A program made the translations under genes and the position numbers. Positions 1 through 64,000 of a stretch of 64,000 bases of DNA are shown in pieces. Below the pieces are notes generated by a model. The model was given only the letters and a program-made list of their open reading frames with translations, did no database searches and was not told where the DNA came from. Numbering within the stretch: position 1 is the stretch's first letter; the number at the start of each line of letters is the position of its first letter. Origin of the DNA: Candidatus Caldarchaeum sp. (lineage in GTDB: Archaea; Thermoproteota; Nitrososphaeria_A; Caldarchaeales; Caldarchaeaceae); contig JAWBRA010000005.1 of assembly GCA_038844785.1 (NCBI GenBank), forward strand, positions 1-64,000, written 5' to 3'.

Positions 1-183
1 ATGGAACCTGAAGAGCCTAGACATACAACCAACGATATAATCGAAGACATGCATGAATGGGAGAGCTACACCTCAGGCCATAGGCCTTTCCCCTTTCCAA
101 AAGACTTAAGTAAAAGTTGACAGTGCCATGAAGGCTTCAACCCCTTAGGGTAGGTATTTAACAGTCCGTGAAACGTTAAACTT

Positions 184-798
184 GTGAAAACAGTGGTAAC
201 GGCTTTACCTGGTTCGGGGAAAACCACAACGCTGAAGAAGCTTGTCGAGATAATGCCCGATGTTAGGGTCGTCAACTTTGGCGACATCATGTTTGAGGAA
301 GCTGCCAGAAGCTATGGGATAGTTCATAGAGACGACATGCGGAGAATGCTGAGCTTGCCGGATTATCAGAAGCTTCAGCTAATGGCTGCTGAGAAGATAG
401 CTGTTATGGCGAACGTCGTGGTGGATACACACTCCGTGATTAAAACAAGCTCGGGCTACTATCCTGGGCTTCCTTCAGAAGTTGTAAAAATAATCAAGCC
501 AGACCTGATTGTTTACATAGAAAGCAGGCCCGAAGATATTGCTGAAAGAAGGATGAGGGACGACTTGGCTGGCGCCGGCCGTAAAAGGGAGGCTTCAACC
601 CTTGAGGAGATAATATTGGACCAGCAGGTTGGCAGACAGTTTGTTGTCGCGGCGGCTAACGCAGCCATGTGCTACTTGAAGATAATATCTCTAGACTATC
701 CTCAGACCTACCCTTTCCAGCATGCTGAAGACGCGGCCCGACAGATTGCTCAAGCGATAAACGAGGTTAGAAGAAGCATGGCTTTGAAGAAGGTTTAA
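184..798 (+). CDS. adkA: archaeal adenylate kinase
   Basis: P-loop ALPGSGKTT, VNFGDIM, RDDMR, VDTH and GYYPGLP motifs of archaeal-type Adk. Confidence 0.9.
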   Translation: MKTVVTALPGSGKTTTLKKLVEIMPDVRVVNFGDIMFEEAARSYGIVHRDDMRRMLSLPDYQKLQLMAAEKIAVMANVVVDTHSVIKTSSGYYPGLPSEVVKIIKPDLIVYIESRPEDIAERRMRDDLAGAGRKREASTLEEIILDQQVGRQFVVAAANAAMCYLKIISLDYPQTYPFQHAEDAARQIAQAINEVRRSMALKKV

Positions 799-1580
799 TC
801 CTCCACGGTTTTTCTCGCCGTAACTATGTAGGCTGTATGGCCTCTCATCAAGAACTCTGGGCGGGTCATGCCTCTTTTAACCCTTATGCTTCTCATTAAA
901 ATCTCTACGCAGGAGAGGTCTCCGAACCCAGCTTTCTCTAAAGCCTCGAAGGTTTGGACAACCTGCTCCACCGTTGGGCTGAGGGACACCCAAACCCCGC
1001 TGGGCCTCAAGGCCTCACGGCAGGCTTCGACAGCGGCCCACGGCTCAGGCAGGTCTATTATCGCTGAGTCCAGGTTTTTCTCCTCTACGCCATGGCTTAC
1101 ATCGCCTTGTTTCAGCTCTACGTATTCGGACAAACCCAGCTGCCTCAGCCGGACCGTAACCGCTTCAAGATAATCTGATTTGACGTCATAGCTGTAGACT
1201 TTCCCCGTCGGCCTGACGAGGTAGGCGAGCATTGTTGTGAGAACCCCTGTCCCAGTGCCAGCCTCTAAAACACGGCTTCCCGGCCCTATCCCCGAGGATA
1301 CAACGATGTATCCAAGGTCTTTAGGGTAGACTATTTGTGTCGTCCTCGGGAAAAACAGAACTCTGTCGAGGATTGTGGGCTTGAAGATATTCCATCGCGA
1401 GCCTATGTTGCTGACTACGGAGCATCCGTACGGCTTGCCCACCAACGTTGATGTGTCTATGAATCCTTCGCTGCTGTGAAACTTCTTACCAGACCTTACC
1501 TGGACTAGGTATCTTTTCTTTTTCTCCGTAACTATCAAGACCCTGTCGGCTTCTCTGATGATGTTTTCGTCTTCTGTCAT
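795..1580 (-). CDS. trmI: tRNA (adenine-57/58-N1)-methyltransferase TrmI
   Basis: TQIVYPKD, EAGTGTG SAM motif, DLPEPW, SPTVEQV, RP...HTAY. Confidence 0.92.
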   Translation of the reverse strand: MTEDENIIREADRVLIVTEKKKRYLVQVRSGKKFHSSEGFIDTSTLVGKPYGCSVVSNIGSRWNIFKPTILDRVLFFPRTTQIVYPKDLGYIVVSSGIGPGSRVLEAGTGTGVLTTMLAYLVRPTGKVYSYDVKSDYLEAVTVRLRQLGLSEYVELKQGDVSHGVEEKNLDSAIIDLPEPWAAVEACREALRPSGVWVSLSPTVEQVVQTFEALEKAGFGDLSCVEILMRSIRVKRGMTRPEFLMRGHTAYIVTARKTVED

Positions 1581-1725
1581 GCCTGTTTAAGGTTAAGAGC
1601 AGCCCATTGATATGTGTATGCTGCGGCAGTGATGTCTCAGAGTTATGAGGATGGTATGACAGGGAGGCATTTGACTGAGCCGCATCCGTAAAAGCTTATC
1701 TTCGAGCAGGTTTTTTGGGAATCGG

Positions 1726-4332
1726 TTGAGAAGAGGGGCTGCAGCGTATCTTGCTCTGGTTTTCTTAGCGATTTTCCCCCCGCCCCTAAACCTGCTTTTC
1801 GCTGAACATGAAATAACCATACCCATAATCTCCGCAGAAGACCATACACTGTTTCAAACAGCGGGTAGAAGCATCGGCTTGATAGGTTCTTGGGCAAAAG
1901 CCACCCTCAACGTCTACATTCATCCCTCAGGCTCGGAGGTTTTCGATGCCGTGGCGAGGCGAGGTGTGGAAGTATGGTATGGAAGCATAAGAGGGTTTAC
2001 GAACGAGTATGGATACGTTTATCTTCTAAAGCTTAGGTACAGCTTTGTTTTGAGAGATGTCGACGCTGACGTTTCCATAGCATATGTTGAGACTTTAGGC
2101 GGTAGTGTGTGCGGGCTGACGACCTTGAGGTTCAACAGCATCACACGGGCTATATCAGGGGCCACAATACAGATATCCAAAACATGTGTGGGCAACAGCG
2201 CTTCTCTGGCATACAAAGTTGTAGCCCATGAATACGGTCACGCACTAGGCCTCGACCACTCAACATACAGCGCGGACCTAATGTACGAGTACGTTAACAT
2301 AGCCGACCTGCCCTCTACGTTAAACATATACGCCCTTGCTGTTGCGTATGCGTGGCTCGAAGGCTCCTCCTTCACGTCTCCAAGCCAGTCCACGGTCTTC
2401 CTGCCCGACAACATAGTATACAAGTATGTTTCTCCGCTGCCGGAGATTTTGAGGGTGCGTGTCATCGCCGAGTCTGAATTAGGCCGAACCCTATTGCATA
2501 CTCAACAGATGTTTTACGGCTCTGTTTTCAGGTTTGATGCAAGCCCTGTTATCGACTTTGGAAACGGCAGCAAGCTTTTGTTTGAAGGATGGTACGTCAA
2601 CGGATTAAGGGTTTCAGATTCTACCTCTTTGGAGCATCTTGTCATCTCCGACGCAGACCTCGTCGCACGCTATGGCGTTTACTATCAGGTGAAACTGGTA
2701 AGGCTGGGACAGGCTGCCGAAGAATGGGTCAGACGCGGGCAGCCCATCCTCTTTGAAACCCCTGAGATAATTCCTGTTTCACAGGATGAACGGCTGAAGT
2801 TCGTGAGATGGAGCGACGGAAGTATTGAGGCTAGGAGAAGCGTTACCGTAACTTCTCCCGTGACCCTTGAAGCTTATTACCAAAAGGAGTACAGGGTGAA
2901 GGTTGTTTCGGATTTCGAGGTGCTGCAGGGCGGAGGATGGTATGCGGAAGGCTCCACCGTCATCATAAAAGTTCTTCAGGATAAGGTGGTTGTAGGCGAG
3001 GGAGTGAGATACAGGATTGAGTCCCTGAACATAACCACCTCTTACAGACAGGTTGGCGAAGGCTTATACGAGTTCGTCTTAACAGAGCCGGCGACCGTGA
3101 CAGCAACCTGGGTTAAAGAGTTTCACGTACTTGTGAAAAGCAGCCACGGCAAACACGTTCTTTTAGACGAATGGGTTCGAGAGGGGCAGCTGGTCAACGT
3201 CGAGGCGGCTTCCGACATCGTTTGGGAGAACGGGACGAAAGCGGTGTTCAACAACTGGATAGGGCTAGACCAAACGTCGGCCAGAATATCCATTTTCATC
3301 AACTCACCCCTCTACGCAGAGGCACGGTACCAGGTTCTTTACTACGTGGCAGTCGAGTCAGACAAGCCTGTCAACACAAAATCGGGTTGGTATGAAAGGG
3401 GTGGAAAAATCATTTTGGACGCAGGGCCTGTCATCCGAGAAGTTGGGAAAGGGCTGCGCTACAGGTTTGTTGGATGGCTGGGGCTTGGGCCGCAGCCAGT
3501 GCAAACGTTTCAAGTCAACGCGCCTACCGTGCTGGAAGCCGAATGGAGGTACGAGGCCCTGATAACGGTTCAAAAACTTTTCCAGACAGAGTTTGTCTGG
3601 TGGCAGGTGGGCGAAAAGCTGACGGTTGAAGCGGAGCCCATGATACAGAAGGAGCCGGGCAGACGTTTTGTTTTCCTCTACTGGGAAGGTGTGAACGGCT
3701 CTGTGCAGGAGTCTAAGGTTGAGGTTTTGGCGGACGGCTCCAAGACTTTAAACGCTGTCTACCGGGAGGAGGTGCTGATAGAGCCCCGCTTCACATCCGT
3801 TGACGGCGAGCCTGTACAGGCGTTCGCCGACGTAGCTCTCCAAGACGGGGGCATGATACTGCTTTACCAGTCATCACCGACGTGGATGCCCGTTGGAAGA
3901 CATAGGCTAGCCACAGTATACTTTAAGCAGGTGGACGTGAAAACCAGCGAGGAGCTCTCGGTGCAAGACCCCGGCCTTGTGGAGATACCTGTGCAGGTTC
4001 GCAACCTCGTTGTTAAGGTCTCAGATTACTTTGGAGTTCCATTTGTTGGTTCCAAGATCTGGCTTGAGAACGGGGAGGCTGTTGAGGCCGTGGCCGAGGT
4101 GGGCCAGAAGGGGCAGGCAGTTTTCCCACAGGTTACGTTCAAAGCCAGGAAGGCAGTTCTCCGCTCTCAGCTCTTCACATACGAGTTCGAAATATCCCCT
4201 GAATACGGGCTGGCGGTGGTGGTTCTTCCAGCAACGCCTTTCACAGCCTTGTCAATAGCCTCGATCGCGTTAGCGACGGCTCTTCTATTGATAAAACATA
4301 AAGGATCAGGTTTTAGACGTATTACAGCTTGA
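1726..4332 (+). CDS. membrane-anchored secreted metzincin (matrixin-like) protease with tandem beta-repeat stalk
   Basis: N-terminal signal peptide; HEYGHALGLDH zinc motif followed by Met-turn (DLMY); about 6 degenerate ~75-aa repeats (Y.V.V....W...G..V...F..W); C-terminal TM helix plus basic tail. Confidence 0.8.
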   Translation: MRRGAAAYLALVFLAIFPPPLNLLFAEHEITIPIISAEDHTLFQTAGRSIGLIGSWAKATLNVYIHPSGSEVFDAVARRGVEVWYGSIRGFTNEYGYVYLLKLRYSFVLRDVDADVSIAYVETLGGSVCGLTTLRFNSITRAISGATIQISKTCVGNSASLAYKVVAHEYGHALGLDHSTYSADLMYEYVNIADLPSTLNIYALAVAYAWLEGSSFTSPSQSTVFLPDNIVYKYVSPLPEILRVRVIAESELGRTLLHTQQMFYGSVFRFDASPVIDFGNGSKLLFEGWYVNGLRVSDSTSLEHLVISDADLVARYGVYYQVKLVRLGQAAEEWVRRGQPILFETPEIIPVSQDERLKFVRWSDGSIEARRSVTVTSPVTLEAYYQKEYRVKVVSDFEVLQGGGWYAEGSTVIIKVLQDKVVVGEGVRYRIESLNITTSYRQVGEGLYEFVLTEPATVTATWVKEFHVLVKSSHGKHVLLDEWVREGQLVNVEAASDIVWENGTKAVFNNWIGLDQTSARISIFINSPLYAEARYQVLYYVAVESDKPVNTKSGWYERGGKIILDAGPVIREVGKGLRYRFVGWLGLGPQPVQTFQVNAPTVLEAEWRYEALITVQKLFQTEFVWWQVGEKLTVEAEPMIQKEPGRRFVFLYWEGVNGSVQESKVEVLADGSKTLNAVYREEVLIEPRFTSVDGEPVQAFADVALQDGGMILLYQSSPTWMPVGRHRLATVYFKQVDVKTSEELSVQDPGLVEIPVQVRNLVVKVSDYFGVPFVGSKIWLENGEAVEAVAEVGQKGQAVFPQVTFKARKAVLRSQLFTYEFEISPEYGLAVVVLPATPFTALSIASIALATALLLIKHKGSGFRRITA

Positions 4333-5414
4333 CAGGAAACATATTGGGAGAAAGGTTTGTTGTGGTCAGCTTCGGAGAGAGCCATGGCAGATGCGTTGGA
4401 GCCTTGGTGGACGGATGCCCACCCGGCCTCGAGCTCTCCGAGGAAGACATCCAGGCAGACCTAGACCGGCGCAGGCCAGGCCAGTCCCTCGTAACCACCT
4501 CGAGATCGGAAGAAGACAGAGTTGAAATACTCACGGGCGTGTTCGAGGGTTACACGACAGGCGCGCCCATCCTTATGCTGGTATGGAACAAGGACGTGGA
4601 TTCAAGCCCATACCGAAAGTTGTTGAACACACCTCGGCCGGGCCACGCCGACTATCCAGCAACGGTAAAGTACCGGGGTTTCAGCGACTGGAGAGGAGGG
4701 GGGCGTTTCTCAGGCAGGATCACAGCCGGCTACGTTATGGCGGGGGCTGTCGCGAAAAAACTGCTCCACAAAACCTTGGGTGTAGAGGTGCTTGCCTACT
4801 CGCTTGAAATAGGCGGCGTCAGATGTCCACCGGTTTCAATTGAAGAGATAAGGGCGAACAGGTACAGCAACGAGGTTAGATGCCCCGACCTAGAAACCGC
4901 TGAGGAGATGAGGAAAGTAATCCTTGAAGCCAGGAGAAACGGCGACAGCGTCGGCGGCGTAGTCGAATGCATAGCGTTGAACGTGCCGGCGGGGGTTGGC
5001 GAGCCTGTTTTCAGCTCTCTCGACTCCGACCTCAGCCGAGCTCTTTTCTCTATCCCAGCTGTCAAGGGTGTGGAGTTTGGCAGGGGTTTTGAAAGCACTA
5101 GGCTGAGGGGGTCTGAGAACAACGATGCTTTCACAATCTCCGATGGCGTTGTCAAGACTTTGACAAACAACGCGGGCGGAATACTGGGCGGGCTTTCAAC
5201 AGGAATGCCTATTCAGGTAAGGGTTGCGTTCAAACCGGCATCCTCAATATCCAGACCCCAGAAAACAGTTGACCTAGCAAAGATGGAGGAGACCGAGATA
5301 GTTGTTCCCGGAAGACATGACCCTTCGGTAGTTCCGAGGGCGGTGGTGGTTGTCGAGGCTGTTGTGGCCATCGTTCTGGCCGACCATGTTTTACGCGCCG
5401 GGTTGGTGAGATGA
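4329..5414 (+). CDS. aroC: chorismate synthase
   Basis: FGESHG, RRRPGQS, PRPGHAD, GGGRFSGR, NNAGGILGG, GRHDP. Confidence 0.96.
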   Translation: MTGNILGERFVVVSFGESHGRCVGALVDGCPPGLELSEEDIQADLDRRRPGQSLVTTSRSEEDRVEILTGVFEGYTTGAPILMLVWNKDVDSSPYRKLLNTPRPGHADYPATVKYRGFSDWRGGGRFSGRITAGYVMAGAVAKKLLHKTLGVEVLAYSLEIGGVRCPPVSIEEIRANRYSNEVRCPDLETAEEMRKVILEARRNGDSVGGVVECIALNVPAGVGEPVFSSLDSDLSRALFSIPAVKGVEFGRGFESTRLRGSENNDAFTISDGVVKTLTNNAGGILGGLSTGMPIQVRVAFKPASSISRPQKTVDLAKMEETEIVVPGRHDPSVVPRAVVVVEAVVAIVLADHVLRAGLVR

Positions 5415-5460
5415 TTGGTAGCTGGAAAACATATTATTAACGCCTGAACGACCTCGAGCC

Positions 5461-5769
5461 ATGGCTTCTGAGGAATACCGTCTGCTTAACGACGTGGAGT
5501 TGGAGGAGGCGTTGAGGAAGCTGGGCTCGGGCTGGGTTTTGAAGGAAGGTAAGCTGTACAAGAAGTTTGTTTTCAACGACTTTGTGGAATGCTTTGGTTT
5601 CATGGCGAAAGTTGCTCTTGAGGCTGAGAAACTCCAGCATCATCCTGAATGGTTCAACGTCTACAACGTCGTCGAGGTTTGGCTCATGACACACGACCTT
5701 GGGGGAGTAAGCACCTACGACCTGAAGCTCGCCAGCACAATAGAACGGCTTGCTAAGCAACGCCATTGA
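5461..5769 (+). CDS. pterin-4a-carbinolamine dehydratase
   Basis: AEKLQHHPEWFNVYN..V.L.THD.GG motif. Confidence 0.9.
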   Translation: MASEEYRLLNDVELEEALRKLGSGWVLKEGKLYKKFVFNDFVECFGFMAKVALEAEKLQHHPEWFNVYNVVEVWLMTHDLGGVSTYDLKLASTIERLAKQRH

Positions 5770-6766
5770 CGTTTTTGCTGGCTATGTTTATCGCCGCCTC
5801 CGCTATATCCTCAGCGTACTCAGCTATCCTTCTCAAGCTCCCTAAAACTGTCAACATTGTAGCTTGGCTTTCCGGCTTTTCTCTCCTCTTAGATGGCTGG
5901 CTCTGAAGCTGTTCAACCTTCGCCGCAACCTTTTCAGCCAGCGTTAAAGTCTCGTTTGCTTTTTTCATGCTAAGCTCCAGAAGCGCCGCTAGGGATGATT
6001 TGAAAACAGCTACCACATCTTGGCTAATGCCTAAAATTTTTTCAGACTCATCTAAGTCATCGCTCATAATTAAGGTTCTCTCACAGATGTTTACAGCATG
6101 ATCCGCTGCTCTTTCAATGTTTTTCGCAACCAAAACGTATGCGATACATTCAGCAGGGTCATCGAGCTGAAGCGATTTTAAGATAGAATAGTCTTTGACT
6201 GCTACATTTAGCTGTCTTGTTACGAAGTGGTAAAACCTGTCAACCTCGTCGTCTCTGTTGACAACTTCTTCGGCTAAAGACTTGTTAACCTCAACGATTG
6301 AGTCAACAGCGTCAACCACCATGTTGGTTGTTATGCTGCCCATTCTCTCTATGGAAAGCCTGACGGGTAGTTTATCATGCATCGGCAGGCACTGCGCTAA
6401 AATCTCAGTGGATGATTCCTCAATTATCTCCACGCCGACAAGCCAGCGTCTTATCCTCTCCTTCAAAAAACCTATTGTCTGCGGAGAGTGTTCTGGAAAA
6501 GAAACGCGGATTTTGCTGTATCCTTCAAGATACTTTGAGAAGAAAAGCCTAGCTACCTCTGCCGGAGTGTCGGATTTTCCAGCGTATATCTCGGCTTGCG
6601 ACAGCTTTTCATCGGAGTCGACCGAGATTATCAGCTTGCTTGACAGCGGTATCAATTTCACGCGGTCAAATTTTTTTAGGTTGTTAGCCGTCACCCACTC
6701 CCTCGGCAGGGAAACTATGAACGTGGATTTCCCAGTCTGCTGTATGCGCCTTATGCATGCCTGCAT
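5753..6766 (-). CDS. archaeal phosphate-uptake regulator (AbrB-like N-terminus + PhoU domains)
   Basis: RRIQQTGKSTFIVSLPREW AbrB-type motif; DDEVDRFY, ERAADHAVNI, RRIAEYAEDIAE PhoU repeats; divergent from pst operon. Confidence 0.88.
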   Translation of the reverse strand: MQACIRRIQQTGKSTFIVSLPREWVTANNLKKFDRVKLIPLSSKLIISVDSDEKLSQAEIYAGKSDTPAEVARLFFSKYLEGYSKIRVSFPEHSPQTIGFLKERIRRWLVGVEIIEESSTEILAQCLPMHDKLPVRLSIERMGSITTNMVVDAVDSIVEVNKSLAEEVVNRDDEVDRFYHFVTRQLNVAVKDYSILKSLQLDDPAECIAYVLVAKNIERAADHAVNICERTLIMSDDLDESEKILGISQDVVAVFKSSLAALLELSMKKANETLTLAEKVAAKVEQLQSQPSKRREKPESQATMLTVLGSLRRIAEYAEDIAEAAINIASKNVNGVA

Positions 6767-6780
6767 CGGGTTAAATTTGA

Positions 6781-6835
6781 ATATAGATGTATATAGAGTT
6801 TAGGTGTCAAAATATTTTCGGCGGCTCATCTATAT
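6781..6835. promoter_or_regulatory. candidate operator repeats between phoU-regulator and pstS
   Basis: ATATAGA direct repeat at 6781 and 6791 (10-bp period); CATCTATAT at 6827-6835 is the exact inverse of 6781-6789. Confidence 0.4.
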
Positions 6836-6863
6836 ATCCCCGGAAAAAAGACCGTTTATCGCC

Positions 6864-7940
6864 ATGAAACCGAGTAAAGCCGTATCTTCTACGCTGTTGG
6901 TCAGCACCATCCTTTCGCTGGTTGTCGGCCTAGCGGCTGGGGCTTTCCTAAGCCCTTTGCTAGACACATCGTCGCAGACAAAGACTGTGACAACCATTTT
7001 CACTACCACGGTAGCGGTGGGAGATTCCTTGGCGGAATTGTCGGGTGAAATAGTTGTTGACGGCTCCAGCACCGTTTATCCGATGACTGAAGCGGCTGCA
7101 ACAGCATTCATGCAGAAACACCCAAAGGTCTCCATATCGGTCGGAATCTCAGGGACCGGCGGCGGGTTCAAACGTTTCGTCGTCGGCGAGACCGACATAA
7201 ACGATGCTTCCCGACCCATTCTAAAAGCTGAGCATGAAACGGCTGTAAAAAACGGCGTTGCGTGGATTGAGATTCCCGTTGCTATAGATGCTTTGGTGGT
7301 TGTCGTTAACCGGGAAAACAACTGGGTTGACTGCATAACCATCTCGGAGCTTAAGAAGATATGGGAGCCCAACAGCAACGTCAGGCTTTGGAGCGACATA
7401 AGACCTGACTGGCCGGCCCAACCCATCAAGCTCTACGGCCCAGGGCCTGACTCAGGGACCTTCGACTACTTCACCGAAAGAGTTGTCGGCAAAACTAAGG
7501 CAAGCAGAACGGACTACGTTGCTTCAGAGGATGACAACGTGCTCGTTGCAGGGGTTGAGTTGGAGAAGTATGCCCTTGGTTACTTCGGCTACGCATACTA
7601 CCCTGAAGCAAAGGACAAGATAAGGCCGCTGTCGGTTAAGGATGACAGGGCCGGCGGCCAGTGCGTCGAACCCAACGACGAGACAGCAAGCACCTTCACC
7701 TACCCGTTGTCACGCCCCCTCTTCATCTACGTTAACAGGAAGGCATGGGAGCAAAAACCGCACCTGAGAGAGTTTGTGCTGTTTTACGTGCAGAATGGGG
7801 CAAGATTCGCCAAACAGGTGTCGTACACACCTCTGCCCGACCACTACTACGCAAAAGCCTATGTACTGCTGAGTGCAGGCGTATTCGACGGGCTCTATGA
7901 GCTGACATTCCTTAAAAACAGGAATGCAGGCCCACATTAG
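6864..7940 (+). CDS. pstS: phosphate ABC transporter substrate-binding protein
   Basis: DGSSTVYP, SGTGGGFKRF, SGTFDYF, YPLSRPLFIY; N-terminal TM and Thr-rich linker; start taken at ATG 6864. Confidence 0.93.
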   Translation: MKPSKAVSSTLLVSTILSLVVGLAAGAFLSPLLDTSSQTKTVTTIFTTTVAVGDSLAELSGEIVVDGSSTVYPMTEAAATAFMQKHPKVSISVGISGTGGGFKRFVVGETDINDASRPILKAEHETAVKNGVAWIEIPVAIDALVVVVNRENNWVDCITISELKKIWEPNSNVRLWSDIRPDWPAQPIKLYGPGPDSGTFDYFTERVVGKTKASRTDYVASEDDNVLVAGVELEKYALGYFGYAYYPEAKDKIRPLSVKDDRAGGQCVEPNDETASTFTYPLSRPLFIYVNRKAWEQKPHLREFVLFYVQNGARFAKQVSYTPLPDHYYAKAYVLLSAGVFDGLYELTFLKNRNAGPH

Positions 7941-7948
7941 GAGAAAAG

Positions 7949-8869
7949 ATGTCAACAGTTTTCAGCCCCTCATTACTCCAGAGCGTGAGAAAGAGACAGC
8001 GGAACACCAAAATAGTAAACACCATTTTTTTGCTCGCTTCATCGATAGCTTTTCTCACTATTGTCATAATCGTAGGCTCCCTGCTGCTTGAGTCAAGCAT
8101 CTTTTTTGGACATGTCTCGCCTACTGAGTTCTTTACGGGAACTGAGTGGACAGTCCTGTTCGCTGAGAAAAAGTTCGGCGTTCTGCCTCTCGTGACGGCG
8201 ACAGCCCTAACCTCAGCCATCGCCTTAATCGTCGCTGTCCCCGCGGGACTTGCTATAGCGATTTACTTGAGCGAGTATGCGCCGCCGTCGGTGAGAAGAC
8301 CTGTCAAAAGCATAGTGGAGCTACTGGCGGGGGTGCCTACTGTTGTTTACGGGTACTTCGCCCTATACTTTATTTCGCCCAACCTTTTGAAGCCGTTTAT
8401 CCCCAACTTAGGTATACACAGCGCCCTGGCAGTTGGGTTGATGATAGGTGTCCTCATCATTCCCATAGTCTCCTCCTTGAGCGAGGATGCGTTATACTCC
8501 GTCCCCGAAGACTTTCGTCTCGCGGCCTACGCCCTTGGCTCGAGGAAGATAGACGTGGTTTTCCGAATAGTTCTGCCCGCAGCTTTGTCGGGGATATTCG
8601 CATCTATAATTCTCGCCTTCACACGGGCTATGGGTGAGACAATGATAGCTGCCATCGCCGGAGGGTTCAGAGTGATTTACAGCTTCGACCCACGTGAATC
8701 GATGGAAACCATGACAGCCTTCATAGCCCAAGTTTCCACAGGAGACGCCCCCCACGGAACAGTTGAATACCAGTCCATTTTCGCGGTAGGTCTTCTACTG
8801 TTTGTGATCACTATGGCTTTCAACCTTGTGGCTATAGCTGTTGTTAGGAGGTGGCAGATACGGTATTGA
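7949..8869 (+). CDS. pstC: phosphate ABC transporter permease PstC
   Basis: ELLAGVPTVVYG, RAMGETM; position in operon. Confidence 0.93.
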   Translation: MSTVFSPSLLQSVRKRQRNTKIVNTIFLLASSIAFLTIVIIVGSLLLESSIFFGHVSPTEFFTGTEWTVLFAEKKFGVLPLVTATALTSAIALIVAVPAGLAIAIYLSEYAPPSVRRPVKSIVELLAGVPTVVYGYFALYFISPNLLKPFIPNLGIHSALAVGLMIGVLIIPIVSSLSEDALYSVPEDFRLAAYALGSRKIDVVFRIVLPAALSGIFASIILAFTRAMGETMIAAIAGGFRVIYSFDPRESMETMTAFIAQVSTGDAPHGTVEYQSIFAVGLLLFVITMAFNLVAIAVVRRWQIRY

Positions 8870-9744
8870 ACAAGGCGGCTGTCTTTATAAGGGTTGACAG
8901 GTTTAGGAAGCTTCTCGATAGCTTGGCTCCAGCATTCCTCTCTCTAGGTGTTTTCCTAGGCGTTGCGACTGTCGCCTCACTACTCGCGACAGTCGTTTCA
9001 ACAGGCTGGCACAGGCTCTCATGGAACCTCCTCACAGAATATCCATCTCCAGACCCCAACCAAGCCGGCATGAGGTCTGCTTTTCTAGGAAGCCTGTGGA
9101 CCGTAGGACTTTCAGCTTTAATCTGCGTTCCACTTGGGATAGCTGCCGCACTTTATCTCACGGAGTGGTCGGAGAACAAGCTTCTTAGACGTTTTCTCGA
9201 GTTCAACATAGCTAACCTGGCCGGAGTTCCCTCAGTAGTCTTCGGGCTGGTGGGGTTGAGCGTCCTAACTTACGGGCTTGGATGGGGTAGGTCTATCATA
9301 GCTGGTGCTTTCACTTTAGCGGTCATGACCCTTCCGCTTGTGACGGTTTCCGCCGCCGAGGCTGTCAAAACAGTTCCGGAGGCTTTGAAGCATGGAGCCT
9401 ATGCCCTTGGGGCGACGAAGCTTCAGGTAACCCGGTATATAATCCTGCCACGCGCTCTTCCGATGATGATGACAGGCGCCATCCTAGCCATCTCCCGTGC
9501 GATAGGCGAGGCCGCACCCATCCTCGTGATAAGCGGGTTGTTGTTCATCAGGCAAGACCCCTCCAGCATCTTCGACAAGTTTACCGTCATGCCTCTTCAA
9601 ATCTATAACTGGGTGAGCAGGCCGCAGGCGGCCTTCAGAGAGCTCTCCTCAGCCGCCATCCTAGTTCTTCTGATCCTCCTCCTAGCTTTCAACGCAACGG
9701 CTATCGTTTTACGTTACAGGTATCAAAAGAGGGTGACGTTATAA
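8851..9744 (+). CDS. pstA: phosphate ABC transporter permease PstA
   Basis: NLAGVPSVVFGL, SRAIGEAAP. Confidence 0.93.
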   Translation: MADTVLNKAAVFIRVDRFRKLLDSLAPAFLSLGVFLGVATVASLLATVVSTGWHRLSWNLLTEYPSPDPNQAGMRSAFLGSLWTVGLSALICVPLGIAAALYLTEWSENKLLRRFLEFNIANLAGVPSVVFGLVGLSVLTYGLGWGRSIIAGAFTLAVMTLPLVTVSAAEAVKTVPEALKHGAYALGATKLQVTRYIILPRALPMMMTGAILAISRAIGEAAPILVISGLLFIRQDPSSIFDKFTVMPLQIYNWVSRPQAAFRELSSAAILVLLILLLAFNATAIVLRYRYQKRVTL

Positions 9745-10572
9745 ATGGGTTGGTTGAAGGAGTTGGTGGCTGAAAAAGAAGCAGCCATGATTCAAGATGA
9801 CCGCGTGGTCGTTGAAACAGTAAACCTCTCCGTCAGATACGGTAAACGCTACGCCATCGGAGACATTAACTTGAAGTTTGAAAGAAACAAGATCACGGCT
9901 ATAATAGGGCCCTCGGGATGCGGTAAGTCAACTCTCCTTAGATGCATAAACCGTATGAACGACCTCATCCCAGACGCCCGCGTGGAAGGAAAAGTGCTTT
10001 ACAGAGGCGTTGATATATACTCTCCAGGAATAGACCCCGTTGCTGTTAGGTCTGTCATAGGCATGGTTTTCCAAAGACCCAACCCCTTCCCCATATCTAT
10101 CTTCGACAACGTTGCCTTCGGTCTGAGGGTGAACGGTGTCAAGCTTTCGAAGCAAGAGCTCAAAGAGAAAGTGAGAGATGCTCTGGAGAAAGCAGCTTTA
10201 TGGGATGAGGTGAGCGACAGGCTTGACGCACCGGCTTACTCGCTTTCCGGAGGACAGCAGCAAAGGCTTTGCATAGCCAGGGCGCTGGCGGTAGACCCCG
10301 AGGTCATACTGCTCGACGAGCCGACAGTCTCCCTAGACCCTATCTCCACGGCAAAGATAGAGCAGCTTCTCCGCAACATCTCAAGCAGCTACACAATAAT
10401 CATCGTAACCCACAACATGCTGCAGGCTGCAAGAGTCTCAGACTACACGGCTGTCCTCATGCCCGACGAAAACATGGTCGGCAGACTGATAGAGTTCGGG
10501 CCGACGAAGGAGATATTCACGAACCCGCGTGACAGGAGGACAGAAGACTACATATCTGGAAGGGTGGGTTGA
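9745..10572 (+). CDS. pstB: phosphate ABC transporter ATPase
   Basis: [43 protein letters not shown]. Confidence 0.95.
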
Positions 10573-10579
10573 GAAAGGT

Positions 10580-11212
10580 ATGCCGCGTCTGATGGACATA
10601 GGGCTTGAAAGGCTTGTCCACATGCTTAACGACATGGCTTCTCTGAGCATGAAAGCCGTCGAGCTGGCTGTCCAGAGCTTCATAAAAGAAGTCAACATGC
10701 AGGAAGAAGTTTTCCAGCTTTCGGAAAAGCTTCGATGGCTTCAGGACGAGGTTTCTGACCTAGCGGTTGAGCTCATAGCCCGGTACCAGCCCGTTGCAAG
10801 CGACCTACGTTTTCTACGCTCCGCCATGGAGGTTGCCTACGGGTTTTCAAGGTTCGGCCGGTACGCGTACGACATATCGCAGATTATACCAACGTTCGGG
10901 GAGTTAAGTGATTGTGAGAAGAACCATGTTGCCGAAGTTAGCCAGGTTGTGAAGGAGATGCTGGAGATAAGCATCAAGAGCTTCATCGAGAAAAAGGTTG
11001 ATTTGGTGGAAAAGCTTGAACAGCTCGACTCCCTGATTGACAAGGCTTACAGAGACCATGTCGAGCGGAGCATCTCCCAGCCAGGGTCGAAAAAATGCGA
11101 CATGGCCACCATGCTTATTCTCCGATACCTAGAAAGAATAGCCGACCACGCCACCTACATAGGAGACTCTGTTGAATACATAGTGGAAGGTGTTAGAAGG
11201 CCGAGGAAGTAG
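10580..11212 (+). CDS. phoU: phosphate signalling protein PhoU
   Basis: IARYQPVASDLR, LERIADHA; follows pstB; start at ATG 10580. Confidence 0.9.
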   Translation: MPRLMDIGLERLVHMLNDMASLSMKAVELAVQSFIKEVNMQEEVFQLSEKLRWLQDEVSDLAVELIARYQPVASDLRFLRSAMEVAYGFSRFGRYAYDISQIIPTFGELSDCEKNHVAEVSQVVKEMLEISIKSFIEKKVDLVEKLEQLDSLIDKAYRDHVERSISQPGSKKCDMATMLILRYLERIADHATYIGDSVEYIVEGVRRPRK

Positions 11213-11217
11213 CTATT

Positions 11218-11601
11218 ATGCCTCCGAAGAAGGTGGTCATCGAAAAACAGTGTGCCGGCCTTCTCCTCGCCATGGCCAGGGAGGTTCATCCCAACGAGGT
11301 TATAGCGCTTCTCCACGGCAGTGTTGAAAAGGATGTCATAAGGGTAAGGGAGGTGTATTTAGCTCCTCAGTCGATATACGGCGAAGGCTTCTCCTCTTTC
11401 AACCCATACGCTCTGCCGATAGACCTATCCTATGTCGGGATAGCGCATTCTCATCCTTCTGGTGCAGGAGAACCATCTCTCGAAGACCTTCACAACTTCA
11501 CTGGAAGAATAATGTTAATACTGACAGCTCCTTACAAAGACTCGAGAGACATACATGTCTTTGACGCTGAGGGCAGAAGAATCGCCTTTGAGATAGTCTA
11601 A
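11218..11601 (+). CDS. JAMM/MPN+ metalloisopeptidase
   Basis: N-terminal PNE and HSHPSGAGEPSLED (H-x-H-x7-S-x2-D). Confidence 0.85.
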   Translation: MPPKKVVIEKQCAGLLLAMAREVHPNEVIALLHGSVEKDVIRVREVYLAPQSIYGEGFSSFNPYALPIDLSYVGIAHSHPSGAGEPSLEDLHNFTGRIMLILTAPYKDSRDIHVFDAEGRRIAFEIV

Positions 11602-12278
11602 CGTGTTAACGCTGAGCACATTTCTCTCAAAAGCTTTTCCGGATTGCTGCTTTTCACGTAGGCGCTTGAAAGCAGCACTCCCTCCACGCCGAGCATAACA
11701 GCCTTTTTTACATCCTCCGCCGTTGAAACACCTGCTCCGCACAGCACGATGACGTCTGGGCTGACAGACCTAACCTTCTCAACAGCCTCGGAGACAACCT
11801 CAGGCTTCACCTGCGACACGGACATTCCAGTGCCTATTAGCTCCGGAGGCTCCACAGCCACCGCATCCGGTTTCATCGACGCTGCTGCAACAGCGGCTGC
11901 AACGTCATCCGCACAAACCACGGACAGCATGTCATTCTGTCTAAGTCTCGCCACGGACAACGCAAGGTCGGAGAGCTTCATCCTTCTCTCGGAGTGGTTG
12001 AGCAGAGACCCGGCCACGCCAATAGTCTTCAAGGCCTCCGCAACTATCGAGCCTGTGAATGGCCCTGGTTGATAGGGGTCGCAGTGCTGGGCTAGGACAG
12101 GGATTGAAACATTCTTCACGACTTTCTCTAGTTCCGTGTAGGTCGGGCATACGGCCAGCTGAACACCTGTCTCAGACGAGACTTTGTCGGCGATCTTCGC
12201 CAGTTCAAGCCCTTGACTCCCCAAGGCCTCCTTGAAGGATTTGAAATTCAGGATGATGATGGGTGTCTTGAATCTCAT
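11598..12278 (-). CDS. tpiA: triosephosphate isomerase (archaeal type)
   Basis: LNFK, NHSERR, VEPPELIG, CGAGV. Confidence 0.95.
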   Translation of the reverse strand: MRFKTPIIILNFKSFKEALGSQGLELAKIADKVSSETGVQLAVCPTYTELEKVVKNVSIPVLAQHCDPYQPGPFTGSIVAEALKTIGVAGSLLNHSERRMKLSDLALSVARLRQNDMLSVVCADDVAAAVAAASMKPDAVAVEPPELIGTGMSVSQVKPEVVSEAVEKVRSVSPDVIVLCGAGVSTAEDVKKAVMLGVEGVLLSSAYVKSSNPEKLLREMCSALTR

Positions 12279-12351
12279 GTAACGTGTCAGCTATGCCATG
12301 TTTTAAACGATATCGGTATAAGTAGCGGCTAACAAAACCTAGTGCGAGGAG

Positions 12352-13728
12352 ATGGTAAAGGACGAGGTTATTCCATATCTTGGACACCACACCCCGAAAG
12401 ATATTGCGGAAATGCTTTCGGCGATAGGTGTCAGCGACCCCTTACAACTCTATTCAGACATTCCTTCAAAATACATTTTACAGAAGCCTCCGGACATCGG
12501 GCCTCCTCTCTCAGAGCAGGAGGTCGTTGAGAGGATTAGAAAGATTCTGGAGGAAAACCGTCGTGGCCTGCGGCTTTTCGTCGGGGGAGGCGTTTGGCCC
12601 CATTACATTCCTGCAGCTGTCAAAGAAATTGTCTCGAGGACGGAGTTTTTGACGAGCTACACGCCATACCAGCCAGAGGCATCACAGGGCATGTTAACCG
12701 CTCTCTTCGAATTTCAAAGCCTGGCTGCAGAGCTTTACGGAGTGGACGTAGTCAACTCCTCGATGTACGATTGGGCGACGGCTTTGGGAGAAGCTTTCCG
12801 AATGGCTTACAAGTATACCGGGAAAAGAAAGGTTATAGCAGCTGGTTTCTGCAGCCCAGACCGTTTGAAAGTCGCACAGACATACATTAAGCCCTTAGGG
12901 ATGGAGGTTGTGAAAGCACCGATGGACCGTAAGGCGATGATTGACGAAGAGTTCCTCAAATCAAACATAGACGGCGACACCGCTGCAGTCTACGTGGAAA
13001 ACCCATGCTTTCTTGGCGCGGTTGTACGCAACGTGAAAGCAGCTGCAGAGATATCCCACGACTCAGGAGCGCTTTACATCGTGGGAGCTGAGCCCACATC
13101 ACTAGGCCTATTGACGCCACCCGGCTCATACGGAGCAGACATCGTGGTAGGGGAGGGCCAGCCTCTGGGTCTGCCCATGAGCTTCGGAGGCCCCTTGCTA
13201 GGTATTTTGGGATGCGTTTTCGACAGAAAGCTTCTCCACACGATGCCCGGCCGGCTTGTTGGGATGACCGAAACTTTGAAGGACAGGAAGCGGGCTTTCA
13301 CCATGGTGCTGAGGGCTAGAGAGCAGGACATAAAAAGGGAGAAAGCTACGTCAAACATATGCACCAACCAAGCTTTGTGTGCCGTCGCAGCAGCGGCATA
13401 CCTTTCGCTTCTCGGGAAAAACGGACTTAAACGTCTCGCCAGACACATATTCGACAAGACAGCCTACTTTATAGACCGGCTGTCCACCGTTGAAAACCTT
13501 AAAACACCTTTGTTAGAAGCGCCTCATTACATGGAGTTCAGCTACAGCGTCTCAAACATCGACCACGGGCTTATACTGAAGAAGCTTTTAGAGAAAAACA
13601 TCGTCGGCGGGTTAAGACTGTTCGACATGTTTCCTAGCATAGGAGACGGCGTACTAACGTGTGTTACCGAGATCCACAGCAAAAAAGATATCGACGAATA
13701 CGTAAGCTATGTAAGGGAGGCGGTTTGA
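12352..13728 (+). CDS. gcvPA: glycine dehydrogenase (decarboxylating) subunit 1
   Basis: TSYTPYQPEASQG, GADIVVGEGQ, REQDIKREKATSNICTNQAL. Confidence 0.95.
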   Translation: MVKDEVIPYLGHHTPKDIAEMLSAIGVSDPLQLYSDIPSKYILQKPPDIGPPLSEQEVVERIRKILEENRRGLRLFVGGGVWPHYIPAAVKEIVSRTEFLTSYTPYQPEASQGMLTALFEFQSLAAELYGVDVVNSSMYDWATALGEAFRMAYKYTGKRKVIAAGFCSPDRLKVAQTYIKPLGMEVVKAPMDRKAMIDEEFLKSNIDGDTAAVYVENPCFLGAVVRNVKAAAEISHDSGALYIVGAEPTSLGLLTPPGSYGADIVVGEGQPLGLPMSFGGPLLGILGCVFDRKLLHTMPGRLVGMTETLKDRKRAFTMVLRAREQDIKREKATSNICTNQALCAVAAAAYLSLLGKNGLKRLARHIFDKTAYFIDRLSTVENLKTPLLEAPHYMEFSYSVSNIDHGLILKKLLEKNIVGGLRLFDMFPSIGDGVLTCVTEIHSKKDIDEYVSYVREAV

Positions 13729-15245
13729 TGTTTAGACAGGCTTCATGGGATGAAAAGCTAGTTTACGAGATTTCCAAGCATGGCGTTCAAGGGTTCAGCC
13801 CTCCACACACAGAGGACGAAATCCAGCAGGCGGGCAACAAGATGATTGAAAACCTGCCGAAAGAGCTGTTGAGAGAAGACCTCCCGCTGCCTGAGCTCTC
13901 GGAGCCGCAGGTTGTGAGACACTTCACCAGGCTCAGCCAGATGAACTTCAGCATCTCAACATCATTCTACCCTTTGGGTAGCTGCACGATGAAGTACAAC
14001 CCAGCCGTAAACAACCAATTAGCATGGTTAGAGGAGGTTGTGAACGCGCATCCGCTGCAGCCTCCGGAAACCGTTCAGGGATGTTTAGAGCTGCTTTACA
14101 ACCTTGAAGCCGCTCTCAAGGAGATTACGGGTATGGATGCTTTCTGCCTAGCTCCTGCCGCAGGCGCCCACGGAGAACTTGTCGGCTGCCTCATAATGAG
14201 AGCCTACCACATGGATAGGGAGGGGAGGCCGAGGAAGAAGATAATAGTGCCTGATTCGGCGCATGGGACGAACCCTGCAAGCGCAGGCATGGCCGGTTTC
14301 GAAGTTGAGGTTGTAAAAACAAGGAGCGATGGATGTCTAGATCTCGACACCTTCGAAAAGATGGTTGACGGCGATGTCGCGGGGATAATGCTTACAAACC
14401 CCAACACATTAGGCCTTTTTGAAAAAGACATCGAAACCATTGTGAAGATAATGCATTCAAACGACTCGCTTCTCTACTATGACGGGGCAAACCTTAACGC
14501 GATAATGGGAGTGGTCAGGCCTGGAGACATGGGGTTTGACATCATACATCTAAACCTCCATAAAACGTTCTCAACCCCCCACGGCGGCGGGGGACCGGGA
14601 GCCGGGCCAGTGGGCGTTGTGGCCAAACTCTCCAAATATTTACCGCCTCCACGGATAGTCAGGAATAGAAACGGCGCGTTCGAGCTTGTTGCCGACGTGG
14701 AGAACGGGGTTGGTCCTGTCAAAATGTTTTACGGAAATTTCGGCGTACTTGTCAGAGCATACGCCTACATACTGTCGATGGGGGGTGAGGGTTTGAGGAG
14801 GGCGGCAGTTACCTCGGTAATCGCCTCAAACTACATGCTGTCAAAGATATCCAAGCTGCGTGGGGTCAGCATACCATACGACCCTGCAAGACCCCGAAAA
14901 CACGAGTTTGTCATAAGCTTGTCAAGACTCAGGAAGGAAACAGGCCTAGGAGCTTTAGAAGTTGCCAAACGTCTTCTAGACTACGGCTTCCACGCGCCAA
15001 CAATATACTTCCCCCTCATCGTTGAAGAGGCTTTCATGGTTGAGCCCACTGAGACCGAGGCTAAGGAAACGCTCGACAGCTACGTCGAGGCTTTTGCGAA
15101 AGTCATCGAAGAATGCTACAGCAGCCCGGAAGTTGTCAGGACAGCACCCCACAACACGTCTGTTGGAAGAGTGAATGAAGCGAAAGCTTCACATCCGTTA
15201 TCCCTAACGCCGACTTGGAAAACGCTGCGGAGGAGGCGAGAGTGA
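13728..15245 (+). CDS. gcvPB: glycine dehydrogenase (decarboxylating) subunit 2
   Basis: PLGSCTMKYNP, PDSAHGTNPAS, HLNLHKTFSTPHGGGGPG; TGATG coupling to gcvPA. Confidence 0.96.
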   Translation: MFRQASWDEKLVYEISKHGVQGFSPPHTEDEIQQAGNKMIENLPKELLREDLPLPELSEPQVVRHFTRLSQMNFSISTSFYPLGSCTMKYNPAVNNQLAWLEEVVNAHPLQPPETVQGCLELLYNLEAALKEITGMDAFCLAPAAGAHGELVGCLIMRAYHMDREGRPRKKIIVPDSAHGTNPASAGMAGFEVEVVKTRSDGCLDLDTFEKMVDGDVAGIMLTNPNTLGLFEKDIETIVKIMHSNDSLLYYDGANLNAIMGVVRPGDMGFDIIHLNLHKTFSTPHGGGGPGAGPVGVVAKLSKYLPPPRIVRNRNGAFELVADVENGVGPVKMFYGNFGVLVRAYAYILSMGGEGLRRAAVTSVIASNYMLSKISKLRGVSIPYDPARPRKHEFVISLSRLRKETGLGALEVAKRLLDYGFHAPTIYFPLIVEEAFMVEPTETEAKETLDSYVEAFAKVIEECYSSPEVVRTAPHNTSVGRVNEAKASHPLSLTPTWKTLRRRRE

Positions 15246-16333
15246 AAGAGATACCGCTTCTAAAACACCACCTGTCGTCTCCTAAAGTTGAAGCGGGAGA
15301 GTTCGCCGGATGGAAGACCATCATATCTTTCACGACGGTTAGGGAAGAGCATAGAGCTGTTAGGGAAAAAGCCGGTATCTTCGACATAAGTCACATGACA
15401 CGTGTCAAGTTGTCTGGACCGGGTGCGACATCATTACTTCAGAAGGTCGTGACAGCAGACGTTGATAAGCTCAAACCCGGGAGAATGAAGTACGCTTTAA
15501 TCCTGAACGAACAGGCTGGAATAATCGACGACGTCACAGTCTTCAAGGTTTCGGAGAACAGCTATGTGATGGTCTCAAACGCAGTCACAAGGACTAGGGT
15601 CTTGGAATGGCTTAGTGAAAACGCTGGAGAAAACGTACATGTCGAGGACTTCACCGACTCCTCTGCGTTTTTCGCAGTCCAGGGCCCTAAAGCTGTTGAA
15701 TTTGTCTCCAAGTTTTTCGGTAAAGATTTCACCCCGTTTAAATGGTTCAGCGGCGAGTTTGCAACGGTCGACGGCTGCCAGATTCTCGTGACGCGAAGCG
15801 GCTACACAGGCGGCGACGGGTTTGAGCTAATCATACCGTGCGGCGGCCCATCCTTCTACGGAAGGGTCTGGGACAGGTTTGTTGAGGAAGGGGTTCAGCC
15901 GTGCGGCCTTGCATGCAGAGATATCTGCAGGATCGAAGCAGGATATCTCCTCTCTGGACAGGACTTCGACGAGTCTAAGTCGCCTCTAGAGACGAAGCTT
16001 ATGTGGGCAGTCAACTTAGAAAAGCCCGGGTTCATAGGCAAGCAAGCCCTCGAGAATAAGCTGATAGCCAAGCTGGAAAAAGTGGTTACGCTTCTTGAGA
16101 TGGTTGAGCCCGGTGTTCCAAGACATGGATACCCGTTGGTGGATGAAAGCGGGAGAAAAGTTGGCGAAGTAACCAGCGGCGGGGTCATACCTTCGACGGG
16201 TAAGGCGGCGGCGATAGGATACGTCGTGCCAGAGCTCTCCCAAGAAGGGTGTGAGGTTTTCGTAGACATAAGAGGGAAGATTAGAAAGGCTAGGGTGAGA
16301 ACAAGGCCATTCATAACGTTTACAAAACCTTAG
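15242..16333 (+). CDS. gcvT: glycine cleavage aminomethyltransferase T
   Basis: GIFDISHM, GIIDD, AVQGP, RSGYTGGDGFE, RIEAG; GTG start overlaps the gcvPB stop. Confidence 0.94.
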   Translation: MKEIPLLKHHLSSPKVEAGEFAGWKTIISFTTVREEHRAVREKAGIFDISHMTRVKLSGPGATSLLQKVVTADVDKLKPGRMKYALILNEQAGIIDDVTVFKVSENSYVMVSNAVTRTRVLEWLSENAGENVHVEDFTDSSAFFAVQGPKAVEFVSKFFGKDFTPFKWFSGEFATVDGCQILVTRSGYTGGDGFELIIPCGGPSFYGRVWDRFVEEGVQPCGLACRDICRIEAGYLLSGQDFDESKSPLETKLMWAVNLEKPGFIGKQALENKLIAKLEKVVTLLEMVEPGVPRHGYPLVDESGRKVGEVTSGGVIPSTGKAAAIGYVVPELSQEGCEVFVDIRGKIRKARVRTRPFITFTKP

Positions 16334-17117
16334 CGAACCTGCTGAGCTGTTCTCTGCATAAATCCAGCGGATAACCCACCAGAACATCTACACCGCTTTC
16401 ACTCATGCGGCTAACTTTTTGACGAATTTTATGAAGACCGCCTGTCATGCTGAATGCTTCGACTGCATCCCAGAATCCCATCGAGACCCTACGTCTGGAA
16501 ACGTATGCTTGCAGCTTTTCCTTAACCTCTCCGTCCATAGTTTCAGCTATGTGGAAAGGAGCGTAAACACCTTTCTGGACACCGTCACCTTGATACAGCT
16601 TCAACTCTTGGTAAAGGTTGGGGTTCATCAGCACTAACGGCGTGGCCCGGTAGAGTTTAGATGCTTTTGCAGCGGTTTTGACAAGGTTTTCAGAGCCAAC
16701 CATGAGCGGTAGCTCGCCGGCAACAGCTCGGAAGTCGGCGGAAGCTTCCAGTATTGGCTTTCCAGGCTTAACCCTCAGCCCGTCCTCGTTCAAGTAAGCT
16801 GGGTTTCCGGCAACCAAGCATACCCCGCCAACCCCATGCTGTGAAACCACTTCAAGAAACTCCTTAAACCTGTCGGCGAAATCACCTCTCCTGACGGGAA
16901 TTGTCAAGATGGGCATGCAGTGGAACAGCTCTCGACACCATCGGAGAATCATGTCGTAATCGCTTATCGACAGATCATCCACCGACTTTTCAGAATCTAA
17001 CACGAGATATGAATAGCCCAGGTTGTCCAGCGTTTTGAGAAGATGGAATAGCTTCTCCAGCTTACGTTCATTCAGGATGGAGGGCTTAACAGCCGCGCCC
17101 AGCTGGAAGACATCCAC
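16320..17117 (-). CDS. hypothetical TIM-barrel protein, weak luciferase-like (LLM/Mer) resemblance
   Basis: long ORF; LDNLGYSYLVL near N-terminus and G.LHKIRQKVSRMSESGVDVLV near C-terminus resemble LLM-family ends; start uncertain. Confidence 0.4.
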   Translation of the reverse strand: MDVFQLGAAVKPSILNERKLEKLFHLLKTLDNLGYSYLVLDSEKSVDDLSISDYDMILRWCRELFHCMPILTIPVRRGDFADRFKEFLEVVSQHGVGGVCLVAGNPAYLNEDGLRVKPGKPILEASADFRAVAGELPLMVGSENLVKTAAKASKLYRATPLVLMNPNLYQELKLYQGDGVQKGVYAPFHIAETMDGEVKEKLQAYVSRRRVSMGFWDAVEAFSMTGGLHKIRQKVSRMSESGVDVLVGYPLDLCREQLSRFAKVL

Positions 17118-17228
17118 CCTTCTGGAAAACGTCCACCTCCTGCCACCGCCGACACCTTGGCGGAACCGTGTCTGCAACAATATATAAGCATTAATTAACT
17201 CGTTGGACATAAATAAACGGACTAGACA

Positions 17229-18587
17229 TTGCGGGAGGAAGATCTCGAGAGAGCCATTTTGGAGGCCAACAACGCGCTCACCAAGGATGAACTGGAGAGA
17301 ATGGTTCAAGCCAAGCTGAAGACCTCACCCTTTCTCACACGGCTTGGAGCCCTCCTTATCATCCTTGAGGAGCAGAGACTTGCCGCCGAATTTCTTAAAC
17401 AAAGGGATTATGGCTTCACGAAAATCTCAAGCTTAACCACAGGCATTCAGAGCGTCAGCGTGGTTGGAAGGACGTTGGGTTCGAGGATTGTTGTAGGCGT
17501 GGATGGGAAGCCTTCCTTAAGGCTGAGGCTCTGGGATGGAACAGCCGCGATCGACGTAATTGTCTGGGAGAACTTCGACAGACTCACACCGCTCCAGCTG
17601 GGCGATGTGGTGGCTGTACGTAACGGATATGTTTCCTCATCACGGCCCGGTCAGGAAATCCTCCTACAAGCTGGTTCAAAGTCGAGGGTGGAAAAAATGA
17701 GCAAATACGAGGGTCTGCCACCAGTCGATAAAGCGTTGTTTAAGCTCCCGAACGAGTCTCGAGACAAGGCTGGGAAGAGGGATGTCTACGCTGTAGTGGT
17801 TCTCAACACGGGTGTTAAGAAGACGAGTAACGGCACCGATGTATGCGAGCTTGTTGTAACCGACGGAGACAGGGAGTCTTTGCTCATAGCTTGGAGGGAG
17901 TGGGCTAATTATTTCTCAAGCGTTGCTGAGGGACAGAGTTTCTTCGCCGCATCTGTCGAGGTGAAGAACGGCGAGCTTTTCACAGCCAAAAGCACCATCA
18001 TCACATTGGCAGGGAAGGATGATGATCTGCTGTCAAAAGCGTGGCAACGAGGTCAGACAGGCCTTCGTGTCAAGGTTTTGGGATTTGGTTTTGACGGGCT
18101 TCCCGCAGTAACCGACGGAGTCAAAGTAATGAAAATGGCTTCGCCTGCCGTTGCTGACGCTGGAGAATGCACTGTTGTCGAAAAAGCCTTCGTCATCTAT
18201 CGACGTGGCATACCCTACGTCTACGGAACAAAATCAACCCCAGCAGTATGCAGCATCGAAACACCGGAGCTCAAAAGATCAATAGAAGAGGTCCAGGGAA
18301 GGCTGGCGGAAGGTGTTATAGAATGCGTGATAGCTAGAAAAACGCCTGTAAGCGTTGTGAACACTAAATACGGACAGAAAAAGCTAACAGGCTTCTGGGT
18401 TAGCTTTGGGGGAAAGACCATCAGCTGCACAGCGTGGGGTAAGGCATCGGAACTCATAGAAAACCTAGCTGAGGGGGCAAACGTCAGATTCGCCTTCCCG
18501 AAGGTGGGGAAAAACAAGTTCGGCGACATCGAGCTTTCTGTTGACGAACTTTCCTTCATCGAAGTGTGTGAAAAACAAGTTAAATAG
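17229..18587 (+). CDS. multi-OB-fold single-stranded DNA-binding protein (RPA-like)
   Basis: KISSL..G...VSVVGR, L.DGTAAIDVIVW and repeated OB signatures (..TAWG, ELSV). Confidence 0.72.
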   Translation: MREEDLERAILEANNALTKDELERMVQAKLKTSPFLTRLGALLIILEEQRLAAEFLKQRDYGFTKISSLTTGIQSVSVVGRTLGSRIVVGVDGKPSLRLRLWDGTAAIDVIVWENFDRLTPLQLGDVVAVRNGYVSSSRPGQEILLQAGSKSRVEKMSKYEGLPPVDKALFKLPNESRDKAGKRDVYAVVVLNTGVKKTSNGTDVCELVVTDGDRESLLIAWREWANYFSSVAEGQSFFAASVEVKNGELFTAKSTIITLAGKDDDLLSKAWQRGQTGLRVKVLGFGFDGLPAVTDGVKVMKMASPAVADAGECTVVEKAFVIYRRGIPYVYGTKSTPAVCSIETPELKRSIEEVQGRLAEGVIECVIARKTPVSVVNTKYGQKKLTGFWVSFGGKTISCTAWGKASELIENLAEGANVRFAFPKVGKNKFGDIELSVDELSFIEVCEKQVK

Positions 18588-18619
18588 AGAACCTTTGTCA
18601 GCTCTTCCGGGACATCACA

Positions 18620-19852
18620 ATGCTGATAATCTGCCTCGTGAAGGGTGTTCCCGCCAGAACCACTCAAGTGGTAACAGTCTCGGGCGTGCTTAAGCGGGAG
18701 GAGATGGACCTTGTTCTAAACCCGCATGACGTAAAAGCAATTGAAGCCGCGTACTATGTCAAGAGGATGGTGGGTGGAAAAATCGTCGGCATAAGCATGG
18801 GTCCCGAGCCTAAGATAATGCCCATTATGAACGACTTGGCTGAGCCTAAGGAGGAGAGTTTTTACGTTCCAAGGATTTCGTTCGAAGGTTTTGACGAAAG
18901 AATCATTCTCAGCGACAGGCGGATGGCTGGGGCTGATACATGGGCCACGTCATACACGCTGGCATGCGGGATAAGCCGTTACATCCAAAACCATGTTGAA
19001 GCGGTTGACAAGCTTATAGAGGCTGTGAAAAACTCTAGCCCGGAAGAGGCTGCATCATTGGCGGAGAAGCTTTACATGGAAAACTTGTTGCCCAACTACA
19101 TCTACTCAAAGCTACCGACTGTCAGGGCTACCTTGGTTGAAAGGTTCTTAAAAGGCGAGGTTGGCAAGGAGGCGGTTATCTCCGAGCTTCAAAAACACAG
19201 ACAGAACATCACCAACTTCATAATTCTTACAGGCATGAAGACCAGCGACGGGGAAACAGGCAACACAGGTCCTCAGACAGCTGAAGCGTTGAGCGGCATG
19301 ATGGGTAGGCTGATACCCAGCATAGCTTTCGTCAGAGAGTTTGAGATATCACCCGACGCCACCACCATCGTAGCCGTCAGAAAAATCGGCAAGACTCTCC
19401 AAAAACTGCGTGTTTCGCCTCCATGCCTTCTTACGATAGACAGCCATTACGAGCCGAAAGTTCCTTACGCCTCTCTTCAAAGGAAAGTGAGGGCAAACAA
19501 CTACATGGGCAAAATGAGAAAAACCCTTGTCTGGAACGCTGACCATATAGGAGCGGACCCAAACAAAATCGGCTTCATGGGCTCGCCAACCATCGTCGGA
19601 CCCGGATACGAAATAGGGAAACCGCCTTCTCAAAAGTTTGTAGGCGAAACGCTTGTCTTTAAACAGAACGTCGGCAAAATAGAATGGAATGGGAAAGCTT
19701 ACGGGCCTTTCAACAAAGGTGACATGGCATCAAACCTTCCCGAAGATCTTTTGAGAAAGCTTAGAGAGGACGGTGTTATTGACTTCTTCAGCCTTGAAGA
19801 CTTGGTTGAAGAAATTTTCGGAGGGATCAAGGTTGTCCACAGAGCTGTATAA
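18620..19852 (+). CDS. etfB: electron transfer flavoprotein beta subunit (FixA-like), with insertion
   Basis: CLVKGVP, LNPHD, SMGP, LSDRRMAGADTWATS, GMKTSDGETGNTGP, GSPT. Confidence 0.88.
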   Translation: MLIICLVKGVPARTTQVVTVSGVLKREEMDLVLNPHDVKAIEAAYYVKRMVGGKIVGISMGPEPKIMPIMNDLAEPKEESFYVPRISFEGFDERIILSDRRMAGADTWATSYTLACGISRYIQNHVEAVDKLIEAVKNSSPEEAASLAEKLYMENLLPNYIYSKLPTVRATLVERFLKGEVGKEAVISELQKHRQNITNFIILTGMKTSDGETGNTGPQTAEALSGMMGRLIPSIAFVREFEISPDATTIVAVRKIGKTLQKLRVSPPCLLTIDSHYEPKVPYASLQRKVRANNYMGKMRKTLVWNADHIGADPNKIGFMGSPTIVGPGYEIGKPPSQKFVGETLVFKQNVGKIEWNGKAYGPFNKGDMASNLPEDLLRKLREDGVIDFFSLEDLVEEIFGGIKVVHRAV

Positions 19853-20921
19853 AGACGTATGGGCTTACTGTGTAAAAGAAGGAAACCATCTTACAAGGCC
19901 AAGCCTCGAGATACTTGCCGCAGCCCGTAAGGTCGCTGACAAGATAGGACAACAAGTTGCCGCCGTCATCATAGGCCATAACTTAGACGGTGTCCTGGAT
20001 GAGGCGATAGCGTTCGGAGCTGATAAAGTATTGTACGCCGATGAACCCTGGCTTAAAAACTATCTCTGCCTTCCGTACACGCGTGTGTTGTGCGAGATGG
20101 CTGAGAAGATGAAGCCTTACGCGATTCTTTTCGTAGCGGATGAGCTGGGTAGAGATCTTTCACCGCGCGTGGCTTACAGGCTTAACACCGGCCTTGCGAC
20201 AGACAACATAAACCTCGAAGTCGAGGACTATTATTTCGGCCCCACCAACACGACTTACAAAAACGTCCTAGCCCAGATAAGGCCTGACTTCGCTACGAGA
20301 GTAGCTAAAATATTCACGCCGAGACATAGGCCCCAGATAGCCAGCATAAGGCCTGGAAACTTCGAACCACTGCCCGAAGACCGTAGGAGGGTTGGTGAAA
20401 AAATCAGGTTTTACCCGACGCCTGTTCCAGAAGATTTCTCCGTCGAGGTCATTGAAGAGAGAGAGCTTCCTAAGCCCAGTGTCAACCTTGAGGAGGCCAA
20501 GGTTGTGGTCAGCATTGGGTTGGGAATACTTAAGGACGGTAGCGGAAACCCACGCAACCCACGGGAGGGTTTCATGCTGGCTAAGAAGCTTGTGGACTTG
20601 GTCAGGGAGAAGTTTGGTGTCCCGAGCGAGCTTGGAGCCACACGGGCGCTCATATACTCAGAGCTTAAAGAGCTTGAAGGCCTTGTTACGTCTGAAAGAC
20701 AGGTTGGACAGACAGGTAAGACCGTGTCACCCGACGTCTACATAGCTGCAGGCATAAGCGGCTCAGTCCAGCACAGAGTCGGAATGATCAAGTCGAAGAA
20801 AATAGTGGCTATAAACAACGACCCTAAAGCACCAATCTTCGAGATAGCCCACTATGGGGTGAAAGCAGACCTTTACGAGGCCCTGCCTAAAATCCTTGAA
20901 ATCATCGAGAGGAGGTACTAA
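19833..20921 (+). CDS. etfA: electron transfer flavoprotein alpha subunit (FixB-like)
   Basis: GRDLSPRVA..L.TGL..D, QVGQTGKTVSP, GISGSVQHRVGM, INNDPKAPIF. Confidence 0.92.
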   Translation: MSTELYKDVWAYCVKEGNHLTRPSLEILAAARKVADKIGQQVAAVIIGHNLDGVLDEAIAFGADKVLYADEPWLKNYLCLPYTRVLCEMAEKMKPYAILFVADELGRDLSPRVAYRLNTGLATDNINLEVEDYYFGPTNTTYKNVLAQIRPDFATRVAKIFTPRHRPQIASIRPGNFEPLPEDRRRVGEKIRFYPTPVPEDFSVEVIEERELPKPSVNLEEAKVVVSIGLGILKDGSGNPRNPREGFMLAKKLVDLVREKFGVPSELGATRALIYSELKELEGLVTSERQVGQTGKTVSPDVYIAAGISGSVQHRVGMIKSKKIVAINNDPKAPIFEIAHYGVKADLYEALPKILEIIERRY

Positions 20922-22618
20922 TGGCTGAGAAGTTTGATGCCGTGGTGGTGGGCGCCGGACCGGCTGGTTCCGCAGCCGCTTTGACGCTGGCCCGGAACGG
21001 ATACGACGTCTTGATGCTTGAAAAGACACAGCTGCCTGGACAGAGGAACGTGTCGGGAGGCGTTTTGTTCGGCGGATTCACTGATGGGCTGGGGCTTATA
21101 GACCTACTCCCCGAGTTTGAAGAGGAGGCGCCTCTCGAGAGGAAGATCTCGGGCCACGAGCTTTATCTGCTAAGCCAGCACGTAAGGAAAAACGGGGACT
21201 GGGAGTACAGGTTCGTCAAGTTCGATAAGAGGTCTTTATTGACAAAGGTTGGTTTAACCATGCTCAACGCATCAAGCGGACATGACTACACAGTCCTGAG
21301 GGCGCGTTTTGACAGGTGGATGGCTTCGAAAGCGGTTGAGGAAGGCGCTATGCTCGCCACGTCAAAAACGGTTGAAAACCTCATATTCAAAGACGGCAGG
21401 GTGGTGGGTGTTGTTACCCAGGATGAGGAGATATATGCTGACATGGTGATAGACTGCGGGGGGGTGACCTCACTTCTCCCCGAGAAGGCTGGAATAAGAC
21501 CTAGGCTTACTCCAGCTCAAGTCTACCATGGTGTAAAACAGGTTTTGAAGCTGTCGCCTCAGAAAATTGAAGAATTTTTCAAGCTTGACGACGGTTTCAA
21601 AACACTCTATCTGCTGGGGCCCTTTATGCACGGCATCGTCGGAGGCGGTTTCATATATCCCAACAAAGACACGCTATCTGTAGGTATAGTGGTTGGGCTT
21701 TCTTCTGCGCTACCCGTGTTCACAAGACGTTTCAACGAGTTGGGCAAACCCTTTGAGATTCTCGAGGAGATGATGTCTCATCCGTTCGTCAGCCAAATAT
21801 TACAGGAGGCAAAACCGGTCGAGTACTCGGCTCACAACATTCCAAAAGGCTACAAGGTCCTTCCCGACAAACCTTATGCTCCCGGCTTCCTACTGGCCGG
21901 CGACGCGTTAGGTGTTTTCTACAAGATTGGAGCCCTTATCGACGGAATCAGACCGGCTATAGCCTCCGGAATTTTAGCCGCGCGAACTTTCATCCACGCA
22001 AAGAACCAAGGCGACTTCAGCGCTTCGACCCTCTCGATTTACAGAAAGCTTCTAGAACCGTTGTACAGGCTTGTCTCAAAGTCGAGGACAAACAGCGCCC
22101 TGATTGAGCGTAAGATTTTCTATTCAACAAGCTGCGAGGCCATGTTTAAGCTTGGCTTGGGCAGAAAAGCGGTCGCAAAGATAGCAAACGTTGGAAACAA
22201 CGGCAAGGACATGATGCAGACTATACAGCAGATGACCGGGCTTCTCGACTATCAGGAAGACAAGCTTAGGTCGCACATAGAGGTAAACCAAGCTATGGCA
22301 TCTTCTGACAGGGAGAAAGCATGGATACCCATGTGCCCCGTCAACTGCTATACCCTGGTGACGGGTAAAGGTGTTTTCGCATCTTTCAAAGACCTTTACC
22401 GATACAACCTAGAGAGCCTGAAGAAGAATGGTTTGGATGAAAGGACGGCGGCTAGAAAGGCCTTGGAGACAACGTTGGAAGACATTAGGTTGGGGCAGCT
22501 GAAGTTCGACCACGTGGCTTGTGTGGCATGCGGGACGTGCGGCGTGATCGGACCGCCGTCCATGGTTAGGTTTGGCCATGAATGGAATGGGTACGGTGTT
22601 AAGTTTAAATATGGTTAA
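20921..22618 (+). CDS. FixC-type ETF:quinone oxidoreductase fused to FixX-like ferredoxin
   Basis: VVGAGPAG, GQRNVSGG, LRARFDRW, EYSAHNIP, LAGDA; C-terminal CPVNCY...CVACGTC...GYGVKFKYG. Confidence 0.88.
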   Translation: MAEKFDAVVVGAGPAGSAAALTLARNGYDVLMLEKTQLPGQRNVSGGVLFGGFTDGLGLIDLLPEFEEEAPLERKISGHELYLLSQHVRKNGDWEYRFVKFDKRSLLTKVGLTMLNASSGHDYTVLRARFDRWMASKAVEEGAMLATSKTVENLIFKDGRVVGVVTQDEEIYADMVIDCGGVTSLLPEKAGIRPRLTPAQVYHGVKQVLKLSPQKIEEFFKLDDGFKTLYLLGPFMHGIVGGGFIYPNKDTLSVGIVVGLSSALPVFTRRFNELGKPFEILEEMMSHPFVSQILQEAKPVEYSAHNIPKGYKVLPDKPYAPGFLLAGDALGVFYKIGALIDGIRPAIASGILAARTFIHAKNQGDFSASTLSIYRKLLEPLYRLVSKSRTNSALIERKIFYSTSCEAMFKLGLGRKAVAKIANVGNNGKDMMQTIQQMTGLLDYQEDKLRSHIEVNQAMASSDREKAWIPMCPVNCYTLVTGKGVFASFKDLYRYNLESLKKNGLDERTAARKALETTLEDIRLGQLKFDHVACVACGTCGVIGPPSMVRFGHEWNGYGVKFKYG

Positions 22619-22681
22619 TATGGTACCAATCTTATTTTATGATAAGAATAGCTTAAATTAAGGCTAAAACAGGCATACCCC

Positions 22682-23533
22682 ATGACCTACGCAAACCCCA
22701 GCGTTCTAGCGGAAGTTGAATGGCTGAAACAAAACCTGGCAGACCCCAGCATAAAAGTCGTGGAGGTTGACTACGACCCGAAGCTGGCTTACGAACAAGG
22801 CCATATACCCGGAGCCTTGCTGATCGACTGGAGGAAAGACATGAACAAGCAGGACGTCCGTGACATAATAGACGCCCGCGAGTTTGAAAACCTCATGTCA
22901 CGTTTAGGCATCTCAAACGACACCCACGTAATACTCTACGGCGACTACAACAACTGGTTTGCGACTTTCGCCTTCTGGGTCTTCGAAATGTACAACCATA
23001 AGAAAGTCCAGCTCCTCAACGGCGGAAGGAAAAAATGGATCGATTCCGGCGGAGAGCTCACAAAAGAAGTGCCAAAGCCAAAGCCAGCGGTATACCGTGT
23101 CGAGAAAATCAACCTTGAACAGCGGGTTTTCCTTGATGAGCTTTTGAAGGAGAAAATAGCGGATCCGAACTTGGTTTTAGTCGACGTTAGGTCACCTGCG
23201 GAGTTTACCGGCGAGATCACGGCTCCTCCGGAATATCCTAACGAGCATGCGCAAAGGGGCGGCCATATCCCAGGTGCGGTAAACATTCCTTGGGGGCAGG
23301 CGGTACGTGAAGACGGCACTTTCAAACCTGCTGAAGAGCTTAGGCAGCTCTACAGCTCAAAAGGAGTTACTCCGGATAAAAACGTAGTCACTTACTGCAG
23401 AATCGGCGAGAGAGCTAGCGTAACATGGTTTGTGTTGAAACATTTGGTTGGATACCAGCGTGTCCGAGTTTACGACGGCAGCTGGACAGAGTGGGGTAAC
23501 CTCGTTAGGTTTCCGATAGAGAGGCAGCGTTGA
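22682..23533 (+). CDS. tandem-domain rhodanese (thiosulfate sulfurtransferase, CysA-type)
   Basis: GHIPGA twice, active-site loop YCRIGER, YDGSWTEWGN. Confidence 0.93.
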   Translation: MTYANPSVLAEVEWLKQNLADPSIKVVEVDYDPKLAYEQGHIPGALLIDWRKDMNKQDVRDIIDAREFENLMSRLGISNDTHVILYGDYNNWFATFAFWVFEMYNHKKVQLLNGGRKKWIDSGGELTKEVPKPKPAVYRVEKINLEQRVFLDELLKEKIADPNLVLVDVRSPAEFTGEITAPPEYPNEHAQRGGHIPGAVNIPWGQAVREDGTFKPAEELRQLYSSKGVTPDKNVVTYCRIGERASVTWFVLKHLVGYQRVRVYDGSWTEWGNLVRFPIERQR

Positions 23534-24189
23534 AGTCTGCGGATGGATGTTTCTTACCGGAGGACAGGGGCTACGTCGTTGAACACGACCTATGGTTCAA
23601 GAACGTTGCGGAGAACAGGTATTTGGTGGGAGCGTGCCAACCATTTCTTTTCATGGCAGGCAGGCCTAAAAAAGTAAACGTAAGAGGTAAAGGAACCTTA
23701 GTCAGACGGAACACAGCCATTGCCCTTGTTGTTTCGTCAAAGATGGAGGGCGCTTTGCTGTCGCCTGTTGACTTAGAAATACTGCATGTTAACGATTTTG
23801 TGTTGCAAAACCCCGAGGTTTTAGCTGACGACCCTTATGAAAAAGGATGGCTAGCTGAAATAATCTGCCACTCAACCCCTGCATTAACAGGTGCGGAAAC
23901 AGCCTCCGTGTTATATGAGCAGTTGAACAGCCGGCGTGGGGTTGTCTGCTTCGACATAGTCCCACATTACCAGATGACTGTGTTTGGGGAAAGCTGTGAG
24001 AGTATTTTGACTAAGATAGGTAATTTCATGAGTCAACACGTGGGTGTAGGCGAGACGCTTTACGTTGTGACGCAGGACCCGGCTACAGAGGTGGACATGA
24101 TTAACTGGGCTGAGAAAACAGGTCAGCATCTCCTAGGCATGAAAAGGTTTGGAAAAACCATTCACGTAATGTACAAGCGCATGGTTTAA
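23530..24189 (+). CDS. LbpA/GcvH-like lipoyl-carrier domain fused to TusA/SirA-like domain
   Basis: aa 1-140: GCFLPED, HDLW, VVSSK71, SPV..I..VN, NPEVLADDPYEKGWL, terminal C140; aa 145-219: GESC156, GETLYVVTQDPATEVDMINWAEKTGQ (TusA pattern); start overlaps the rhodanese stop. Confidence 0.78.
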   Translation: MKSADGCFLPEDRGYVVEHDLWFKNVAENRYLVGACQPFLFMAGRPKKVNVRGKGTLVRRNTAIALVVSSKMEGALLSPVDLEILHVNDFVLQNPEVLADDPYEKGWLAEIICHSTPALTGAETASVLYEQLNSRRGVVCFDIVPHYQMTVFGESCESILTKIGNFMSQHVGVGETLYVVTQDPATEVDMINWAEKTGQHLLGMKRFGKTIHVMYKRMV

Positions 24190-24725
24190 GCTCGCCACCA
24201 TTCAAACATCACATACGTCACCTTATCTTCAGCGGGAACCGCTACTGTAAAATATTTTTTCACCGAGGTAGCGAGCCTTCCGGACCGTATTATCTCCAGA
24301 GCTGAAATCTTTCCATTCTGTTCCTTAACCTGTATGATGAATGGGGCGTGGTCGATGCCTGGTCCATGCCGGTAGACTGCGAAATCGCTGCCAAACTTTA
24401 TCCCGGGGAGAACTATGAAACCCCTATTCCTCAAATCGCTGTAAACTGTGTATTTTTTCAACAGATTCTCGTCCTGGGCTATGGCATGTTTTTCCAGCTC
24501 TTCCGCCGTTAGTTCCTTGCCTGAGCTGAACACTTTCAGAAGGCCGTTTCTATGAAGGTACAGTGCTTCCAGCAAGTCCAAAACGAGGGGTGCGTCGAAG
24601 TTCATGTCCCTTGGCTTGGGTATGCCCAAGGGTTTTCCGAAAAAACCTTTCCTGTAAAGATCTCTGGCCTCTTCCACGTCCCATACTATTACGCTGTCCT
24701 TTAACAGCTCTCCCCGTGCCAACAA
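24186..24725 (-). CDS. endA: tRNA-splicing endonuclease catalytic subunit
   Basis: VYSDLRNRG, GIKFGSDFAVY..GPGIDHAPF, RLATSVKK; GFFGKPLGIPKP Crenarchaea-specific loop. Confidence 0.92.
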   Translation of the reverse strand: MLARGELLKDSVIVWDVEEARDLYRKGFFGKPLGIPKPRDMNFDAPLVLDLLEALYLHRNGLLKVFSSGKELTAEELEKHAIAQDENLLKKYTVYSDLRNRGFIVLPGIKFGSDFAVYRHGPGIDHAPFIIQVKEQNGKISALEIIRSGRLATSVKKYFTVAVPAEDKVTYVMFEWWRA

Positions 24726-24732
24726 CTTCAGC

Positions 24733-25398
24733 CTAAAGGATTACAAACGAGAGAACACGCAGGGTTTCAACAGCCTCCTCAGACCTGTCGGCTATGTCTT
24801 CAAGCATCGAGACTATCTCGCGGACAAGCAGTAGCTGGCCAACCTTCATGTCCGTCTGAAGTATGGTTAGGTCGAGGTTGCGGTAGATTTCGTCTACGTT
24901 TCGCTCAGCCTCTTCAGTCTCTTTAACTTTCTGGAGAAATGTCTCGCTGTTCAGGGTAACGGCTAGAAGAGCCTCTCTTAGCTTTGTCACAGACTGTAGC
25001 ACGGCGTCGCACAGCTTCAACACATTAGCCAAAATCTCCCTATCAATCTTCATACGGGCCTTGGTTAAGCCTAAGATTCTGTACGCCACGCCCTCCGCAG
25101 TGTCTGCTATCCGGTCAATTCCGTTAACCAGACGGATGAAATCTTCTCTGTTGGTGAGTATGGCTCCTATGTCTGACACCTCTTTCTCTACAAGCCTTCT
25201 AGACTCTTTGGCGGCTTCGTCGGCCTTCAGCACGGCCGCGTAAAGCTCCTCCATCTTCTTAATATCATAGTCCTTGTTGAGCGAATCGAGCATGAGCGAC
25301 GTTTTTCTTAAAAGCTCCAAAACATTCCTTATCTGGTCTTGAGCGAGGCTGAGAAGCCTCGACCTATAATCTTCCATCCTTTCTCTTGCAGCATACAA
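24733..25398 (-). CDS. DUF47/PhoU-like helical bundle protein
   Basis: REDFIRLVNGIDRIAD, EEAERNVDEIYR, LEDIADRSE. Confidence 0.8.
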   Translation of the reverse strand: MYAARERMEDYRSRLLSLAQDQIRNVLELLRKTSLMLDSLNKDYDIKKMEELYAAVLKADEAAKESRRLVEKEVSDIGAILTNREDFIRLVNGIDRIADTAEGVAYRILGLTKARMKIDREILANVLKLCDAVLQSVTKLREALLAVTLNSETFLQKVKETEEAERNVDEIYRNLDLTILQTDMKVGQLLLVREIVSMLEDIADRSEEAVETLRVLSFVIL

Positions 25399-25466
25399 GC
25401 CGTGGCACCTGCTGTTGATAATGCATTAAACATTTTTAAAGATATCGTGGCTGCGTGATTTGATGT

Positions 25467-26060
25467 ATGAAGGTTGCCGGAGCGGTAGTTGCTTCTGGTT
25501 TTGCTAGACGTTTTGGCGGTGATAAACTAGTCACCCCTTTACTTGACAAGCCTCTTTTAACATGGGCCCTCGAATCCATAGCCCACCTGGATTATAAGGC
25601 GGTTGTTTTGAAGAAGTTTGATGAGAAGCGAAGACTTGTACCGCCTGCTTTTACTGTTCTAGTCAACCTAAACGCTGAAAAGGGTTTGAGCTCTGCGTTA
25701 AGAGTTGCTGCATCATGGATGCCTGCGGATGCTGACGGGCTGGCGGTGGTGTTAGGAGACATGCCGTTTTCTAAGAAGGTTGTCGACGAGCTTGTGAAAG
25801 CCTTCCATTTAGGCGGGTTCGACGCCGTTTCAGCGGGGCTGAACAGCAATCCTGTAAACCCAGCGGTTTTCTCTAGAAAAATCGTCCACCACTTGATTTC
25901 TCTTGAAGGAGACGTCGGAGCCCAGACAGTCCTCAAAAAAGTTAAAACCCTTGTCATAGATTTTGACAGACGGCTTTTGACAGACGTGGATACACCGGAA
26001 GACTTAGCGGAAGCGGTCAAAGCTGTGGAAGAGCTACGTCGTCTCAAGTACCTCGACTGA
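25467..26060 (+). CDS. MocA/MobA-like nucleotidyltransferase
   Basis: ASGFARRFGGDKL, GLSSAL, LGDMP, LEGDVGA, DVDTPED. Confidence 0.85.
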   Translation: MKVAGAVVASGFARRFGGDKLVTPLLDKPLLTWALESIAHLDYKAVVLKKFDEKRRLVPPAFTVLVNLNAEKGLSSALRVAASWMPADADGLAVVLGDMPFSKKVVDELVKAFHLGGFDAVSAGLNSNPVNPAVFSRKIVHHLISLEGDVGAQTVLKKVKTLVIDFDRRLLTDVDTPEDLAEAVKAVEELRRLKYLD

Positions 26061-26960
26061 GTCTATTTTGCCATCACCGTCGAGGTCCAGACCCTCCACA
26101 ACCGCTGCCCAGCTTTCCTGACCTTCGTAAGATTCTAACAGTTTCTCCCAACCGGTTGTCAGAGATATTACCGCTGCCTTTGTTCCGGAGGCTCTGAGCC
26201 CCGCTAGAACGATGGCCGTGTTGTTGGGGTTGCTGGGGTTTGGTGTTTTTGCGACGAGGCCGATGAACTCGCTGGTGTAAGTTTGTTTCGGCGAGACAAG
26301 GCCAGCCCAGTAGTTGCTTTCTAGGAAGCTTATCGGCAGGCTGGTGTTCACCATGGCTGTGATTAGGTTGGTGCCCGGCCCTCCCAGCAACAGCAAGTTG
26401 TTTGTGTAAAGCTTCTCCGACTTGACGTCCACGTCAAGCCTTACAGCGAAGTCAGCAGGTAGCCCCACATACCTACCTAGGAAAAGACCAAGCTGGAAAC
26501 CATAGTGGCCGTCAGAGGCCACAGACCTGAAGGGGCCGTGGGGATGGGGTGAGCCGACCACAACCAAGCCGTTTAGCTTTCCATCCCTTACAAACGGGTG
26601 GAGAAAGGCTGACAGCTTTTCAGGCATCTCAACCTTCTTGAAATGACGGCGCCAGGGATGCTTGGGAAAAACTACGGCTATTCCCGAGGAGGTGGTTTTG
26701 TACAACCTTGCCCTCCCACCTCTAACCTCTGTTTCACCAACCTCCGTCAAAAAACCTGTTTTGAGCATCCTCTTCACATACATCCCGACCGCCTGCTTGC
26801 TAACTCCCAGCTTCTCGGCGACGTTGGCAGGGTAGTCTGGCTTGCGAAAAGCCCCAGCTATCTCAGCCGCAAGCCTTGACGAAAATACCTTAGCTGAATC
26901 TGCGCTCGCCAATGCAACGTCTATTTCACGCAGTCCATAGACAAGCCTAGCTCTTCTCAT
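26034..26960 (-). CDS. wHTH transcription regulator with C-terminal alpha/beta domain
   Basis: ArsR-like wHTH (YPANVAEKLGVSKQAV...RGGRARLY); C-domain with VVGSPHPHGP, NLLLLGGPGTN, VLAGLRASGT. Confidence 0.65.
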   Translation of the reverse strand: MRRARLVYGLREIDVALASADSAKVFSSRLAAEIAGAFRKPDYPANVAEKLGVSKQAVGMYVKRMLKTGFLTEVGETEVRGGRARLYKTTSSGIAVVFPKHPWRRHFKKVEMPEKLSAFLHPFVRDGKLNGLVVVGSPHPHGPFRSVASDGHYGFQLGLFLGRYVGLPADFAVRLDVDVKSEKLYTNNLLLLGGPGTNLITAMVNTSLPISFLESNYWAGLVSPKQTYTSEFIGLVAKTPNPSNPNNTAIVLAGLRASGTKAAVISLTTGWEKLLESYEGQESWAAVVEGLDLDGDGKIDSVEVLETT

Positions 26961-27005
26961 AACCAGTAAAAAAAATATTTCACCGGTTAATCAACCTTTG
27001 AATCG

Positions 27006-27017
27006 TGTTTATAAACA
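27006..27017. promoter_or_regulatory. palindromic TATA-box element upstream of glmS
   Basis: perfect palindrome TGTTTATAAACA, ending about 20 nt before the glmS ATG (27037), between divergent genes. Confidence 0.5.
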
Positions 27018-27036
27018 GGTTGTCCATCGGAACCGT

Positions 27037-28854
27037 ATGTGCGGCATTGTCGGATACGTTGGCGAAGCTAGGGCTGCGCCTATTCTGGTAAAGTCTCTCA
27101 AAAGGCTTGAGTATAGGGGGTACGACTCAGCGGGTATCGCGACAATCTACGACGGCAAGCTTTACATCGAGAAGGACGCGGGAAAAATCGATGAGATAAA
27201 CCTAAAGCTTGGGTTTGACACGCTGCCGGGCTTTATAGGAATAGCACACACAAGATGGGCGACCCACGGCGCCCCCACGAAGGTTAACGCACATCCCCAC
27301 ACCGACTGCGGAAATACAATCGCAGTCGTCCACAACGGCGTTCTGGAGAACTTTTTACAACTGAAGAAAGAGCTTTCCGACCTAGACCACGTGTTTGTAT
27401 CTAAAACAGACACCGAGGCTATTCCGCATTTGCTTGAAGAATACCTGAAGGCTGGCGAAAGCCTGGAGAAGGCGTTCATAAAGATGTTACGTAGGCTTGA
27501 AGGCAGTTACGCCCTGGCAGTTGTCTCGTCAAAACATCCTGACATGCTTCTTACCGCTAGGAAGGAGGCGCCGCTCATCATAGGTGTTGGAGCGGGATTC
27601 AACATGGCCGCGTCAGACATAACAGCGTTGCTTGACATGACCAGGGAGATGGTTTTTCTCCACGACGGTGATGCAGCGATCTTGACAAAGGATGGTTACC
27701 GCATCATAAGGATAGACAGTGGAGAGGCTGTTGAGAGACCGGTTAAACACGTTGAATTAAGCGTGGAGATGGCTGAGAAACAGGGATATGCCCACTTCAT
27801 GCTTAAGGAGATTTTTGAACAGCCTCAAACGCTCAGAGACTCTCTCCGACTACAGCAGGAATACGTTGACCTGCTGGCGGAACTACTTGACAAAGGCCGG
27901 GTGATTTTCCTGGTTGGTGCCGGAACATCCTACAACGCTTGTTTGGCGGGCTCCTACCAGCTTTCGCACATGGCCCGTATGGCAACCTACCCGGTCATCG
28001 CTTCAGAATTCATCCCAAACTACGGTGGCTCTCTCGGAGCAGACACCGTTGTCTTGGCGGTCAGCCAGTCGGGTGAAACGGCTGACGTCTTGAACGCCCT
28101 CGAATACGCGAGGATGAGGGCCTGCACGATCTTGGGGTTGACAAACACTGTTGGCTCAACCCTGACCCGAATATCGCGGGCATACGTCCTCCAAAACTCG
28201 GGGCCAGAGATAGGTGTGGCGGCAACGAAAACTTTCACGTCCCAGGTGCTTTCGCTGGCCCAGATTGCATTAAGGCTGGCTAGGCTTAGGGGGAAGATAG
28301 CTCAGTATGAGATGGATGAGTTCAAGTCAGAGCTGGCGAAAGTTCCTAAGATAGTTGAGGAGGTTTTGATGAAATGCGGGCCCCGTGTGCAGGAACTGGC
28401 GCGACTCCTTGCACCTAAAAAATTTTTATTCGTGTTGGGTAGGGGTGTGTCAACCAGCACAGCATACGAAGGCCGTCTTAAGGTGATGGAGCTTTCCTAC
28501 ATACCGTGCATAGCTTATCCAGCCGGCGAAAGTAAGCATGGACCTATAAGCGTGATAGAGAAGGATGTCCCAGTCATATTCGTCGCACCCAACGACGAAT
28601 ACAGAAAATTAAACATCGGAAGCATAATGGAGATGAAGGCTCGGGGAGCCTATGTCGTGGTTTTCGGCGACGCTGCTGACGATGAGCTTAGGCAGCTAGC
28701 TGACTTCTACATAGGGTTGCCTAGGGTCCACCCGCTTTTAACACCAATCCCCTACGCCGTCCCGTTCCAGCTACTCGCCTACCATCTCGCCGTCTTGAAA
28801 GGACTGGACCCCGACAAGCCTAGAAACCTTGCAAAATCCGTAACCGTCCTTTAA
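27037..28854 (+). CDS. glmS: glutamine-fructose-6-phosphate transaminase
   Basis: MCGIVG, EYRGYDSAG, HTRWATHG, SQSGETAD, DPDKPRNLAKSVTV. Confidence 0.97.
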   Translation: MCGIVGYVGEARAAPILVKSLKRLEYRGYDSAGIATIYDGKLYIEKDAGKIDEINLKLGFDTLPGFIGIAHTRWATHGAPTKVNAHPHTDCGNTIAVVHNGVLENFLQLKKELSDLDHVFVSKTDTEAIPHLLEEYLKAGESLEKAFIKMLRRLEGSYALAVVSSKHPDMLLTARKEAPLIIGVGAGFNMAASDITALLDMTREMVFLHDGDAAILTKDGYRIIRIDSGEAVERPVKHVELSVEMAEKQGYAHFMLKEIFEQPQTLRDSLRLQQEYVDLLAELLDKGRVIFLVGAGTSYNACLAGSYQLSHMARMATYPVIASEFIPNYGGSLGADTVVLAVSQSGETADVLNALEYARMRACTILGLTNTVGSTLTRISRAYVLQNSGPEIGVAATKTFTSQVLSLAQIALRLARLRGKIAQYEMDEFKSELAKVPKIVEEVLMKCGPRVQELARLLAPKKFLFVLGRGVSTSTAYEGRLKVMELSYIPCIAYPAGESKHGPISVIEKDVPVIFVAPNDEYRKLNIGSIMEMKARGAYVVVFGDAADDELRQLADFYIGLPRVHPLLTPIPYAVPFQLLAYHLAVLKGLDPDKPRNLAKSVTVL

Positions 28855-28885
28855 AAATATCTAAAACTTACACAGAGGTTAGCCG

Positions 28886-29347
28886 ATGCCCTGCTGTGTC
28901 CTAGTTGTTAAAGACCATTTTGTCGGCAAGGAGGTTATTCCCGCGAGGGAGGTGGCTGAGGTGAGGGTGGGGAAGAAGTTTTGGCTAGTGAGCAAGCGTG
29001 TTGCAGCCATGAAGACTTTGAAAGAAGGAGGGGTTGCAGTTTTCTATGCAACAGGACGTGAAGGCCGTATGTTCTTGGGGGAAGGAAGCTTCTCGGAGGA
29101 GCCTAAACCATTAACGGACGAACTACGTTTCCACGTACGCGGCCTTCCCTCAGAAAAGCTTACACACTTCATAAAGCTTGACCACGCCCGCCTCTGGGAC
29201 AGGACTGTCCCGGCAGAGGAGGTTGTCGAAAAGCTTTCCTTCATAAGAAAGAGGGATAAGTGGCAGTCCTACTTTAGAGGTAGCTTAAGGCAGATACCTG
29301 AGGAGGATTTTAACCTGTTGAAAAGCATGGGCTCGTCTCAGCCGTAG
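28886..29347 (+). CDS. EVE-domain (PUA-like) protein
   Basis: W.V......LKEG...VFY, LSFI..RDKW..YFRGS.RQIPEEDF pattern. Confidence 0.7.
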   Translation: MPCCVLVVKDHFVGKEVIPAREVAEVRVGKKFWLVSKRVAAMKTLKEGGVAVFYATGREGRMFLGEGSFSEEPKPLTDELRFHVRGLPSEKLTHFIKLDHARLWDRTVPAEEVVEKLSFIRKRDKWQSYFRGSLRQIPEEDFNLLKSMGSSQP

Positions 29348-30705
29348 ACGCTTGATATACCCAAGTCTCTGGCAAGCTGTGTTTCGGTAGCAGCGATGTC
29401 CTCTAGGCTCAGATCCTCCACGTTGTATTTTCCGACGGCAGACGTTAGTAGCTGAATCTCTGTCTTGAGCGTTTCAAGATAGTTTTTAACCCCCTCCTCC
29501 CCTCGCGCGTATGCCGCCACTACCACAGGTCTTCCAACCCCCGCTGCAGCCGCTCCAAAACAGAGAACCTTGACCACATCGCCGCCGTCTACAATCCTGC
29601 CGGAACAAATGAAGTCTATGCTAAGCTTTCCACACAGCTTGGCGATCTTTCCAAGACAGGCTACAAGAGGAAGACCGAGATCCTTCATAGCCGTCACCGG
29701 GCTGAGCCCGGTTCCTCCCTCTTTTCCGTCAACCCAGAAGGCATCAGCTTTCTCAGCGTCGCAGACGGTGGCAACGTCTTCCAAATCCCTGTACGGTCCC
29801 GACTTTATCCACACCCTCGCCCTCGGATAGTTATTCCTCATAAGCCTTATCATGCTTCTAAGTATCTCGGGTGTGAAGGTTCCAGGCGCTGAATGCCTTT
29901 CGTACAATGGTTTTTCAACAGTTTTAGGGTCGGCGTCAAACGAGTACTTGTCGCTGAGCCTAAGAGCCAATTCTCTGTCAACCATTGTTTCGCCTCCGAG
30001 GCCGGGTTTGGAGCCCTGCCCCAGCTTAATCTCGAAACCAACCCTCCCCTCCTCTATGTAGGGTGTTATGTCCGGGTCTGAGTAGACTCTGTTCCACAGC
30101 TCGTCGTAGGCGTCTTCCACGCTTTGCTGTATGAATACACCGCCGTTGCCTTCCGGCGCGTTTTCAAAGTATGACATGACCCTCTCTTTGAAGCACGGCT
30201 GGCTGGGCTTCACTCTCTTAGCATAGCCCCAAACGGTTGCCACGTTTTCTCCAACTCCCATGGGGACGCCGAGCTTCGCCGCAGCCCTTGCAACATCCAG
30301 CGAGACCTTATTGTATACCGGCGTTGAACCCATCGAAGCTATTGCAACAGGGACCGGTGATTTGAAACCTCCGAAGGAACACGCTGTCTCGACGTCTGTG
30401 AACAGAGGCTCTCTCATCAGCTCCTCCATTTTCTTAAGCCTTAGCGGTGTGTAAAGTGGAGGGATTAAGAGGATTTTGTCGAGCGTGTCGTGTCTTGTAG
30501 GGGCTGGCTGGTAAATTGGAGCTCCCAACAAAGCTCTGCCGAATTCATCTGCCTCTGTAAATGGGAAGATAGACCGTCTTCCCTGCAGAGCCCTGTAGGC
30601 CACTTCCTTGACCGGATACTGCTCCGTAAACTTGGTCAAGGACTTTAGTGTTCCCGGGCTTCGGAAAAGCTTGAGCAGCAGGTTTAGAAGAGGAGGTGTA
30701 CTCAA
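29338..30705 (-). CDS. glutamate-synthase-like FMN-binding protein lacking the Fe-S Cys motif
   Basis: IASMGS, MGVGE, FEIKLGQGSKPGLGG, VDGKEGGTG, SGRIVDGGDVVK...GA; start uncertain (TTG 30705). Confidence 0.75.
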   Translation of the reverse strand: MSTPPLLNLLLKLFRSPGTLKSLTKFTEQYPVKEVAYRALQGRRSIFPFTEADEFGRALLGAPIYQPAPTRHDTLDKILLIPPLYTPLRLKKMEELMREPLFTDVETACSFGGFKSPVPVAIASMGSTPVYNKVSLDVARAAAKLGVPMGVGENVATVWGYAKRVKPSQPCFKERVMSYFENAPEGNGGVFIQQSVEDAYDELWNRVYSDPDITPYIEEGRVGFEIKLGQGSKPGLGGETMVDRELALRLSDKYSFDADPKTVEKPLYERHSAPGTFTPEILRSMIRLMRNNYPRARVWIKSGPYRDLEDVATVCDAEKADAFWVDGKEGGTGLSPVTAMKDLGLPLVACLGKIAKLCGKLSIDFICSGRIVDGGDVVKVLCFGAAAAGVGRPVVVAAYARGEEGVKNYLETLKTEIQLLTSAVGKYNVEDLSLEDIAATETQLARDLGISSVYG

Positions 30706-30713
30706 TCCATGTC

Positions 30714-31694
30714 TCACGGGGAGTATATTCCGGCGACTTTCGGATAGGGTCTCGCCTCCCAAACCGCCTGAAGTCCACACACATATCTTGTAAGCCTTTC
30801 AAGACCTATTCCGAAGCCAGAGCTCGGCCTAACCCCGTCTCTCAGCATATCTAGGTACCATCCATATTTAGCTGGGTTTTCACCGCTCTCCCTAAGCCTA
30901 GCCAAAACCTTCGCATACTGGTATTCGCGCTCCGCCCCCGAGGCAGCCTCGCCATATCCCTCAGGATACATCAGGTCGAAGTCTTTCAAGATTCCTGGCT
31001 TCTCAGGGTTCTCCATGTCGTAGAAGCCTCGAGCTCCTCTGGGGTAGTCGGTGATGAAGAAAGGTTCTCCCATGTAACGTGAGAGCTTCTCCTCCTGTGG
31101 CCAGGGTATTTCAGCCATGGGGTTTACTTTTTCTCCGAGCGTTTTCAGGATTTCAATCGCTTCGGCGTGAGTTATCTTTTTGAACGGCGGGGTGAAAACC
31201 GGCAGGCTTCTCCCCAGCTCCTTCAGAAGCTCAGCACCATGCTCTCTCGTATAGTTGACAACATAAGACATCAGCTGTTCAGCGGTGTTCATAGCCGCCT
31301 TATAGTCTACGTCAGCCTCCTCTATGTCTATCTGGACAAACTCGACAAGATGTCTTCCAGTAGTAGAGGATTCGATGGGCTCCAGCCTGATGTTGGGTGA
31401 GAAGAAGTATATTTTTCCAAAGGCTGTGGCCAGCATCTGCTTGTAAAGTATTGCGCTGCTCATCACCTTGTACTCTTTTCCATAATAGTCTATGGTGGCT
31501 TGTTTGGCCCCCCTAATTCCTGGGTCTGTCACAGGTCCTATGATTGGTGGAAGTATCTCTAGGAAGCCATGGGAGTCGAGCCATTCCCTCGCAGCCCTGC
31601 TTATCATCGCTTGAAGCTTCAGGATTAGGTATGACCGTCGGCTTCTGATGGTTTTGTAGTGTTTCTCGAGCTGTTCCAAAGGCGGTTTGAGCAT
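30714..31694 (-). CDS. AsnRS-like catalytic-domain-only protein (archaeal asparagine synthetase A type)
   Basis: class II aaRS motifs SPNIRLE, RHLVEF.QID.E, GEAASGAERE, GFGIGLERL; no anticodon OB domain. Confidence 0.85.
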   Translation of the reverse strand: MLKPPLEQLEKHYKTIRSRRSYLILKLQAMISRAAREWLDSHGFLEILPPIIGPVTDPGIRGAKQATIDYYGKEYKVMSSAILYKQMLATAFGKIYFFSPNIRLEPIESSTTGRHLVEFVQIDIEEADVDYKAAMNTAEQLMSYVVNYTREHGAELLKELGRSLPVFTPPFKKITHAEAIEILKTLGEKVNPMAEIPWPQEEKLSRYMGEPFFITDYPRGARGFYDMENPEKPGILKDFDLMYPEGYGEAASGAEREYQYAKVLARLRESGENPAKYGWYLDMLRDGVRPSSGFGIGLERLTRYVCGLQAVWEARPYPKVAGIYSP

Positions 31695-31789
31695 GTTTCT
31701 ACCAGCCTTTCTGTTGTATATAGCGTTTATACATATGAGCTGTGTTTTATGCGTCAAACCGCCAAAAAAGCCATTGTTTTTTCGCCTAC

Positions 31790-32250
31790 TTGACGGAGAG
31801 GCGCGGCGTGCAACCAGCCTCGAAACCTCATGTCCTTCGCCAGGCTTAGCTCGCTCACGAGCTGAAGACAGTCGGTCCAGTGATCACTTAAAAGCAAACG
31901 GCGGCACCATTACCGAAATCGTGATATACCTCAAGTCGTCCGTCGGCAAAGGCGAGGTTGACGCCAGGCCAGGCAAGCTTGTCATCACCTACAGAGATGA
32001 CGGAACATTCAAGGAAAGCATATACCCCGACAACTCCACCATTACCACCGTCTACAAAATAACCGGCGACAGCGACACAGTTCTAGAATACGAAGTCTGG
32101 GCAGTGAAAATAAACGTTACACAGATACAAGGGTCAAGCCTTAGCACGAACGACATTTTCAGCGTGGATATAAAGCTGCCCCAGAATGCCCTTCTTAAGG
32201 TTGAGAGGAGACTTCCACCATCCTTCGACCCCGTCATGGACCTGACGTAA
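31790..32250 (+). pseudogene. archaellin (FlaB/ArlB) pseudogene
   Basis: 3' part reads IVIYLKSSVGKGEVD...KLVITYRD...GDSDTVLE...FSVDIKLPQNALLKVERRLP...VMDL; 5' TTG-TERRG-V then a frameshift to TSLETS is a class III signal remnant; hydrophobic helix missing. Confidence 0.7.
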
Positions 32251-32341
32251 ACTCCCCCAAACCCCTCCCTTATTTTTATTGTTGCGGCGTGGAGATAAAC
32301 CGTGGAGGTAATGTTTTTTATTTAAGCTTCAGTTTAAGCCG

Positions 32342-33013
32342 TTGACAATGTCGGGGCGTTCTCCGGACTCATCTCCTGAAACGATAAAAAAGTGGCTTGA
32401 GGAATGTTTCGACAAGGTTTTAAAACAAGACCATGTAGCCGCGATGAAGCGGTGTGACGTGGTTTATCTTCCCTCGCAAAGCTCAGCTCTTGGACGCTAC
32501 ATCGTCAACGTACTCAACAAAACCTACACTGTTGAGCTGGCAGACAGATCTGTTCTGGAGTTGACCACTGGTAAGCCGGCGGGAGAGAAACTATCCTACG
32601 TCATCCTTGAATATCTTATGGGCGCGGGCACTCAAGTCCAGCAAGACGTTTGGCAGTCCATGGAGACGTTAACAGACAAGCCGCCGTTCAAGTATCGTTA
32701 CCAGAAGTTTGTGGTGCGGCCCCTAGAGAGGCTCTTCGGATATGACAAAGAGTTCTTCTCAACTGTTTCAACATCCCTCGGAGGAAAAAGCGAGAAACTG
32801 GGAGGCGTCGCATATTCGTTCAAGTTTCTCCCCAAGGTTAAGTCGCTTGTCCAGCTTTGGGTTGGAAGCAGCCAAGAACTGACGAAACCTAGGATCAACA
32901 CGTCGTTTAACAAGCAGGCCTTAAGTTTTCTAAAAGAGACATCTCTGCTGTTCGTCTTCGAAACCTTAGTCGAGTTCATGGAGAGGGAGGCGAAAAAGAA
33001 GAGAAGACGCTAG
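32342..33013 (+). CDS. DUF3786-like protein
   Basis: LNKTYTV, ILEYL, FG.D...F......LGG, F.FLPKV...V.LW.G pattern. Confidence 0.6.
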   Translation: MTMSGRSPDSSPETIKKWLEECFDKVLKQDHVAAMKRCDVVYLPSQSSALGRYIVNVLNKTYTVELADRSVLELTTGKPAGEKLSYVILEYLMGAGTQVQQDVWQSMETLTDKPPFKYRYQKFVVRPLERLFGYDKEFFSTVSTSLGGKSEKLGGVAYSFKFLPKVKSLVQLWVGSSQELTKPRINTSFNKQALSFLKETSLLFVFETLVEFMEREAKKKRRR

Positions 33014-33531
33014 CGGGCTTTCCACTCTTCTTCCTCAAAACCACTTTTTTTGTTAACCAGCCTTGCCAGAAGGAAAAGGAGCAGGCTAAGCTTGTTTAGG
33101 AAGGCTGTCACCGTCTCATCAACTTCCTCGAAATCGGCCAACCTAGCCACAGACCTCTCAGCCCTTCTTGCAACAGCTCTGCACACATGCAGCAACGAAG
33201 CCTCAAACCCACCGGATGGGAAGATGAAACGCTGGAGAGGCGGAAGCTCCGACCCTATTTCAGCTATCCAGTTCTTTATCTTCTCGTTGTTTTCCCTCAG
33301 CTTGTCAAGAGGGTGGGAGGGCAGTGCGAGATAAGAACCTACGTGGAAGAGGCTCTCTTGGACTGTTTTCAGGATGGAGGCTAGGTAAGGGTCCTTCACC
33401 GCCGATCGGGCCAGGCCGATGAACGATGAAAGCTCGTCCACCTCGCCGAAAGCCTCAATTCTCGGATGGCTTTTCCTCACCTTGCCAACGCGTGGAATAA
33501 AGGTTTCCCCCCTGTCGCCAGAGCTGGACAA
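33010..33531 (-). CDS. pduO: PduO-type cob(I)alamin adenosyltransferase
   Basis: GDRGET, RIEAFGEVDELSS, FIFPSG, CRAVARRAER, LNKLS. Confidence 0.9.
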   Translation of the reverse strand: MSSSGDRGETFIPRVGKVRKSHPRIEAFGEVDELSSFIGLARSAVKDPYLASILKTVQESLFHVGSYLALPSHPLDKLRENNEKIKNWIAEIGSELPPLQRFIFPSGGFEASLLHVCRAVARRAERSVARLADFEEVDETVTAFLNKLSLLLFLLARLVNKKSGFEEEEWKAR

Positions 33532-33534
33532 CGC

Positions 33535-34674
33535 CTACTTGCTCTCCAGTCTCTTAATAATAGATTTAATCCTCGAAAAGCCTAGAGCGGGAGTCGGCCT
33601 GTCGGGAACTATCCCCTGCGGCCTGACTATCAAAACGATTATCAAGGCAACGCCGAACAAAAGCCTGTCAAGCCAGACAAGGCTGAAGGGGATTAGCGGT
33701 TCAAACACATACCTGTAAGTGTCTATCGTTCTCCTCAAGACGACGAAGATAAGGGTTCCTAGGAGAACGCCTTTGTGGTTGCCAGCTCCTCCTATGATGA
33801 CCATAACCCATGGCCAGAAAGTCCAGTTAAACCTGTCGTAGGTGGATGCTATTACGCTCTGGGAGTTGAAAGCCCATAAGGCTCCTGCAACAGCCGCCAT
33901 CGCAGACGACAGCACCAAAACTTTCTGCTTCAACCTTACCACATCTTTCCCAAGAACCTCAGCCGCTATCTCCTGGTCCTTCAATGCTTTAAGAGCCCTT
34001 CCTGCAGGAGAGTAGGCGAGCTGACGCATGTAAACGAAAAACGTCAAGGAAACCAGTAAAATCACGAACGTAGAGGCGTAAAACCTGTAAGCACCAAGCC
34101 ATCCATATGGGTCTGGAGCAAAAACCCCCAGGGTTCCTCCCACCAAAGTCCTCTCCAGATAACCAACCTGCCTGAGAAACTCACCCATAGCCAGCAAGGT
34201 CATGGCTAGATAGTCCTCTCTGAGCCTTATCGCCGGGTAGGAGGCGACAAACCCTAAACCAGCCCCCACCAGAGCTGCTAAACCAACCGTGGCAAGCAAT
34301 ACTGTGATGGAGAGCACGGGGTCTCCGACCATCACCCTGCGTATACAATCTCCAATGACTGAGTTGTCCTCGATATAGTCCATACCCTCTAAAATCTTGG
34401 GCTTTATCTGAGCCAAGGTCTTTAGACACTCTGACAGAATAGGGTGGTTTTCCACAGCTCTGAACCCTTTGAGCAAGTTAAGCTGGTCGGCTAAAGCTCT
34501 CCCCGGGACGGCTCCCACCACGAAAGCACCTCCAGCGACTGCGAGAACCTTCCCGAAGTTAGGTATACCCGTAAGTCCGTATTCTATGTTTAAGCTCGTG
34601 TTAACTATTAGGTAGATTGCAAAGTATGCGATGATGTCCAATAAAAAAGTCAAAAGCTGCTGAACCTCCATCAA
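33535..34674 (-). CDS. livM: branched-chain amino acid ABC transporter permease (LivM-like)
   Basis: SLNIEYGLTGIPNFG, RLREDYLAMTLL, IIGGAGN. Confidence 0.85.
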   Translation of the reverse strand: MMEVQQLLTFLLDIIAYFAIYLIVNTSLNIEYGLTGIPNFGKVLAVAGGAFVVGAVPGRALADQLNLLKGFRAVENHPILSECLKTLAQIKPKILEGMDYIEDNSVIGDCIRRVMVGDPVLSITVLLATVGLAALVGAGLGFVASYPAIRLREDYLAMTLLAMGEFLRQVGYLERTLVGGTLGVFAPDPYGWLGAYRFYASTFVILLVSLTFFVYMRQLAYSPAGRALKALKDQEIAAEVLGKDVVRLKQKVLVLSSAMAAVAGALWAFNSQSVIASTYDRFNWTFWPWVMVIIGGAGNHKGVLLGTLIFVVLRRTIDTYRYVFEPLIPFSLVWLDRLLFGVALIIVLIVRPQGIVPDRPTPALGFSRIKSIIKRLESK

Positions 34675-35615
34675 GCCCTCTCACCTCTGCTGACCAAGAG
34701 CTTACCCAATCCCCTCCATCTAACGGCTAGCAGGCCTTGGGGTGCTATGATTAGTGTTAGCGCCATCGCCATCAAAGGTATTAAAGGCCGGTAAACAGTA
34801 ATCCACGCCCCGAAAGTGATGCCGAGCTGACGCGTACCCAGTATTTCGATGAAGCCTAGCAAGTACCCTCCTGCAACCGCTCCGTAAATGTTCTGGAGGC
34901 CCCCCACAATGCTTGCCGCGAAAATGCTTATCAAAAGCAGGCTGCCGTAGTCAGGGCTTCCCTGAAACCAGAGGGCTAGAAGAGAGCCTGCAAGCCCTCC
35001 TAAGCCTCCTGCGATAAACCATGAATAAGAGTACATGCGTTTGACGTTGATACCCAAGCTCCCTGCTAGCGGCGGGTTTTCAATGGCCGCTCTCAAACCC
35101 ACCCCAAACCTTGTCTTTGTCAAAACCATGTGCAGCACTATGACGATTGAAACAGCAAGTGCTGGAGCGGCTAGAAAGACTCCTGGCTGGTCGAAAATCC
35201 TTACATCGTTTCTTCTTATCAAAAAACCCCGGGACTGGATCTTGAAGGTTTGAGTAAAGTAATCGGCGTATATGTTCAACACAGCTATCAGAATCAATTC
35301 GAACGCGATGGTTGCTATCATCTGTGAGACAAGGCTTGCGTCTCTTGAAATCAAAGGCCTGAGAACAATCAGGTAGAGGACTAGAGCAGCTCCGCCGCCT
35401 AGTAGAAAAGCCGGTATGATAGATATATACGCGTGAAGCTTGAAGACTTCAGTCATGGTGAGCATCGTCATCATACCTATGGAGGCGAAGCTGCCGTGCG
35501 CGAAGTTCGGGACCTTCGTAGTCAGATAGTTGAGCGTCAAGCCGAGTGATAGAAGGCTCAGCATGCTCGCGAAAATGACGGCATCTCTTAGTATTGGCTC
35601 AAAGACAACCATCAC
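34671..35615 (-). CDS. livH: branched-chain amino acid ABC transporter permease (LivH-like)
   Basis: LGLTL......NFAHG, KTRFGVGLRA, LGIN, IVGGL. Confidence 0.85.
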   Translation of the reverse strand: MMVVFEPILRDAVIFASMLSLLSLGLTLNYLTTKVPNFAHGSFASIGMMTMLTMTEVFKLHAYISIIPAFLLGGGAALVLYLIVLRPLISRDASLVSQMIATIAFELILIAVLNIYADYFTQTFKIQSRGFLIRRNDVRIFDQPGVFLAAPALAVSIVIVLHMVLTKTRFGVGLRAAIENPPLAGSLGINVKRMYSYSWFIAGGLGGLAGSLLALWFQGSPDYGSLLLISIFAASIVGGLQNIYGAVAGGYLLGFIEILGTRQLGITFGAWITVYRPLIPLMAMALTLIIAPQGLLAVRWRGLGKLLVSRGERA

Positions 35616-35730
35616 TTGAAACTATCCGCTTAACACTAATATTTGTATTTTTGAAGAACGGTTTCCAACTTTGGACAGCCCATCCAATTTATGAAAACGC
35701 TTATATCCCTGAATCTAGCTTCTTCCGGCG

Positions 35731-37068
35731 ATGAAAAAAAGTATTGAAGCCGTATCTTCAACCGTAGCTGGCGTAGCTGCTGTCGTGGCCCTAATAATCG
35801 GGTTGCTGATAGGCGGTGTAGCACTTGGTCCGACGCTGGGCGGTGGACCGCAGGTCCAGACTGTTTTTAGAACAGCAACTGTTGAGAGAACCGTGACAAC
35901 GACCGCCGCAGCAGGGCTGACAGGCGAAGTACAGATAGGTACTTTGCTGTGCCTAAGCGCAGTCCTTTCCTCATACGCTGAAAACGAGAGAGTCGCCATG
36001 GACCTTGCAGCGAAGGAGGTGAACGATTTCCTGCAAAAAGCTGGCGCCGGTTTTAGGATAAAGTTAATCCATGAAGACACCGCATGCGCCCCTGCTACAG
36101 CGGAGGAAAAGATAAGAAGCCTGTATGCAAGGGGGGTTAGACTAATAGTCGGGCCTATGACTTCGGCAGAGGTGAGGCAGATAAAAGGCTTCGCGGACAC
36201 GAACAAAATCCTCCTCATATCGCAGTCTTCAACAGCTCCAGACCTTAAGATACCTGGCGACTATGTTTTTAGGTTCACGACGGCAGACGACATTCAAGGA
36301 CCTATCGGCCCTAGGCTTGCAAAGCTACTTGGCGTCACACATTTCATCTACATCTGGAGAGGTGATGCGTGGGGCGATGGGCTACACACAGTTTCTACAG
36401 GGGAGGCAAAGAAGCTTGGACTGAACCTCGCGCTAGAGCTAAGGTATGCGCCTGACAAGACAGAGTTCTCGGCTGAGGTTTCCCAGCTAGCTAACACTGT
36501 AAAGTCGTTAATCGGTGCGGGAGTTGCGGCAAACAAGATAATGGTTGAGATAGTTGGCTTCGACGAGGTGGTGGCGTTTCTATCTGCGGCAAACGAATAC
36601 CCAGAGCTAAAGCAAATAAGATGGTTCGGTAGCGACGGAACTGCAGTCACCGCCGCTATCTTCCAAGACCCGGCGGCTACGCAATTCGCTGAGCAGGTAA
36701 AGTGGATTAACCCGCTGTTCTTCGCCACGACTCCTGACAGGAAGGCGAGGGTGGACGCTGAGGTTTTACGCGTCCTTGGCCGTTCACCGCCGGATGCCTA
36801 CTCGTACGCCGCATACAGCGCCGTCTGGGCATATGCCCTCGGGCTTATGGCGACGCAGAAGTACGATGCGGAGGCGGTAAGGGCTGTTCTACCGATGATA
36901 GCTCAAGAGTTTCTCAGCTTAAAGCTTGACGACGCCGGAGACCTTCCCTACTCCGACTACATCCTCTGGCTTGTGAAGACTGTGGACGGCAAACCACGTT
37001 GGGTTGAAGCCGGCCGATACGTGTACGCCACAAACTCCTTCGAGTGGGCAGAGGGCTTTCAGCCATAA
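35731..37068 (+). CDS. branched-chain amino acid ABC transporter substrate-binding protein
   Basis: N-terminal TM and Thr-rich linker; IVGPMTS, ISQSSTAP.L, YVFRF. Confidence 0.85.
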   Translation: MKKSIEAVSSTVAGVAAVVALIIGLLIGGVALGPTLGGGPQVQTVFRTATVERTVTTTAAAGLTGEVQIGTLLCLSAVLSSYAENERVAMDLAAKEVNDFLQKAGAGFRIKLIHEDTACAPATAEEKIRSLYARGVRLIVGPMTSAEVRQIKGFADTNKILLISQSSTAPDLKIPGDYVFRFTTADDIQGPIGPRLAKLLGVTHFIYIWRGDAWGDGLHTVSTGEAKKLGLNLALELRYAPDKTEFSAEVSQLANTVKSLIGAGVAANKIMVEIVGFDEVVAFLSAANEYPELKQIRWFGSDGTAVTAAIFQDPAATQFAEQVKWINPLFFATTPDRKARVDAEVLRVLGRSPPDAYSYAAYSAVWAYALGLMATQKYDAEAVRAVLPMIAQEFLSLKLDDAGDLPYSDYILWLVKTVDGKPRWVEAGRYVYATNSFEWAEGFQP

Positions 37069-37101
37069 AACTCATATACCATCTACCCATTTTTTTATAG
37101 A

Positions 37102-37866
37102 ATGACTGTTGAGAAAATATTAGTCACTCAAGGGCTTTCTAAAAACTTTGGCGGACTCTGGGCTTTAGATGGGGTTGACATAGCTGTGCAAAAAGGCTCT
37201 ATGTGTCTTTTGATAGGGCCTAACGGGAGTGGGAAAACTACTTTGGTGAACGTTGTAACAGGTGTTTACAAGCCAGAGCATGGTGTGGTGTTCTTCGACG
37301 GCAAGCCTATAACAGGGTTAAAGCCGCATCAAATCTACGGATTAGGCCTCGTCAGAACTTGGCAGATCCCTCAGCCCTTCCAATCCTTAACAGTTCTCGA
37401 AAACCTTCTCGTCTCAGAAAAACACAATCCAGGGGAAGGCCTTCTCTCAGCCCTTAACAGGTCCAATTGGGATAAGTTTGAGGAGGAGTCCATTGAGAAA
37501 GCCTTTGGGATTCTAAAGCTTTTGAAGCTTGACAACCTCTGGGACCAGCAGGCCTTCAAGCTGAGCGGCGGTCAGATGAAGCTCCTGGAAACAGGAAGGG
37601 CGTTGATGAGCGGTGCTAAAATGATATTGATGGATGAGCCTGCAGCGGGGATAAACCCGAACCTAGCCCATGAAGTCTTCACCTACTTGAGGGAGGTTAA
37701 CAAAAAGCTCGGAATAACATTTCTCCTTATAGAACATAGACTGGACCTCGCAATACCATATGTAGACTATGTGTACGCTATGCATCTAGGTAAGGTCATA
37801 GCTGAAGGCATGCCTAAAGAGGTCTTAAACAACATCCTGGTTGTCGAAAGTTATCTCGGTGGATAG
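37102..37866 (+). CDS. livG: ABC ATPase LivG
   Basis: GPNGSGKTT, LVRTWQ, LSGGQ, DEPAAG, IEH. Confidence 0.9.
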   Translation: MTVEKILVTQGLSKNFGGLWALDGVDIAVQKGSMCLLIGPNGSGKTTLVNVVTGVYKPEHGVVFFDGKPITGLKPHQIYGLGLVRTWQIPQPFQSLTVLENLLVSEKHNPGEGLLSALNRSNWDKFEEESIEKAFGILKLLKLDNLWDQQAFKLSGGQMKLLETGRALMSGAKMILMDEPAAGINPNLAHEVFTYLREVNKKLGITFLLIEHRLDLAIPYVDYVYAMHLGKVIAEGMPKEVLNNILVVESYLGG

Positions 37867-37869
37867 AGG

Positions 37870-38571
37870 TTGCTCAGGACCGAGAACCTTTGCGCAGGAT
37901 ATAAAAAGCTTCAAGTCCTCTTCGAGGTCTCGGTCACCGTTCCCGCAAACCTTCTCACAGTGGTCGTAGGCCCTAACGGCAGCGGAAAGAGCACTCTCCT
38001 CAAGACCGTTTTCGGGCTGACCAAAGTTTATTCTGGTAGGATACGTTTGGACGGCGTTGACATCACGGGGCTTGCCCCGCATCAAGTCGCCTCCCACGGC
38101 GTAGCCTACGTTCCACAGCTAGACAACGTCTTCGCAAACTTAACCGTCTACGAAAACCTGTTAATTTCATCATACGGGCTGGGGAAAGCAGATTCGTCAG
38201 TCTTGGACGTCATGGAAATCTTCCCGCATCTAAAGAGATATCAAACGAAGAAAGCGGCTTTGATGAGCGGCGGGGAGAGGCAGATGCTAGCCATAGCCAT
38301 GGCTCTCATCCGCAAACCCAAGATAATGCTTTTCGACGAGCCGACCGGTAACCTTTCACCCAAGATGTCAACAACGATACTCGACATAATCAGAGACTTG
38401 AGGGACAGCCACCGCAAAACAATACTTCTGGCTGAGCAGAACGCTAAAAGGGCTTTGGAGATAGGTGACAAAGCCATACTGCTTGTCAGCGGCCGCACGG
38501 CCTTCGAAGGGGATGCGCAGACACTCCTCAGGCATAAGGAGCTTGGCAGGCTGTATCTAGGGATCAGGTAA
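37870..38571 (+). CDS. livF: ABC ATPase LivF
   Basis: GPNGSGKST, MSGGERQMLAIA, DEP, EQNA, YLG. Confidence 0.9.
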   Translation: MLRTENLCAGYKKLQVLFEVSVTVPANLLTVVVGPNGSGKSTLLKTVFGLTKVYSGRIRLDGVDITGLAPHQVASHGVAYVPQLDNVFANLTVYENLLISSYGLGKADSSVLDVMEIFPHLKRYQTKKAALMSGGERQMLAIAMALIRKPKIMLFDEPTGNLSPKMSTTILDIIRDLRDSHRKTILLAEQNAKRALEIGDKAILLVSGRTAFEGDAQTLLRHKELGRLYLGIR

Positions 38572-39193
38572 AGTTTTCTATCTCTGACAGGCTTTTGAGA
38601 AAATAGTCCGCGTAGTCGCATTTGTCGGTGTAGACCGCCGCCGTATACATGCCCAGCTTCTTTGCTGGAGCCAGCTCAACATCGCATCTGTCGCCCACAT
38701 ACAACGCGTCGGAGGCGTTTACCCCGGCTTTCTCCAGCAGCAGCATGTATCCTGAAGGGTCTGGCTTAGGTTCTGCATCATCGCTCGTCACGATAAAATC
38801 ATAGCATTGTCTGTCAACGCCTAAGCATTCCAAAACCTTTCCCGCAAGCTTTCTACCAGAGTTTGTATGAAGCCCAATCACAACACCCTTACGTCTCAAG
38901 TTTCTCAGCAGCCCAACTACAGCAGCCGAAGGATGTATGTATTTTTTCACATCCGCAACATCAGCGAGCCTGTCGTAGAACCGGCCTCGCTCCAGCCCAA
39001 GAACCTCAACGCTCCTGCTTACCGTCTTCACCTTCTCCTTAACCTCCATAAGCCTTTTGAACGCCTCAGCCCTAGCTAACCCCAGCATCTCAGCTATGAC
39101 CGCAACAGCCGACTGAAGGAGATGTTCTTCATACTCCCTGCTCCTGTAAAGTGTTCCGTCTACGTCTAGGAAAACGGCTTTAAACTTCCTCAA
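38564..39193 (-). CDS. HAD-superfamily hydrolase
   Basis: DVDGTL, TNS, KPDP, YVGD. Confidence 0.88.
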   Translation of the reverse strand: MRKFKAVFLDVDGTLYRSREYEEHLLQSAVAVIAEMLGLARAEAFKRLMEVKEKVKTVSRSVEVLGLERGRFYDRLADVADVKKYIHPSAAVVGLLRNLRRKGVVIGLHTNSGRKLAGKVLECLGVDRQCYDFIVTSDDAEPKPDPSGYMLLLEKAGVNASDALYVGDRCDVELAPAKKLGMYTAAVYTDKCDYADYFLKSLSEIENFT

Positions 39194-40200
39194 GATATTT
39201 TGAGCGTTGCGTTGGTTTTTTTGATGCTTTTTTCCGCAGGGGTCTCGCCGACCAAAGCTCTTATGGCGTCAACGTTCTCCGGCACAACTATAGCCTCCTG
39301 ATGAACACCCATGAAAAAGTACACCTCACGTCCTTCAGCCCTGACCGAGTCACCCCAGACAACAGCCTCATATATATCACCTCGAGGCCGTCCACTTTCT
39401 CTACCGTATTCAAACACGTTCGCCGTGCTCTTGAAGCCATCCGCCTTCCACACAACCTTCACACGGGTCGTCTCAGACAGTATGCTCCTCACATCATCCG
39501 CCGAAGCTTTGTCCTTCAGCGTAATGAGCAGGCTGTGTAGATGCATGTGAGTTGTGGGTATTTTCAAAGCCATAGTAACGATATCTAAATGCGGGAGAAC
39601 CGTCTTAACATCCTCAGCGTGGTGCGAGGGGATCTCCACAGGATCTAGCACGACAGCGTCTATCAATCCTTTCGAAGCCTCCTCCGGGTCGGACGCCCTT
39701 CTAGCTATGACAACCCGAGCCTTCTCAACCCCAAACCGCTGGTCGACAGCGTTCAAAACCCTGCACAAAGCCGTTGTGTTGCATGAGACAACCCTCACGC
39801 TTTTTCTTCCCACCGCCTTCTCGTAGTTGCATTGAGCTACGAAGCTAAGGTCTGCGACGTCGGCCTCCTCACCACCTTGAAAGACAGCTTTTCTGCCAAA
39901 GCTTGCGTATTTCTCTCTGTATGTTTTGCCGACGTCGCCAGGTGTGCAGTCAACGATTACATCAACTTCATTCAGCAAGTCGTCAACAACGCCGTCAACG
40001 GCTATGCCGGCTCTCCTAAACTTGTCCACACCAGCTGCGTCGACGCAGAAAAGCCTGTAACCTTTCTCAACCGCCTGCCTCGCCTTGTAGTCAGGGGTGG
40101 TCTTGACAACGCCTACAACTTTCATGTCGTCCTGCAGCTTCACAGCGTCCGCTACCCTTCGGCCAATTGTGCCATATCCGTTAATCCCAACCCTTATCAT
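39190..40200 (-). CDS. gap: glyceraldehyde-3-phosphate dehydrogenase (archaeal type II)
   Basis: NGYGTIGRRVADAV, VVSCNTT, HQEAIVVPENVDA. Confidence 0.96.
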   Translation of the reverse strand: MIRVGINGYGTIGRRVADAVKLQDDMKVVGVVKTTPDYKARQAVEKGYRLFCVDAAGVDKFRRAGIAVDGVVDDLLNEVDVIVDCTPGDVGKTYREKYASFGRKAVFQGGEEADVADLSFVAQCNYEKAVGRKSVRVVSCNTTALCRVLNAVDQRFGVEKARVVIARRASDPEEASKGLIDAVVLDPVEIPSHHAEDVKTVLPHLDIVTMALKIPTTHMHLHSLLITLKDKASADDVRSILSETTRVKVVWKADGFKSTANVFEYGRESGRPRGDIYEAVVWGDSVRAEGREVYFFMGVHQEAIVVPENVDAIRALVGETPAEKSIKKTNATLKIS

Positions 40201-41417
40201 GTTAACCCAGCCCTGTAACGTTTAGCGCTGCGGGCTAGGGCTTCAATCAGAGGAAGCCTCTGCCCGGCGAGAAACATCACCAAAGCGCCGCCAGCCGTGC
40301 TTACATGGTCAATCCAATCCTTCACCCCCAGCCTCTCAAGAGCAGCTGAAAGATGGCCTCCGCTCACTATCGACGTCCCCAGCGAGCTGGCCGTGGCCAG
40401 CAAGAGTTCATCCGTCCCCTTTTCAAACCCTTTCTTCTCGAAAGCTCCAGGCGGACCGCTTATGAAAATCGTCCCCGAGCTCTTGATTATCTTGGAGTAT
40501 TTCTTGATGGTTTTCTCACCGATGTCGTAGACATAGTTTGGTTTGGAAAGGTTGCTTGCATCGACTTCAACCCTCTCACCATCCTTATCGACAGCTACAT
40601 CCTCGGGGAGATGGAACTTATTCCTATGCTCTTGGAGAAGGGATGCAGCTTTCGGAACATACTTCTCCAAATCGTTTGAAAGAGGATGCTTCAAAACACC
40701 TGCGGCCCTTAGGAAAACGAGACCTATCAAACCTGTTAGAAGAACATTGTCTGCTCTTCCGTTGGCGATCAGGGCGTTGATAGCCTCCAGCCTGTCCGAC
40801 ACCTTTGAGCCTCCCAGAACAGCGGTGTAGGGAGCCTTAGACGTTGTGACCACCCGGTTTAGGGATTTCAGCTCCCTGGCAACCAGATACCCTGCACATG
40901 TGGGCAATACCTCTGGAAAACCCACTATCGTTGGGTGTGCTCGATGGGCTGTTGGAAACGCGTCCAGCACACAGAGGTCAAACAAAGGTGTCAAATTTTT
41001 CACAATATGGGTTTTCAATGCTTCTTGAGGAGTGAACTCGTAGTTCTCCTCGGCCGCAAACCTCAAGTTCTCAAGGAGCAAAATATCCCCATCTTTAAGG
41101 CTTTTTATCGCCGTTCTCGCCGCCTCGCCGAAAACATCTTCTACAAACCTCACAGGCCTGCCTAAAACCTCTGACAAAGCTTTCGAGTGCTGGCGGAGGG
41201 AAACGTAGTCATACCTGCCAACCCTGCCCTGATGCGAGCCTAGAACTATTTTAGCACCGTTCAAATGCTTGACGGTGAACGATGCCTCCCTTATCCTGTT
41301 CAGCTCAAGCAAGGCTCCAGTCTCTGGGTCTATGGGGGTGTTGATGTCAACCCTCACAAACACAGCCTTCCCCGAAACATCAAAGTCATCTATGGTTAGG
41401 AAGTCAACAATATTCAC
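40197..41417 (-). CDS. pgk: phosphoglycerate kinase
   Basis: RVDINTP, SHQGR, LLENLRF, DAFPTAHR, GGSKV, HVSTAGGA. Confidence 0.96.
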   Translation of the reverse strand: MNIVDFLTIDDFDVSGKAVFVRVDINTPIDPETGALLELNRIREASFTVKHLNGAKIVLGSHQGRVGRYDYVSLRQHSKALSEVLGRPVRFVEDVFGEAARTAIKSLKDGDILLLENLRFAAEENYEFTPQEALKTHIVKNLTPLFDLCVLDAFPTAHRAHPTIVGFPEVLPTCAGYLVARELKSLNRVVTTSKAPYTAVLGGSKVSDRLEAINALIANGRADNVLLTGLIGLVFLRAAGVLKHPLSNDLEKYVPKAASLLQEHRNKFHLPEDVAVDKDGERVEVDASNLSKPNYVYDIGEKTIKKYSKIIKSSGTIFISGPPGAFEKKGFEKGTDELLLATASSLGTSIVSGGHLSAALERLGVKDWIDHVSTAGGALVMFLAGQRLPLIEALARSAKRYRAGLT

Positions 41418-41464
41418 ATGTCTGAGAAGGCGGGAGAGTTTAAAAACCTTCCCCGCAACATCGA

Positions 41465-41872
41465 GGGACTGTCAACTTAGGTCTATGGGTTGGGTCTTCC
41501 CATTCGTTGGGGTGGATAGAGTTGGGGTTGGCCTAGGCCGTCTTATGGTAGAAGTGTCTTTCCCCGTCTCAGGACATCTCCGTGGGTGAGGGCTCTAGGC
41601 GTTAGGCTGTATGTGGAGGGGCTTAGCCTCAGGGGGGTGGCTGGTATATTGGGAGGGCTAGGATTCCAGGTAAGCCATGGGTCTGTCAGGGATTGGTTCC
41701 ATATCTCGTCGGGAGGGCCTATGTATAGGCTGTATAGCTGACTGCAAAGATTCCTTGAAGTAGTTAGGGATAAAGAGGAGGATAAAACAGCTCAACACAT
41801 ACCTCCCAACATACAGGCCTAAGGTATCAGAGAAGCGGATAAGGGCATGGATGACCTTAAGTTGACAGTCCC
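41465..41872 (+). mobile_element. internally deleted IS6-family element (non-autonomous, MITE-like), 408 bp
   Basis: perfect 15-bp TIR GGGACTGTCAACTTA at both ends; 8-bp TSD AACATCGA (41457-41464 and 41873-41880); transposase remnants VRLYVEGLSLRGVAGIL..LGFQVSHGSVRDWF and IKRRIKQLNTYLP...RAWMTLS* with the stop inside the right TIR. Confidence 0.9.
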
Positions 41873-41921
41873 AACATCGACAGAAACAATTTTAAATCTC
41901 GGTCCCGCAGGAAAGTGGGCG

Positions 41922-41995
41922 GGGCCGGTAGATCAGCCTGGAAGATCGCCCGTCTGGCGTGCGGGAGGTCCTGGGTTCAAATCCCAGCCGGTCCA
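41922..41995 (+). tRNA. tRNA-Ala(GGC)
   Basis: cloverleaf GGGCCGG/CCGGTCC with G3-U70, anticodon arm CCCGT-CTGGCGT-GCGGG, TTCAAAT loop. Confidence 0.95.
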
Positions 41996-42076
41996 AATTT
42001 TCCATGCTTTAGATGAATGGATGCCACAAAAGGAATAAAGCCAGCCTTGTTTCATTTGTTTACAGGTAGCCCCTTG

Positions 42077-42583
42077 ATGATAATACTGGATGAAGAGTCC
42101 TGTTTGAGGATTGTTGCAATGATCGGAGGGGAAACAGCCCGCAAGGTTGTTAAAACGCTTTTGAACAAGCCGGCGCTCACGGATGAAGAGATATCCGCCA
42201 TAACGTCTATCGATGTCAAAGAAGTTCGCAAAACGCTCCACAGGCTTAACGATGTTGGAGCCGTTTCTTACGAGGTACATCGGGACAAAAACACGGGCCA
42301 CAGGGTGTTTAAATGGAGGGTCCACCAAGAACAGCTCATAGGGTATACCAAGATTTTGATGCGTAAGGTTTTGGAGAGGCTTAAAGCCCGTCTAGAGTAT
42401 GAAATGAGCAACCAAATGTACTGGTGTGGAACGGCTGGCTGTGTTAAATATAGCTTTGAGCAGGCGATGGAGGCTTTGTTTAGATGCCGTGTGTGCCGAA
42501 AGCCTTTGACGCTGTACGACAACACAAAGTTTGTCGAGGCTTTGCGGAAGAAAATAGCCGAGCTTGAGGCCAACGTTAGGTAG
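42077..42583 (+). CDS. tfe: transcription factor E (TFE alpha)
   Basis: wHTH TDEEIS...VRKTLHRL, W, Zn ribbon C...GC...F..AME..FRCRVC..L..YDN. Confidence 0.9.
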   Translation: MIILDEESCLRIVAMIGGETARKVVKTLLNKPALTDEEISAITSIDVKEVRKTLHRLNDVGAVSYEVHRDKNTGHRVFKWRVHQEQLIGYTKILMRKVLERLKARLEYEMSNQMYWCGTAGCVKYSFEQAMEALFRCRVCRKPLTLYDNTKFVEALRKKIAELEANVR

Positions 42584-42585
42584 GC

Positions 42586-43134
42586 ATGGCCATGCTCGCA
42601 GTGCTCCGTCTAAGCCACAGAATTGAAAGGGATAAAAGGCTGACAAGCCATGTAGCTTTGGTCGCAAGAGCATTTGGAGCAGACAAGATGTATTATACAG
42701 GAGACAGAGACGAGAATGTGGAGCTCACAGTCAAAAAAGTTAATGAAAAGTGGGGCGGCACGTTCGAAGTAGAGTATGTTACATCTTGGCGTATGCTTCT
42801 CAAAAGCTGGAAGGGCTGTATCGTACATCTCACAATGTACGGCATGCCGTTGAAGACGGTTATACAAGAAATCCGAAAAACATATGCTGAAAAAAAGAAG
42901 TTGATGGTTGTGGTCGGCGGTGAAAAGGTTGAGGCTGAAGTTTTTCACGTCGCTGACTACAACGTATCTATAACAAACCAGCCTCACAGCGAAGCTGCTG
43001 CGTTGGCGGTTTTCTTAGACTGGCTCTTCGAAGGAACTGAGCTGGAAAGAACTTTCCCAGACGCATTAATCCAGGTAATTCCATCACCTAAAGGCAAGAT
43101 TGTCCAGAGAAGAAACGGATTCATTGAAACTTGA
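42586..43134 (+). CDS. tRNA (cytidine-56-2'-O)-methyltransferase aTrm56
   Basis: LRLSHR..RDKR.TSHV.L.ARAFGA, VHLTMYG, VGGEKV, NQPHSE.AALA. Confidence 0.93.
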   Translation: MAMLAVLRLSHRIERDKRLTSHVALVARAFGADKMYYTGDRDENVELTVKKVNEKWGGTFEVEYVTSWRMLLKSWKGCIVHLTMYGMPLKTVIQEIRKTYAEKKKLMVVVGGEKVEAEVFHVADYNVSITNQPHSEAAALAVFLDWLFEGTELERTFPDALIQVIPSPKGKIVQRRNGFIET

Positions 43135-45145
43135 TTTTGGTGAATGAAGTCTCGCTCGAAAGCTTTCTAAAAGGCTGTCCAGTTCCCTCAAAGAACTTGC
43201 TGAAAAACTCGTAGACATGCAGCCTCATCGCCTGTATGAAGACCAGCATGCCCTCCAGAAGCATAATCCCTATGTTTCCGATAATGAGAAGGGGTAGAGA
43301 TAACAGCCCGAGGGCCTCCCAGGAGGTGTTGAGGAGCAGCAGTAGCGCTGAATGAACTATTAGTAGGATGGTTATTCGTGAGTAGGAGATGGTGTTCGAT
43401 AGGAAATGTATTATGTTCTCGAGGGTTTCCAACAGCCCCATCCCAACCGATGAAACGATGCCTGTTTTATGCCCTATCCCAGCCAACCCAGCTACGTATC
43501 TGCCCAACATTAAAACAAATATGCAGGCTACGGCCCCATAAACACCAAGGGCTCCGACCAGGTTGGTTGGCATATTTATCAGCGGCGCTGGTTTTTCAAC
43601 CGTGAAAATTCCCTGGAGACTTCCGCCAGCGCCGAAGAAGGCCAGCGCAAACAAAATGCCGAAAAAGTACATGGCCAGGGATGGAAGCTTAACTGTCAAC
43701 GCCTCCGCTTTCTCACCCTCCCTCCAATATTTCACGAAAGCAAGTGTATAACCTATGATTAGATGAACCACTCCCAGCATTATGGTGAAGACCAGAAGCC
43801 TCTGGACTTCCGCTATGTTAAACTGCTTCGCTTCGCCGTGTTCTTCTATCAGGTGCAGAAGTTCCGGAGACCCTATAAGCCCTCCTACTTTGAAGCCGAA
43901 AGCCTCTCCAAGCAGAAAGCCGGTTACAGCAGACGCTACACCTAGGTAGGCTAAGAGCTTAGCCCATTCTTTCAACCCTCCCGACACACGGTTCAGCATG
44001 AATAGGGCAAAGATCAGTATGACAAGCCCCTGCCCCAAGTCGGCAAACATGATGCCGTAAAATATCGTGAAGAATATTGAAACGTACGGTGTTGGGTCTA
44101 TTTCCCCTTGTCTTGGATGACCTTGTATGAGGGTGATCTTCTCGAACGGCCTTGTGAGAGGCGGGTTGTTCAACACAGAGGGGCTGTTGTGAGGAATTTG
44201 CTCCTCATCAAACAGAACAGGATACTTCACCCCTATCCTTGCCCGGAACTCGTCAACCCTATCCGCCGGGACAAACCCTTCAACCACCGCAAAAGACTTC
44301 AAGCTACCGGCACCCGCTATCCTGGAGAGAGCCTCTTTAACCAGAGAGTAGCCGTCGCGTAAAGCGATCAGCTTAGCCGATTCCATGGATGTTATTTTCC
44401 TTAGCTCTTCGTCAATCTCAGTCAGTTTTTTCTCCAGCTCATCTATCTCCGACCGAAGCTTTTCCACCGCAAGTTTAATGTTCTGAGGATACTGGGGAGC
44501 GATTGTCAGAGGCTTAATACCAAGTCCCTTAACAATCCTTTCAACGTTTTCGCCGTCAGCCTTCCTCGAAACGACAACAACCATGCTCAGTCCGTCGACA
44601 TCCATATCCACCACCGCTGAGAAAGGTAAAGATCTTCTAAGTTCTGCAAGCTCAGAGCCTGAGCAGAAACCGACAAAGACATGAAACCTCTTTATTTTCT
44701 TTATCGTATCCAAGTCGAGTTCAATGTCCTCAACAGCTTTTAAGACGTTGTAGAGAGATTTCGTTTGACCAAGTTTTTCAACAACGACTTTTTTTACATC
44801 CAGAAGGTTGTTCAGCTTTAAAACCAGAGGCGTCGATTCCTCATCCAGCTTTTGCAAGAGCTGAGGCAGACCCTCAGTAGTTATTGTTATCTGGCTCAGC
44901 TTGTTTGGGTTGATTAGCTGGTCGATCAGGCCGATGGAATCTTTTATTCCAAGCTCCTGTATAATTGCCTGGACCTTTACGTAACCACTTTCCGCCCTAT
45001 GCTCTATCTCATGGAGTTTTGTGTCTCTGAAACGCGGTTTCTCGGCGGGGTGGAAGTCTTCAAAACGGAGTAACTCTTCCACAAGCTGGTCAGCCCGATG
45101 ACGAGGAGCTATCACTGCAACCTTGACGACTTCCGAAAGCCCCAA
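43121..45145 (-). CDS. atpI: A/V-type ATP synthase subunit I
   Basis: EIDPTP, YGIMFADLGQG, SNTISYSRI, IQAMRLHVYEFFSKFF. Confidence 0.93.
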   Translation of the reverse strand: MGLSEVVKVAVIAPRHRADQLVEELLRFEDFHPAEKPRFRDTKLHEIEHRAESGYVKVQAIIQELGIKDSIGLIDQLINPNKLSQITITTEGLPQLLQKLDEESTPLVLKLNNLLDVKKVVVEKLGQTKSLYNVLKAVEDIELDLDTIKKIKRFHVFVGFCSGSELAELRRSLPFSAVVDMDVDGLSMVVVVSRKADGENVERIVKGLGIKPLTIAPQYPQNIKLAVEKLRSEIDELEKKLTEIDEELRKITSMESAKLIALRDGYSLVKEALSRIAGAGSLKSFAVVEGFVPADRVDEFRARIGVKYPVLFDEEQIPHNSPSVLNNPPLTRPFEKITLIQGHPRQGEIDPTPYVSIFFTIFYGIMFADLGQGLVILIFALFMLNRVSGGLKEWAKLLAYLGVASAVTGFLLGEAFGFKVGGLIGSPELLHLIEEHGEAKQFNIAEVQRLLVFTIMLGVVHLIIGYTLAFVKYWREGEKAEALTVKLPSLAMYFFGILFALAFFGAGGSLQGIFTVEKPAPLINMPTNLVGALGVYGAVACIFVLMLGRYVAGLAGIGHKTGIVSSVGMGLLETLENIIHFLSNTISYSRITILLIVHSALLLLLNTSWEALGLLSLPLLIIGNIGIMLLEGMLVFIQAMRLHVYEFFSKFFEGTGQPFRKLSSETSFTKIKFQ

Positions 45146-45248
45146 CTCTAAGCAAACCCGTCAAGACCCAATAATATTAACCCTTCACACGGAGAAAGCA
45201 CATCCATTTATTTCCCCAGTTGACATCCTTAGAGGCGGGTTGGAGGCC

Positions 45249-45494
45249 ATGAATTTGGAGTTTGTGGAGATGTTACTGCTTGCGGTTTCCGTCCTTTTTG
45301 CCGTCATAGCTGTTGAGCAAAGTAGGCTTGTCAGAAGCGTTATGAGCTTGCTGGGCTACACTGCCACGCTCGGGGTCATATTTTTCATACTGGGCGCATA
45401 CCCTGTAGCCATATTCCAACTACTCATCTACGCAGGCGGGATAATAGCACTCTTTATCTTCGTTATCATTTTAACCAAGGGGTATGAGGAATGA
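45249..45494 (+). CDS. NuoJ-like membrane subunit, N-terminal half
   Basis: LVRSV..L, LGA..VAIFQLLIYAGGI..LF.FVI signature of NuoJ/ND6. Confidence 0.75.
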   Translation: MNLEFVEMLLLAVSVLFAVIAVEQSRLVRSVMSLLGYTATLGVIFFILGAYPVAIFQLLIYAGGIIALFIFVIILTKGYEE

Positions 45495-45751
45495 GGTTGG
45501 CTGAAGTCTTGGGAGCCGGCACAGCCATATTTTTGGCATTCTTGGTTTTCTCAGCATTGGCGGGACCCTCTCCAGCATACAGGTTCTGGGGCGATAACTC
45601 AGCCCGTCTCGTCCAAGCAGAGCCTGCGACGCTTTGGCGGAACGTCAGCACCATGCTCTTCAGCAACCTGTTCCCATTGTTCATAGCCTTCGGCTTAGTA
45701 CTGCTAACCCTAGTTATTGGGCTTGCGGCCATGCTGAGGAGGGAAGAGTAG
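45491..45751 (+). CDS. NuoJ-like membrane subunit, C-terminal half
   Basis: two TM segments; LFSNLFPLFIAFGLVLLTLVIG..AM resembles the NuoJ C-terminus; coupled to both neighbours. Confidence 0.6.
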   Translation: MRLAEVLGAGTAIFLAFLVFSALAGPSPAYRFWGDNSARLVQAEPATLWRNVSTMLFSNLFPLFIAFGLVLLTLVIGLAAMLRREE

Positions 45752-46069
45752 ATGGGGTTGCCGGTCATCTACTACGTTCTTGTAGCTTCTTTGATTTTCA
45801 TCATAGGAGTATTCTGCCTAGCTACTCGAAAAAGCCTCATAAAACAGATTATAGGTCTTGAAATAATGGTTAACGCAGCACACCTAAGCTTTGTAGCGAT
45901 ATCCACCAAGCAGGGGCCAGGGCTTGTCGACCCCTACGCACAATCGTTCATACTGATATCCTTGGGAGTCGGGGCGGCTGTCGTGGCTTTGGCCCTTCTA
46001 CTGTCGGTGCAGGTCTACAGAACTTACAGGACCACCGACATCACCAAGCTCAGAAGGCTCAGAAGATAA
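45752..46069 (+). CDS. NuoK/MnhC-like membrane subunit
   Basis: IGVFCL..RKSLIK.IIGLEIMVNA, VYRTYRT.DI..LR.LR. Confidence 0.8.
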   Translation: MGLPVIYYVLVASLIFIIGVFCLATRKSLIKQIIGLEIMVNAAHLSFVAISTKQGPGLVDPYAQSFILISLGVGAAVVALALLLSVQVYRTYRTTDITKLRRLRR

Positions 46070-46724
46070 CCTTAACCTCGAGGAAGTAATACCGGGCTAC
46101 AAGACTTTCGCCGTAGGCTCCGTGCTATAAAGGCCTTAGGAGACAAACCAAGCCATATGCCCTCCCCTCTCAACCTGAGGCTGGCTAGGATATCCTTGAA
46201 CCTTCGAACTTATTTCCCAAGTCTTCACGAACACCTGCCCATCTTAGGTGAAAACCTTTTCGCTCATCAACGCAACAGGTGGATTGGGAGCAGGAACGTT
46301 GGGGATGTTTTTGGCGGCTGCAAAACGTGTTTGTATCAGGCTTCCAAGCATAAAAACAATCCTTCCGCCTGCAGGAGGATGGAAAAAGCTGACGTGAGTG
46401 TGGTTTTCCTCAAAACGCCAGAAAACTGCGAAGCTGTAGGTGTATGTTCCTGGCTTAGCCGGAAGCCAAACATGGTAGGACTGAAACATCTCGTAATCCG
46501 GATATGTCTCAGCAATCTTCAAGAGGGTGCTCGACGGTACCGAACCGGAACCTTCCCCGACCGTTTTAACCTCCGTAGCGGTATATGTTACGGTTTTTGT
46601 TGAGGTACTGGTGACTTGAGTGTTTGCGTTGGGTTGGAGACAGACGACTGCGGTGAAAAGAGGAAAGCCGTGGAAAAACGGTGAGAGCTAGAAAAGCAGC
46701 AACTAAAACGGCTGCAGGCCTCAA
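46057..46724 (-). pseudogene. degraded secreted/membrane-anchored protein
   Basis: TTG-RPAAVLVAAFLALTVF signal-like start overlapping the upstream stop; frameshift into Thr-rich TQVTSTSTKTVTYTATEVKT, which is in frame with ORF 46244-46522; several in-frame stops downstream. Confidence 0.5.
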
Positions 46725-47512
46725 CCCATCTCACCCATGATATTAAACTCGCCTAGGCTGAGAAACTCGCCCTGGGGGATCTTAACTTCATTGACTTTCA
46801 CAACACCATCCTCATACACGTCTATTATGTTGAAGCTGTTTCCCAACCTACCTCGAGTTCTGACGCATGATACGGTCCCAGCGTTTACAAGAAGAGTGTT
46901 ACCCACCTTTATAGCATTTCTAACATGCCTGTGACCCATCATAACAATGTTGACGCCGACGTCTAAAACCGTTTTAAGGACATCACCAGCATCCTCTAAA
47001 ATGTCTTTCTCCCTTCCTGAAAACGGTACAGGGATTAGATGGTGGTGGAAAACAGCTATTTTCAAAACCCTATCCGTAAACTGTTGCAGGCTGTTCTTTA
47101 TCAGCTGCTGACGCCATCTTCCAAGCCTTCCAGAATCGCTGTCGGGTATTGCGCTGTCCAGAAGCAAAACAACCGCCTTCTTAACACTTGTCATCATATC
47201 CACCCGAGAAACCATCTCCTTGAACAAAGAGTCTCCATAGTTTCTTTCATCATGGTTGCCGGGAACGTAGACAACTTCAGATTCAATTCCCTGCATCTTC
47301 TCGACCGCCAGCTCATAGTCGAGCAGTATACCGTTGTCGGTCAAATCACCAGTGTGAACCGTTACGTCGGGGGCTGGGTCAAGGCCGTTCAAAAGCTTCA
47401 CGCAAGCATCGAAAGCCTGGGGAAGATGCATTCCGTATTTCGTGATATGCGTGTCTGAGATGTGGGCGATACGCATAGCGATGTCCTTACCCATGGCTAA
47501 CCACCTTGCCAC
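46721..47512 (-). CDS. calcineurin-like metallophosphoesterase (CpdA/Icc-like)
   Basis: HISDTH, TGDLT, PGNHD, HHH, GHRH. Confidence 0.9.
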   Translation of the reverse strand: MARWLAMGKDIAMRIAHISDTHITKYGMHLPQAFDACVKLLNGLDPAPDVTVHTGDLTDNGILLDYELAVEKMQGIESEVVYVPGNHDERNYGDSLFKEMVSRVDMMTSVKKAVVLLLDSAIPDSDSGRLGRWRQQLIKNSLQQFTDRVLKIAVFHHHLIPVPFSGREKDILEDAGDVLKTVLDVGVNIVMMGHRHVRNAIKVGNTLLVNAGTVSCVRTRGRLGNSFNIIDVYEDGVVKVNEVKIPQGEFLSLGEFNIMGEMG

Positions 47513-47593
47513 ACCTTTATGTAATTAGGTTTCATGTAAGCCGAGGCCGGTTAAGACAAAAAGTTTATCATACACGTTTAGCTTCGACGTGCC

Positions 47594-48037
47594 ATGGATA
47601 ATGACGGGTTGAGTGATGAACAGATACGTGACATCCTCACGCGATATAGGAAAGTTGCTGTCGTCGGAGCTTCAAGAGAGCCTACCAAGCCCGCAAACTA
47701 TGTTCCTCGCTTTCTTATGAGACACGGATATGAAATAATCCCGGTAAATCCTTTCGCCGACGAGGTACTCGGGCTAAAGGCTTACAAAAAGCTTGAAGAC
47801 GTACCTAAGCCTGTTGAGATTGTCGACGTCTTCAGACCCAGCGAAGCGGTTTTACAAGTGGCTCATTCAGCCGTCCAAATAATGCCGAAGGTTTTCTGGA
47901 TGCAGGAAGGCATCTACAACAGAGAGGCCGCCGAGCTTCTGTCATCGAACGGCGTGACAGTCGTTTGGAACAGATGCATGATGAAAGAGCATAACAGGCT
48001 GTTTGGCTCAAAGCCTTTAATACCTCTGGGTAAGTAA
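47594..48037 (+). CDS. CoA-binding protein (YccU-like)
   Basis: AVVGAS, IIPVNP, IVDVFRPS, WMQEG, NRCMM. Confidence 0.9.
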   Translation: MDNDGLSDEQIRDILTRYRKVAVVGASREPTKPANYVPRFLMRHGYEIIPVNPFADEVLGLKAYKKLEDVPKPVEIVDVFRPSEAVLQVAHSAVQIMPKVFWMQEGIYNREAAELLSSNGVTVVWNRCMMKEHNRLFGSKPLIPLGK

Positions 48038-48076
48038 ACACAGTTTAATAACCCCCGATCATAATACATACACGGC

Positions 48077-49162
48077 GTGGAACTTCAAACCCTCGGAAAA
48101 CCCGCATCACTCAGCCGCATAGGCTCGGACGGCAGAATAACTTGCACGGCCTGCGCGAGATACTGCAGGCTGAGGGAGGGGCAGGTTGGCCTCTGCGGGG
48201 TTAGAGGCGTTGTAAACGGTGTGCTTCACTTATTTGTGTACGGAAGAGTTATCACGGGACACGTAGACCCCATAGAAAAGAAACCAGTCACACATTACAT
48301 GCCGGGAACTAAGATATTCAGCATAGCCACCACGGGCTGTAACTGGCTCTGCGCCTACTGTCAAAACTTTGACATCAGCCAGCGGAGAAAGGTTGAGGGC
48401 GTTGAGGCCTCACCCGAACAGGTTGTACAACTGGCTTTAAAATACAGGAGTGACGGAATCGCCTACACCTACAACGAACCCTCCATCTTCATGGAGTACG
48501 CCCATGACATAGGCGTCATCGCCAAGAGCAAGGGTTTGATAAACATCTTTGTGACAAACGGTTACTGGACCCCTGACGCGGTGCGCATGGCGGCAGATTT
48601 TCTCGACTGCGCCACAGTCGACTTTAAGGGCAGCGGAGAGAAAACTTTCGTCCAAAAATACATAGGCATACCTGACGCCGAACCAGTCTTCCAGACTTTG
48701 CTTGAGATGAAGAGAAAGACAAGGATACATATTGAGATAACCGACTTGATAGTTCCCCAGATAGGAGACAACCTAGACGCTGCCCGAAAGCTTTCCAGAT
48801 GGGTTTACGAAAACCTTGGCCCTGAAACGCCGATACATTTTCTGAGGTTTCACCCGGACTACAAGCTTCTACATCTTCCGTGGACCCCTGTCGAAACCCT
48901 CGAAAAACACTGCCAAATAGCTAAAGAAGAAGGGCTACTGTACGTTTACGTCGGAAACGTTCCAGGCCATCCTCTGGAAAACACCTACTGCCCCGGCTGC
49001 AACAAAATAGTCGTAAAACGCCACGGTTACGACCTGCTCGACTGGCATCTTGACAAAGACAACAAATGCATCCACTGCGGGTACAAAGTCCACATAGTTG
49101 GAAGACCCCCAGCCAAAAAAGTATCGGGAGCGGGAAGGTTCATCCCCGTTAAGCTTCAGTGA
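48077..49162 (+). CDS. AmmeMemoRadiSam-type radical SAM enzyme
   Basis: CTACARYC, DPIEKKP..H, GCNWLCAYCQN, YTYNEP, RFHPDY, YVGNVPG, TYCPGC. Confidence 0.9.
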   Translation: MELQTLGKPASLSRIGSDGRITCTACARYCRLREGQVGLCGVRGVVNGVLHLFVYGRVITGHVDPIEKKPVTHYMPGTKIFSIATTGCNWLCAYCQNFDISQRRKVEGVEASPEQVVQLALKYRSDGIAYTYNEPSIFMEYAHDIGVIAKSKGLINIFVTNGYWTPDAVRMAADFLDCATVDFKGSGEKTFVQKYIGIPDAEPVFQTLLEMKRKTRIHIEITDLIVPQIGDNLDAARKLSRWVYENLGPETPIHFLRFHPDYKLLHLPWTPVETLEKHCQIAKEEGLLYVYVGNVPGHPLENTYCPGCNKIVVKRHGYDLLDWHLDKDNKCIHCGYKVHIVGRPPAKKVSGAGRFIPVKLQ

Positions 49163-49169
49163 AAATAGA

Positions 49170-49244
49170 AGCCCTGGGAGGGCTTTGAACCCTCGACCTG
49201 CCGCTTACGAGGCGGCCGCTCTAACCCGGCTGAGCTACCAGGGC
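49170..49244 (-). tRNA. tRNA-Thr(CGT)
   Basis: reverse complement GCCCTGG...GCCGC-CTCGTAA-GCGGC...GGTTCAAAG...CCAGGGCT. Confidence 0.95.
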
Positions 49245-49278
49245 CCTAAAACTCGTGAGCCCTCTCTCTTTTTTAATC

Positions 49279-49572
49279 TTATTCCATGCCTCTCGACATA
49301 TAGCCCGTGGTGTTGAAGAACTCCAGTAGTTTTTTCAACACGTGTTTTTGAGGGTTGACGGTGTATTTGGCGGGCTTGTAAGGTGTTTGAACGACCCAGC
49401 CATGTTTTAGGAGTTTCTGAAGGATGTTCTCGGCTGTTCTCTGGCTAATTCCACATGCCTTGGCCAGCATGTATCTGGTGCAGGGCTCGGGCGATGATGC
49501 AAGAGCTTTGATAACGCGTATATGTAGGTATGAGCTGAGAGCCTCTTCGACTTCATGTTCAGGCTTAACCAT
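49279..49572 (-). CDS. small winged-helix protein
   Basis: IRVIKAL...TRYMLAKACGIS......LQKL..HGWV......YTVN; overlaps the cdc6 stop. Confidence 0.7.
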   Translation of the reverse strand: MVKPEHEVEEALSSYLHIRVIKALASSPEPCTRYMLAKACGISQRTAENILQKLLKHGWVVQTPYKPAKYTVNPQKHVLKKLLEFFNTTGYMSRGME

Positions 49573-50764
49573 CGGCCATTCTCCTCTCCCTCAAATAATG
49601 CTCTACAACCTGTGAAACACGTTCGGCGTCAGCTCCCACCAGCTCAACCCTTCCATCTCTGCTAAGCTCAATGAAACCTTTGTGCCTCAGAGATCTCACC
49701 GCTTTGTCGAAGCCTGTGTCTGAACGGCCATGCTGCTCGCAGATCATTCTGTAAATTTTCTTCACGGCTTCAACCTCCGCGTATGCCTCTCCCGTAATGG
49801 TTAAACATTTTGCGACGGCGAGAAGAGCTGTTTTCTCGTTTTCGGAAAGTTCGGCTAACTCACTGGATAGTGTTGTCTGCCCTGTCTCAGCCAGCACGTA
49901 TCTGACGTCGTCGAGTTTCACGTGGTCGTAACCTCTAGACTCTGCCAAGTTGCCTGCATACAGAAGAACGTCTAAAGCGAACCTTACGTCTCCGTTATGA
50001 GGCGGCCTCGTAGCAACGTCTGCGACATATTCTATGACTTGGTGTGAAACGGCTCCTCTTCTAAAAGCCTCCGAAACCCTTTCCTCCAGTATCTCTTTCA
50101 TCTGCTCAGTTGTGTACGGCTCTAGCTTTACGATGTTTACTCCGAGGGAGCTGAGTTCAGGCTTTTCCAAAAGACCGCCGTAAGCTGGGTCGCGTGTTAC
50201 GAAAACCACTCCGACAACGTTTACCGGCCTTACCGAGAAAACTTCATGGAGGCGTGTGAAGTCGTAAACCACCGTCTCTCTTCCCCTGCATGCTTTGACG
50301 TGGTAGTCGGCCTCGTCGAATGTTATCACGGACTGCTTCCGGTGATTTTTAAGGTATGTTAGAAGATTGTCGAGAAGCTCCTCCGCTGAAAGCGACTGGC
50401 TGTAGGCCTCCTCGGAAAGGGTTCTCACCATGTACCTGTATATTGCTACTTTGCTGGCCGAGAACCTCCGCAGGTTTACGTAAAGATGTATCAGGTTTTT
50501 GTAGGCTGCCTCAAGCTCCTGCCCCACCTTGAGGCATAGAGTTGTTTTGCCAGCCCCTACCCCACCTACCACCTGAGCTTTGGCCACGAAGCTGTCTGAC
50601 CGTCTTTCTACTCCCTCTCTCAACAGGGTTGAGAGGAGTTTCCTCTCCCTATCCCGATGGAGGAGAGTTCTCGGTATGTAGGAGGGCGACAGCTTTGAGG
50701 CGTCAACAAATACGGGCATCTGTAGAAAATGCCTCATTCCTCTTTTTAAATAATACGATAACAA
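49565..50764 (-). CDS. cdc6: Cdc6/Orc1 replication initiator
   Basis: LSPSYIP..L.HR, Walker A GGVGAGKT, Walker B FDEAD, PYT.EQM..IL.ER, GDVR.ALD, C-terminal wHTH; true start probably a few codons downstream. Confidence 0.9.
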   Translation of the reverse strand: MLSYYLKRGMRHFLQMPVFVDASKLSPSYIPRTLLHRDRERKLLSTLLREGVERRSDSFVAKAQVVGGVGAGKTTLCLKVGQELEAAYKNLIHLYVNLRRFSASKVAIYRYMVRTLSEEAYSQSLSAEELLDNLLTYLKNHRKQSVITFDEADYHVKACRGRETVVYDFTRLHEVFSVRPVNVVGVVFVTRDPAYGGLLEKPELSSLGVNIVKLEPYTTEQMKEILEERVSEAFRRGAVSHQVIEYVADVATRPPHNGDVRFALDVLLYAGNLAESRGYDHVKLDDVRYVLAETGQTTLSSELAELSENEKTALLAVAKCLTITGEAYAEVEAVKKIYRMICEQHGRSDTGFDKAVRSLRHKGFIELSRDGRVELVGADAERVSQVVEHYLRERRMADG

Positions 50765-50833
50765 TTTTTCCGCAAAACTTCGTTGAATAGGGTTTGCCCT
50801 TCCTATGGATATTCAGATGACGTGGGTGACAAC

Positions 50834-50848
50834 AACCCCTCTGGAAAA
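50834..50848 (-). promoter_or_regulatory. possible ORB-like element upstream of cdc6
   Basis: reverse complement TTTTCCAGAGGGGTT resembles an ORB TTCCAG core plus G-string; single copy only. Confidence 0.3.
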
Positions 50849-50999
50849 GGAAGCTGGTAGGGATGAACTGGTTTTGGGGCAGGAATTCTAATGAACTATA
50901 GCGGCTTGGAGTTGCTTCGGAAAAGCATTTGCCAAAAAAGCGGGCGATGTTTTATGGGTACTTTTAGTTGGACTACCTGTCCGCCTAGCTAAGCATACG

Positions 51000-51266
51000 T
51001 CACCGTAGACCGGCGATTTTCAAGGCTTGGTCTCGTGGGAACGCTGTCAAGGTTTCGGTGGAAAGGTAGTCGGCGAACTGGAGAATGAATTTTAAATATG
51101 TTTCTGGGTCTGGTGCCTCAGCTATCAGTATGCCGTCGTAGGCTCCGAAGGTCCATAGCATTTCACGGACTTTTACCGCAGGGTTCTCTCTGATTATTTT
51201 ATCAGTTCTGTCGACATCCTCACGGCCTAGCTTTCGCCTAAACCTAATCAACGTCACGAAAAGCAT
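51000..51266 (-). CDS. GYD-domain protein
   Basis: WTFGAYDG.LIAEAPD, TETLTAF. Confidence 0.8.
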   Translation of the reverse strand: MLFVTLIRFRRKLGREDVDRTDKIIRENPAVKVREMLWTFGAYDGILIAEAPDPETYLKFILQFADYLSTETLTAFPRDQALKIAGLR

Positions 51267-51342
51267 GAACTTTATATGTATTGGATGCAATTATGTTTTT
51301 CGCCCGCAACGTTGATATACCCTACCTCTTCACACATAACTC

Positions 51343-51609
51343 ATGCCCTACATAACCCGTGAGGAGAGAGCTGAGCTTGACAAGGAGGTTGAAGCCCTCG
51401 TGAAGAAGCTGGCTGCAGCCCCGCCTGAAAAGATGGACGGAAGGCTCAACTACGTGATAACACGCCTGCTGGCACAACTCTATCCGCCGGGCTACTTCAA
51501 CTACAACAGGGCCATGGGAGTTCTTTCGTCAGTGGCCCACGAATACTACAGACGACGCGTAGCCCCATACGAGGACGAAAAGATTAAGCAGAACGGCGAC
51601 GTATACTAG
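51343..51609 (+). CDS. conserved small helical protein (DUF6899-like)
   Basis: MPYI, GRLNYVITRL, YN..MGVL, EYYRRRVAPYEDEKI..NGDV. Confidence 0.7.
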   Translation: MPYITREERAELDKEVEALVKKLAAAPPEKMDGRLNYVITRLLAQLYPPGYFNYNRAMGVLSSVAHEYYRRRVAPYEDEKIKQNGDVY

Positions 51610-51644
51610 CTAAGCTATATATCGCCTACAAATGATTAGCTGCC

Positions 51645-52634
51645 ATGGCCGAGCAGGAGACTGAAGTAGACAATGCAAGGCTTCTGACTTTTTTCAGAAA
51701 AATGGTTGAGATAAGGCTTTTCGAAGAAAGGGTTGAAAAGCTTTATCGCGAAGGCAAGATAGCCGGTCCAACACATCTCTACGTAGGCCAGGAGGCGGTT
51801 GCGGTGGGTGTGATCGAAGCTCTCGACAAAGACGACGTAATAATCTCAACCTACAGGGGGCATGGACACGGCTTGGCCAGAGGCGTTCCCATGCGGGCTG
51901 TGTTGGGCGAAATAATGGGAAAGTCTATTGGAACATGCAAAGGCCTTGGAGGCTCTATGCATGCTCCAATAAGCGTTGAGAGAAAGATACTGTTTGCCAC
52001 AGCGATAGTTGGCAGCGGTCTTCCAATAGCTGTCGGCGTGGCACTAGGCTTCAAACAACGTGGCGAAAAGAATTTGGCAGCAGTGTTTTTCGGCGACGGA
52101 GCTGTCAACACAGGAGCCTTCCACGAAGCATTGAATTTAGCGGCTGTCTGGAGGCTACCGGTCCTATTCGTCTGCGAAAACAACCTTTACGCAATGAGCA
52201 CAGCCCTTTCCAGAGCCTTCGCAGGAGAAAGCATAGCCGCTCGAAGCTCGAGCTATGGTATCAAAACCTTCACAGTCATGGGCAACGACGTCGTCGAAGT
52301 ATACACCACAGCATGTTCAGCAGCTTCATACATACGGGAAGGACGGGGTCCTGCTTTCATCGAATGCAGAACATACCGTCAGAAGGGACACGGCGGATAC
52401 GACTTGGGAACATGGTATAGACCGAGAGAGGAGATTGAAGAATGGTTGATGAAAGACCCTATAGAGATGTTGTTCAACCGTTTGAAGGCTGACGGGTTGC
52501 TTGACGAACAGAAAAGAAAGGCGTTGGAAGAGGAGGTTAACAAGATGATTGACGGCGTCGTTGAAGAAGTGCTCAAAGCCCCCTTAACTGATTTCAGGGT
52601 TTTGGAAGAGTTTGTCTACTCATCGAAAACGTGA
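51645..52634 (+). CDS. TPP-dependent 2-oxoacid/acetoin dehydrogenase E1 alpha
   Basis: HLYVGQEA, YRGHGH, GGSMH, GDGA...ENN, TYRQKGH. Confidence 0.92.
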   Translation: MAEQETEVDNARLLTFFRKMVEIRLFEERVEKLYREGKIAGPTHLYVGQEAVAVGVIEALDKDDVIISTYRGHGHGLARGVPMRAVLGEIMGKSIGTCKGLGGSMHAPISVERKILFATAIVGSGLPIAVGVALGFKQRGEKNLAAVFFGDGAVNTGAFHEALNLAAVWRLPVLFVCENNLYAMSTALSRAFAGESIAARSSSYGIKTFTVMGNDVVEVYTTACSAASYIREGRGPAFIECRTYRQKGHGGYDLGTWYRPREEIEEWLMKDPIEMLFNRLKADGLLDEQKRKALEEEVNKMIDGVVEEVLKAPLTDFRVLEEFVYSSKT

Positions 52635-52640
52635 AAGGCC

Positions 52641-53639
52641 ATGGGTGTTAGGGAGATCACATACGTGGAAGCCTTGAACGAAGCTTTGAAGGAGGAGATG
52701 CGTCGAGACAGTTCTGTGATAGTTTTCGGCGAAGAAGTAGCTTTAGCCGGAGGCGTCTACAAGGTAACTAAAGACCTTCTGAAAGAATTCGGCCCTACAA
52801 GGGTTATGGACACGCCTATATCGGAAATAGCCATAATAGGTGCTGCGATAGGGGCTGCGTTGAATGGCTTAAGGCCTGTCGCTGAGCTTATGTTTTTCGA
52901 CTTCGCCGGCATAGCCTTTGACCAGATAGTGACGCATGCTTCCAAGATTCGTTTCACATCAGGAGGGCAGGTCAAGCTGCCTCTAGTCATCCGCACCCAG
53001 TACAGCCTTGGACGTTCATACGGTAGTCAGCACACGCAGTTTCTGACGGCTTCCTTCATGCAGGCGCCTGGGCTGAAAATAGTTCTTCCATCAACACCCT
53101 ATGACGCAAAAGGCCTCCTCAAGTCTGCAATCCGTGATGACGACCCGGTTCTTTTCATAGAATCTGGGGCACTCTACGTCAACAGGAGCTACTATGGATA
53201 TAAAGGACCGGTCCCCGAGGAAGAATATCTGCTCCCGATAGGTAAAGCCGACGTCAAGGCTGAGGGGGATGATGTGACTGTTGTCGCTCTGTCGCGAACG
53301 GTGTCTGAGGCCATGGCCGCCGCCGGTCAGCTGAAAGAAGAGGGGTTGAGGGCCGAGGTAGTGGACCTGAGGACGGTTCAGCCGATGGATTACGAGACTG
53401 TCTTAAGGTCTGTAAGGAAGACGAACCGCTTAATCATAGCGGAGGACAGTGTAAAAACTTGCGGCGTGTCGGCGGAGGTAGCCGCATATGTTGCAGAAAA
53501 CGCCTTAGACGCCCTTGAAGCCCCTGTGATAAGGCTTAACTCCCCACCCATGCCGGCACCACAATCACAGCCTCTCGAAAGACAGTACATGGTTACTGCT
53601 GACAAGATAGTTGAGTCCGTCAGAAAACTTTGTCTCTAG
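52641..53639 (+). CDS. 2-oxoacid/acetoin dehydrogenase E1 beta
   Basis: FGEEV, DTPISE, GLRPVAE, QHTQ, PGLK, DLRT. Confidence 0.92.
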   Translation: MGVREITYVEALNEALKEEMRRDSSVIVFGEEVALAGGVYKVTKDLLKEFGPTRVMDTPISEIAIIGAAIGAALNGLRPVAELMFFDFAGIAFDQIVTHASKIRFTSGGQVKLPLVIRTQYSLGRSYGSQHTQFLTASFMQAPGLKIVLPSTPYDAKGLLKSAIRDDDPVLFIESGALYVNRSYYGYKGPVPEEEYLLPIGKADVKAEGDDVTVVALSRTVSEAMAAAGQLKEEGLRAEVVDLRTVQPMDYETVLRSVRKTNRLIIAEDSVKTCGVSAEVAAYVAENALDALEAPVIRLNSPPMPAPQSQPLERQYMVTADKIVESVRKLCL

Positions 53640-53881
53640 ATTTTCTGGATCTCCGCTATTACCTCCCCCACACTGACCTCGTCCCCAACCTTGTGAAGTA
53701 TCCTGACTATTTTGCCGTCCACCTCTGAAGGGATTTCGACAGCGGCTTTCTCCGTCTCAACGATAACTACGACCTCGCCCTTTTTTACTTGGTCGCCCTC
53801 CTTCTTCAGCCATTCAGCTATCTTGCCCGACTCCATCGCAACATCTATCCTAGGCAGTATGAGCTTATACAGCTCGGGCAT
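53636..53881 (-). CDS. stand-alone lipoyl-domain protein
   Basis: LP.....MESGKI.EWLKKEGD.V..GE....VETEKA.VEI.S..DG E2-type lipoyl domain; 81 aa, ends right after the domain. Confidence 0.88.
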   Translation of the reverse strand: MPELYKLILPRIDVAMESGKIAEWLKKEGDQVKKGEVVVIVETEKAAVEIPSEVDGKIVRILHKVGDEVSVGEVIAEIQKI

Positions 53882-53970
53882 GATCCTCTTAGGGTGTTTA
53901 AATAAGGCAGTTTATAAATTCGTATTACTTATTTAGGCTTAACCGCGTCAGAGTCTTATACCTAGCTGCC

Positions 53971-54102
53971 ATGCTAGCTGTGGTGGTGTTGATGGTCAGC
54001 CTTGACACTTTGATAAGCTTAATGATACTTGCCGTGTTGTGTTACGAAACATGGCTGACGCATAAGCTTTACAGGAGCGAGAACGGACGGAGGTCTAGGT
54101 GA
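53971..54102 (+). CDS. putative small membrane protein (36-43 aa), below ORF-track cutoff
   Basis: MLAVVVLMVSLDTLISLMILAVLCYETWLTHKLYRSENGRRSR; one TM helix plus basic tail; GGTGGTG SD-like sequence before ATG 53992. Confidence 0.4.
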   Translation: MLAVVVLMVSLDTLISLMILAVLCYETWLTHKLYRSENGRRSR

Positions 54103-54415
54103 TGACGCAGCGGCAGCCGTCAAACTCGATGTTTTCATAAAACGTAACAATCCAGCCTCTGTCAACAGTCTGGCCTTCCACAGGTTTTTGGAAGGCTATC
54201 AGCCCGTAAGCCGTGGACTTGATGACAAGCTCCTGTGCTACAAACTCCTCCTCCAAAACAAACTTTCTACCCTGGATTCTTCCAACGCCCACCAACCATC
54301 CCGGCGGGTCGTCGCCGAACTTTTTCCAGTAGTTTATTCTGACGGCTTTACGGCTGCTGACAAGGCTTAATGCCTCCTCGGGAAGCTGAACCTCTTCGTA
54401 GACATACGTAGGCAT
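54095..54415 (-). CDS. hypothetical protein
   Basis: 106-aa ORF with plausible composition and an AT-rich promoter region shared with the divergent gene. Confidence 0.6.
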   Translation of the reverse strand: MPTYVYEEVQLPEEALSLVSSRKAVRINYWKKFGDDPPGWLVGVGRIQGRKFVLEEEFVAQELVIKSTAYGLIAFQKPVEGQTVDRGWIVTFYENIEFDGCRCVIT

Positions 54416-54476
54416 GGTGGGATGGCTGGTTTTCGGTCGTTTTTAAAGTAATATCCCGCCCGCTAGTTCAAATGAC

Positions 54477-55655
54477 ATGCGTTTCGACGTCGTTGTGGTG
54501 GGCGGCGGGTCTACGGGCGCTTCGATAGCCTATTACCTGACTAAAAAAGGCGCTGGCAGGGTTGCGTTGGTAGAAAAAGACCATGTAGGGTGGGGGCAGA
54601 CGGGAAGGTCTACGGCGGTGGTTAGGCTTCACTACAGCACGCTTGAAGTGGCTAAGATGGCTTTAATCAGCTGGCGCGTTTTGAAGAATATGGAGAAGGA
54701 GGTAGGCGGGCCTTCAGGATTTACAGCATGCGGATTCGTCATACTCGCGGGCGAGGAAGACTATGAAGGACTGAAAAAGAACGTTGAAATGCAGAAAAGC
54801 CTAGGGATAAAAACAGAGATACTTACCCCTGAGAAGCTGGTGCAGCTTGAGCCGAGAATCAACATAGAAGGGTTGTATGCAGCAGCCTACGAGCCTGAGT
54901 CGGGTTACGCCGACCCCGTCACCACAGCCCAAACCTATGCAAAAGCGGCTGTGAACGAAGGATGTGTTCTGATGGAGTCTTGCGAGGTTAAAGGAGTGAG
55001 GATGGCGGGCAACCGTGTCGAACGGCTTTTAACCACCCGCGGCGAATTTGAGGTAGGCTTGGTTGTTAACGCGACAGGCGTATGGTGTAACAGTTTTTTG
55101 GAAATGTTCGGCGCCGCGTTGCCGGTGAAAGTTATGAAGGAGGAGATAGTTGTTTGGAGTAGGCCTGAGGATTTCAGGGGACAGCATCTTGTCGTAGGAG
55201 ACCTTCCCTACAACTATTACATGAGGCCGTTTGGAGACAACCAGACTTACATGGGGAGCATAAACCCCGACATGAGTAGGCAGGAAAAATACCCCAACGC
55301 CTTCGACCTCGAAGCTAAAGTCGGCATCGACACTGCATCGCGGTACGGCGAAGCCTTATCTAAAAGGTTCCCGATCATGGCTGAAGCGAGGGTGGCCGGC
55401 GGATGGATAGGGCTTTACGACGTCACACCCGACTGGCACCCCATAATAGGGTATTCGAAAACCGTTCAAAACCTTTTCAACGCGGTGGGCTTGAGCGGAC
55501 ACGGCTTCAAACTATGTCCGGCCATAGGAATGCTCGCAAGCGACATCATCCTAGGAAACAAAACCCCATTGGTTGACCCGGAGTTCTTCAACGAAGAAAG
55601 GTTTGAGAAAGGCAAGCTCATCGGCGTATCCTACAAGTATGGCGTCATATCTTGA
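54477..55655 (+). CDS. FAD-dependent amine/amino-acid oxidoreductase (sarcosine oxidase beta/DadA family)
   Basis: VVGGGSTG, GQTGRST, YEPESGYADP, GLYDVTPDWHPIIG, GLSGHGFK. Confidence 0.88.
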   Translation: MRFDVVVVGGGSTGASIAYYLTKKGAGRVALVEKDHVGWGQTGRSTAVVRLHYSTLEVAKMALISWRVLKNMEKEVGGPSGFTACGFVILAGEEDYEGLKKNVEMQKSLGIKTEILTPEKLVQLEPRINIEGLYAAAYEPESGYADPVTTAQTYAKAAVNEGCVLMESCEVKGVRMAGNRVERLLTTRGEFEVGLVVNATGVWCNSFLEMFGAALPVKVMKEEIVVWSRPEDFRGQHLVVGDLPYNYYMRPFGDNQTYMGSINPDMSRQEKYPNAFDLEAKVGIDTASRYGEALSKRFPIMAEARVAGGWIGLYDVTPDWHPIIGYSKTVQNLFNAVGLSGHGFKLCPAIGMLASDIILGNKTPLVDPEFFNEERFEKGKLIGVSYKYGVIS

Positions 55656-55692
55656 GCACATTTTTAAGAAAGCTTCAACAGATAATAGCCGC

Positions 55693-55793
55693 GCCCTGGT
55701 AGCTCAGCCTGGTGGAGCGACCGCTTGGTAAGCGGTAGAACCCTTTAGGCCGGAAGGGTGCCGAGGTCCGGGGTTCAAAGCCCCGCCAGGGCT
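55693..55793 (+). tRNA. tRNA-Thr(GGT) with 27-nt non-canonical intron at 45/46 (55739-55765)
   Basis: anticodon arm ACCGC-TTGGTAA-GCGGT; removing 55739-55765 restores variable loop AGGTC as in tRNA-Thr(CGT); CGGT/GCCG helix with AGA and AGG bulges and ACCCTT/AAGGGT intron stem. Confidence 0.9.
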
Positions 55794-55843
55794 TGATCTC
55801 CCCCAAACCTACTTTAAATAGAAAACCGCTTAAGAGCCGGTTG

Positions 55844-56401
55844 ATGAAAAAGCCCGGCTTGCTTGTCATCCTTGTCGGCCACGGGCAGTTTCCCCTAGAT
55901 ATGCCCCATACCCTTCAAACCGAATATCTAACGCTGCTCCACAAGCGCGACAGAACTCCTCAGGAGGAGCAGAGGCTTACAGAGTTGACGAAAACTGTTC
56001 TGAGCTGGCCTAGAAACGAGGGGAACGACCCTTACTGGTCAAGCGTTAGAAAGTTGGCGTTGCTTCTCGAACAAGCTCTCAAAGACAGTAAAGTAATGGT
56101 TGCTTTCAACGAGTTCTGTCCACCTCTCCTTGAAGAAGCGTTGGAGAACGCCTGCAAGTCAAACCATCGAAAGATCATGGTTTTGACGACCAAGCTGATA
56201 CCTGGGGGAGTTCACTCTGAGATTGAGATACCAAGGCTGATAGAAGATTTTAGCAGGAGATACGGCAAGAAGATAGTTTATGTCTGGCCTATCGACATGC
56301 AAAACTTAGTAGAGCTTTACGTCAAAGAGATTGAGGTCCGTTTGAAGCAGCTAGCCTTAGAAACCATGTTTAATAATTCACCGCGACTTAAGCCGTTGTA
56401 A
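55844..56401 (+). CDS. CbiX/SirB-family chelatase-like protein
   Basis: ILVGHG, VAFNEFCPP.LEEAL, PGGVHSEIEIP. Confidence 0.8.
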   Translation: MKKPGLLVILVGHGQFPLDMPHTLQTEYLTLLHKRDRTPQEEQRLTELTKTVLSWPRNEGNDPYWSSVRKLALLLEQALKDSKVMVAFNEFCPPLLEEALENACKSNHRKIMVLTTKLIPGGVHSEIEIPRLIEDFSRRYGKKIVYVWPIDMQNLVELYVKEIEVRLKQLALETMFNNSPRLKPL

Positions 56402-57301
56402 TATATAAGGCGTTCGACTTAGGCTTGAGGAGATACCCGAGTCAGAGGCTGGGCCGGGAACGATGCTCGTGAGAGTGAAAGCCTGCGGGGTTTGTCCTGT
56501 AGATGTACGTGTTTTCAACGGGGAGGATGTTTGGGTCTCCCTTCCAGCCATCGGGGTTTGGGACATGAGATAGCTGGAGTTGTGGAGAAGGTTGGTGAAG
56601 GCGTCTTTACCCACAAGCCTGACGACAGGGTCGCCGGCTCGCTCCACAAACCGTGCGGACTCCAAATATTGTTTTACTGAAAGCGACAACATCTGCTCCA
56701 ACTCATGTCTCTACAAACCTTGGTGTTCGGTTTTTCTGAATACGTTCTAGCATACGCCGACGAGATGCCTGTTCGGTGAAAGCCTAAGCTTCGAGGAGGC
56801 TGCTTTCACCGAGCCTTTGGCTGCCTGCGTCAACGCCGTCGAAAAATGTGGAATAAAGCCCAGCGACTGGGCTGCTGTCGTAGGCGTCGGCCTGATGCAT
56901 GTACAGCTTGCGAAGCTTAAAGGTGCGAAGGCTGTAGCCATCGACCTTCTAGACGAGAGGCTGAGATTGGCTGAGAAACTCGGCGCCGACTACTCGGTTA
57001 ACAGCTCGGACAAAGATGCTGTCGAACGGTGCAGGCTTTTGACCAAGGATGATGGGTTTGACAAGGTTATCACATCTGTGGGAGGAGGTGACGCCATACG
57101 TTTATGATACATTACAAGGAAATAGTCATCACGGGAACCTACGGCGGAACCAAAAAAGACTTCAAAACAGCTTTAACGCTAATCCAGCAAGGTCTTGTAA
57201 AAGTTAAACCACTCATAACCCAAAAGCTGCCTCTTGAGAGAATCGTAGAAGGTTTGCAGCTCCACTCACAGAGAAAAAGTAATAGTCACACCCTAGCGTA
57301 G
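56388..57301 (+). pseudogene. Zn-dependent alcohol/polyol dehydrogenase pseudogene
   Basis: fragments in different frames: VRVKACGVCPVD, LGHEIAGVVEKVG, SFEEAAFTEPLA, VVGVG, LGADYSVN, HYKEIVITG...PLITQKLPL. Confidence 0.85.
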
Positions 57302-58068
57302 CTGCGACCCTTGCCGGAAAATTCATCCGTCTTAAACGGATATTCCAAGCCGACGGGCGAAGCTTAATCTTTGCATTCGGCCATGGTAATTTCATGTGGC
57401 CAGTCAAGGGTTTTGAGAGGCCTTCGGAGATTCTCGCCAAAGTCGTGGCGGCTGGAGTCGACGCAGTGATGGCAGGCCTCGGCTCGCTAAAGCAGTATGC
57501 GCCCTCTCTGGCGAGGAAAAACTTGGGCTAGATACTGACTCTTCAAGACAAATCCCCCTCGACAATACCGTGGAGCGTCAAAGCAGCTTCAAACCATGGA
57601 GCCGACGCCGTCAAATATTTCGTCAAAATTGGTGGCGAAAACGAGCGGCAGGAGCTTGAGACGCTCTGGGCCCTTTCTGTTACGGCAGCCGATTATGGAA
57701 TGCCTGTTCTCGCTGAGATGTATCCCGCCAAGCCGTCCATGGCTTCAGCGGTTGAGATAGCTAAAATGGCTAGGATAGGTGCAGAGTATGGAGCCGACTT
57801 CATAAAAACTATGTACGCTGGCAGTGTGGAAAGCTTCAGATACGTAGTCGACTCATGCCCTGTGCCGGTGGTTGTGCTGGGGGGCGAGTTTATGGAGTCT
57901 GACACAGAGGTTTTGCGGATGGTTTACGACAGCCTATCCGCCGGAGGAGCTGGGGTTGCCTTCGGCAGAAACATCTTCCAACATTCCAACCCTGAGAAAA
58001 TCACAGAAGCTCTCTACGCCTTAATCCATGGAGGGCTTTCTCCTGAAAAGCTTTTACCGCTGACCTAA
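57301..58068 (+). pseudogene. class I aldolase (DhnA/LsrF-like) pseudogene
   Basis: one frame GKFIRLKRIF..DGRS...GADAVK...GADFIKT...GRNIFQ interrupted by TAG at 57529-57531; no clear start codon; DHG motif reads GHG. Confidence 0.8.
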
Positions 58069-58706
58069 GCTTTGTCGCGTGGTCTGGAAGCTCTCACAAC
58101 CCATGGAACCCACACGCTGCTCAAAGCCCTCGCCCTGTGGATCGTGTTCAACACAACCACTGTGGGAGCTAAGCTGAACATCATGTGAAGGACGTTATAG
58201 GCCGCTGTGAAAAGCAGAACCAGAAACAGGCCTTGTAGGTCTGATGCAAGACGTAGGCTGAGGAAGGCGGAAAGGGTTGCTGTCGCAAAGTTCAGAAACT
58301 CTGGAAACATCACAACCAGCACCACATAGTTTGCCGCGGTCATCACAACGACCCTTAACACCATCCCGACAACCGCGCCGGCTCCAACCATCGGCCCCAT
58401 GCCTCTCGAGCTCAGCAGACGCGACCCTGCCCAAAAGCCTGCAACAGACGACAAAACCGCTAAGAACTTCATGGAAGGCCCCAGTGGGGTGAACTCGCCC
58501 ACCGCAAGCAGCGCAAGATAGTAGATGAGCGCGGCCAGCATACCGGAAGAAGGTCCAAACCCAAGCAGGGCGATGAAGACAGGTATCTCAGCCGGGTCGA
58601 ACCTGAGGTAGGGAACGGGGGGGAACGGGAAGCTCAGCGGCAGTACTGCGAGGACCAAGGCAAGAGCGGCCATAGAAGCCCCTGAGGTCAAAGACGTAAT
58701 CCTCAT
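58065..58706 (-). CDS. ECF transporter S component
   Basis: PFPPVPYLRFDPAEIP...GFGP..G pattern; about 6 TM segments. Confidence 0.82.
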   Translation of the reverse strand: MRITSLTSGASMAALALVLAVLPLSFPFPPVPYLRFDPAEIPVFIALLGFGPSSGMLAALIYYLALLAVGEFTPLGPSMKFLAVLSSVAGFWAGSRLLSSRGMGPMVGAGAVVGMVLRVVVMTAANYVVLVVMFPEFLNFATATLSAFLSLRLASDLQGLFLVLLFTAAYNVLHMMFSLAPTVVVLNTIHRARALSSVWVPWVVRASRPRDKA

Positions 58707-58880
58707 CTCCGATGACGGCTGGCTGCTTCCTTTTTATTTAACGCTGCGCAGCTACAAACAACCTTAGTTGACATGTTAGCCCAAGCGCGGACAAGGCGAT
58801 TAACGAGGGGAGACTTTGGTGTTCCCACCATCCCTTCAAACACTTCAACTTAAATAGAATTTGTTCGATTTCCTAGGAAG

Positions 58881-60038
58881 ATGAATGTAGCAGACATAAT
58901 GTTAACCGACTTTCCACGGGTCTACGACAGCGAGCCTTTGACAAAGGTTCTAGGCCTGTTTGCTGAGAAGAAAGCCGACGTAGTTGTTGTTCAAAACAAG
59001 GAAAACGACAGGCTTGTTGGTGTTGTCACCAAAAGGTCTATGCTCAAGCCGAACCTCAACCCTTCAAAGGTTCCAGCGAGGACGTTGGCTGTAAAAACCC
59101 CACGGTTAAACCCAGAGGACGTGTTACATAAGGCTGCGATGTTTATGGTTGAAAGGAACCTGAAGGCCCTGCCTGTAACCGACTCAGGCAAACCTTTAGG
59201 ACTTGTGACGGCGGCAGACGTGGTTCTAAACTCTCAAGATGCTTTGGGAAAAATAAGCGTGTCAAAAGTGATGACACGGGAGGTGATAACCGTCGACGCA
59301 AAGGACACGATAGGAAGAGCTATATCTGTGATGCGTGACGAAGGTGTTTCAAGGCTTCCGGTTCTGGACAGAGGGAGGCTCGTGGGGATTGTTACGGTTA
59401 CCGACATCGTTGAGAAGGTTGTCAAACCTCGGTTGAAAACTTCCTGGGGTGATGTTGTTGGCGAAAAAGTCAGAACCCTCAGCAACCCTGTGAAAAGCAT
59501 TATGACAAGGGATGTCATGACGGTTCAGCCTTCTGAAAACATAGTTGAGGCAGTACGCAGGATGAAGGAGCTCGGGTTCTCATGTTTGGTTGTTACAGAG
59601 AGGCATAGGGTGGTCGGTATCTTCACTTTGATGGATGCTTTGGAGCCCGTCGTGGCGCAGCTTCAAGAGACTGAGAGAAACATAGTTGTGGAGGTTAGCT
59701 ACAAGATGGACAGAGTTGACGTGGATGATAAGGAGCGGGTGATGGAGGTTGCCGACCGTTTCGTAAAGAGGTTTAGGAAAACGCTTGGTAACGGCGTCCT
59801 CAGCCTTTATTTCAAAGAGCACAGGGAGAGACATGGCGACCTGAGGCTGATACACTGCAGGGCACGGCTCAACTCCGACAGGTTTCAGTTCGTAGGCGTT
59901 GGAGAGGCTTGGCGACCAGACCTAGCGGCTCGGACGGCTTTGAAAGTTATTGAAAGACAGTTTCTCGTGAAGAAAGAGCTTGCGTCCCAGTATCCTTTTG
60001 GAAGAGAGTTTTTCGAAAGCCTTGCCGAATCCTACTGA
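58881..60038 (+). CDS. 4xCBS-domain protein with C-terminal HPF/RaiA-like domain
   Basis: four CBS repeats (e.g. VMTREVITV, SRLPV, LVGIVT); C-terminal ~110 aa beta-alpha-beta-beta-beta-alpha pattern ending GEAW.PDLAARTALKVIERQ. Confidence 0.75.
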   Translation: MNVADIMLTDFPRVYDSEPLTKVLGLFAEKKADVVVVQNKENDRLVGVVTKRSMLKPNLNPSKVPARTLAVKTPRLNPEDVLHKAAMFMVERNLKALPVTDSGKPLGLVTAADVVLNSQDALGKISVSKVMTREVITVDAKDTIGRAISVMRDEGVSRLPVLDRGRLVGIVTVTDIVEKVVKPRLKTSWGDVVGEKVRTLSNPVKSIMTRDVMTVQPSENIVEAVRRMKELGFSCLVVTERHRVVGIFTLMDALEPVVAQLQETERNIVVEVSYKMDRVDVDDKERVMEVADRFVKRFRKTLGNGVLSLYFKEHRERHGDLRLIHCRARLNSDRFQFVGVGEAWRPDLAARTALKVIERQFLVKKELASQYPFGREFFESLAESY

Positions 60039-60214
60039 CCCTCGCCCATATCTTTCAACATTGCAAAGTAGTCTTCTTCATCCATCTCAACGATGAAAGA
60101 GCCCACGTACCCGCATGAAACACATCTGTAGACTTTCCCCAAATATCCGCCGAGGTAGAGGTCGAGGGTTGTTTTCCTACATACGGGACAGACTTGGACG
60201 TTTCTCTTTTTCAC
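60032..60214 (-). CDS. small Zn-ribbon protein
   Basis: CPVC...CVSCGY; coupled to the mrp stop. Confidence 0.65.
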   Translation of the reverse strand: MKKRNVQVCPVCRKTTLDLYLGGYLGKVYRCVSCGYVGSFIVEMDEEDYFAMLKDMGEGQ

Positions 60215-61302
60215 GTTTTTTCAGCTTTGGCTTTGTTTTCATGGGCCATTATGCTTATGCGTGCAGCTATGTTTCTCGAGATTTCGTGAAGGGCTTTAGA
60301 AGCCGGCGATTTAGGGTCCGCCACGACTATCGGAACGCCTCTGTCATAGTGTGTGGATACCTCTGGCAGAAGCGGTATGCGTCCAAGCATGGGTGAGTCC
60401 AGCTCCACAGCCATCTTCTCCGCCACACTGTCCCCGAACAGGTTCGACTCAGACCCGCAGTTTGGGCAGACATAGTAGCTCATGTTCTCCACAATTCCTA
60501 TTATTGGTATGCCAAGCCTTCTAAACATTCTTAAGGCTTTTGCGGCGATGACGGCTGCGGCGGCCTGCGGCGTGGTCACTATGACGACACCTGTGAGAGG
60601 AATGGTTTGCGCAAGAGTCAGGGAGGCGTCACCCGTCCCCGGCGGGAGATCTACAATAAGATAGTCGAGGTCGCCCCATGCTGCATCTGTGAGCAATTGT
60701 TTAACAGCGCTAGCCACCAATGGCCCCCTCCATATTACGGCGGTGTTTTCGTCCACGAACAACCCCAGCGACATGACTTTTATTCCAAGCATCATTCTCG
60801 CAGGCTCTAATTTGTTGTTTCCCACCATTCTAGGAGGTTGTATGATGTTGACGATTTTCGGTATCATCGGCCCGTAGATGTCTGCGTCCACCAGACCTAC
60901 CCTCGCCCCGCTGAGGGCAAGGCTGCAGGCTAGGTTTATTGCGACGGTGGTCTTGCCGACCCCTCCCTTTCCGCTGGCCACCGCTATGATATTTTTGACC
61001 GATGAGAAATTATCCAACGTGGGTGCTAAAGGTCTCGCCGACCAAACACGGGCGGTCACCTTCATGTCTACTTCCTTAACCCCGGGAATTGACTCTACCG
61101 CTCTTCGTGCGTTCTCCTCTATTTCTTTGTTGAAAGGGCAGGCGGGTGTGGTAAGCTCTAAAGTAAACTGCACCTTTCCTCTTTCGATTTTCAAATCCTT
61201 TACCATGCCGAGGCTCACTATGTCGGTCTTCAAATCTGGGTCTATGACGCGCCTTAGCGAGTCTATGACGGTTTTTTCATCCACCAAAAAGTCTCCACTC
61301 AA
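60211..61302 (-). CDS. mrp: Mrp/ApbC/Nbp35 Fe-S carrier ATPase with N-terminal DUF59 domain
   Basis: VIDPDL..DIV.LG, TTPACP, SGKGGVGKTT, DADIYGP, WRGP, DLPPGTGD, ENMSYYVCPNC. Confidence 0.93.
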   Translation of the reverse strand: MSGDFLVDEKTVIDSLRRVIDPDLKTDIVSLGMVKDLKIERGKVQFTLELTTPACPFNKEIEENARRAVESIPGVKEVDMKVTARVWSARPLAPTLDNFSSVKNIIAVASGKGGVGKTTVAINLACSLALSGARVGLVDADIYGPMIPKIVNIIQPPRMVGNNKLEPARMMLGIKVMSLGLFVDENTAVIWRGPLVASAVKQLLTDAAWGDLDYLIVDLPPGTGDASLTLAQTIPLTGVVIVTTPQAAAAVIAAKALRMFRRLGIPIIGIVENMSYYVCPNCGSESNLFGDSVAEKMAVELDSPMLGRIPLLPEVSTHYDRGVPIVVADPKSPASKALHEISRNIAARISIMAHENKAKAEKT

Positions 61303-61341
61303 ATGGTTTTGTGTTTGACGTTATTTATATCTTCCGTAGCA

Positions 61342-61824
61342 TCACATGTTGTTGAGGGTCTTCCAGATCAGGTCGTCTACGTGGTGTAGGTTTTTTACCA
61401 CACGGCCGTGGGTGGCCGCGGCTGCTTCGACGGAGCTTGTCAAAGCCTTCCCTATTGCCAACGGCTTCGAATACATGTCGTCCCTGACCACAACCACGCT
61501 GCCTTTCTCGAAGGTGTCCATGCGTGTAATGCCTGGTCTCATTACGTCTGCTCCTGAAGCAATTTTCGGAACAGCCCCGCGGTCAACGTAGACGCATGGT
61601 AGCCTGTCTATTATGCGGGCGTTAGCCTCGGTAAGCGCTGGGAAAGTGTTTTCACCTATCATCACGAAGGAAAAGCCTGCCGTGAGGATGAGCTTTGCTT
61701 TGCCCATCTCGACGGTGGTGACACCTTGTTTCAGAATTTTTCTGACGTTCTCGCCTTCGAGGAAAGGTGCCAGCCTCGGGGTCAGCTCAGCAGCCTCTGC
61801 CGACGACAGGGTACGACGCCTCAA
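61342..61824 (-). CDS. PUA-domain protein (MCT-1/Tma20-like)
   Basis: VDRGAVPKIASGADVMRPGI, G.VVKNLHHV.D.IW; start set downstream of the tRNA overlap. Confidence 0.85.
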   Translation of the reverse strand: MRRRTLSSAEAAELTPRLAPFLEGENVRKILKQGVTTVEMGKAKLILTAGFSFVMIGENTFPALTEANARIIDRLPCVYVDRGAVPKIASGADVMRPGITRMDTFEKGSVVVVRDDMYSKPLAIGKALTSSVEAAAATHGRVVKNLHHVDDLIWKTLNNM

Positions 61825-61901
61825 CGTGTGGAACGCTTGAACCCGGCTTAAAAACCAGTTTGTAAAAATCAAAATACCGCGTGAAAGCCTTTTATGCCGA
61901 G

Positions 61902-61986
61902 GCGGGGGTTGCCAAGCCCGGTCAAAGGCGCAGGGCTTAGGACCCTGTCCCGTAGGGGTTCGTGGGTTCAAATCCCACCCCCCGCA
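61902..61986 (+). tRNA. tRNA-Leu(TAG)
   Basis: GCGGGGG/CCCCCGC acceptor, CAGGG-CTTAGGA-CCCTG anticodon arm, long variable arm. Confidence 0.95.
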
Positions 61987-62220
61987 GACATTTGTACATA
62001 AGACATCCTGGCTCAAGCAGTTATAAAGTCATCCTCACAGCGCTCGGAAACTCGGTGAAGCATGTTAATAGCCTTTGGAGAGGCTTGATGTGGGTTCATT
62101 TGGCTATTAGTTATCAGAGCTCACAACAGGGTTGCCAGCTATAAGAAAGGACAGTTTCAGAAGCGTTTCCATAACAATTATAACGATCTGTCCATGGGTG
62201 GTGGACTACTGCTGTATGGG

Positions 62221-63132
62221 TCATGGCACAGTGACCGGAGACCCGTCCCTGATTATTCTGTATCCGCTTTCATAATTTTTCAAATACAGATTTGCCAAAT
62301 TCACAATTAGCCTGTGGGTCTCGCCAGAATAGAACCTCAGCCTTCCTCTAACCATCTCGCTAAGCATAGCCTCAACCTCAGAGGTTGTGAGATCTCCGCA
62401 GCTCCGCTTCTTCGAACCTACTACGAACCCCCAAAGCGATGCGTAGGATGTTACAAACGCCGCCAGCGGCGTGGTCTTGGGGAAAACCGAGCTAACTGTT
62501 TCAAATATCGATCTGAAAACGTATGGGTTGTGGACTATGGAGGTTGCTTGGGTGACAATCACGCCCCCCTCCCTGAGCTTGCTGAAGGCAATCCTATAGA
62601 ACTCCTCTGCGTAAAGGGGGATGGATGAAGCATCCTCTGTCGGGTCTGTGGCGTCCACGATTATCACGTCAAGCGAACCGTTCTCCTTGGAAGCAAGGTA
62701 CTGCCTTCCCTCAGATATGACCAGCTTCAACCTCTTGTCATCGAATGCGCCGGCGCTCAGCTCAGGCATATGCAGTCTGCACAGCTCAACTACTTCACGG
62801 TCTATCTCAACCATTTCAACCTCTTCAACCGTCTTCCACCGCTCCACCTCCCTCGCCGTCGCCCCCTCTCCCCCGCCAATTATCAAAACACGCCTTGCGT
62901 CAGATGCTGTAACCATGGCTGGGTGCACCAGCGTCTCGTGGTAGACGTGCTCGTCAAGCCTCGAGGACTGTATCTTCCCATCAATCACGAGACATCTCCC
63001 GTACGGAATTGTGTCTATTATGGCGACGTTCTGGTATTTCGTCTTAGCCATGACAACAACGTCTTTTACAGCATAGTATTCCAACAAACCCTCCGCTATA
63101 ATCTCTGAGGCCCAAATGAATTTCTCATGCAT
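62221..63132 (-). CDS. speE: polyamine aminopropyltransferase (spermidine synthase)
   Basis: YHETLVHP, VLIIGGGEGATARE, VEID, DVIIVDATDP. Confidence 0.92.
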   Translation of the reverse strand: MHEKFIWASEIIAEGLLEYYAVKDVVVMAKTKYQNVAIIDTIPYGRCLVIDGKIQSSRLDEHVYHETLVHPAMVTASDARRVLIIGGGEGATAREVERWKTVEEVEMVEIDREVVELCRLHMPELSAGAFDDKRLKLVISEGRQYLASKENGSLDVIIVDATDPTEDASSIPLYAEEFYRIAFSKLREGGVIVTQATSIVHNPYVFRSIFETVSSVFPKTTPLAAFVTSYASLWGFVVGSKKRSCGDLTTSEVEAMLSEMVRGRLRFYSGETHRLIVNLANLYLKNYESGYRIIRDGSPVTVP

Positions 63133-63557
63133 GTACGATCCCTGACAGCTATGCTAGTTCTACTGTTATGGCTCGCTAGAAGCCCGCGTCTTATCTCCAT
63201 AACGCTGACAGATTTAGGGTTCAACAGCTTGAGCAGTTCTTCGAAGGCATTCCAAGGGTTTACATTGTCCCCGCATGTATAAATGTCGACCGCGGCATAG
63301 CTGTGTTCAGGCCATGTATGTATAGAGATGTGGCTTTCTTTTATGGCTAGTATGTATGATACGCCTTCGCCGCCGTCGAACTTGTTGGCTAAATCACTTA
63401 CAATCGTCGACCCGGCTTTCTCAGCTGCTTTTTTCGCAGCGTTCCTTATAAAGCTCGTATCTCTAAGCAGAGCTGGTTCGCATCCGTAGAGTTCGCCTAT
63501 CACATGACGGCCAAGTCCATCGAACATTTTACGGTGTCCTTGGCTCCCAGCCCCCAT
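63096..63557 (-). CDS. speD: pyruvoyl-dependent S-adenosylmethionine decarboxylase proenzyme (arginine decarboxylase paralog not excluded)
   Basis: GRHVIGELYGC, KESHISIHTWPE, DIYTCG; adjacent to speE. Confidence 0.85.
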   Translation of the reverse strand: MGAGSQGHRKMFDGLGRHVIGELYGCEPALLRDTSFIRNAAKKAAEKAGSTIVSDLANKFDGGEGVSYILAIKESHISIHTWPEHSYAAVDIYTCGDNVNPWNAFEELLKLLNPKSVSVMEIRRGLLASHNSRTSIAVRDRTCMRNSFGPQRL

Positions 63558-63625
63558 TCTCTCACGAAGTTTTTAAAACGCGTTTAAATACCTATCGATG
63601 ATAGGGTAGCGTTTGGCCTAAGCAG

Positions 63626-64000
63626 TTATTTCAACGGTACATACATGCTGCTTCTTGTTGCACCTATTCCGGCCCTTCCGTGGATGACTCTTTTGTTTGT
63701 GATTGCGTATTCGCCAAGCCGGTGGCCGATCATCTCAGGAGTTATCTCGACCGGTTGGAACTCTTTGCCGTTGTGGACGTGGATCGTCAAACCAACCATT
63801 TCAGGCAGTATGAACATGTCTCTGCAGTGCGTTTTGACGGGTTTCTCAGGCTTCTGACCTATCTCCAAAAGCCTTTTGTATTTCCGTATTTTGAAGAGAA
63901 GCTTAGACTGCGCCGGGGTTAAACCTCTCTTGTAGAGGCTGCGTCTAGCTCGGCTGGGCAGTAGCTTTATGAAAGAATCCATGCTCATCGCTTTTATCTG
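63626..64000 (-). CDS. rps19p: 30S ribosomal protein uS19 (5' end outside window)
   Basis: [50 protein letters not shown]. Confidence 0.95.

Follow-up and report, generated by a model that had tools for sequence, protein, structure and literature searches.

A conserved rhodanese and LbpA-like/TusA-like carrier gene pair, a putative stand-alone sulfur relay module, beside an EtfABCX-type gene set in Candidatus Caldarchaeum

Results

Organization of the locus

The DNA analysed here is a stretch of 64,000 nucleotides (the window) from contig JAWBRA010000005.1 (C5) of a Candidatus Caldarchaeum genome. The region of interest contains the following features.

18620–19852, + strand: EtfB-like protein, long form, 410 aa (open reading frame list and family scans)
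19773–20921, + strand: EtfA (ETF 8.6e-32, ETF_alpha 2.1e-18; NF042970 253.9 bits from residue 23)
20921–22618, + strand: FixC fused to a FixX-like Cys-rich tail, 565 aa, of the ETF-quinone oxidoreductase type
22619–22681, + strand: A+T-rich intergenic gap of 63 nt
22682–23533, + strand: tandem-domain rhodanese, 283 aa (Rhodanese 4.5e-40, in two stretches)
23530–24189, + strand: LbpA-like/TusA-like carrier (the fusion), 219 aa, with a GcvH fold at about residues 1–140 and a TusA fold at about 145–219

The layout described in an earlier note (co-oriented etfB, etfA and fixCX, a 63-bp AT-rich gap, and a rhodanese with a CRIGER motif overlapping the fusion gene) is confirmed throughout by the open reading frames and family scans. 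The start codon of EtfA is uncertain because its listed reading frame shares 80 nt with etfB.

The products of the first three genes are EtfB, EtfA and FixC with a weakly FixX-like tail, which together make up an EtfABCX/FixABCX gene set. Pfam ETF covers only residues 23–121 of EtfB, and its best solved relative in a PDB search, 7koe_A, is matched over two stretches (3–125 and 201–327); compared with solved EtfB proteins it has about 75 inserted residues and is extended at the C-terminus. All five proteins that it matches in the PDB are the EtfB subunits of Etf complexes known as bifurcating. The FixC part matches NF007542 (FixC, 2.9e-65) and 7koe_C (1.8e-47), and the FixX tail matches weakly (NF011993 8e-5, 22.8 bits with a cut-off of 166; 7koe_D, E 0.025). 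Chains of the Thermotoga maritima EtfABCX complex (PDB 7KOE) are the best solved matches for EtfB, EtfA, FixC and the FixX-like tail alike, although in the window EtfB carries the insert and extension and FixC and FixX are joined in one protein. To our knowledge the solved T. maritima complex works without a partner of the rhodanese or carrier type. The etfB-etfA-fixCX genes would encode a self-contained flavoprotein:quinone oxidoreductase of the EtfABCX/FixABCX type.

The gap between fixCX and the rhodanese gene is about 68% A+T, against about 50% for the window. It contains a TATA-like TTAAAT at 22653–22658, 23 nt (box at about 23–28 nt) 5′ of the rhodanese ATG, with a ATATTATT-like element upstream of the box. 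An equivalent TATA-like box is found in genera g1 and g2, and in g3 and g4 there is a TTTATAA at a similar distance from the rhodanese ATG. Because such a box also occurs where no etf genes lie upstream (g3), the rhodanese and fusion genes are probably transcribed apart from the etf genes, from their own promoter, as had been suggested for the two halves of the region. In RNA library X12 all four matching contigs (100% identical) fall within 22696–24073 and one crosses the rhodanese/fusion junction, but this is weak evidence because the RNA library may contain DNA.

The rhodanese and the two-domain carrier

The rhodanese has two domains, and the predicted catalytic residue, Cys239, lies in the C-terminal one within a YCRIGER loop; we take a loop of the CRxGxR type to be a mark of thiosulfate-type rhodaneses. 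The match to NF008557 (1.3e-38) is under that model's cut-off. Among 21 orthologs the mean column identity is 75%, and YCRIGER, including C239 to R244, is invariant in all of them. The rhodanese stop and the start of the fusion gene share 4 nt, as TTGA.

The fusion scores 52.4 bits with Pfam GCV_H, over the cut-off, and 20.6 bits with Pfam TusA (cut-off 28.6), the latter match covering profile positions 24–65 only; some orthologs do clear the TusA cut-off (L057, 29.0 bits). The AlphaFold2 model (pLDDT 95.1, pTM 0.86) shows both folds, with the GcvH and TusA structure matches falling in separate domains: the N-domain matches GcvH 1onl_A (E 5.9e-11, TM by target 0.90, rmsd 1.5), and the C-domain matches E. 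coli TusA 3lvj_C (TM by target 0.85, rmsd 1.4) and 3lvk_B (0.89). In the modelled helix 156–170, C156 stands at the N-terminus of TusA helix 1. The cysteine motif of TusA is C-P-x-P, whereas that of the fusion is E-S/T-C-E/S, and only a few members (e.g. P0020 and P0035) keep CPGP. The TusA fold, the helix-1 cysteine and a dedicated rhodanese gene alongside are shared with TusA and the rhodanese-to-TusA persulfide relays of sulfur oxidisers (Tanabe et al. 2024, PMC11094781). The domain in the fusion differs from TusA in lying under the Pfam gathering cut-off and in never occurring except as the C-terminal part of a larger protein.

Conserved cysteines and a variable lysine

There is a sharp difference in conservation between three cysteines and the residue at the lipoylation position. 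First, C156 of the TusA-like domain is present in 30 of 30 orthologs from the order, in all five distant genomes (fusion-bearing genomes from four other families) and in 31 of 31 cluster representatives. Second, the corresponding counts are 30/30, 5/5 and 30/31 both for C7 and for C140 of the GcvH-like domain. Third, K71, which sits at the lipoylation position and is a lysine in this genome, belongs to a column with 10 K, 19 R and 1 N among the 30 orthologs of the order, 1 K, 2 R, 1 N and 1 V in the distant genomes, and 10 K, 18 R and one each of V, T and S in the representatives; a family tree of 66 rows cannot be explained with fewer than 13 changes between K and non-K, 10 of them forced by starred branches.

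The cysteine pair is that of LbpA. According to Cao et al. 2018 (PMC6067878), LbpAs have the GcvH fold and carry two conserved cysteines absent from GcvH, and C7 and C140 correspond to Cys7 and Cys145 of Thioalkalivibrio LbpA2; both columns are also Cys in the LbpA encoded at an sHdr-like locus of this same genome, whereas three canonical GcvH proteins have Y and a gap there. Models place the two LbpA cysteines within disulfide range, and the pair, which has no assigned role, is dispensable for recognition by the ligase (bioRxiv 10.64898/2026.10.01.755906). Co-occurrence with sulfurtransferases is a further likeness. The fusion departs from LbpA in its added TusA-like domain, in lying outside any shdr cluster, in that most of its hosts have no sHdrB1 match, and in the lysine itself, which is strict in the 95 LbpAs of PMC6067878 and K in 10 of 30 fusion orthologs. 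Since members of the family do not keep the lysine, a lipoyl step within the system, as earlier proposed, is unsupported. Against a lipoate-free reading of the protein in this particular genome, K71 is present and there are two genes of the lipoate ligase type (on contigs C6 and C15), so that the fusion may be lipoylated here.

The GcvH fold also raises the question of whether this domain serves the glycine cleavage system as its H-protein, given that gcvPA, gcvPB and gcvT lie 7 kb upstream on the same strand (12352–16333), that a genome-wide Pfam GCV_H search returns nothing beyond the fusion, the LbpA of the sHdr locus and one short lipoyl domain, and that no ortholog turns up in this assembly when the GcvH of relatives is used as a tblastn query. 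We consider this extremely unlikely. Three relatives (G009, G004 and G011) carry both a canonical GcvH of 140–143 aa (VESVK) and the fusion, most orthologs have lost the lysine, and the fusion scores 39.6 bits with the gcvH equivalog TIGR00527, for which the cut-off is 115.85. With an assembly of 57 contigs and 95.5% completeness, a gap is the simpler reason for the missing gcvH.

Linkage of the pair and of the etf genes

Neighbourhoods were compared at 29 related loci and in the five distant genomes, and gene searches covered the 76 genomes of the order. The pair is found in two families of the order (Caldarchaeum in the source records) and is patchy in other Thermoproteota. A rhodanese ortholog adjoins the fusion gene in 24 of the 29 related loci: in all 15 of family f1, and in 8/8, 1/1 and 0/5 loci of genera g7, g8 and g6. 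In the five g6 loci there is no rhodanese within about 9.5 kb of the fusion; these genomes carry the ortholog at another site. In the distant genomes the two genes are adjacent in four of five (two convergent, one co-directional and one fragmentary) and 4.3 kb apart in the fifth. Since adjacency is kept across families and orientations, the genes overlap and a complex prediction passes (see below), the rhodanese and the fusion are supported as a functional pair.

The etf genes behave differently. They adjoin the pair in 13 of 29 loci, all within one family (10/10 in g1, 2/2 in g2 and 1/1 in g4), and are unlinked to it in 16 (0/2 linked in g3 and 0/14 in f2), with distances of 67–377 kb where f2 genomes have both on one contig (G024, G021, G029 and G036). 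No etf gene is present at any of the five distant fusion loci, and none of these genomes has a long EtfB; in four of them the matches reach no more than 28–44 bits, and G397, which is 99% complete, gives none. The earlier note had proposed one system in which the rhodanese hands sulfur to TusA and TusA to a lipoyl group, which here would sit on K71, while EtfAB-FixCX and the quinone pool exchange the electrons. The co-orientation and the 13 adjacent loci are in its favor, as are the presence of K71 in this genome, the position of the pair within a nuo operon in distant genome G341, and the occurrence of etfAB with a quinone oxidoreductase in type II sHdr clusters, for which PMC11094781 gives the syntenic order shdrC1B1AHB3-etfAB-emo. 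Long EtfB (full length in 33 of the 76 genomes), rhodanese and fusion also occur in nearly the same genomes within the order (f1 and genera g6–g8 of f2), but this shared distribution corresponds approximately to one clade and therefore counts as about one event. Likewise, the adjacency in g1 is part of a 14-gene syntenic block that includes gcvT, endA and glmS. Because 16 of the 29 related loci and all five distant genomes show no linkage of the two clusters, coupling to EtfAB-FixCX is unsupported, and with the variable lysine, the promoter-like box between the two units and the partner-free T. maritima complex also against it we regard the single-system reading as improbable. The stretch is two units, not one system, and the etf genes neighbor the pair through local gene order only.

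An sHdr-like island elsewhere in the genome

Sulfur oxidation of the sHdr type cannot proceed without LbpA proteins, and the fusion might be an extra LbpA/TusA component for such a complex. The genome does encode an sHdr-like set on another contig, C6, in an island with DsrE, TusA, an LplA-type ligase, LbpA, DsrE, HdrC, HdrB and HdrA; 3′ of hdrA are genes for an Fe-S protein of 148 aa and a membrane protein of 281 aa, which match the two halves of QmoC. The N-domain of the fusion has the LbpA cysteine pair and resembles the LbpA of this island (35% identity, E 2e-15) more closely than the canonical GcvH of relatives (27–28%). Type II clusters are moreover a precedent for sulfur carriers, LbpA, Etf and a quinone oxidoreductase in one cluster. 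However, C5 has no match to CCG (HdrB-type) or DsrE, in agreement, for these two, with the earlier statement that the window has no HdrABC-like or DsrE gene, and no etf gene is present among 20 open reading frames scanned around the Hdr genes of C6. Of the type I set shdrC1B1AHC2B2, the C6 locus has HdrC, HdrB and HdrA; neither a second CCG protein nor sHdrH was identified there.

Several features set the island apart from the pair. First, it supplies its own LbpA and TusA and is not next to the fusion. Second, sHdrB1 was found in four of the 76 genomes of the order and one of the five distant genomes and, with the one query used, gave no match in 33 of 37 fusion-bearing genomes (only four having one), a distribution that bears out the idea that the pair is independent of sHdr. 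Third, the island is missing from the nearest relative, G009, in which the flanks match at 96–97%, and between families HdrB1 is 82–84% identical whereas the fusion is 21–31% identical; these observations indicate lateral transfer, and point to the sHdr-type genes of the lineage residing on a laterally moving island. A role for the fusion in the genome's own sulfur-oxidising complex thus seems to us very unlikely: the full sHdr locus that had been raised as a possible explanation of the fusion does have a counterpart on C6, but with carriers of its own it does not account for the fusion.

Predicted complex of rhodanese and carrier

The predicted rhodanese–fusion complex scores 0.74 (runs of 0.74, 0.00 and 0.75), and the best of three controls scores 0.01. 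Among solved complexes 58 of 80 attain the mark it passes, and among mismatched pairs 2 of 110; these counts are rough here, as self-made alignments were used. Contact agreement in the runs was at least 0% and partner pLDDT at least 84. The predicted interface on the fusion consists of residues 50–77, including position 71. Both C239 of the rhodanese and C156 of the fusion are missing from the listed interface residues, which, like the run at 0.00, counts against a relay.

Discussion

We propose that the rhodanese and the LbpA-like/TusA-like carrier are a stand-alone module for a cysteine persulfide relay, in a family that does not require lipoate, and give this reading a probability of about 0.6. 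The two genes would form a small operon with its own promoter, encoding a two-protein sulfurtransferase module. Thiosulfate or some other persulfide donor would supply Cys239 of the rhodanese with a sulfane sulfur, and the hairpin of the GcvH-like domain, which holds the lipoyl-lysine site in true H-proteins and a K or R here, would dock on the rhodanese as the predicted interface suggests. We infer that the sulfur would then pass, in that direction, to the invariant Cys156, after which Cys7 and Cys140 might either relay it onward or resolve the persulfide, freeing sulfide and leaving a disulfide. There is a chemical precedent in the action of rhodanese on dihydrolipoate, in which a dithiol accepts a persulfide and releases sulfide; here the proposed dithiol would differ in being a pair of protein cysteines, with or without a lipoyl-lysine, and Cys7/Cys140 would take the place of lipoamide in LbpA.

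Where the sulfur goes is a separate matter. TusA functions in bacteria in tRNA thiolation and molybdenum cofactor synthesis, and the pair could feed biosynthesis (of these, Fe-S clusters or thiamine) and not redox or detoxification sulfur. Its occurrence in sHdr-less genomes fits such a role, and so do the tRNA-related neighbors (endA in f1, TrmO and TiaS in g6, and synthetases of the AspRS and ProRS types). However, neither these nor any acceptor gene beside the pair recur across families, in neighbourhoods from the order and the distant genomes; endA adjoins the pair within the syntenic block that also holds etf, the genome has further stand-alone TusA genes, and no role in these pathways is known for the LbpA-type cysteine pair. 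We therefore rate biosynthesis as unlikely, though less so than the other alternatives to the persulfide relay module.

The stronger form of the relay proposal, which we advance tentatively, is that the LbpA-type cysteine pair is a working dithiol that takes or resolves the rhodanese persulfide via the TusA domain, with the K/R hairpin as a docking surface in a lipoate-free family. The family is known here from sequences and predicted structures, and the relay role of the pair is a proposal. Nonetheless, the LbpA-type and TusA cysteines and the pairing with a single, highly conserved rhodanese are kept while the lysine is freely exchanged, in mostly sHdr-less genomes, and the fusion therefore amounts to a natural separation-of-function variant. 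The tempting link between the sulfur carrier and EtfABCX in these archaea is removed as unsupported, and the role of the LbpA cysteines becomes testable with two small soluble proteins. If the proposal is true, it would give a first handle on the unexplained cysteines of LbpA and define a relative of the sHdr carrier system that works without lipoate.

Genes of the Region

The contig (C5) is one of 57 in a 1.74-Mb assembly that is 95.5% complete. Open reading frames and family scans confirm the gene content described in the earlier note, namely five genes all on the forward strand, and no HdrB-type (CCG) or DsrE match was found on this contig. The features are as follows:

18620-19852, + strand: EtfB-type protein, 410 aa
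19773-20921, + strand: EtfA, start uncertain
20921-22618, + strand: FixC with a Cys-rich FixX-like tail, 565 aa
Between fixCX and the rhodanese gene: gap of 63 nt, about 68% A+T
22682-23533, + strand: tandem-domain rhodanese, loop YCRIGER
23530-24189, + strand: fusion of a GcvH-fold (LbpA-like) and a TusA-fold domain, 219 aa

The rhodanese stop and fusion start codons overlap in the sequence TTGA. The fusion scores over the Pfam cut-off for GCV_H and under it for TusA (20.6 vs 28.6 bits). An AlphaFold2 model built from 25 orthologs is confident (pLDDT 95.1, pTM 0.86), and in Foldseek comparisons its N-terminal domain resembles H-proteins (1onl_A, TM by target 0.90) and its C-terminal domain E. 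coli TusA (3lvj_C, 0.85; 3lvk_B, 0.89), with no solved chain spanning both domains. Elsewhere in the window (51645-53881), a 2-oxoacid dehydrogenase is represented by its E1-alpha and E1-beta genes; after them the opposite strand encodes an 81-aa stand-alone lipoyl domain (ETEKA), and the listed stretch shows no catalytic E2 part.

The etfB-etfA-fixCX cluster encodes an enzyme of a familiar, self-contained type. The Thermotoga maritima EtfABCX structure (7KOE) is the best solved match of EtfB, of FixC and of the FixX-like tail, and each of the five solved matches to EtfB is a subunit from a bifurcating Etf complex. EtfB aligns with its solved relatives in two stretches, 3-125 and 201-327, which implies an internal insert of some 75 residues as well as a C-terminal extension; no NCBIfam model matches either. 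This long EtfB (approximately 400-410 aa) is confined to one family of the order (f1) and to three genera (g6-g8) of a second (f2); in the other genomes of the order EtfB matches are limited to about 120 N-terminal residues and lie in open frames some 267-287 aa long.

Linkage of the ETF Cluster to the Rhodanese and Fusion Genes

Orthologs were sought in 76 genomes of the class, which represent one order and four families (f1-f4). Full-length fusion orthologs are present in 32, comprising 17 of the 18 f1 genomes (source genome included) and, in f2, 6/7 genomes of g6, 8/8 of g7 and 1/1 of g8, with none found in genus g5, f3 or f4. Neighborhoods of about 9.5 kb per side were compared for 29 of the other 31 fusion-bearing genomes, placing the window's 15 proteins by tblastn; G001 and G026, whose fusion contigs are under 3 kb, were left out.

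The earlier note proposed that sulfur moves from the rhodanese through the fusion with electrons exchanged via the ETF proteins and the quinone pool. The ETF cluster does adjoin the rhodanese-fusion pair in 13 of the 29 loci (10/10 in g1, 2/2 in g2 and 1/1 in g4, the last with a 1.1-kb insert), and the long EtfB, the rhodanese and the fusion occur in nearly the same genomes of the order (33, 35 and 32 of 76, respectively). There are several reasons for giving this little weight. First, the entire run in g1 is syntenic (gcvPB-gcvT-DUF7388-OB-fold protein-etfB-etfA-fixCX-rhodanese-fusion-endA-PhoU-like-MobA-like-orf308-glmS), so that the pair is linked to ETF genes no more tightly than to housekeeping genes. 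Second, the shared hosts approximate a single clade, and thus represent about one event rather than independent support. Third, the two clusters are unlinked in the remaining 16 of the 29 loci. In g3 the ETF genes are beside the pair in neither of two loci, a branched-chain amino-acid transporter taking their place while endA is kept, and in f2 they are beside it in none of 14, the long EtfB lying elsewhere in the genome (67, 166, 242 and 377 kb away on the same contig in G024, G021, G029 and G036). Finally, a phylum-wide sample of 401 genomes yielded five further fusion-bearing genomes, in four other families, and none of the five has ETF genes within about 8 kb of the fusion or a long EtfB; four give matches of 28-44 bits only, and the complete 2.8-Mb genome G397 has no EtfB match. 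Such a lack of linkage in other genomes is what the earlier note had named as refuting its proposal, and coupling of a sulfur relay to ETF and quinone is very improbable.

A more general association of the pair with quinones or isoprenoids was also considered and rejected, as the relevant neighbors were found in one genome each with no recurring partner: a UbiE-type methyltransferase between fixCX and the rhodanese gene in G017, a GGR-type reductase near the pair in G401, and a prenyltransferase adjoining it in G377. At locus L103 (G341:C20:145200-162000), positions 4959-11898, convergent fusion and rhodanese genes are embedded in a nuo operon, flanked by nuoI-like and nuoJ-like genes.

The Rhodanese-Fusion Pair

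The genes for the rhodanese and the LbpA-like/TusA-like protein form a genuine pair that has been conserved. The rhodanese ortholog adjoins the fusion in 24 of the 29 loci, the five exceptions all belonging to g6, and in the distant genomes the two are adjacent in four of five, in three different arrangements, and 4.3 kb apart in the fifth. Mean column identity among 21 rhodanese orthologs (L041 was left out of the alignment) is 75%, with 55-63% identity between families; fusion identity between f1 and f2 is 21-31%. At locus L099 (G401:C14), 2159-2994, the rhodanese beside the fusion aligns as two pieces in different frames, possibly through a frameshift, and at L101 (G411) it is fragmentary.

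Structure prediction suggests that the two proteins probably interact physically. Run with our own alignments of both, the complex prediction passed with a score of 0.74 (runs of 0.74, 0.00 and 0.75), where none of three controls exceeded 0.01. Among 80 solved complexes 58 reach the 0.74 mark, as do 2 of 110 mismatched pairs, a calibration that is only rough with own alignments. Contact agreement between runs is at least 0% and partner pLDDT at least 84. The predicted interface comprises rhodanese residues 32-40, 88-89, 116-127 and 178-186, and fusion residues 42-43, 50-77, 136, 147, 149, 166 and 169-170, the latter being mainly the hairpin that bears the lipoyl-lysine in true H-proteins. The listed contacts include neither of the catalytic cysteines.

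A TATA-like TTAAAT is located at 22653-22658, 5′ of the rhodanese ATG, with similar spacing in g1 and g2, and TTTATAA occupies the equivalent spot in g3 and g4, including g3, where no ETF genes lie upstream. This arrangement is consistent with a separate, nearly leaderless rhodanese-fusion transcript. A partly palindromic ATATTATT-like element about 40-50 nt before the rhodanese ATG (window ~22630-22645; equivalents in loci L040-L054) is kept across g1-g4 of f1, also where the upstream ETF genes are absent, and may be a regulator site. In metatranscriptome X12, four contigs match the window with full identity; they fall between 22696 and 24073, and one of them covers the junction of rhodanese and fusion. 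We count this as weak support because such libraries can contain DNA, and give no weight to the lack of an X12 contig over the etf and fixCX genes. Pieces of RNA library X13, which comes from a relative at 90-99% identity, map to both units, and among the pieces listed none spans the 63-nt gap.

An sHdr-like Island Elsewhere in the Genome

The earlier note proposed a relay independent of sHdr, to be refuted if a full sHdr locus elsewhere explains the fusion. A locus of this type is indeed present on contig C6 of the source genome:

C6, about 47.4-64.6 kb (L009:1386-18571): sHdr-like sulfur-oxidation island, about 17 kb

Its gene order is DsrE, TusA, LplA-type ligase, a 142-aa LbpA (ESAK), DsrE, HdrC, HdrB and HdrA, after which come two proteins matching the two halves of QmoC, one an Fe-S protein of 148 aa and the other a membrane protein of 281 aa, and then an ArsR-type regulator. 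Beside the Hdr genes are an FCSD-type (sulfide dehydrogenase flavoprotein-like) flavoprotein, a sulfur-transport protein, a molybdopterin oxidoreductase with an NrfD-type partner, and TauE. The genome thus has an sHdr-like system with its own carriers and likely its own route to quinone. This does not account for the fusion, since HdrB1 (one query) was matched in only four of the 37 fusion-bearing genomes (4 of 76 in the order and one of the five distant ones), a distribution that bears out the independence of the pair.

The island is absent from the nearest relative, G009, in which the two flanking sequences, matching at 96-97%, are separated by about 1 kb occupied only by a TauE-like stretch; G006 has the same 20 kb at 99% identity, and across families HdrB1 identity is 82-84%. 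These observations are consistent with lateral transfer of an island. It differs from the published sHdr types in having the split QmoC-like pair after hdrA in place of sHdrH/C2/B2, and therefore fits neither. Away from it are a second DsrE-TusA gene pair (G000:C16:11202-11886) and a TusA match over the cut-off (33.1 bits; G000:C4:42139-42336, reverse strand) with one in-frame TAG, which may reflect a broken gene or a sequencing error. No literature treating Caldarchaeum, heterodisulfide reductase and sulfur oxidation together was found.

Breadth of the Family

Searching 1.84 billion representatives with a profile gave 34 proteins with E values no higher than 1e-30, of which almost all have two domains and 215-249 aa; the named members are from Bathyarchaeia and other Thermoproteota, and some already carry a JGI label. 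Eight clusters with the fusion architecture, mostly archaeal, are among the 30 nearest ESM Atlas matches. The architecture has therefore already been annotated automatically. No description of a GcvH- or LbpA-TusA fusion was found in the accessible literature, whose supplements (e.g. Table S1 of PMC11094781, on sHdr distribution) may list these genomes. The pair combines known kinds of protein in a new variant form.

Role of the Fusion Protein

The gcvPA, gcvPB and gcvT genes lie 7 kb upstream (12352-16333) and no canonical gcvH was found in the source assembly, raising the possibility that the fusion is the glycine cleavage H-protein. We reject this because the relatives G009, G004 and G011 carry a separate canonical GcvH (140-143 aa) besides the fusion. 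In close relatives the canonical gcvH is on another contig, and the missing gene is probably an assembly gap, the simpler reading.

The earlier note also invoked transfer of sulfur to a lipoyl group, and an obligatory step of this type is not supported. The residue at the lipoylation position (71) is mostly not lysine: K10/R19/N1 in orthologs of the order, K1/R2/N1/V1 in the distant genomes and K10/R18/V1/T1/S1 in cluster representatives, these sets partly overlapping. On a 66-row tree, whose alignment retained this column (1 of 223), the lysine/non-lysine state must change at least 13 times, with well-supported branches forcing 10 of these changes, and switches occur even within the window's own genus. 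The position therefore behaves unlike an obligatory lipoate-bearing residue, in a pattern as would be expected of a positive charge at a docking surface. The fusion may nonetheless be lipoylated in the source genome, as its residue 71 is lysine and ligase-type genes are present, one on C6 and one on C15, where it adjoins LipA and a dihydrolipoyl dehydrogenase. Lipoylation cannot, however, be the mechanism of the family. With regard to LipS1/LipS2, none of the 20 ORFs scanned on C6 gives a radical-SAM match.

The cysteines are far more constant. C7 and C140 are kept in 30/30 orthologs of the order, 5/5 distant genomes and 30/31 cluster representatives, C156 of the TusA-like domain is invariant in all three sets, and the C140 column aligns with the C-terminal Cys of the LbpA at the source genome's sHdr locus. 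A metal site formed by C7, C140, C156 and H212 was considered and set aside; H212 is present in 30/30 orthologs of the order, but His is kept at this position by just 24/31 representatives and 3/5 of the distant genomes. Cao et al. (PMC6067878) describe a conserved cysteine pair in LbpAs that GcvH lacks. In a 2026 preprint (10.64898/2026.10.01.755906) the pair corresponds to Cys7 and Cys145 in one LbpA2, is near enough for a disulfide in models, and is dispensable for ligase recognition.

We favor a cysteine persulfide relay, with a probability of roughly 0.6. Sulfur would pass from the catalytic C239 of the rhodanese to C156 of the TusA-like domain, and from there onward to the C7/C140 pair, both transfer steps being putative. 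What makes the pair valuable is mainly that it opens the role of the LbpA cysteines to experimental test.

Follow-up and report, generated by a model that had tools for sequence, protein, structure and literature searches.

Within the 64,000-nucleotide window analysed here (the whole stretch of Candidatus Caldarchaeum sp. DNA under study), we identified a gene that encodes an LbpA-like domain fused to a TusA-like domain, immediately downstream of a gene for a two-domain rhodanese. The features of this locus are as follows.

22682..23533, + strand: partner two-domain rhodanese, 283 aa (Pfam Rhodanese in two stretches, E 4.5e-40)
23530..24189, + strand: LbpA-like/TusA-like fusion gene, 219 aa (ORF list and sequence; N-terminus common to homologues)
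23530..23958, + strand: fusion N-domain, residues 1-143, H-protein fold of LbpA type (Pfam GCV_H, Foldseek, alignment with the genome's own LbpA, tree)
23548..23550, + strand: Cys7 codon TGT, N-terminal half of the LbpA-type cysteine pair
23740..23742, + strand: Lys71 codon AAG, lipoyl-lysine position (aligns with the LbpA lysine)
23947..23949, + strand: Cys140 codon TGC, C-terminal half of the LbpA-type pair, directly before the TusA domain
23959..24186, + strand: fusion C-domain, residues 144-219, TusA fold, with CESI replacing CPxP (Foldseek 3lvj_C; Pfam TusA below cut-off)
23995..23997, + strand: Cys156 codon TGT, N-terminus of TusA-domain helix 1, at the TusA persulfide-cysteine position

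The TTG start of the fusion gene overlaps the TGA stop of the rhodanese gene, and homologues of the fusion begin at the same MK... N-terminus. The residues of interest lie in the contexts GCFLPED (C7), VSSKMEG (K71), GVVCF (C140) and GESCESIL (C156), and position 68, denoted Lys-3, is a valine. The sequence features read in the initial annotation (C7, K71, C140, GESCES in place of CPxP, and Val at Lys-3) all hold. Pfam GCV_H spans residues 15-116 (E 6.1e-14). The AlphaFold2 model of the fusion is confident (pLDDT 93.9, pTM 0.86); by Foldseek, the N-domain matches Thermus GcvH (1onl_A, E 5e-11, TM 0.89 by target), and what was once the lipoyl hairpin lies roughly at residues 58-77. The Pfam TusA match of the window copy (residues 171-212, E 4e-4, 20.6 bits) falls under the 28.6-bit gathering cut-off, and 37 of 40 aligned family members match PF01206 at E<=1e-3 (best 6.7e-14). 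For the C-domain, Foldseek gave matches to E. coli TusA (3lvj_C, E 1.4e-4, TM 0.83 by target) and to 1dcj (TM 0.77). The ORF at 23530-24189 is thus genuine, and it joins an N-domain of H-protein fold to a C-domain which, as first proposed, folds as TusA.

The fusion is a genuine, conserved archaeal gene family, with members mostly from Thermoproteota/Nitrososphaerota. The architecture is already labelled automatically in databases. A literature search found no description of this LbpA-like/TusA fusion, in agreement with the earlier statement that no characterised example was known. A search for a triple fusion of rhodanese, LbpA and TusA found none at E<=1e-3 among 805 candidates, which is weak evidence, and the seven longer or odd family matches contain GCV_H or TusA domains only.

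The H-protein fold is common to LbpA and GcvH, and the initial annotation had placed the N-domain with LbpA on the basis of its cysteines. A pair of N- and C-terminal cysteines is the hallmark of LbpA (Cao et al. 2018, PMC6067878), and GcvH is without this pair according to the same paper; the assignment is borne out in these terms. C7 and C140 of the fusion align with the two cysteines of the LbpA encoded in the same genome, and K71 aligns with its lysine (ESAKYMG), over an alignment with the fusion N-domain of 34% identity (E 1e-20). The best single-domain matches to the fusion carry GC..PEDL, a C-terminal Cys and ESGKW. The GcvH equivalog models score the fusion far under their cut-offs (TIGR00527, 39.6 bits against 115.85; NF002270, 49.8 against 117). 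In the tree, a branch with support 81/88, recovered in 79% of bootstrap trees, has all 40 fusion N-domains on one side, and the five canonical GcvH rows form a group apart on a long branch (support 100/96); the LbpA-like rows are unresolved between the two and form their own group in only 28% of bootstrap trees. Judged by sequence comparison, the nearest single-domain relatives of the fusion are LbpA-like and not canonical GcvH.

We examined conservation of the candidate working residues across the family. C156 is kept in 40/40 aligned fusion sequences and in 36/36 genome copies, in support of the initial annotation; C7 is present in 39/40 sequences, and so is C140. In the model, helix 1 of the TusA domain begins at residue 156. 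The usual TusA signature is CPxP; here Pro directly follows the TusA-domain Cys in 5/40 fusion sequences and the full CPxP is present in 2/40. The lipoyl-lysine column is not conserved (R 22, K 16, V 1, T 1 of 40 aligned sequences; R 21, K 12, N 2, V 1 of 36 genome copies), and the lipoyl arm cannot be a conserved acceptor; the initial annotation had itself named lack of K71 conservation among homologues as an outcome that would refute its proposal. With Arg in 22 sequences, Lys in 16 and other residues in two, lipoate is not the conserved working part.

A lipoyl mechanism could still operate in the window copy itself. Its Lys71 may be lipoylated and the dithiol arm may accept sulfane sulfur donated by either the rhodanese or C156; the relatives with Arg would then be a derived, lipoate-free form. 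The alignment of K71 with the LbpA lysine is consistent with this, as are the presence in the genome of an LplA-like ligase adjoining its LbpA and of other lipoyl proteins, the predicted position of the K71 hairpin against the rhodanese (see below) and the activity of dihydrolipoate as a rhodanese acceptor in vitro (cited in PMC6067878). However, K and R alternate within the window's own genus (K in 5, R in 7) and across the tree, which is unexpected for an essential modified lysine, and this lysine is strictly conserved in LbpA and GcvH according to PMC6067878 and the preprint 10.64898/2026.10.01.755906. In the Caldarchaeum clade, Val, Ile, Ser or Thr stands in place of the Glu at Lys-3, and neither ligase nor shdr genes adjoin the fusion gene. 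We therefore regard lipoylation of the window copy as an unlikely basis for its function.

The shdr-lbpA-ligase cluster of the genome lies on a different contig from the fusion gene. We found sHdrB1 in 4/76 genomes of the class and 1/5 outside it. As sHdrB1 was found in only 4/37 fusion-bearing genomes, the fusion system does not depend on sHdr, and the connection to sHdr drawn in the initial annotation is not general. Lipoate is not an obligatory part of the fusion system. We also considered the fusion/rhodanese pair as a substitute for a missing cysteine desulfurase and rejected this, as a full-length match to Aminotran_5 is encoded in the genome (E 2e-150).

The rhodanese is the constant partner of the fusion. 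It lies within 231 bp of the fusion in 29/36 genomes, a count that covers the genome copies and not the about 30 distant metagenomic representatives. Of the 76 genomes in the class, 32 carry the fusion and 35 the rhodanese, including 32/32 of the fusion genomes; these raw counts overstate the co-occurrence, since related genomes are not independent. Genome G006 is without both genes, and in three class genomes the rhodanese is present but the fusion is not (G022, which is 66% complete, G044 and G046). In one genus (g6, 6 genomes) the fusion is located away from its rhodanese. Among the 29 genomes are 4 of the 5 outside the class, with the rhodanese on the opposite strand in three of the four. 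The active-site loop of the window rhodanese is C239-RIGERA (Cys codon 23396-23398), and across 18 aligned copies the loop reads CRIGER[AS]S, with Cys239 and the CRIGER core invariant. In-frame TGA or TAG codons in some rhodaneses raised the possibility of selenocysteine; these stops are terminal codons at alignment ends, and the idea was dropped. Two metatranscriptome libraries yielded contigs that map to the rhodanese and extend over its junction with the fusion gene, but none over the downstream endonuclease gene. This is weak evidence that falls short of proving transcription, as RNA libraries can contain DNA, and the missing cover downstream carries no weight.

The non-rhodanese neighbours of the fusion differ between lineages. 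Etf/FixCX genes upstream were considered as functional partners, which the comparison does not support: they flank the pair in three genera of one family (g1, g2 and g4 of f1) and not in a fourth (g3). In family f2 none was seen beside the pair, and no Etf-like genes are among the listed neighbours in the five genomes outside the class. We read the position of Etf/FixCX beside the fusion/rhodanese pair as local synteny.

Modelling of the fusion with the rhodanese yielded an ipSAE of 0.76, against 0.00 for the best of 3 controls. The ipSAE mark was reached by 58/80 solved complexes and 2/110 mismatched pairs, counts that hold only roughly here, as the complex was modelled from our own alignments. 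The complex-model runs share at least 98% of contacts, with a partner pLDDT of at least 89. The predicted interface on the carrier comprises the hairpin (58-77) plus residues 42-43, 50, 52, 136, 147, 149, 166 and 169-170, and K71 falls within it; on the rhodanese, the hairpin contact involves residues 32-40, 88-89, 116-127 and 179-186. The model supports the prediction that the fusion binds the rhodanese. Together with the adjacency in 29/36 genomes and the co-occurrence in 32/32, it makes for a strong link between the two proteins, as the first reading of the locus had anticipated.

None of C156, C7, C140 and rhodanese C239 is among the named interface residues, and the pose shows no sulfur-transfer geometry. 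An interface made by the hairpin and not by the cysteines is what would be expected of a regulatory subunit, in which the hairpin that once bore lipoate would block or gate the active-site cleft of the rhodanese and so control that enzyme, carrying no sulfur itself. Such a role leaves unexplained why three cysteines are conserved and why the active cysteine of the TusA domain is invariant, and we judge it highly improbable.

The three near-invariant cysteines might instead bind a metal or Fe-S cluster that bridges both domains, with a structural or redox-active role and with residue 146 (Asp, His or Glu) as a further ligand. Most of the aligned members have D, H or E at this site, and the two-domain packing is predicted to be rigid (pTM 0.86), both in line with a bridging site. 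However, C7 and C140 are also present in stand-alone LbpA without a TusA domain (in part from PMC6067878), C156 sits exactly at the TusA persulfide-cysteine position, and profile searches matched no known metal-binding motif in the fusion. A metal site is very unlikely on these grounds.

A thiol-disulfide device would make different use of the same residues. Here the C7/C140 dithiol would reduce persulfide delivered by the rhodanese and the TusA domain, free sulfide and be left as a disulfide, so that the protein would belong to a thiosulfate-to-sulfide system, assimilatory or detoxifying, and would not be a carrier. The LbpA cysteine pair is near enough for a disulfide in the models described in the preprint 10.64898/2026.10.01.755906. 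The occurrence of the fusion/rhodanese pair in genomes where sHdrB1 was not found fits such a device, as does the CRxGxR-type rhodanese loop, the classical rhodanese motif according to PMC11094781. The pair has no linked reductase to reopen the disulfide, the other neighbours varying between lineages, and we hold this reading to be distinctly improbable.

On balance, we think it somewhat more probable than not that the fusion carries sulfur on the cysteines of its two domains as a partner of the rhodanese, probably bound to it, and that it is an LbpA descendant without need of lipoate. Its N-domain would have descended from the LbpA branch of the H-protein family, retaining C7/C140 and the hairpin that once bore lipoate. 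The hairpin, with Lys or Arg at its tip, would have turned into a docking element for the rhodanese, and the C-domain would act as a TusA-type carrier through C156 at the start of helix 1. In the mechanism we propose, the rhodanese would take sulfane sulfur, for example from thiosulfate, onto Cys239; the sulfur would then move as persulfide to C156 and the C7/C140 pair of the carrier, whose cysteines would hold it or pass it on to a downstream acceptor. The two folds, the conserved cysteines, the variable lysine position and the gene linkage and co-occurrence with the rhodanese are observed and the complex is a model prediction, whereas we infer the persulfide chemistry, the direction of transfer and the final acceptor. 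A hand-over of sulfur by C156 to the C7/C140 pair inside one polypeptide, as the initial annotation had envisaged, is plausible. We put forward a more specific form of this carrier reading tentatively, as a possibility somewhat short of even: a lipoate-independent LbpA descendant would use its hairpin as the docking surface for rhodanese, and its true sulfur-binding site would be the cysteine pair, supplied by the cysteine of the fused TusA domain.

LbpA proteins are central to sHdr sulfur oxidation, and the fusion family amounts to a natural experiment on their cysteines: the pair is kept, a TusA cysteine is fused to it, and the lysine is drifting to arginine, with the tie to rhodanese also present in lineages where sHdrB1 was not found. 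If the more specific form of the carrier reading is true, the fusion would define a new module for carrying sulfur in the cytoplasm, one that occurs widely in Nitrososphaerota and needs no sHdr, and would reveal the purpose of the conserved and still unexplained cysteine pair of LbpA. Two ideas, cysteine sulfur carriage on an LbpA scaffold and the hairpin as a rhodanese dock, are testable with two small soluble proteins. The locus also draws attention to a module for sulfur trafficking, so far unstudied, that Caldarchaeales share with other Thermoproteota.

Among known systems, DsrC, which PMC11094781 also mentions, is a two-cysteine carrier that receives sulfur via TusA and DsrEFH. The fusion resembles it by analogy only, as a small protein with a conserved cysteine pair fed by TusA-type carriers; the DsrC fold is unrelated and we claim no homology. 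The fusion N-domain has the GcvH fold and matches Pfam GCV_H, but differs from GcvH in having the LbpA cysteine pair, in being without the Glu at Lys-3, in scoring far under the GcvH equivalog cut-offs and in its separate position in the tree. With TusA, which exchanges sulfur with rhodaneses in sHdr organisms (PMC11094781), the C-domain shares the same fold, an invariant Cys at the start of helix 1 and a DDP-type motif; it differs in having C-E-S-I where TusA has CPxP and in not being free-standing, and the window copy is under the Pfam cut-off. Compared with LbpA, in which the lipoyl lysine is strictly conserved, the fusion family is variable at this position, carries an extra TusA domain, is encoded away from the shdr and ligase genes and occurs in genomes where sHdrB1 was not found, yet, like LbpA, it has an H-protein fold, a pair of cysteines near the two termini and an N-terminal GC..P.D motif.

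The fusion and its partner gene overlap on the forward strand of the window.

22682..23533 (+): two-domain rhodanese gene, 283 aa, Pfam Rhodanese E 4.5e-40, directly upstream of the fusion
23530..24189 (+): fusion ORF, 219 aa, TTG start overlapping the TGA stop of the rhodanese gene

Close homologues share the MK... N-terminus of the fusion, which supports the TTG start codon. Pfam GCV_H matches residues 15-116 (E 6.1e-14), and TusA matches residues 171-212 weakly (E 4e-4; 20.6 bits, where the cut-off is 28.6); the NCBIfam matches, to GcvH-related models and TusA, are all sub-threshold. The AlphaFold2 model, built on a 12-sequence alignment, is confident (pLDDT 93.9, pTM 0.86), and a Foldseek search of the PDB places the N-domain with H-proteins (1onl_A, TM by target 0.89, E 5e-11) and the C-domain with Escherichia coli TusA (3lvj_C, TM 0.83, E 1.4e-4; 1dcj, TM 0.77). 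The GCV_H, 1onl_A and 3lvj_C matches confirm the two-domain H-protein-type and TusA fusion proposed in the initial annotation, and its residues read as described there: C7 (GCFLPED), K71 at the lipoyl position (VSSKMEG), C140 (GVVCF), C156 at the TusA persulfide position (GESCESIL) and Val three residues before the lysine. A tRNA-splicing endonuclease gene (24186-24725, −) is convergent with the fusion, the stop codons overlapping by 4 bases, an arrangement kept throughout family f1.

The N-domain is LbpA-like rather than GcvH-like, as had been suggested from its cysteine pair. Cao et al. 2018 (PMC6067878) single out such a pair, one Cys near each terminus, as the hallmark of LbpA. It shares 34% identity (E 1e-20) with the genome's own 143-aa LbpA, whose Cys, Lys and Cys align with C7, K71 and C140. 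In an exhaustive search the best single-domain matches were LbpA-like (GC..PEDL, ESGKW, C-terminal Cys), and canonical GcvH (ESVKA) scored below them. A tree of 59 rows, a partial sample hand-picked from the search matches (40 fusion N-domains, 10 LbpA-like proteins, 4 Cys-less proteins of ~145 aa and 5 GcvH), puts the fusions on one side of a branch with support 81/88 that recurs in 79% of the bootstrap replicates. On a separate long branch, all five canonical GcvH cluster together as a starred group (100/96); between them and the fusions the LbpA-like proteins fall without resolution, forming their own group in only 28% of the replicates. A PF01597 search of the window's own genome (95% complete) returned three matches, namely LbpA, the fusion and a small lipoyl domain, and no canonical GcvH of ~140 aa; congeners have one such match each. 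The small protein (53636-53881, −; 81 aa, VETEKA motif) stands alone beside 51645-53639 (+), convergent to genes for 2-oxoacid dehydrogenase E1 alpha-like and beta-like subunits.

A word-based search gave 11 relatives of the fusion at 50-90% identity, six of them named from Candidatus Caldarchaeum MAGs, and the exhaustive search gave 239 proteins at E<=1e-3. Among the best 150 of these, 30 have a length of 215-316 aa and a match spanning both domains; adding the window's protein and nine close relatives of full length gave a 40-row alignment, from which partial or shorter matches (for example P0010, P0011, P0031 and P0034) are left out. At E<=1e-3, GCV_H matches 40/40 rows and TusA 37/40. C156, which the initial annotation expected to be conserved, is kept in every row (40/40), and C7 and C140 in 39/40 each, one protein (P0036) lacking both. 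Pro directly follows C156 in 5/40. The three cysteines are also kept throughout 36 genome copies, counting one whose N-terminus lies outside the alignment and whose Cys was seen in its ORF. That three cysteines and an Asp/His should make up a metal site strikes us as improbable.

The lipoyl position behaves differently from the strictly kept lysine of LbpA and GcvH, as that lysine is described in PMC6067878 and a preprint (10.64898/2026.10.01.755906). It alternates at a high rate with Arg in the alignment (R 22, K 16, V 1, T 1; n = 40), in the genome copies (R 21, K 12, N 2, V 1) and even within the window's own genus (K 5, R 7), which disfavors an obligatory lipoate-bearing role for position 71. 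The residue three before it is Glu in 28/40 rows and Val, Ile, Ser or Thr in the Caldarchaeum clade. Variation of K71 among homologues had been named beforehand as counting against the sulfur-to-lipoyl-arm proposal, and the lysine is indeed not conserved. Lipoylation of the K-bearing copies, the window's included, thus appears unlikely, though it is the strongest of the alternatives considered here.

The full-length fusion occurs in 32/76 genomes of the class (families f1, 17/18; f2, 15/19; f3, 0/4; f4, 0/35) and, among 401 genomes sampled from the phylum, in 5 of the 341 outside the class, from four families. Among the source names of more distant cluster members are MAGs of Bathyarchaeia, Thermoproteota and Aigarchaeota, together with a single MAG labelled Saccharimonadales. 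Some members carry the JGI label 'glycine cleavage system H lipoate-binding protein/TusA-related sulfurtransferase', and 8 clusters of the ESM Atlas, mostly Archaea/Nitrososphaerota, combine the GCV_H and TusA families; the architecture is therefore already known to automatic annotation. A full-text search of the literature, covering main texts, found no paper describing or testing it, in line with the earlier remark that no characterized example was known. Within a single archaeal phylum the uncharacterized fusion is rather widely distributed.

The constant partner of the fusion is the rhodanese, not sHdr. A typical shdr-type sulfur-oxidation cluster is present in the window's own genome (G000):

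contig C6, L009:8817-15695: shdr-type cluster, on a contig other than the fusion's

It encodes DsrE-like, TusA (CPMP), LplA-like ligase, 143-aa LbpA, DsrE, HdrC1, HdrB1, HdrA, HdrC2 and membrane proteins, and a 928-aa molybdopterin oxidoreductase with a 4Fe-4S/membrane subunit adjoins it. sHdrB1 was found in only 4/76 class genomes (G000, G006, G017, G025; the G006 copy is 100% identical to that of G000) and 1/5 outside (G411). With sHdrB1 found in only 4/37 fusion-bearing genomes, a tie to the sHdr system is not general.

Linkage to the rhodanese was scored in 36 genomes, comprising 31/32 fusion-bearing class genomes (G031 left out) and five outside the class. A rhodanese homologue lies <=231 bp from the fusion in 29/36 and 4.4 kb away in one; in the remaining six, all of genus g6, it is absent from the fusion's ±1.5 kb locus (and in four of these from ±9 kb too) and sits on another contig. 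The genes are on opposite strands in 3/4 outside-class genomes with adjacency, and in G341 (L085:4178-12098) the fusion and an opposite-strand rhodanese lie inside a nuo-like NADH dehydrogenase operon, between NuoI-like and NuoJ-like genes; the link has thus survived rearrangement. At two outside-class loci (L087:8868-9407 and L089:2141-2533) the adjacent rhodanese reads as an ORF of reduced length (179 and 130 aa), which could reflect a frameshift, pseudogene or assembly error. At class level, 35/76 genomes have the rhodanese, including 32/32 with the fusion; it occurs without the fusion only in G022 (66% complete), G044 and G046, and G006 has neither. These counts overstate the case because related genomes are not independent, yet the pattern is clean.

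Other neighbors differ by lineage: Etf/FixCX in part of f1, and an ABC transporter or SIS-domain protein in f2. Upstream of the rhodanese in the window (18620-22618, +) are genes for an unusually long EtfB-like protein (410 aa), an EtfA-like protein (382 aa) and a FixC/ETF-QO-like flavoprotein (565 aa, ferredoxin-like tail). The Etf/FixC block adjoins the pair in f1 genera g1, g2 and g4, not g3; it was not found beside the pair in f2, nor were Etf-like genes among the listed neighbors of the five outside-class genomes.

When the rhodanese (18-row alignment) was folded with the fusion (40-row alignment), the three runs scored ipSAE 0.76 and the best of three controls 0.00. This value is reached by 58/80 solved complexes and 2/110 mismatched pairs, a calibration that applies only approximately because our own alignments served as input. 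At least 98% of contacts are shared between runs (partner pLDDT at least 89), and the model supports a putative binding of the fusion to the rhodanese. The predicted interface involves fusion residues 58-63, 66, 68, 70-75 and 77 of the lipoyl hairpin with 42-43, 50, 52, 136, 147, 149, 166 and 169-170, and rhodanese residues 32, 34-36, 39-40, 88-89, 116-117, 120-121, 123-127, 179, 183-184 and 186. As C156, C7, C140 and the rhodanese active-site C239 are all absent from these residues, the pose offers no transfer geometry. Across 30 genomes the contacting segments differ together between f1 and other lineages: at positions 121-125 the f1 rhodaneses read DSGGE and those of the other lineages EERE or EDRP, and fusion residues 58-61 are basic (RR/KK) in f1 but acidic or neutral in the others. 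This joint change possibly reflects one evolutionary event and lends the interface weak support. We give very little credence to the fusion acting on the rhodanese as a regulatory plug.

The most economical account, and the one we lean towards, is an LbpA-derived, TusA-fused, rhodanese-docked, cysteine-based sulfur carrier. It joins the observed folds, conservation and gene linkage and the modelled complex to a chemistry, transfer direction and final acceptor that we infer. The fusion may dock on the rhodanese through the old lipoyl hairpin, the rhodanese would hand it sulfane sulfur, and C156 and the C7/C140 pair would hold the sulfur or pass it onward. The initial annotation is upheld in its LbpA-like/TusA fusion with invariant C156 and rhodanese link, and is not supported as regards a conserved lipoyl-arm acceptor or a general link to sHdr. 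The pair as a stand-in for a missing cysteine desulfurase was rejected, the genome having a full-length class-V aminotransferase match.

In LbpA itself, the preprint (10.64898/2026.10.01.755906) describes the cysteine pair as close enough for a disulfide in models and as dispensable for recognition by the ligase. A C7/C140 dithiol that reduces persulfide to sulfide seems to us rather improbable, less so than the metal site. The fusion family bears directly on what the LbpA cysteine pair does; the fusion is a variant of two known kinds, LbpA and TusA, and is new as such.
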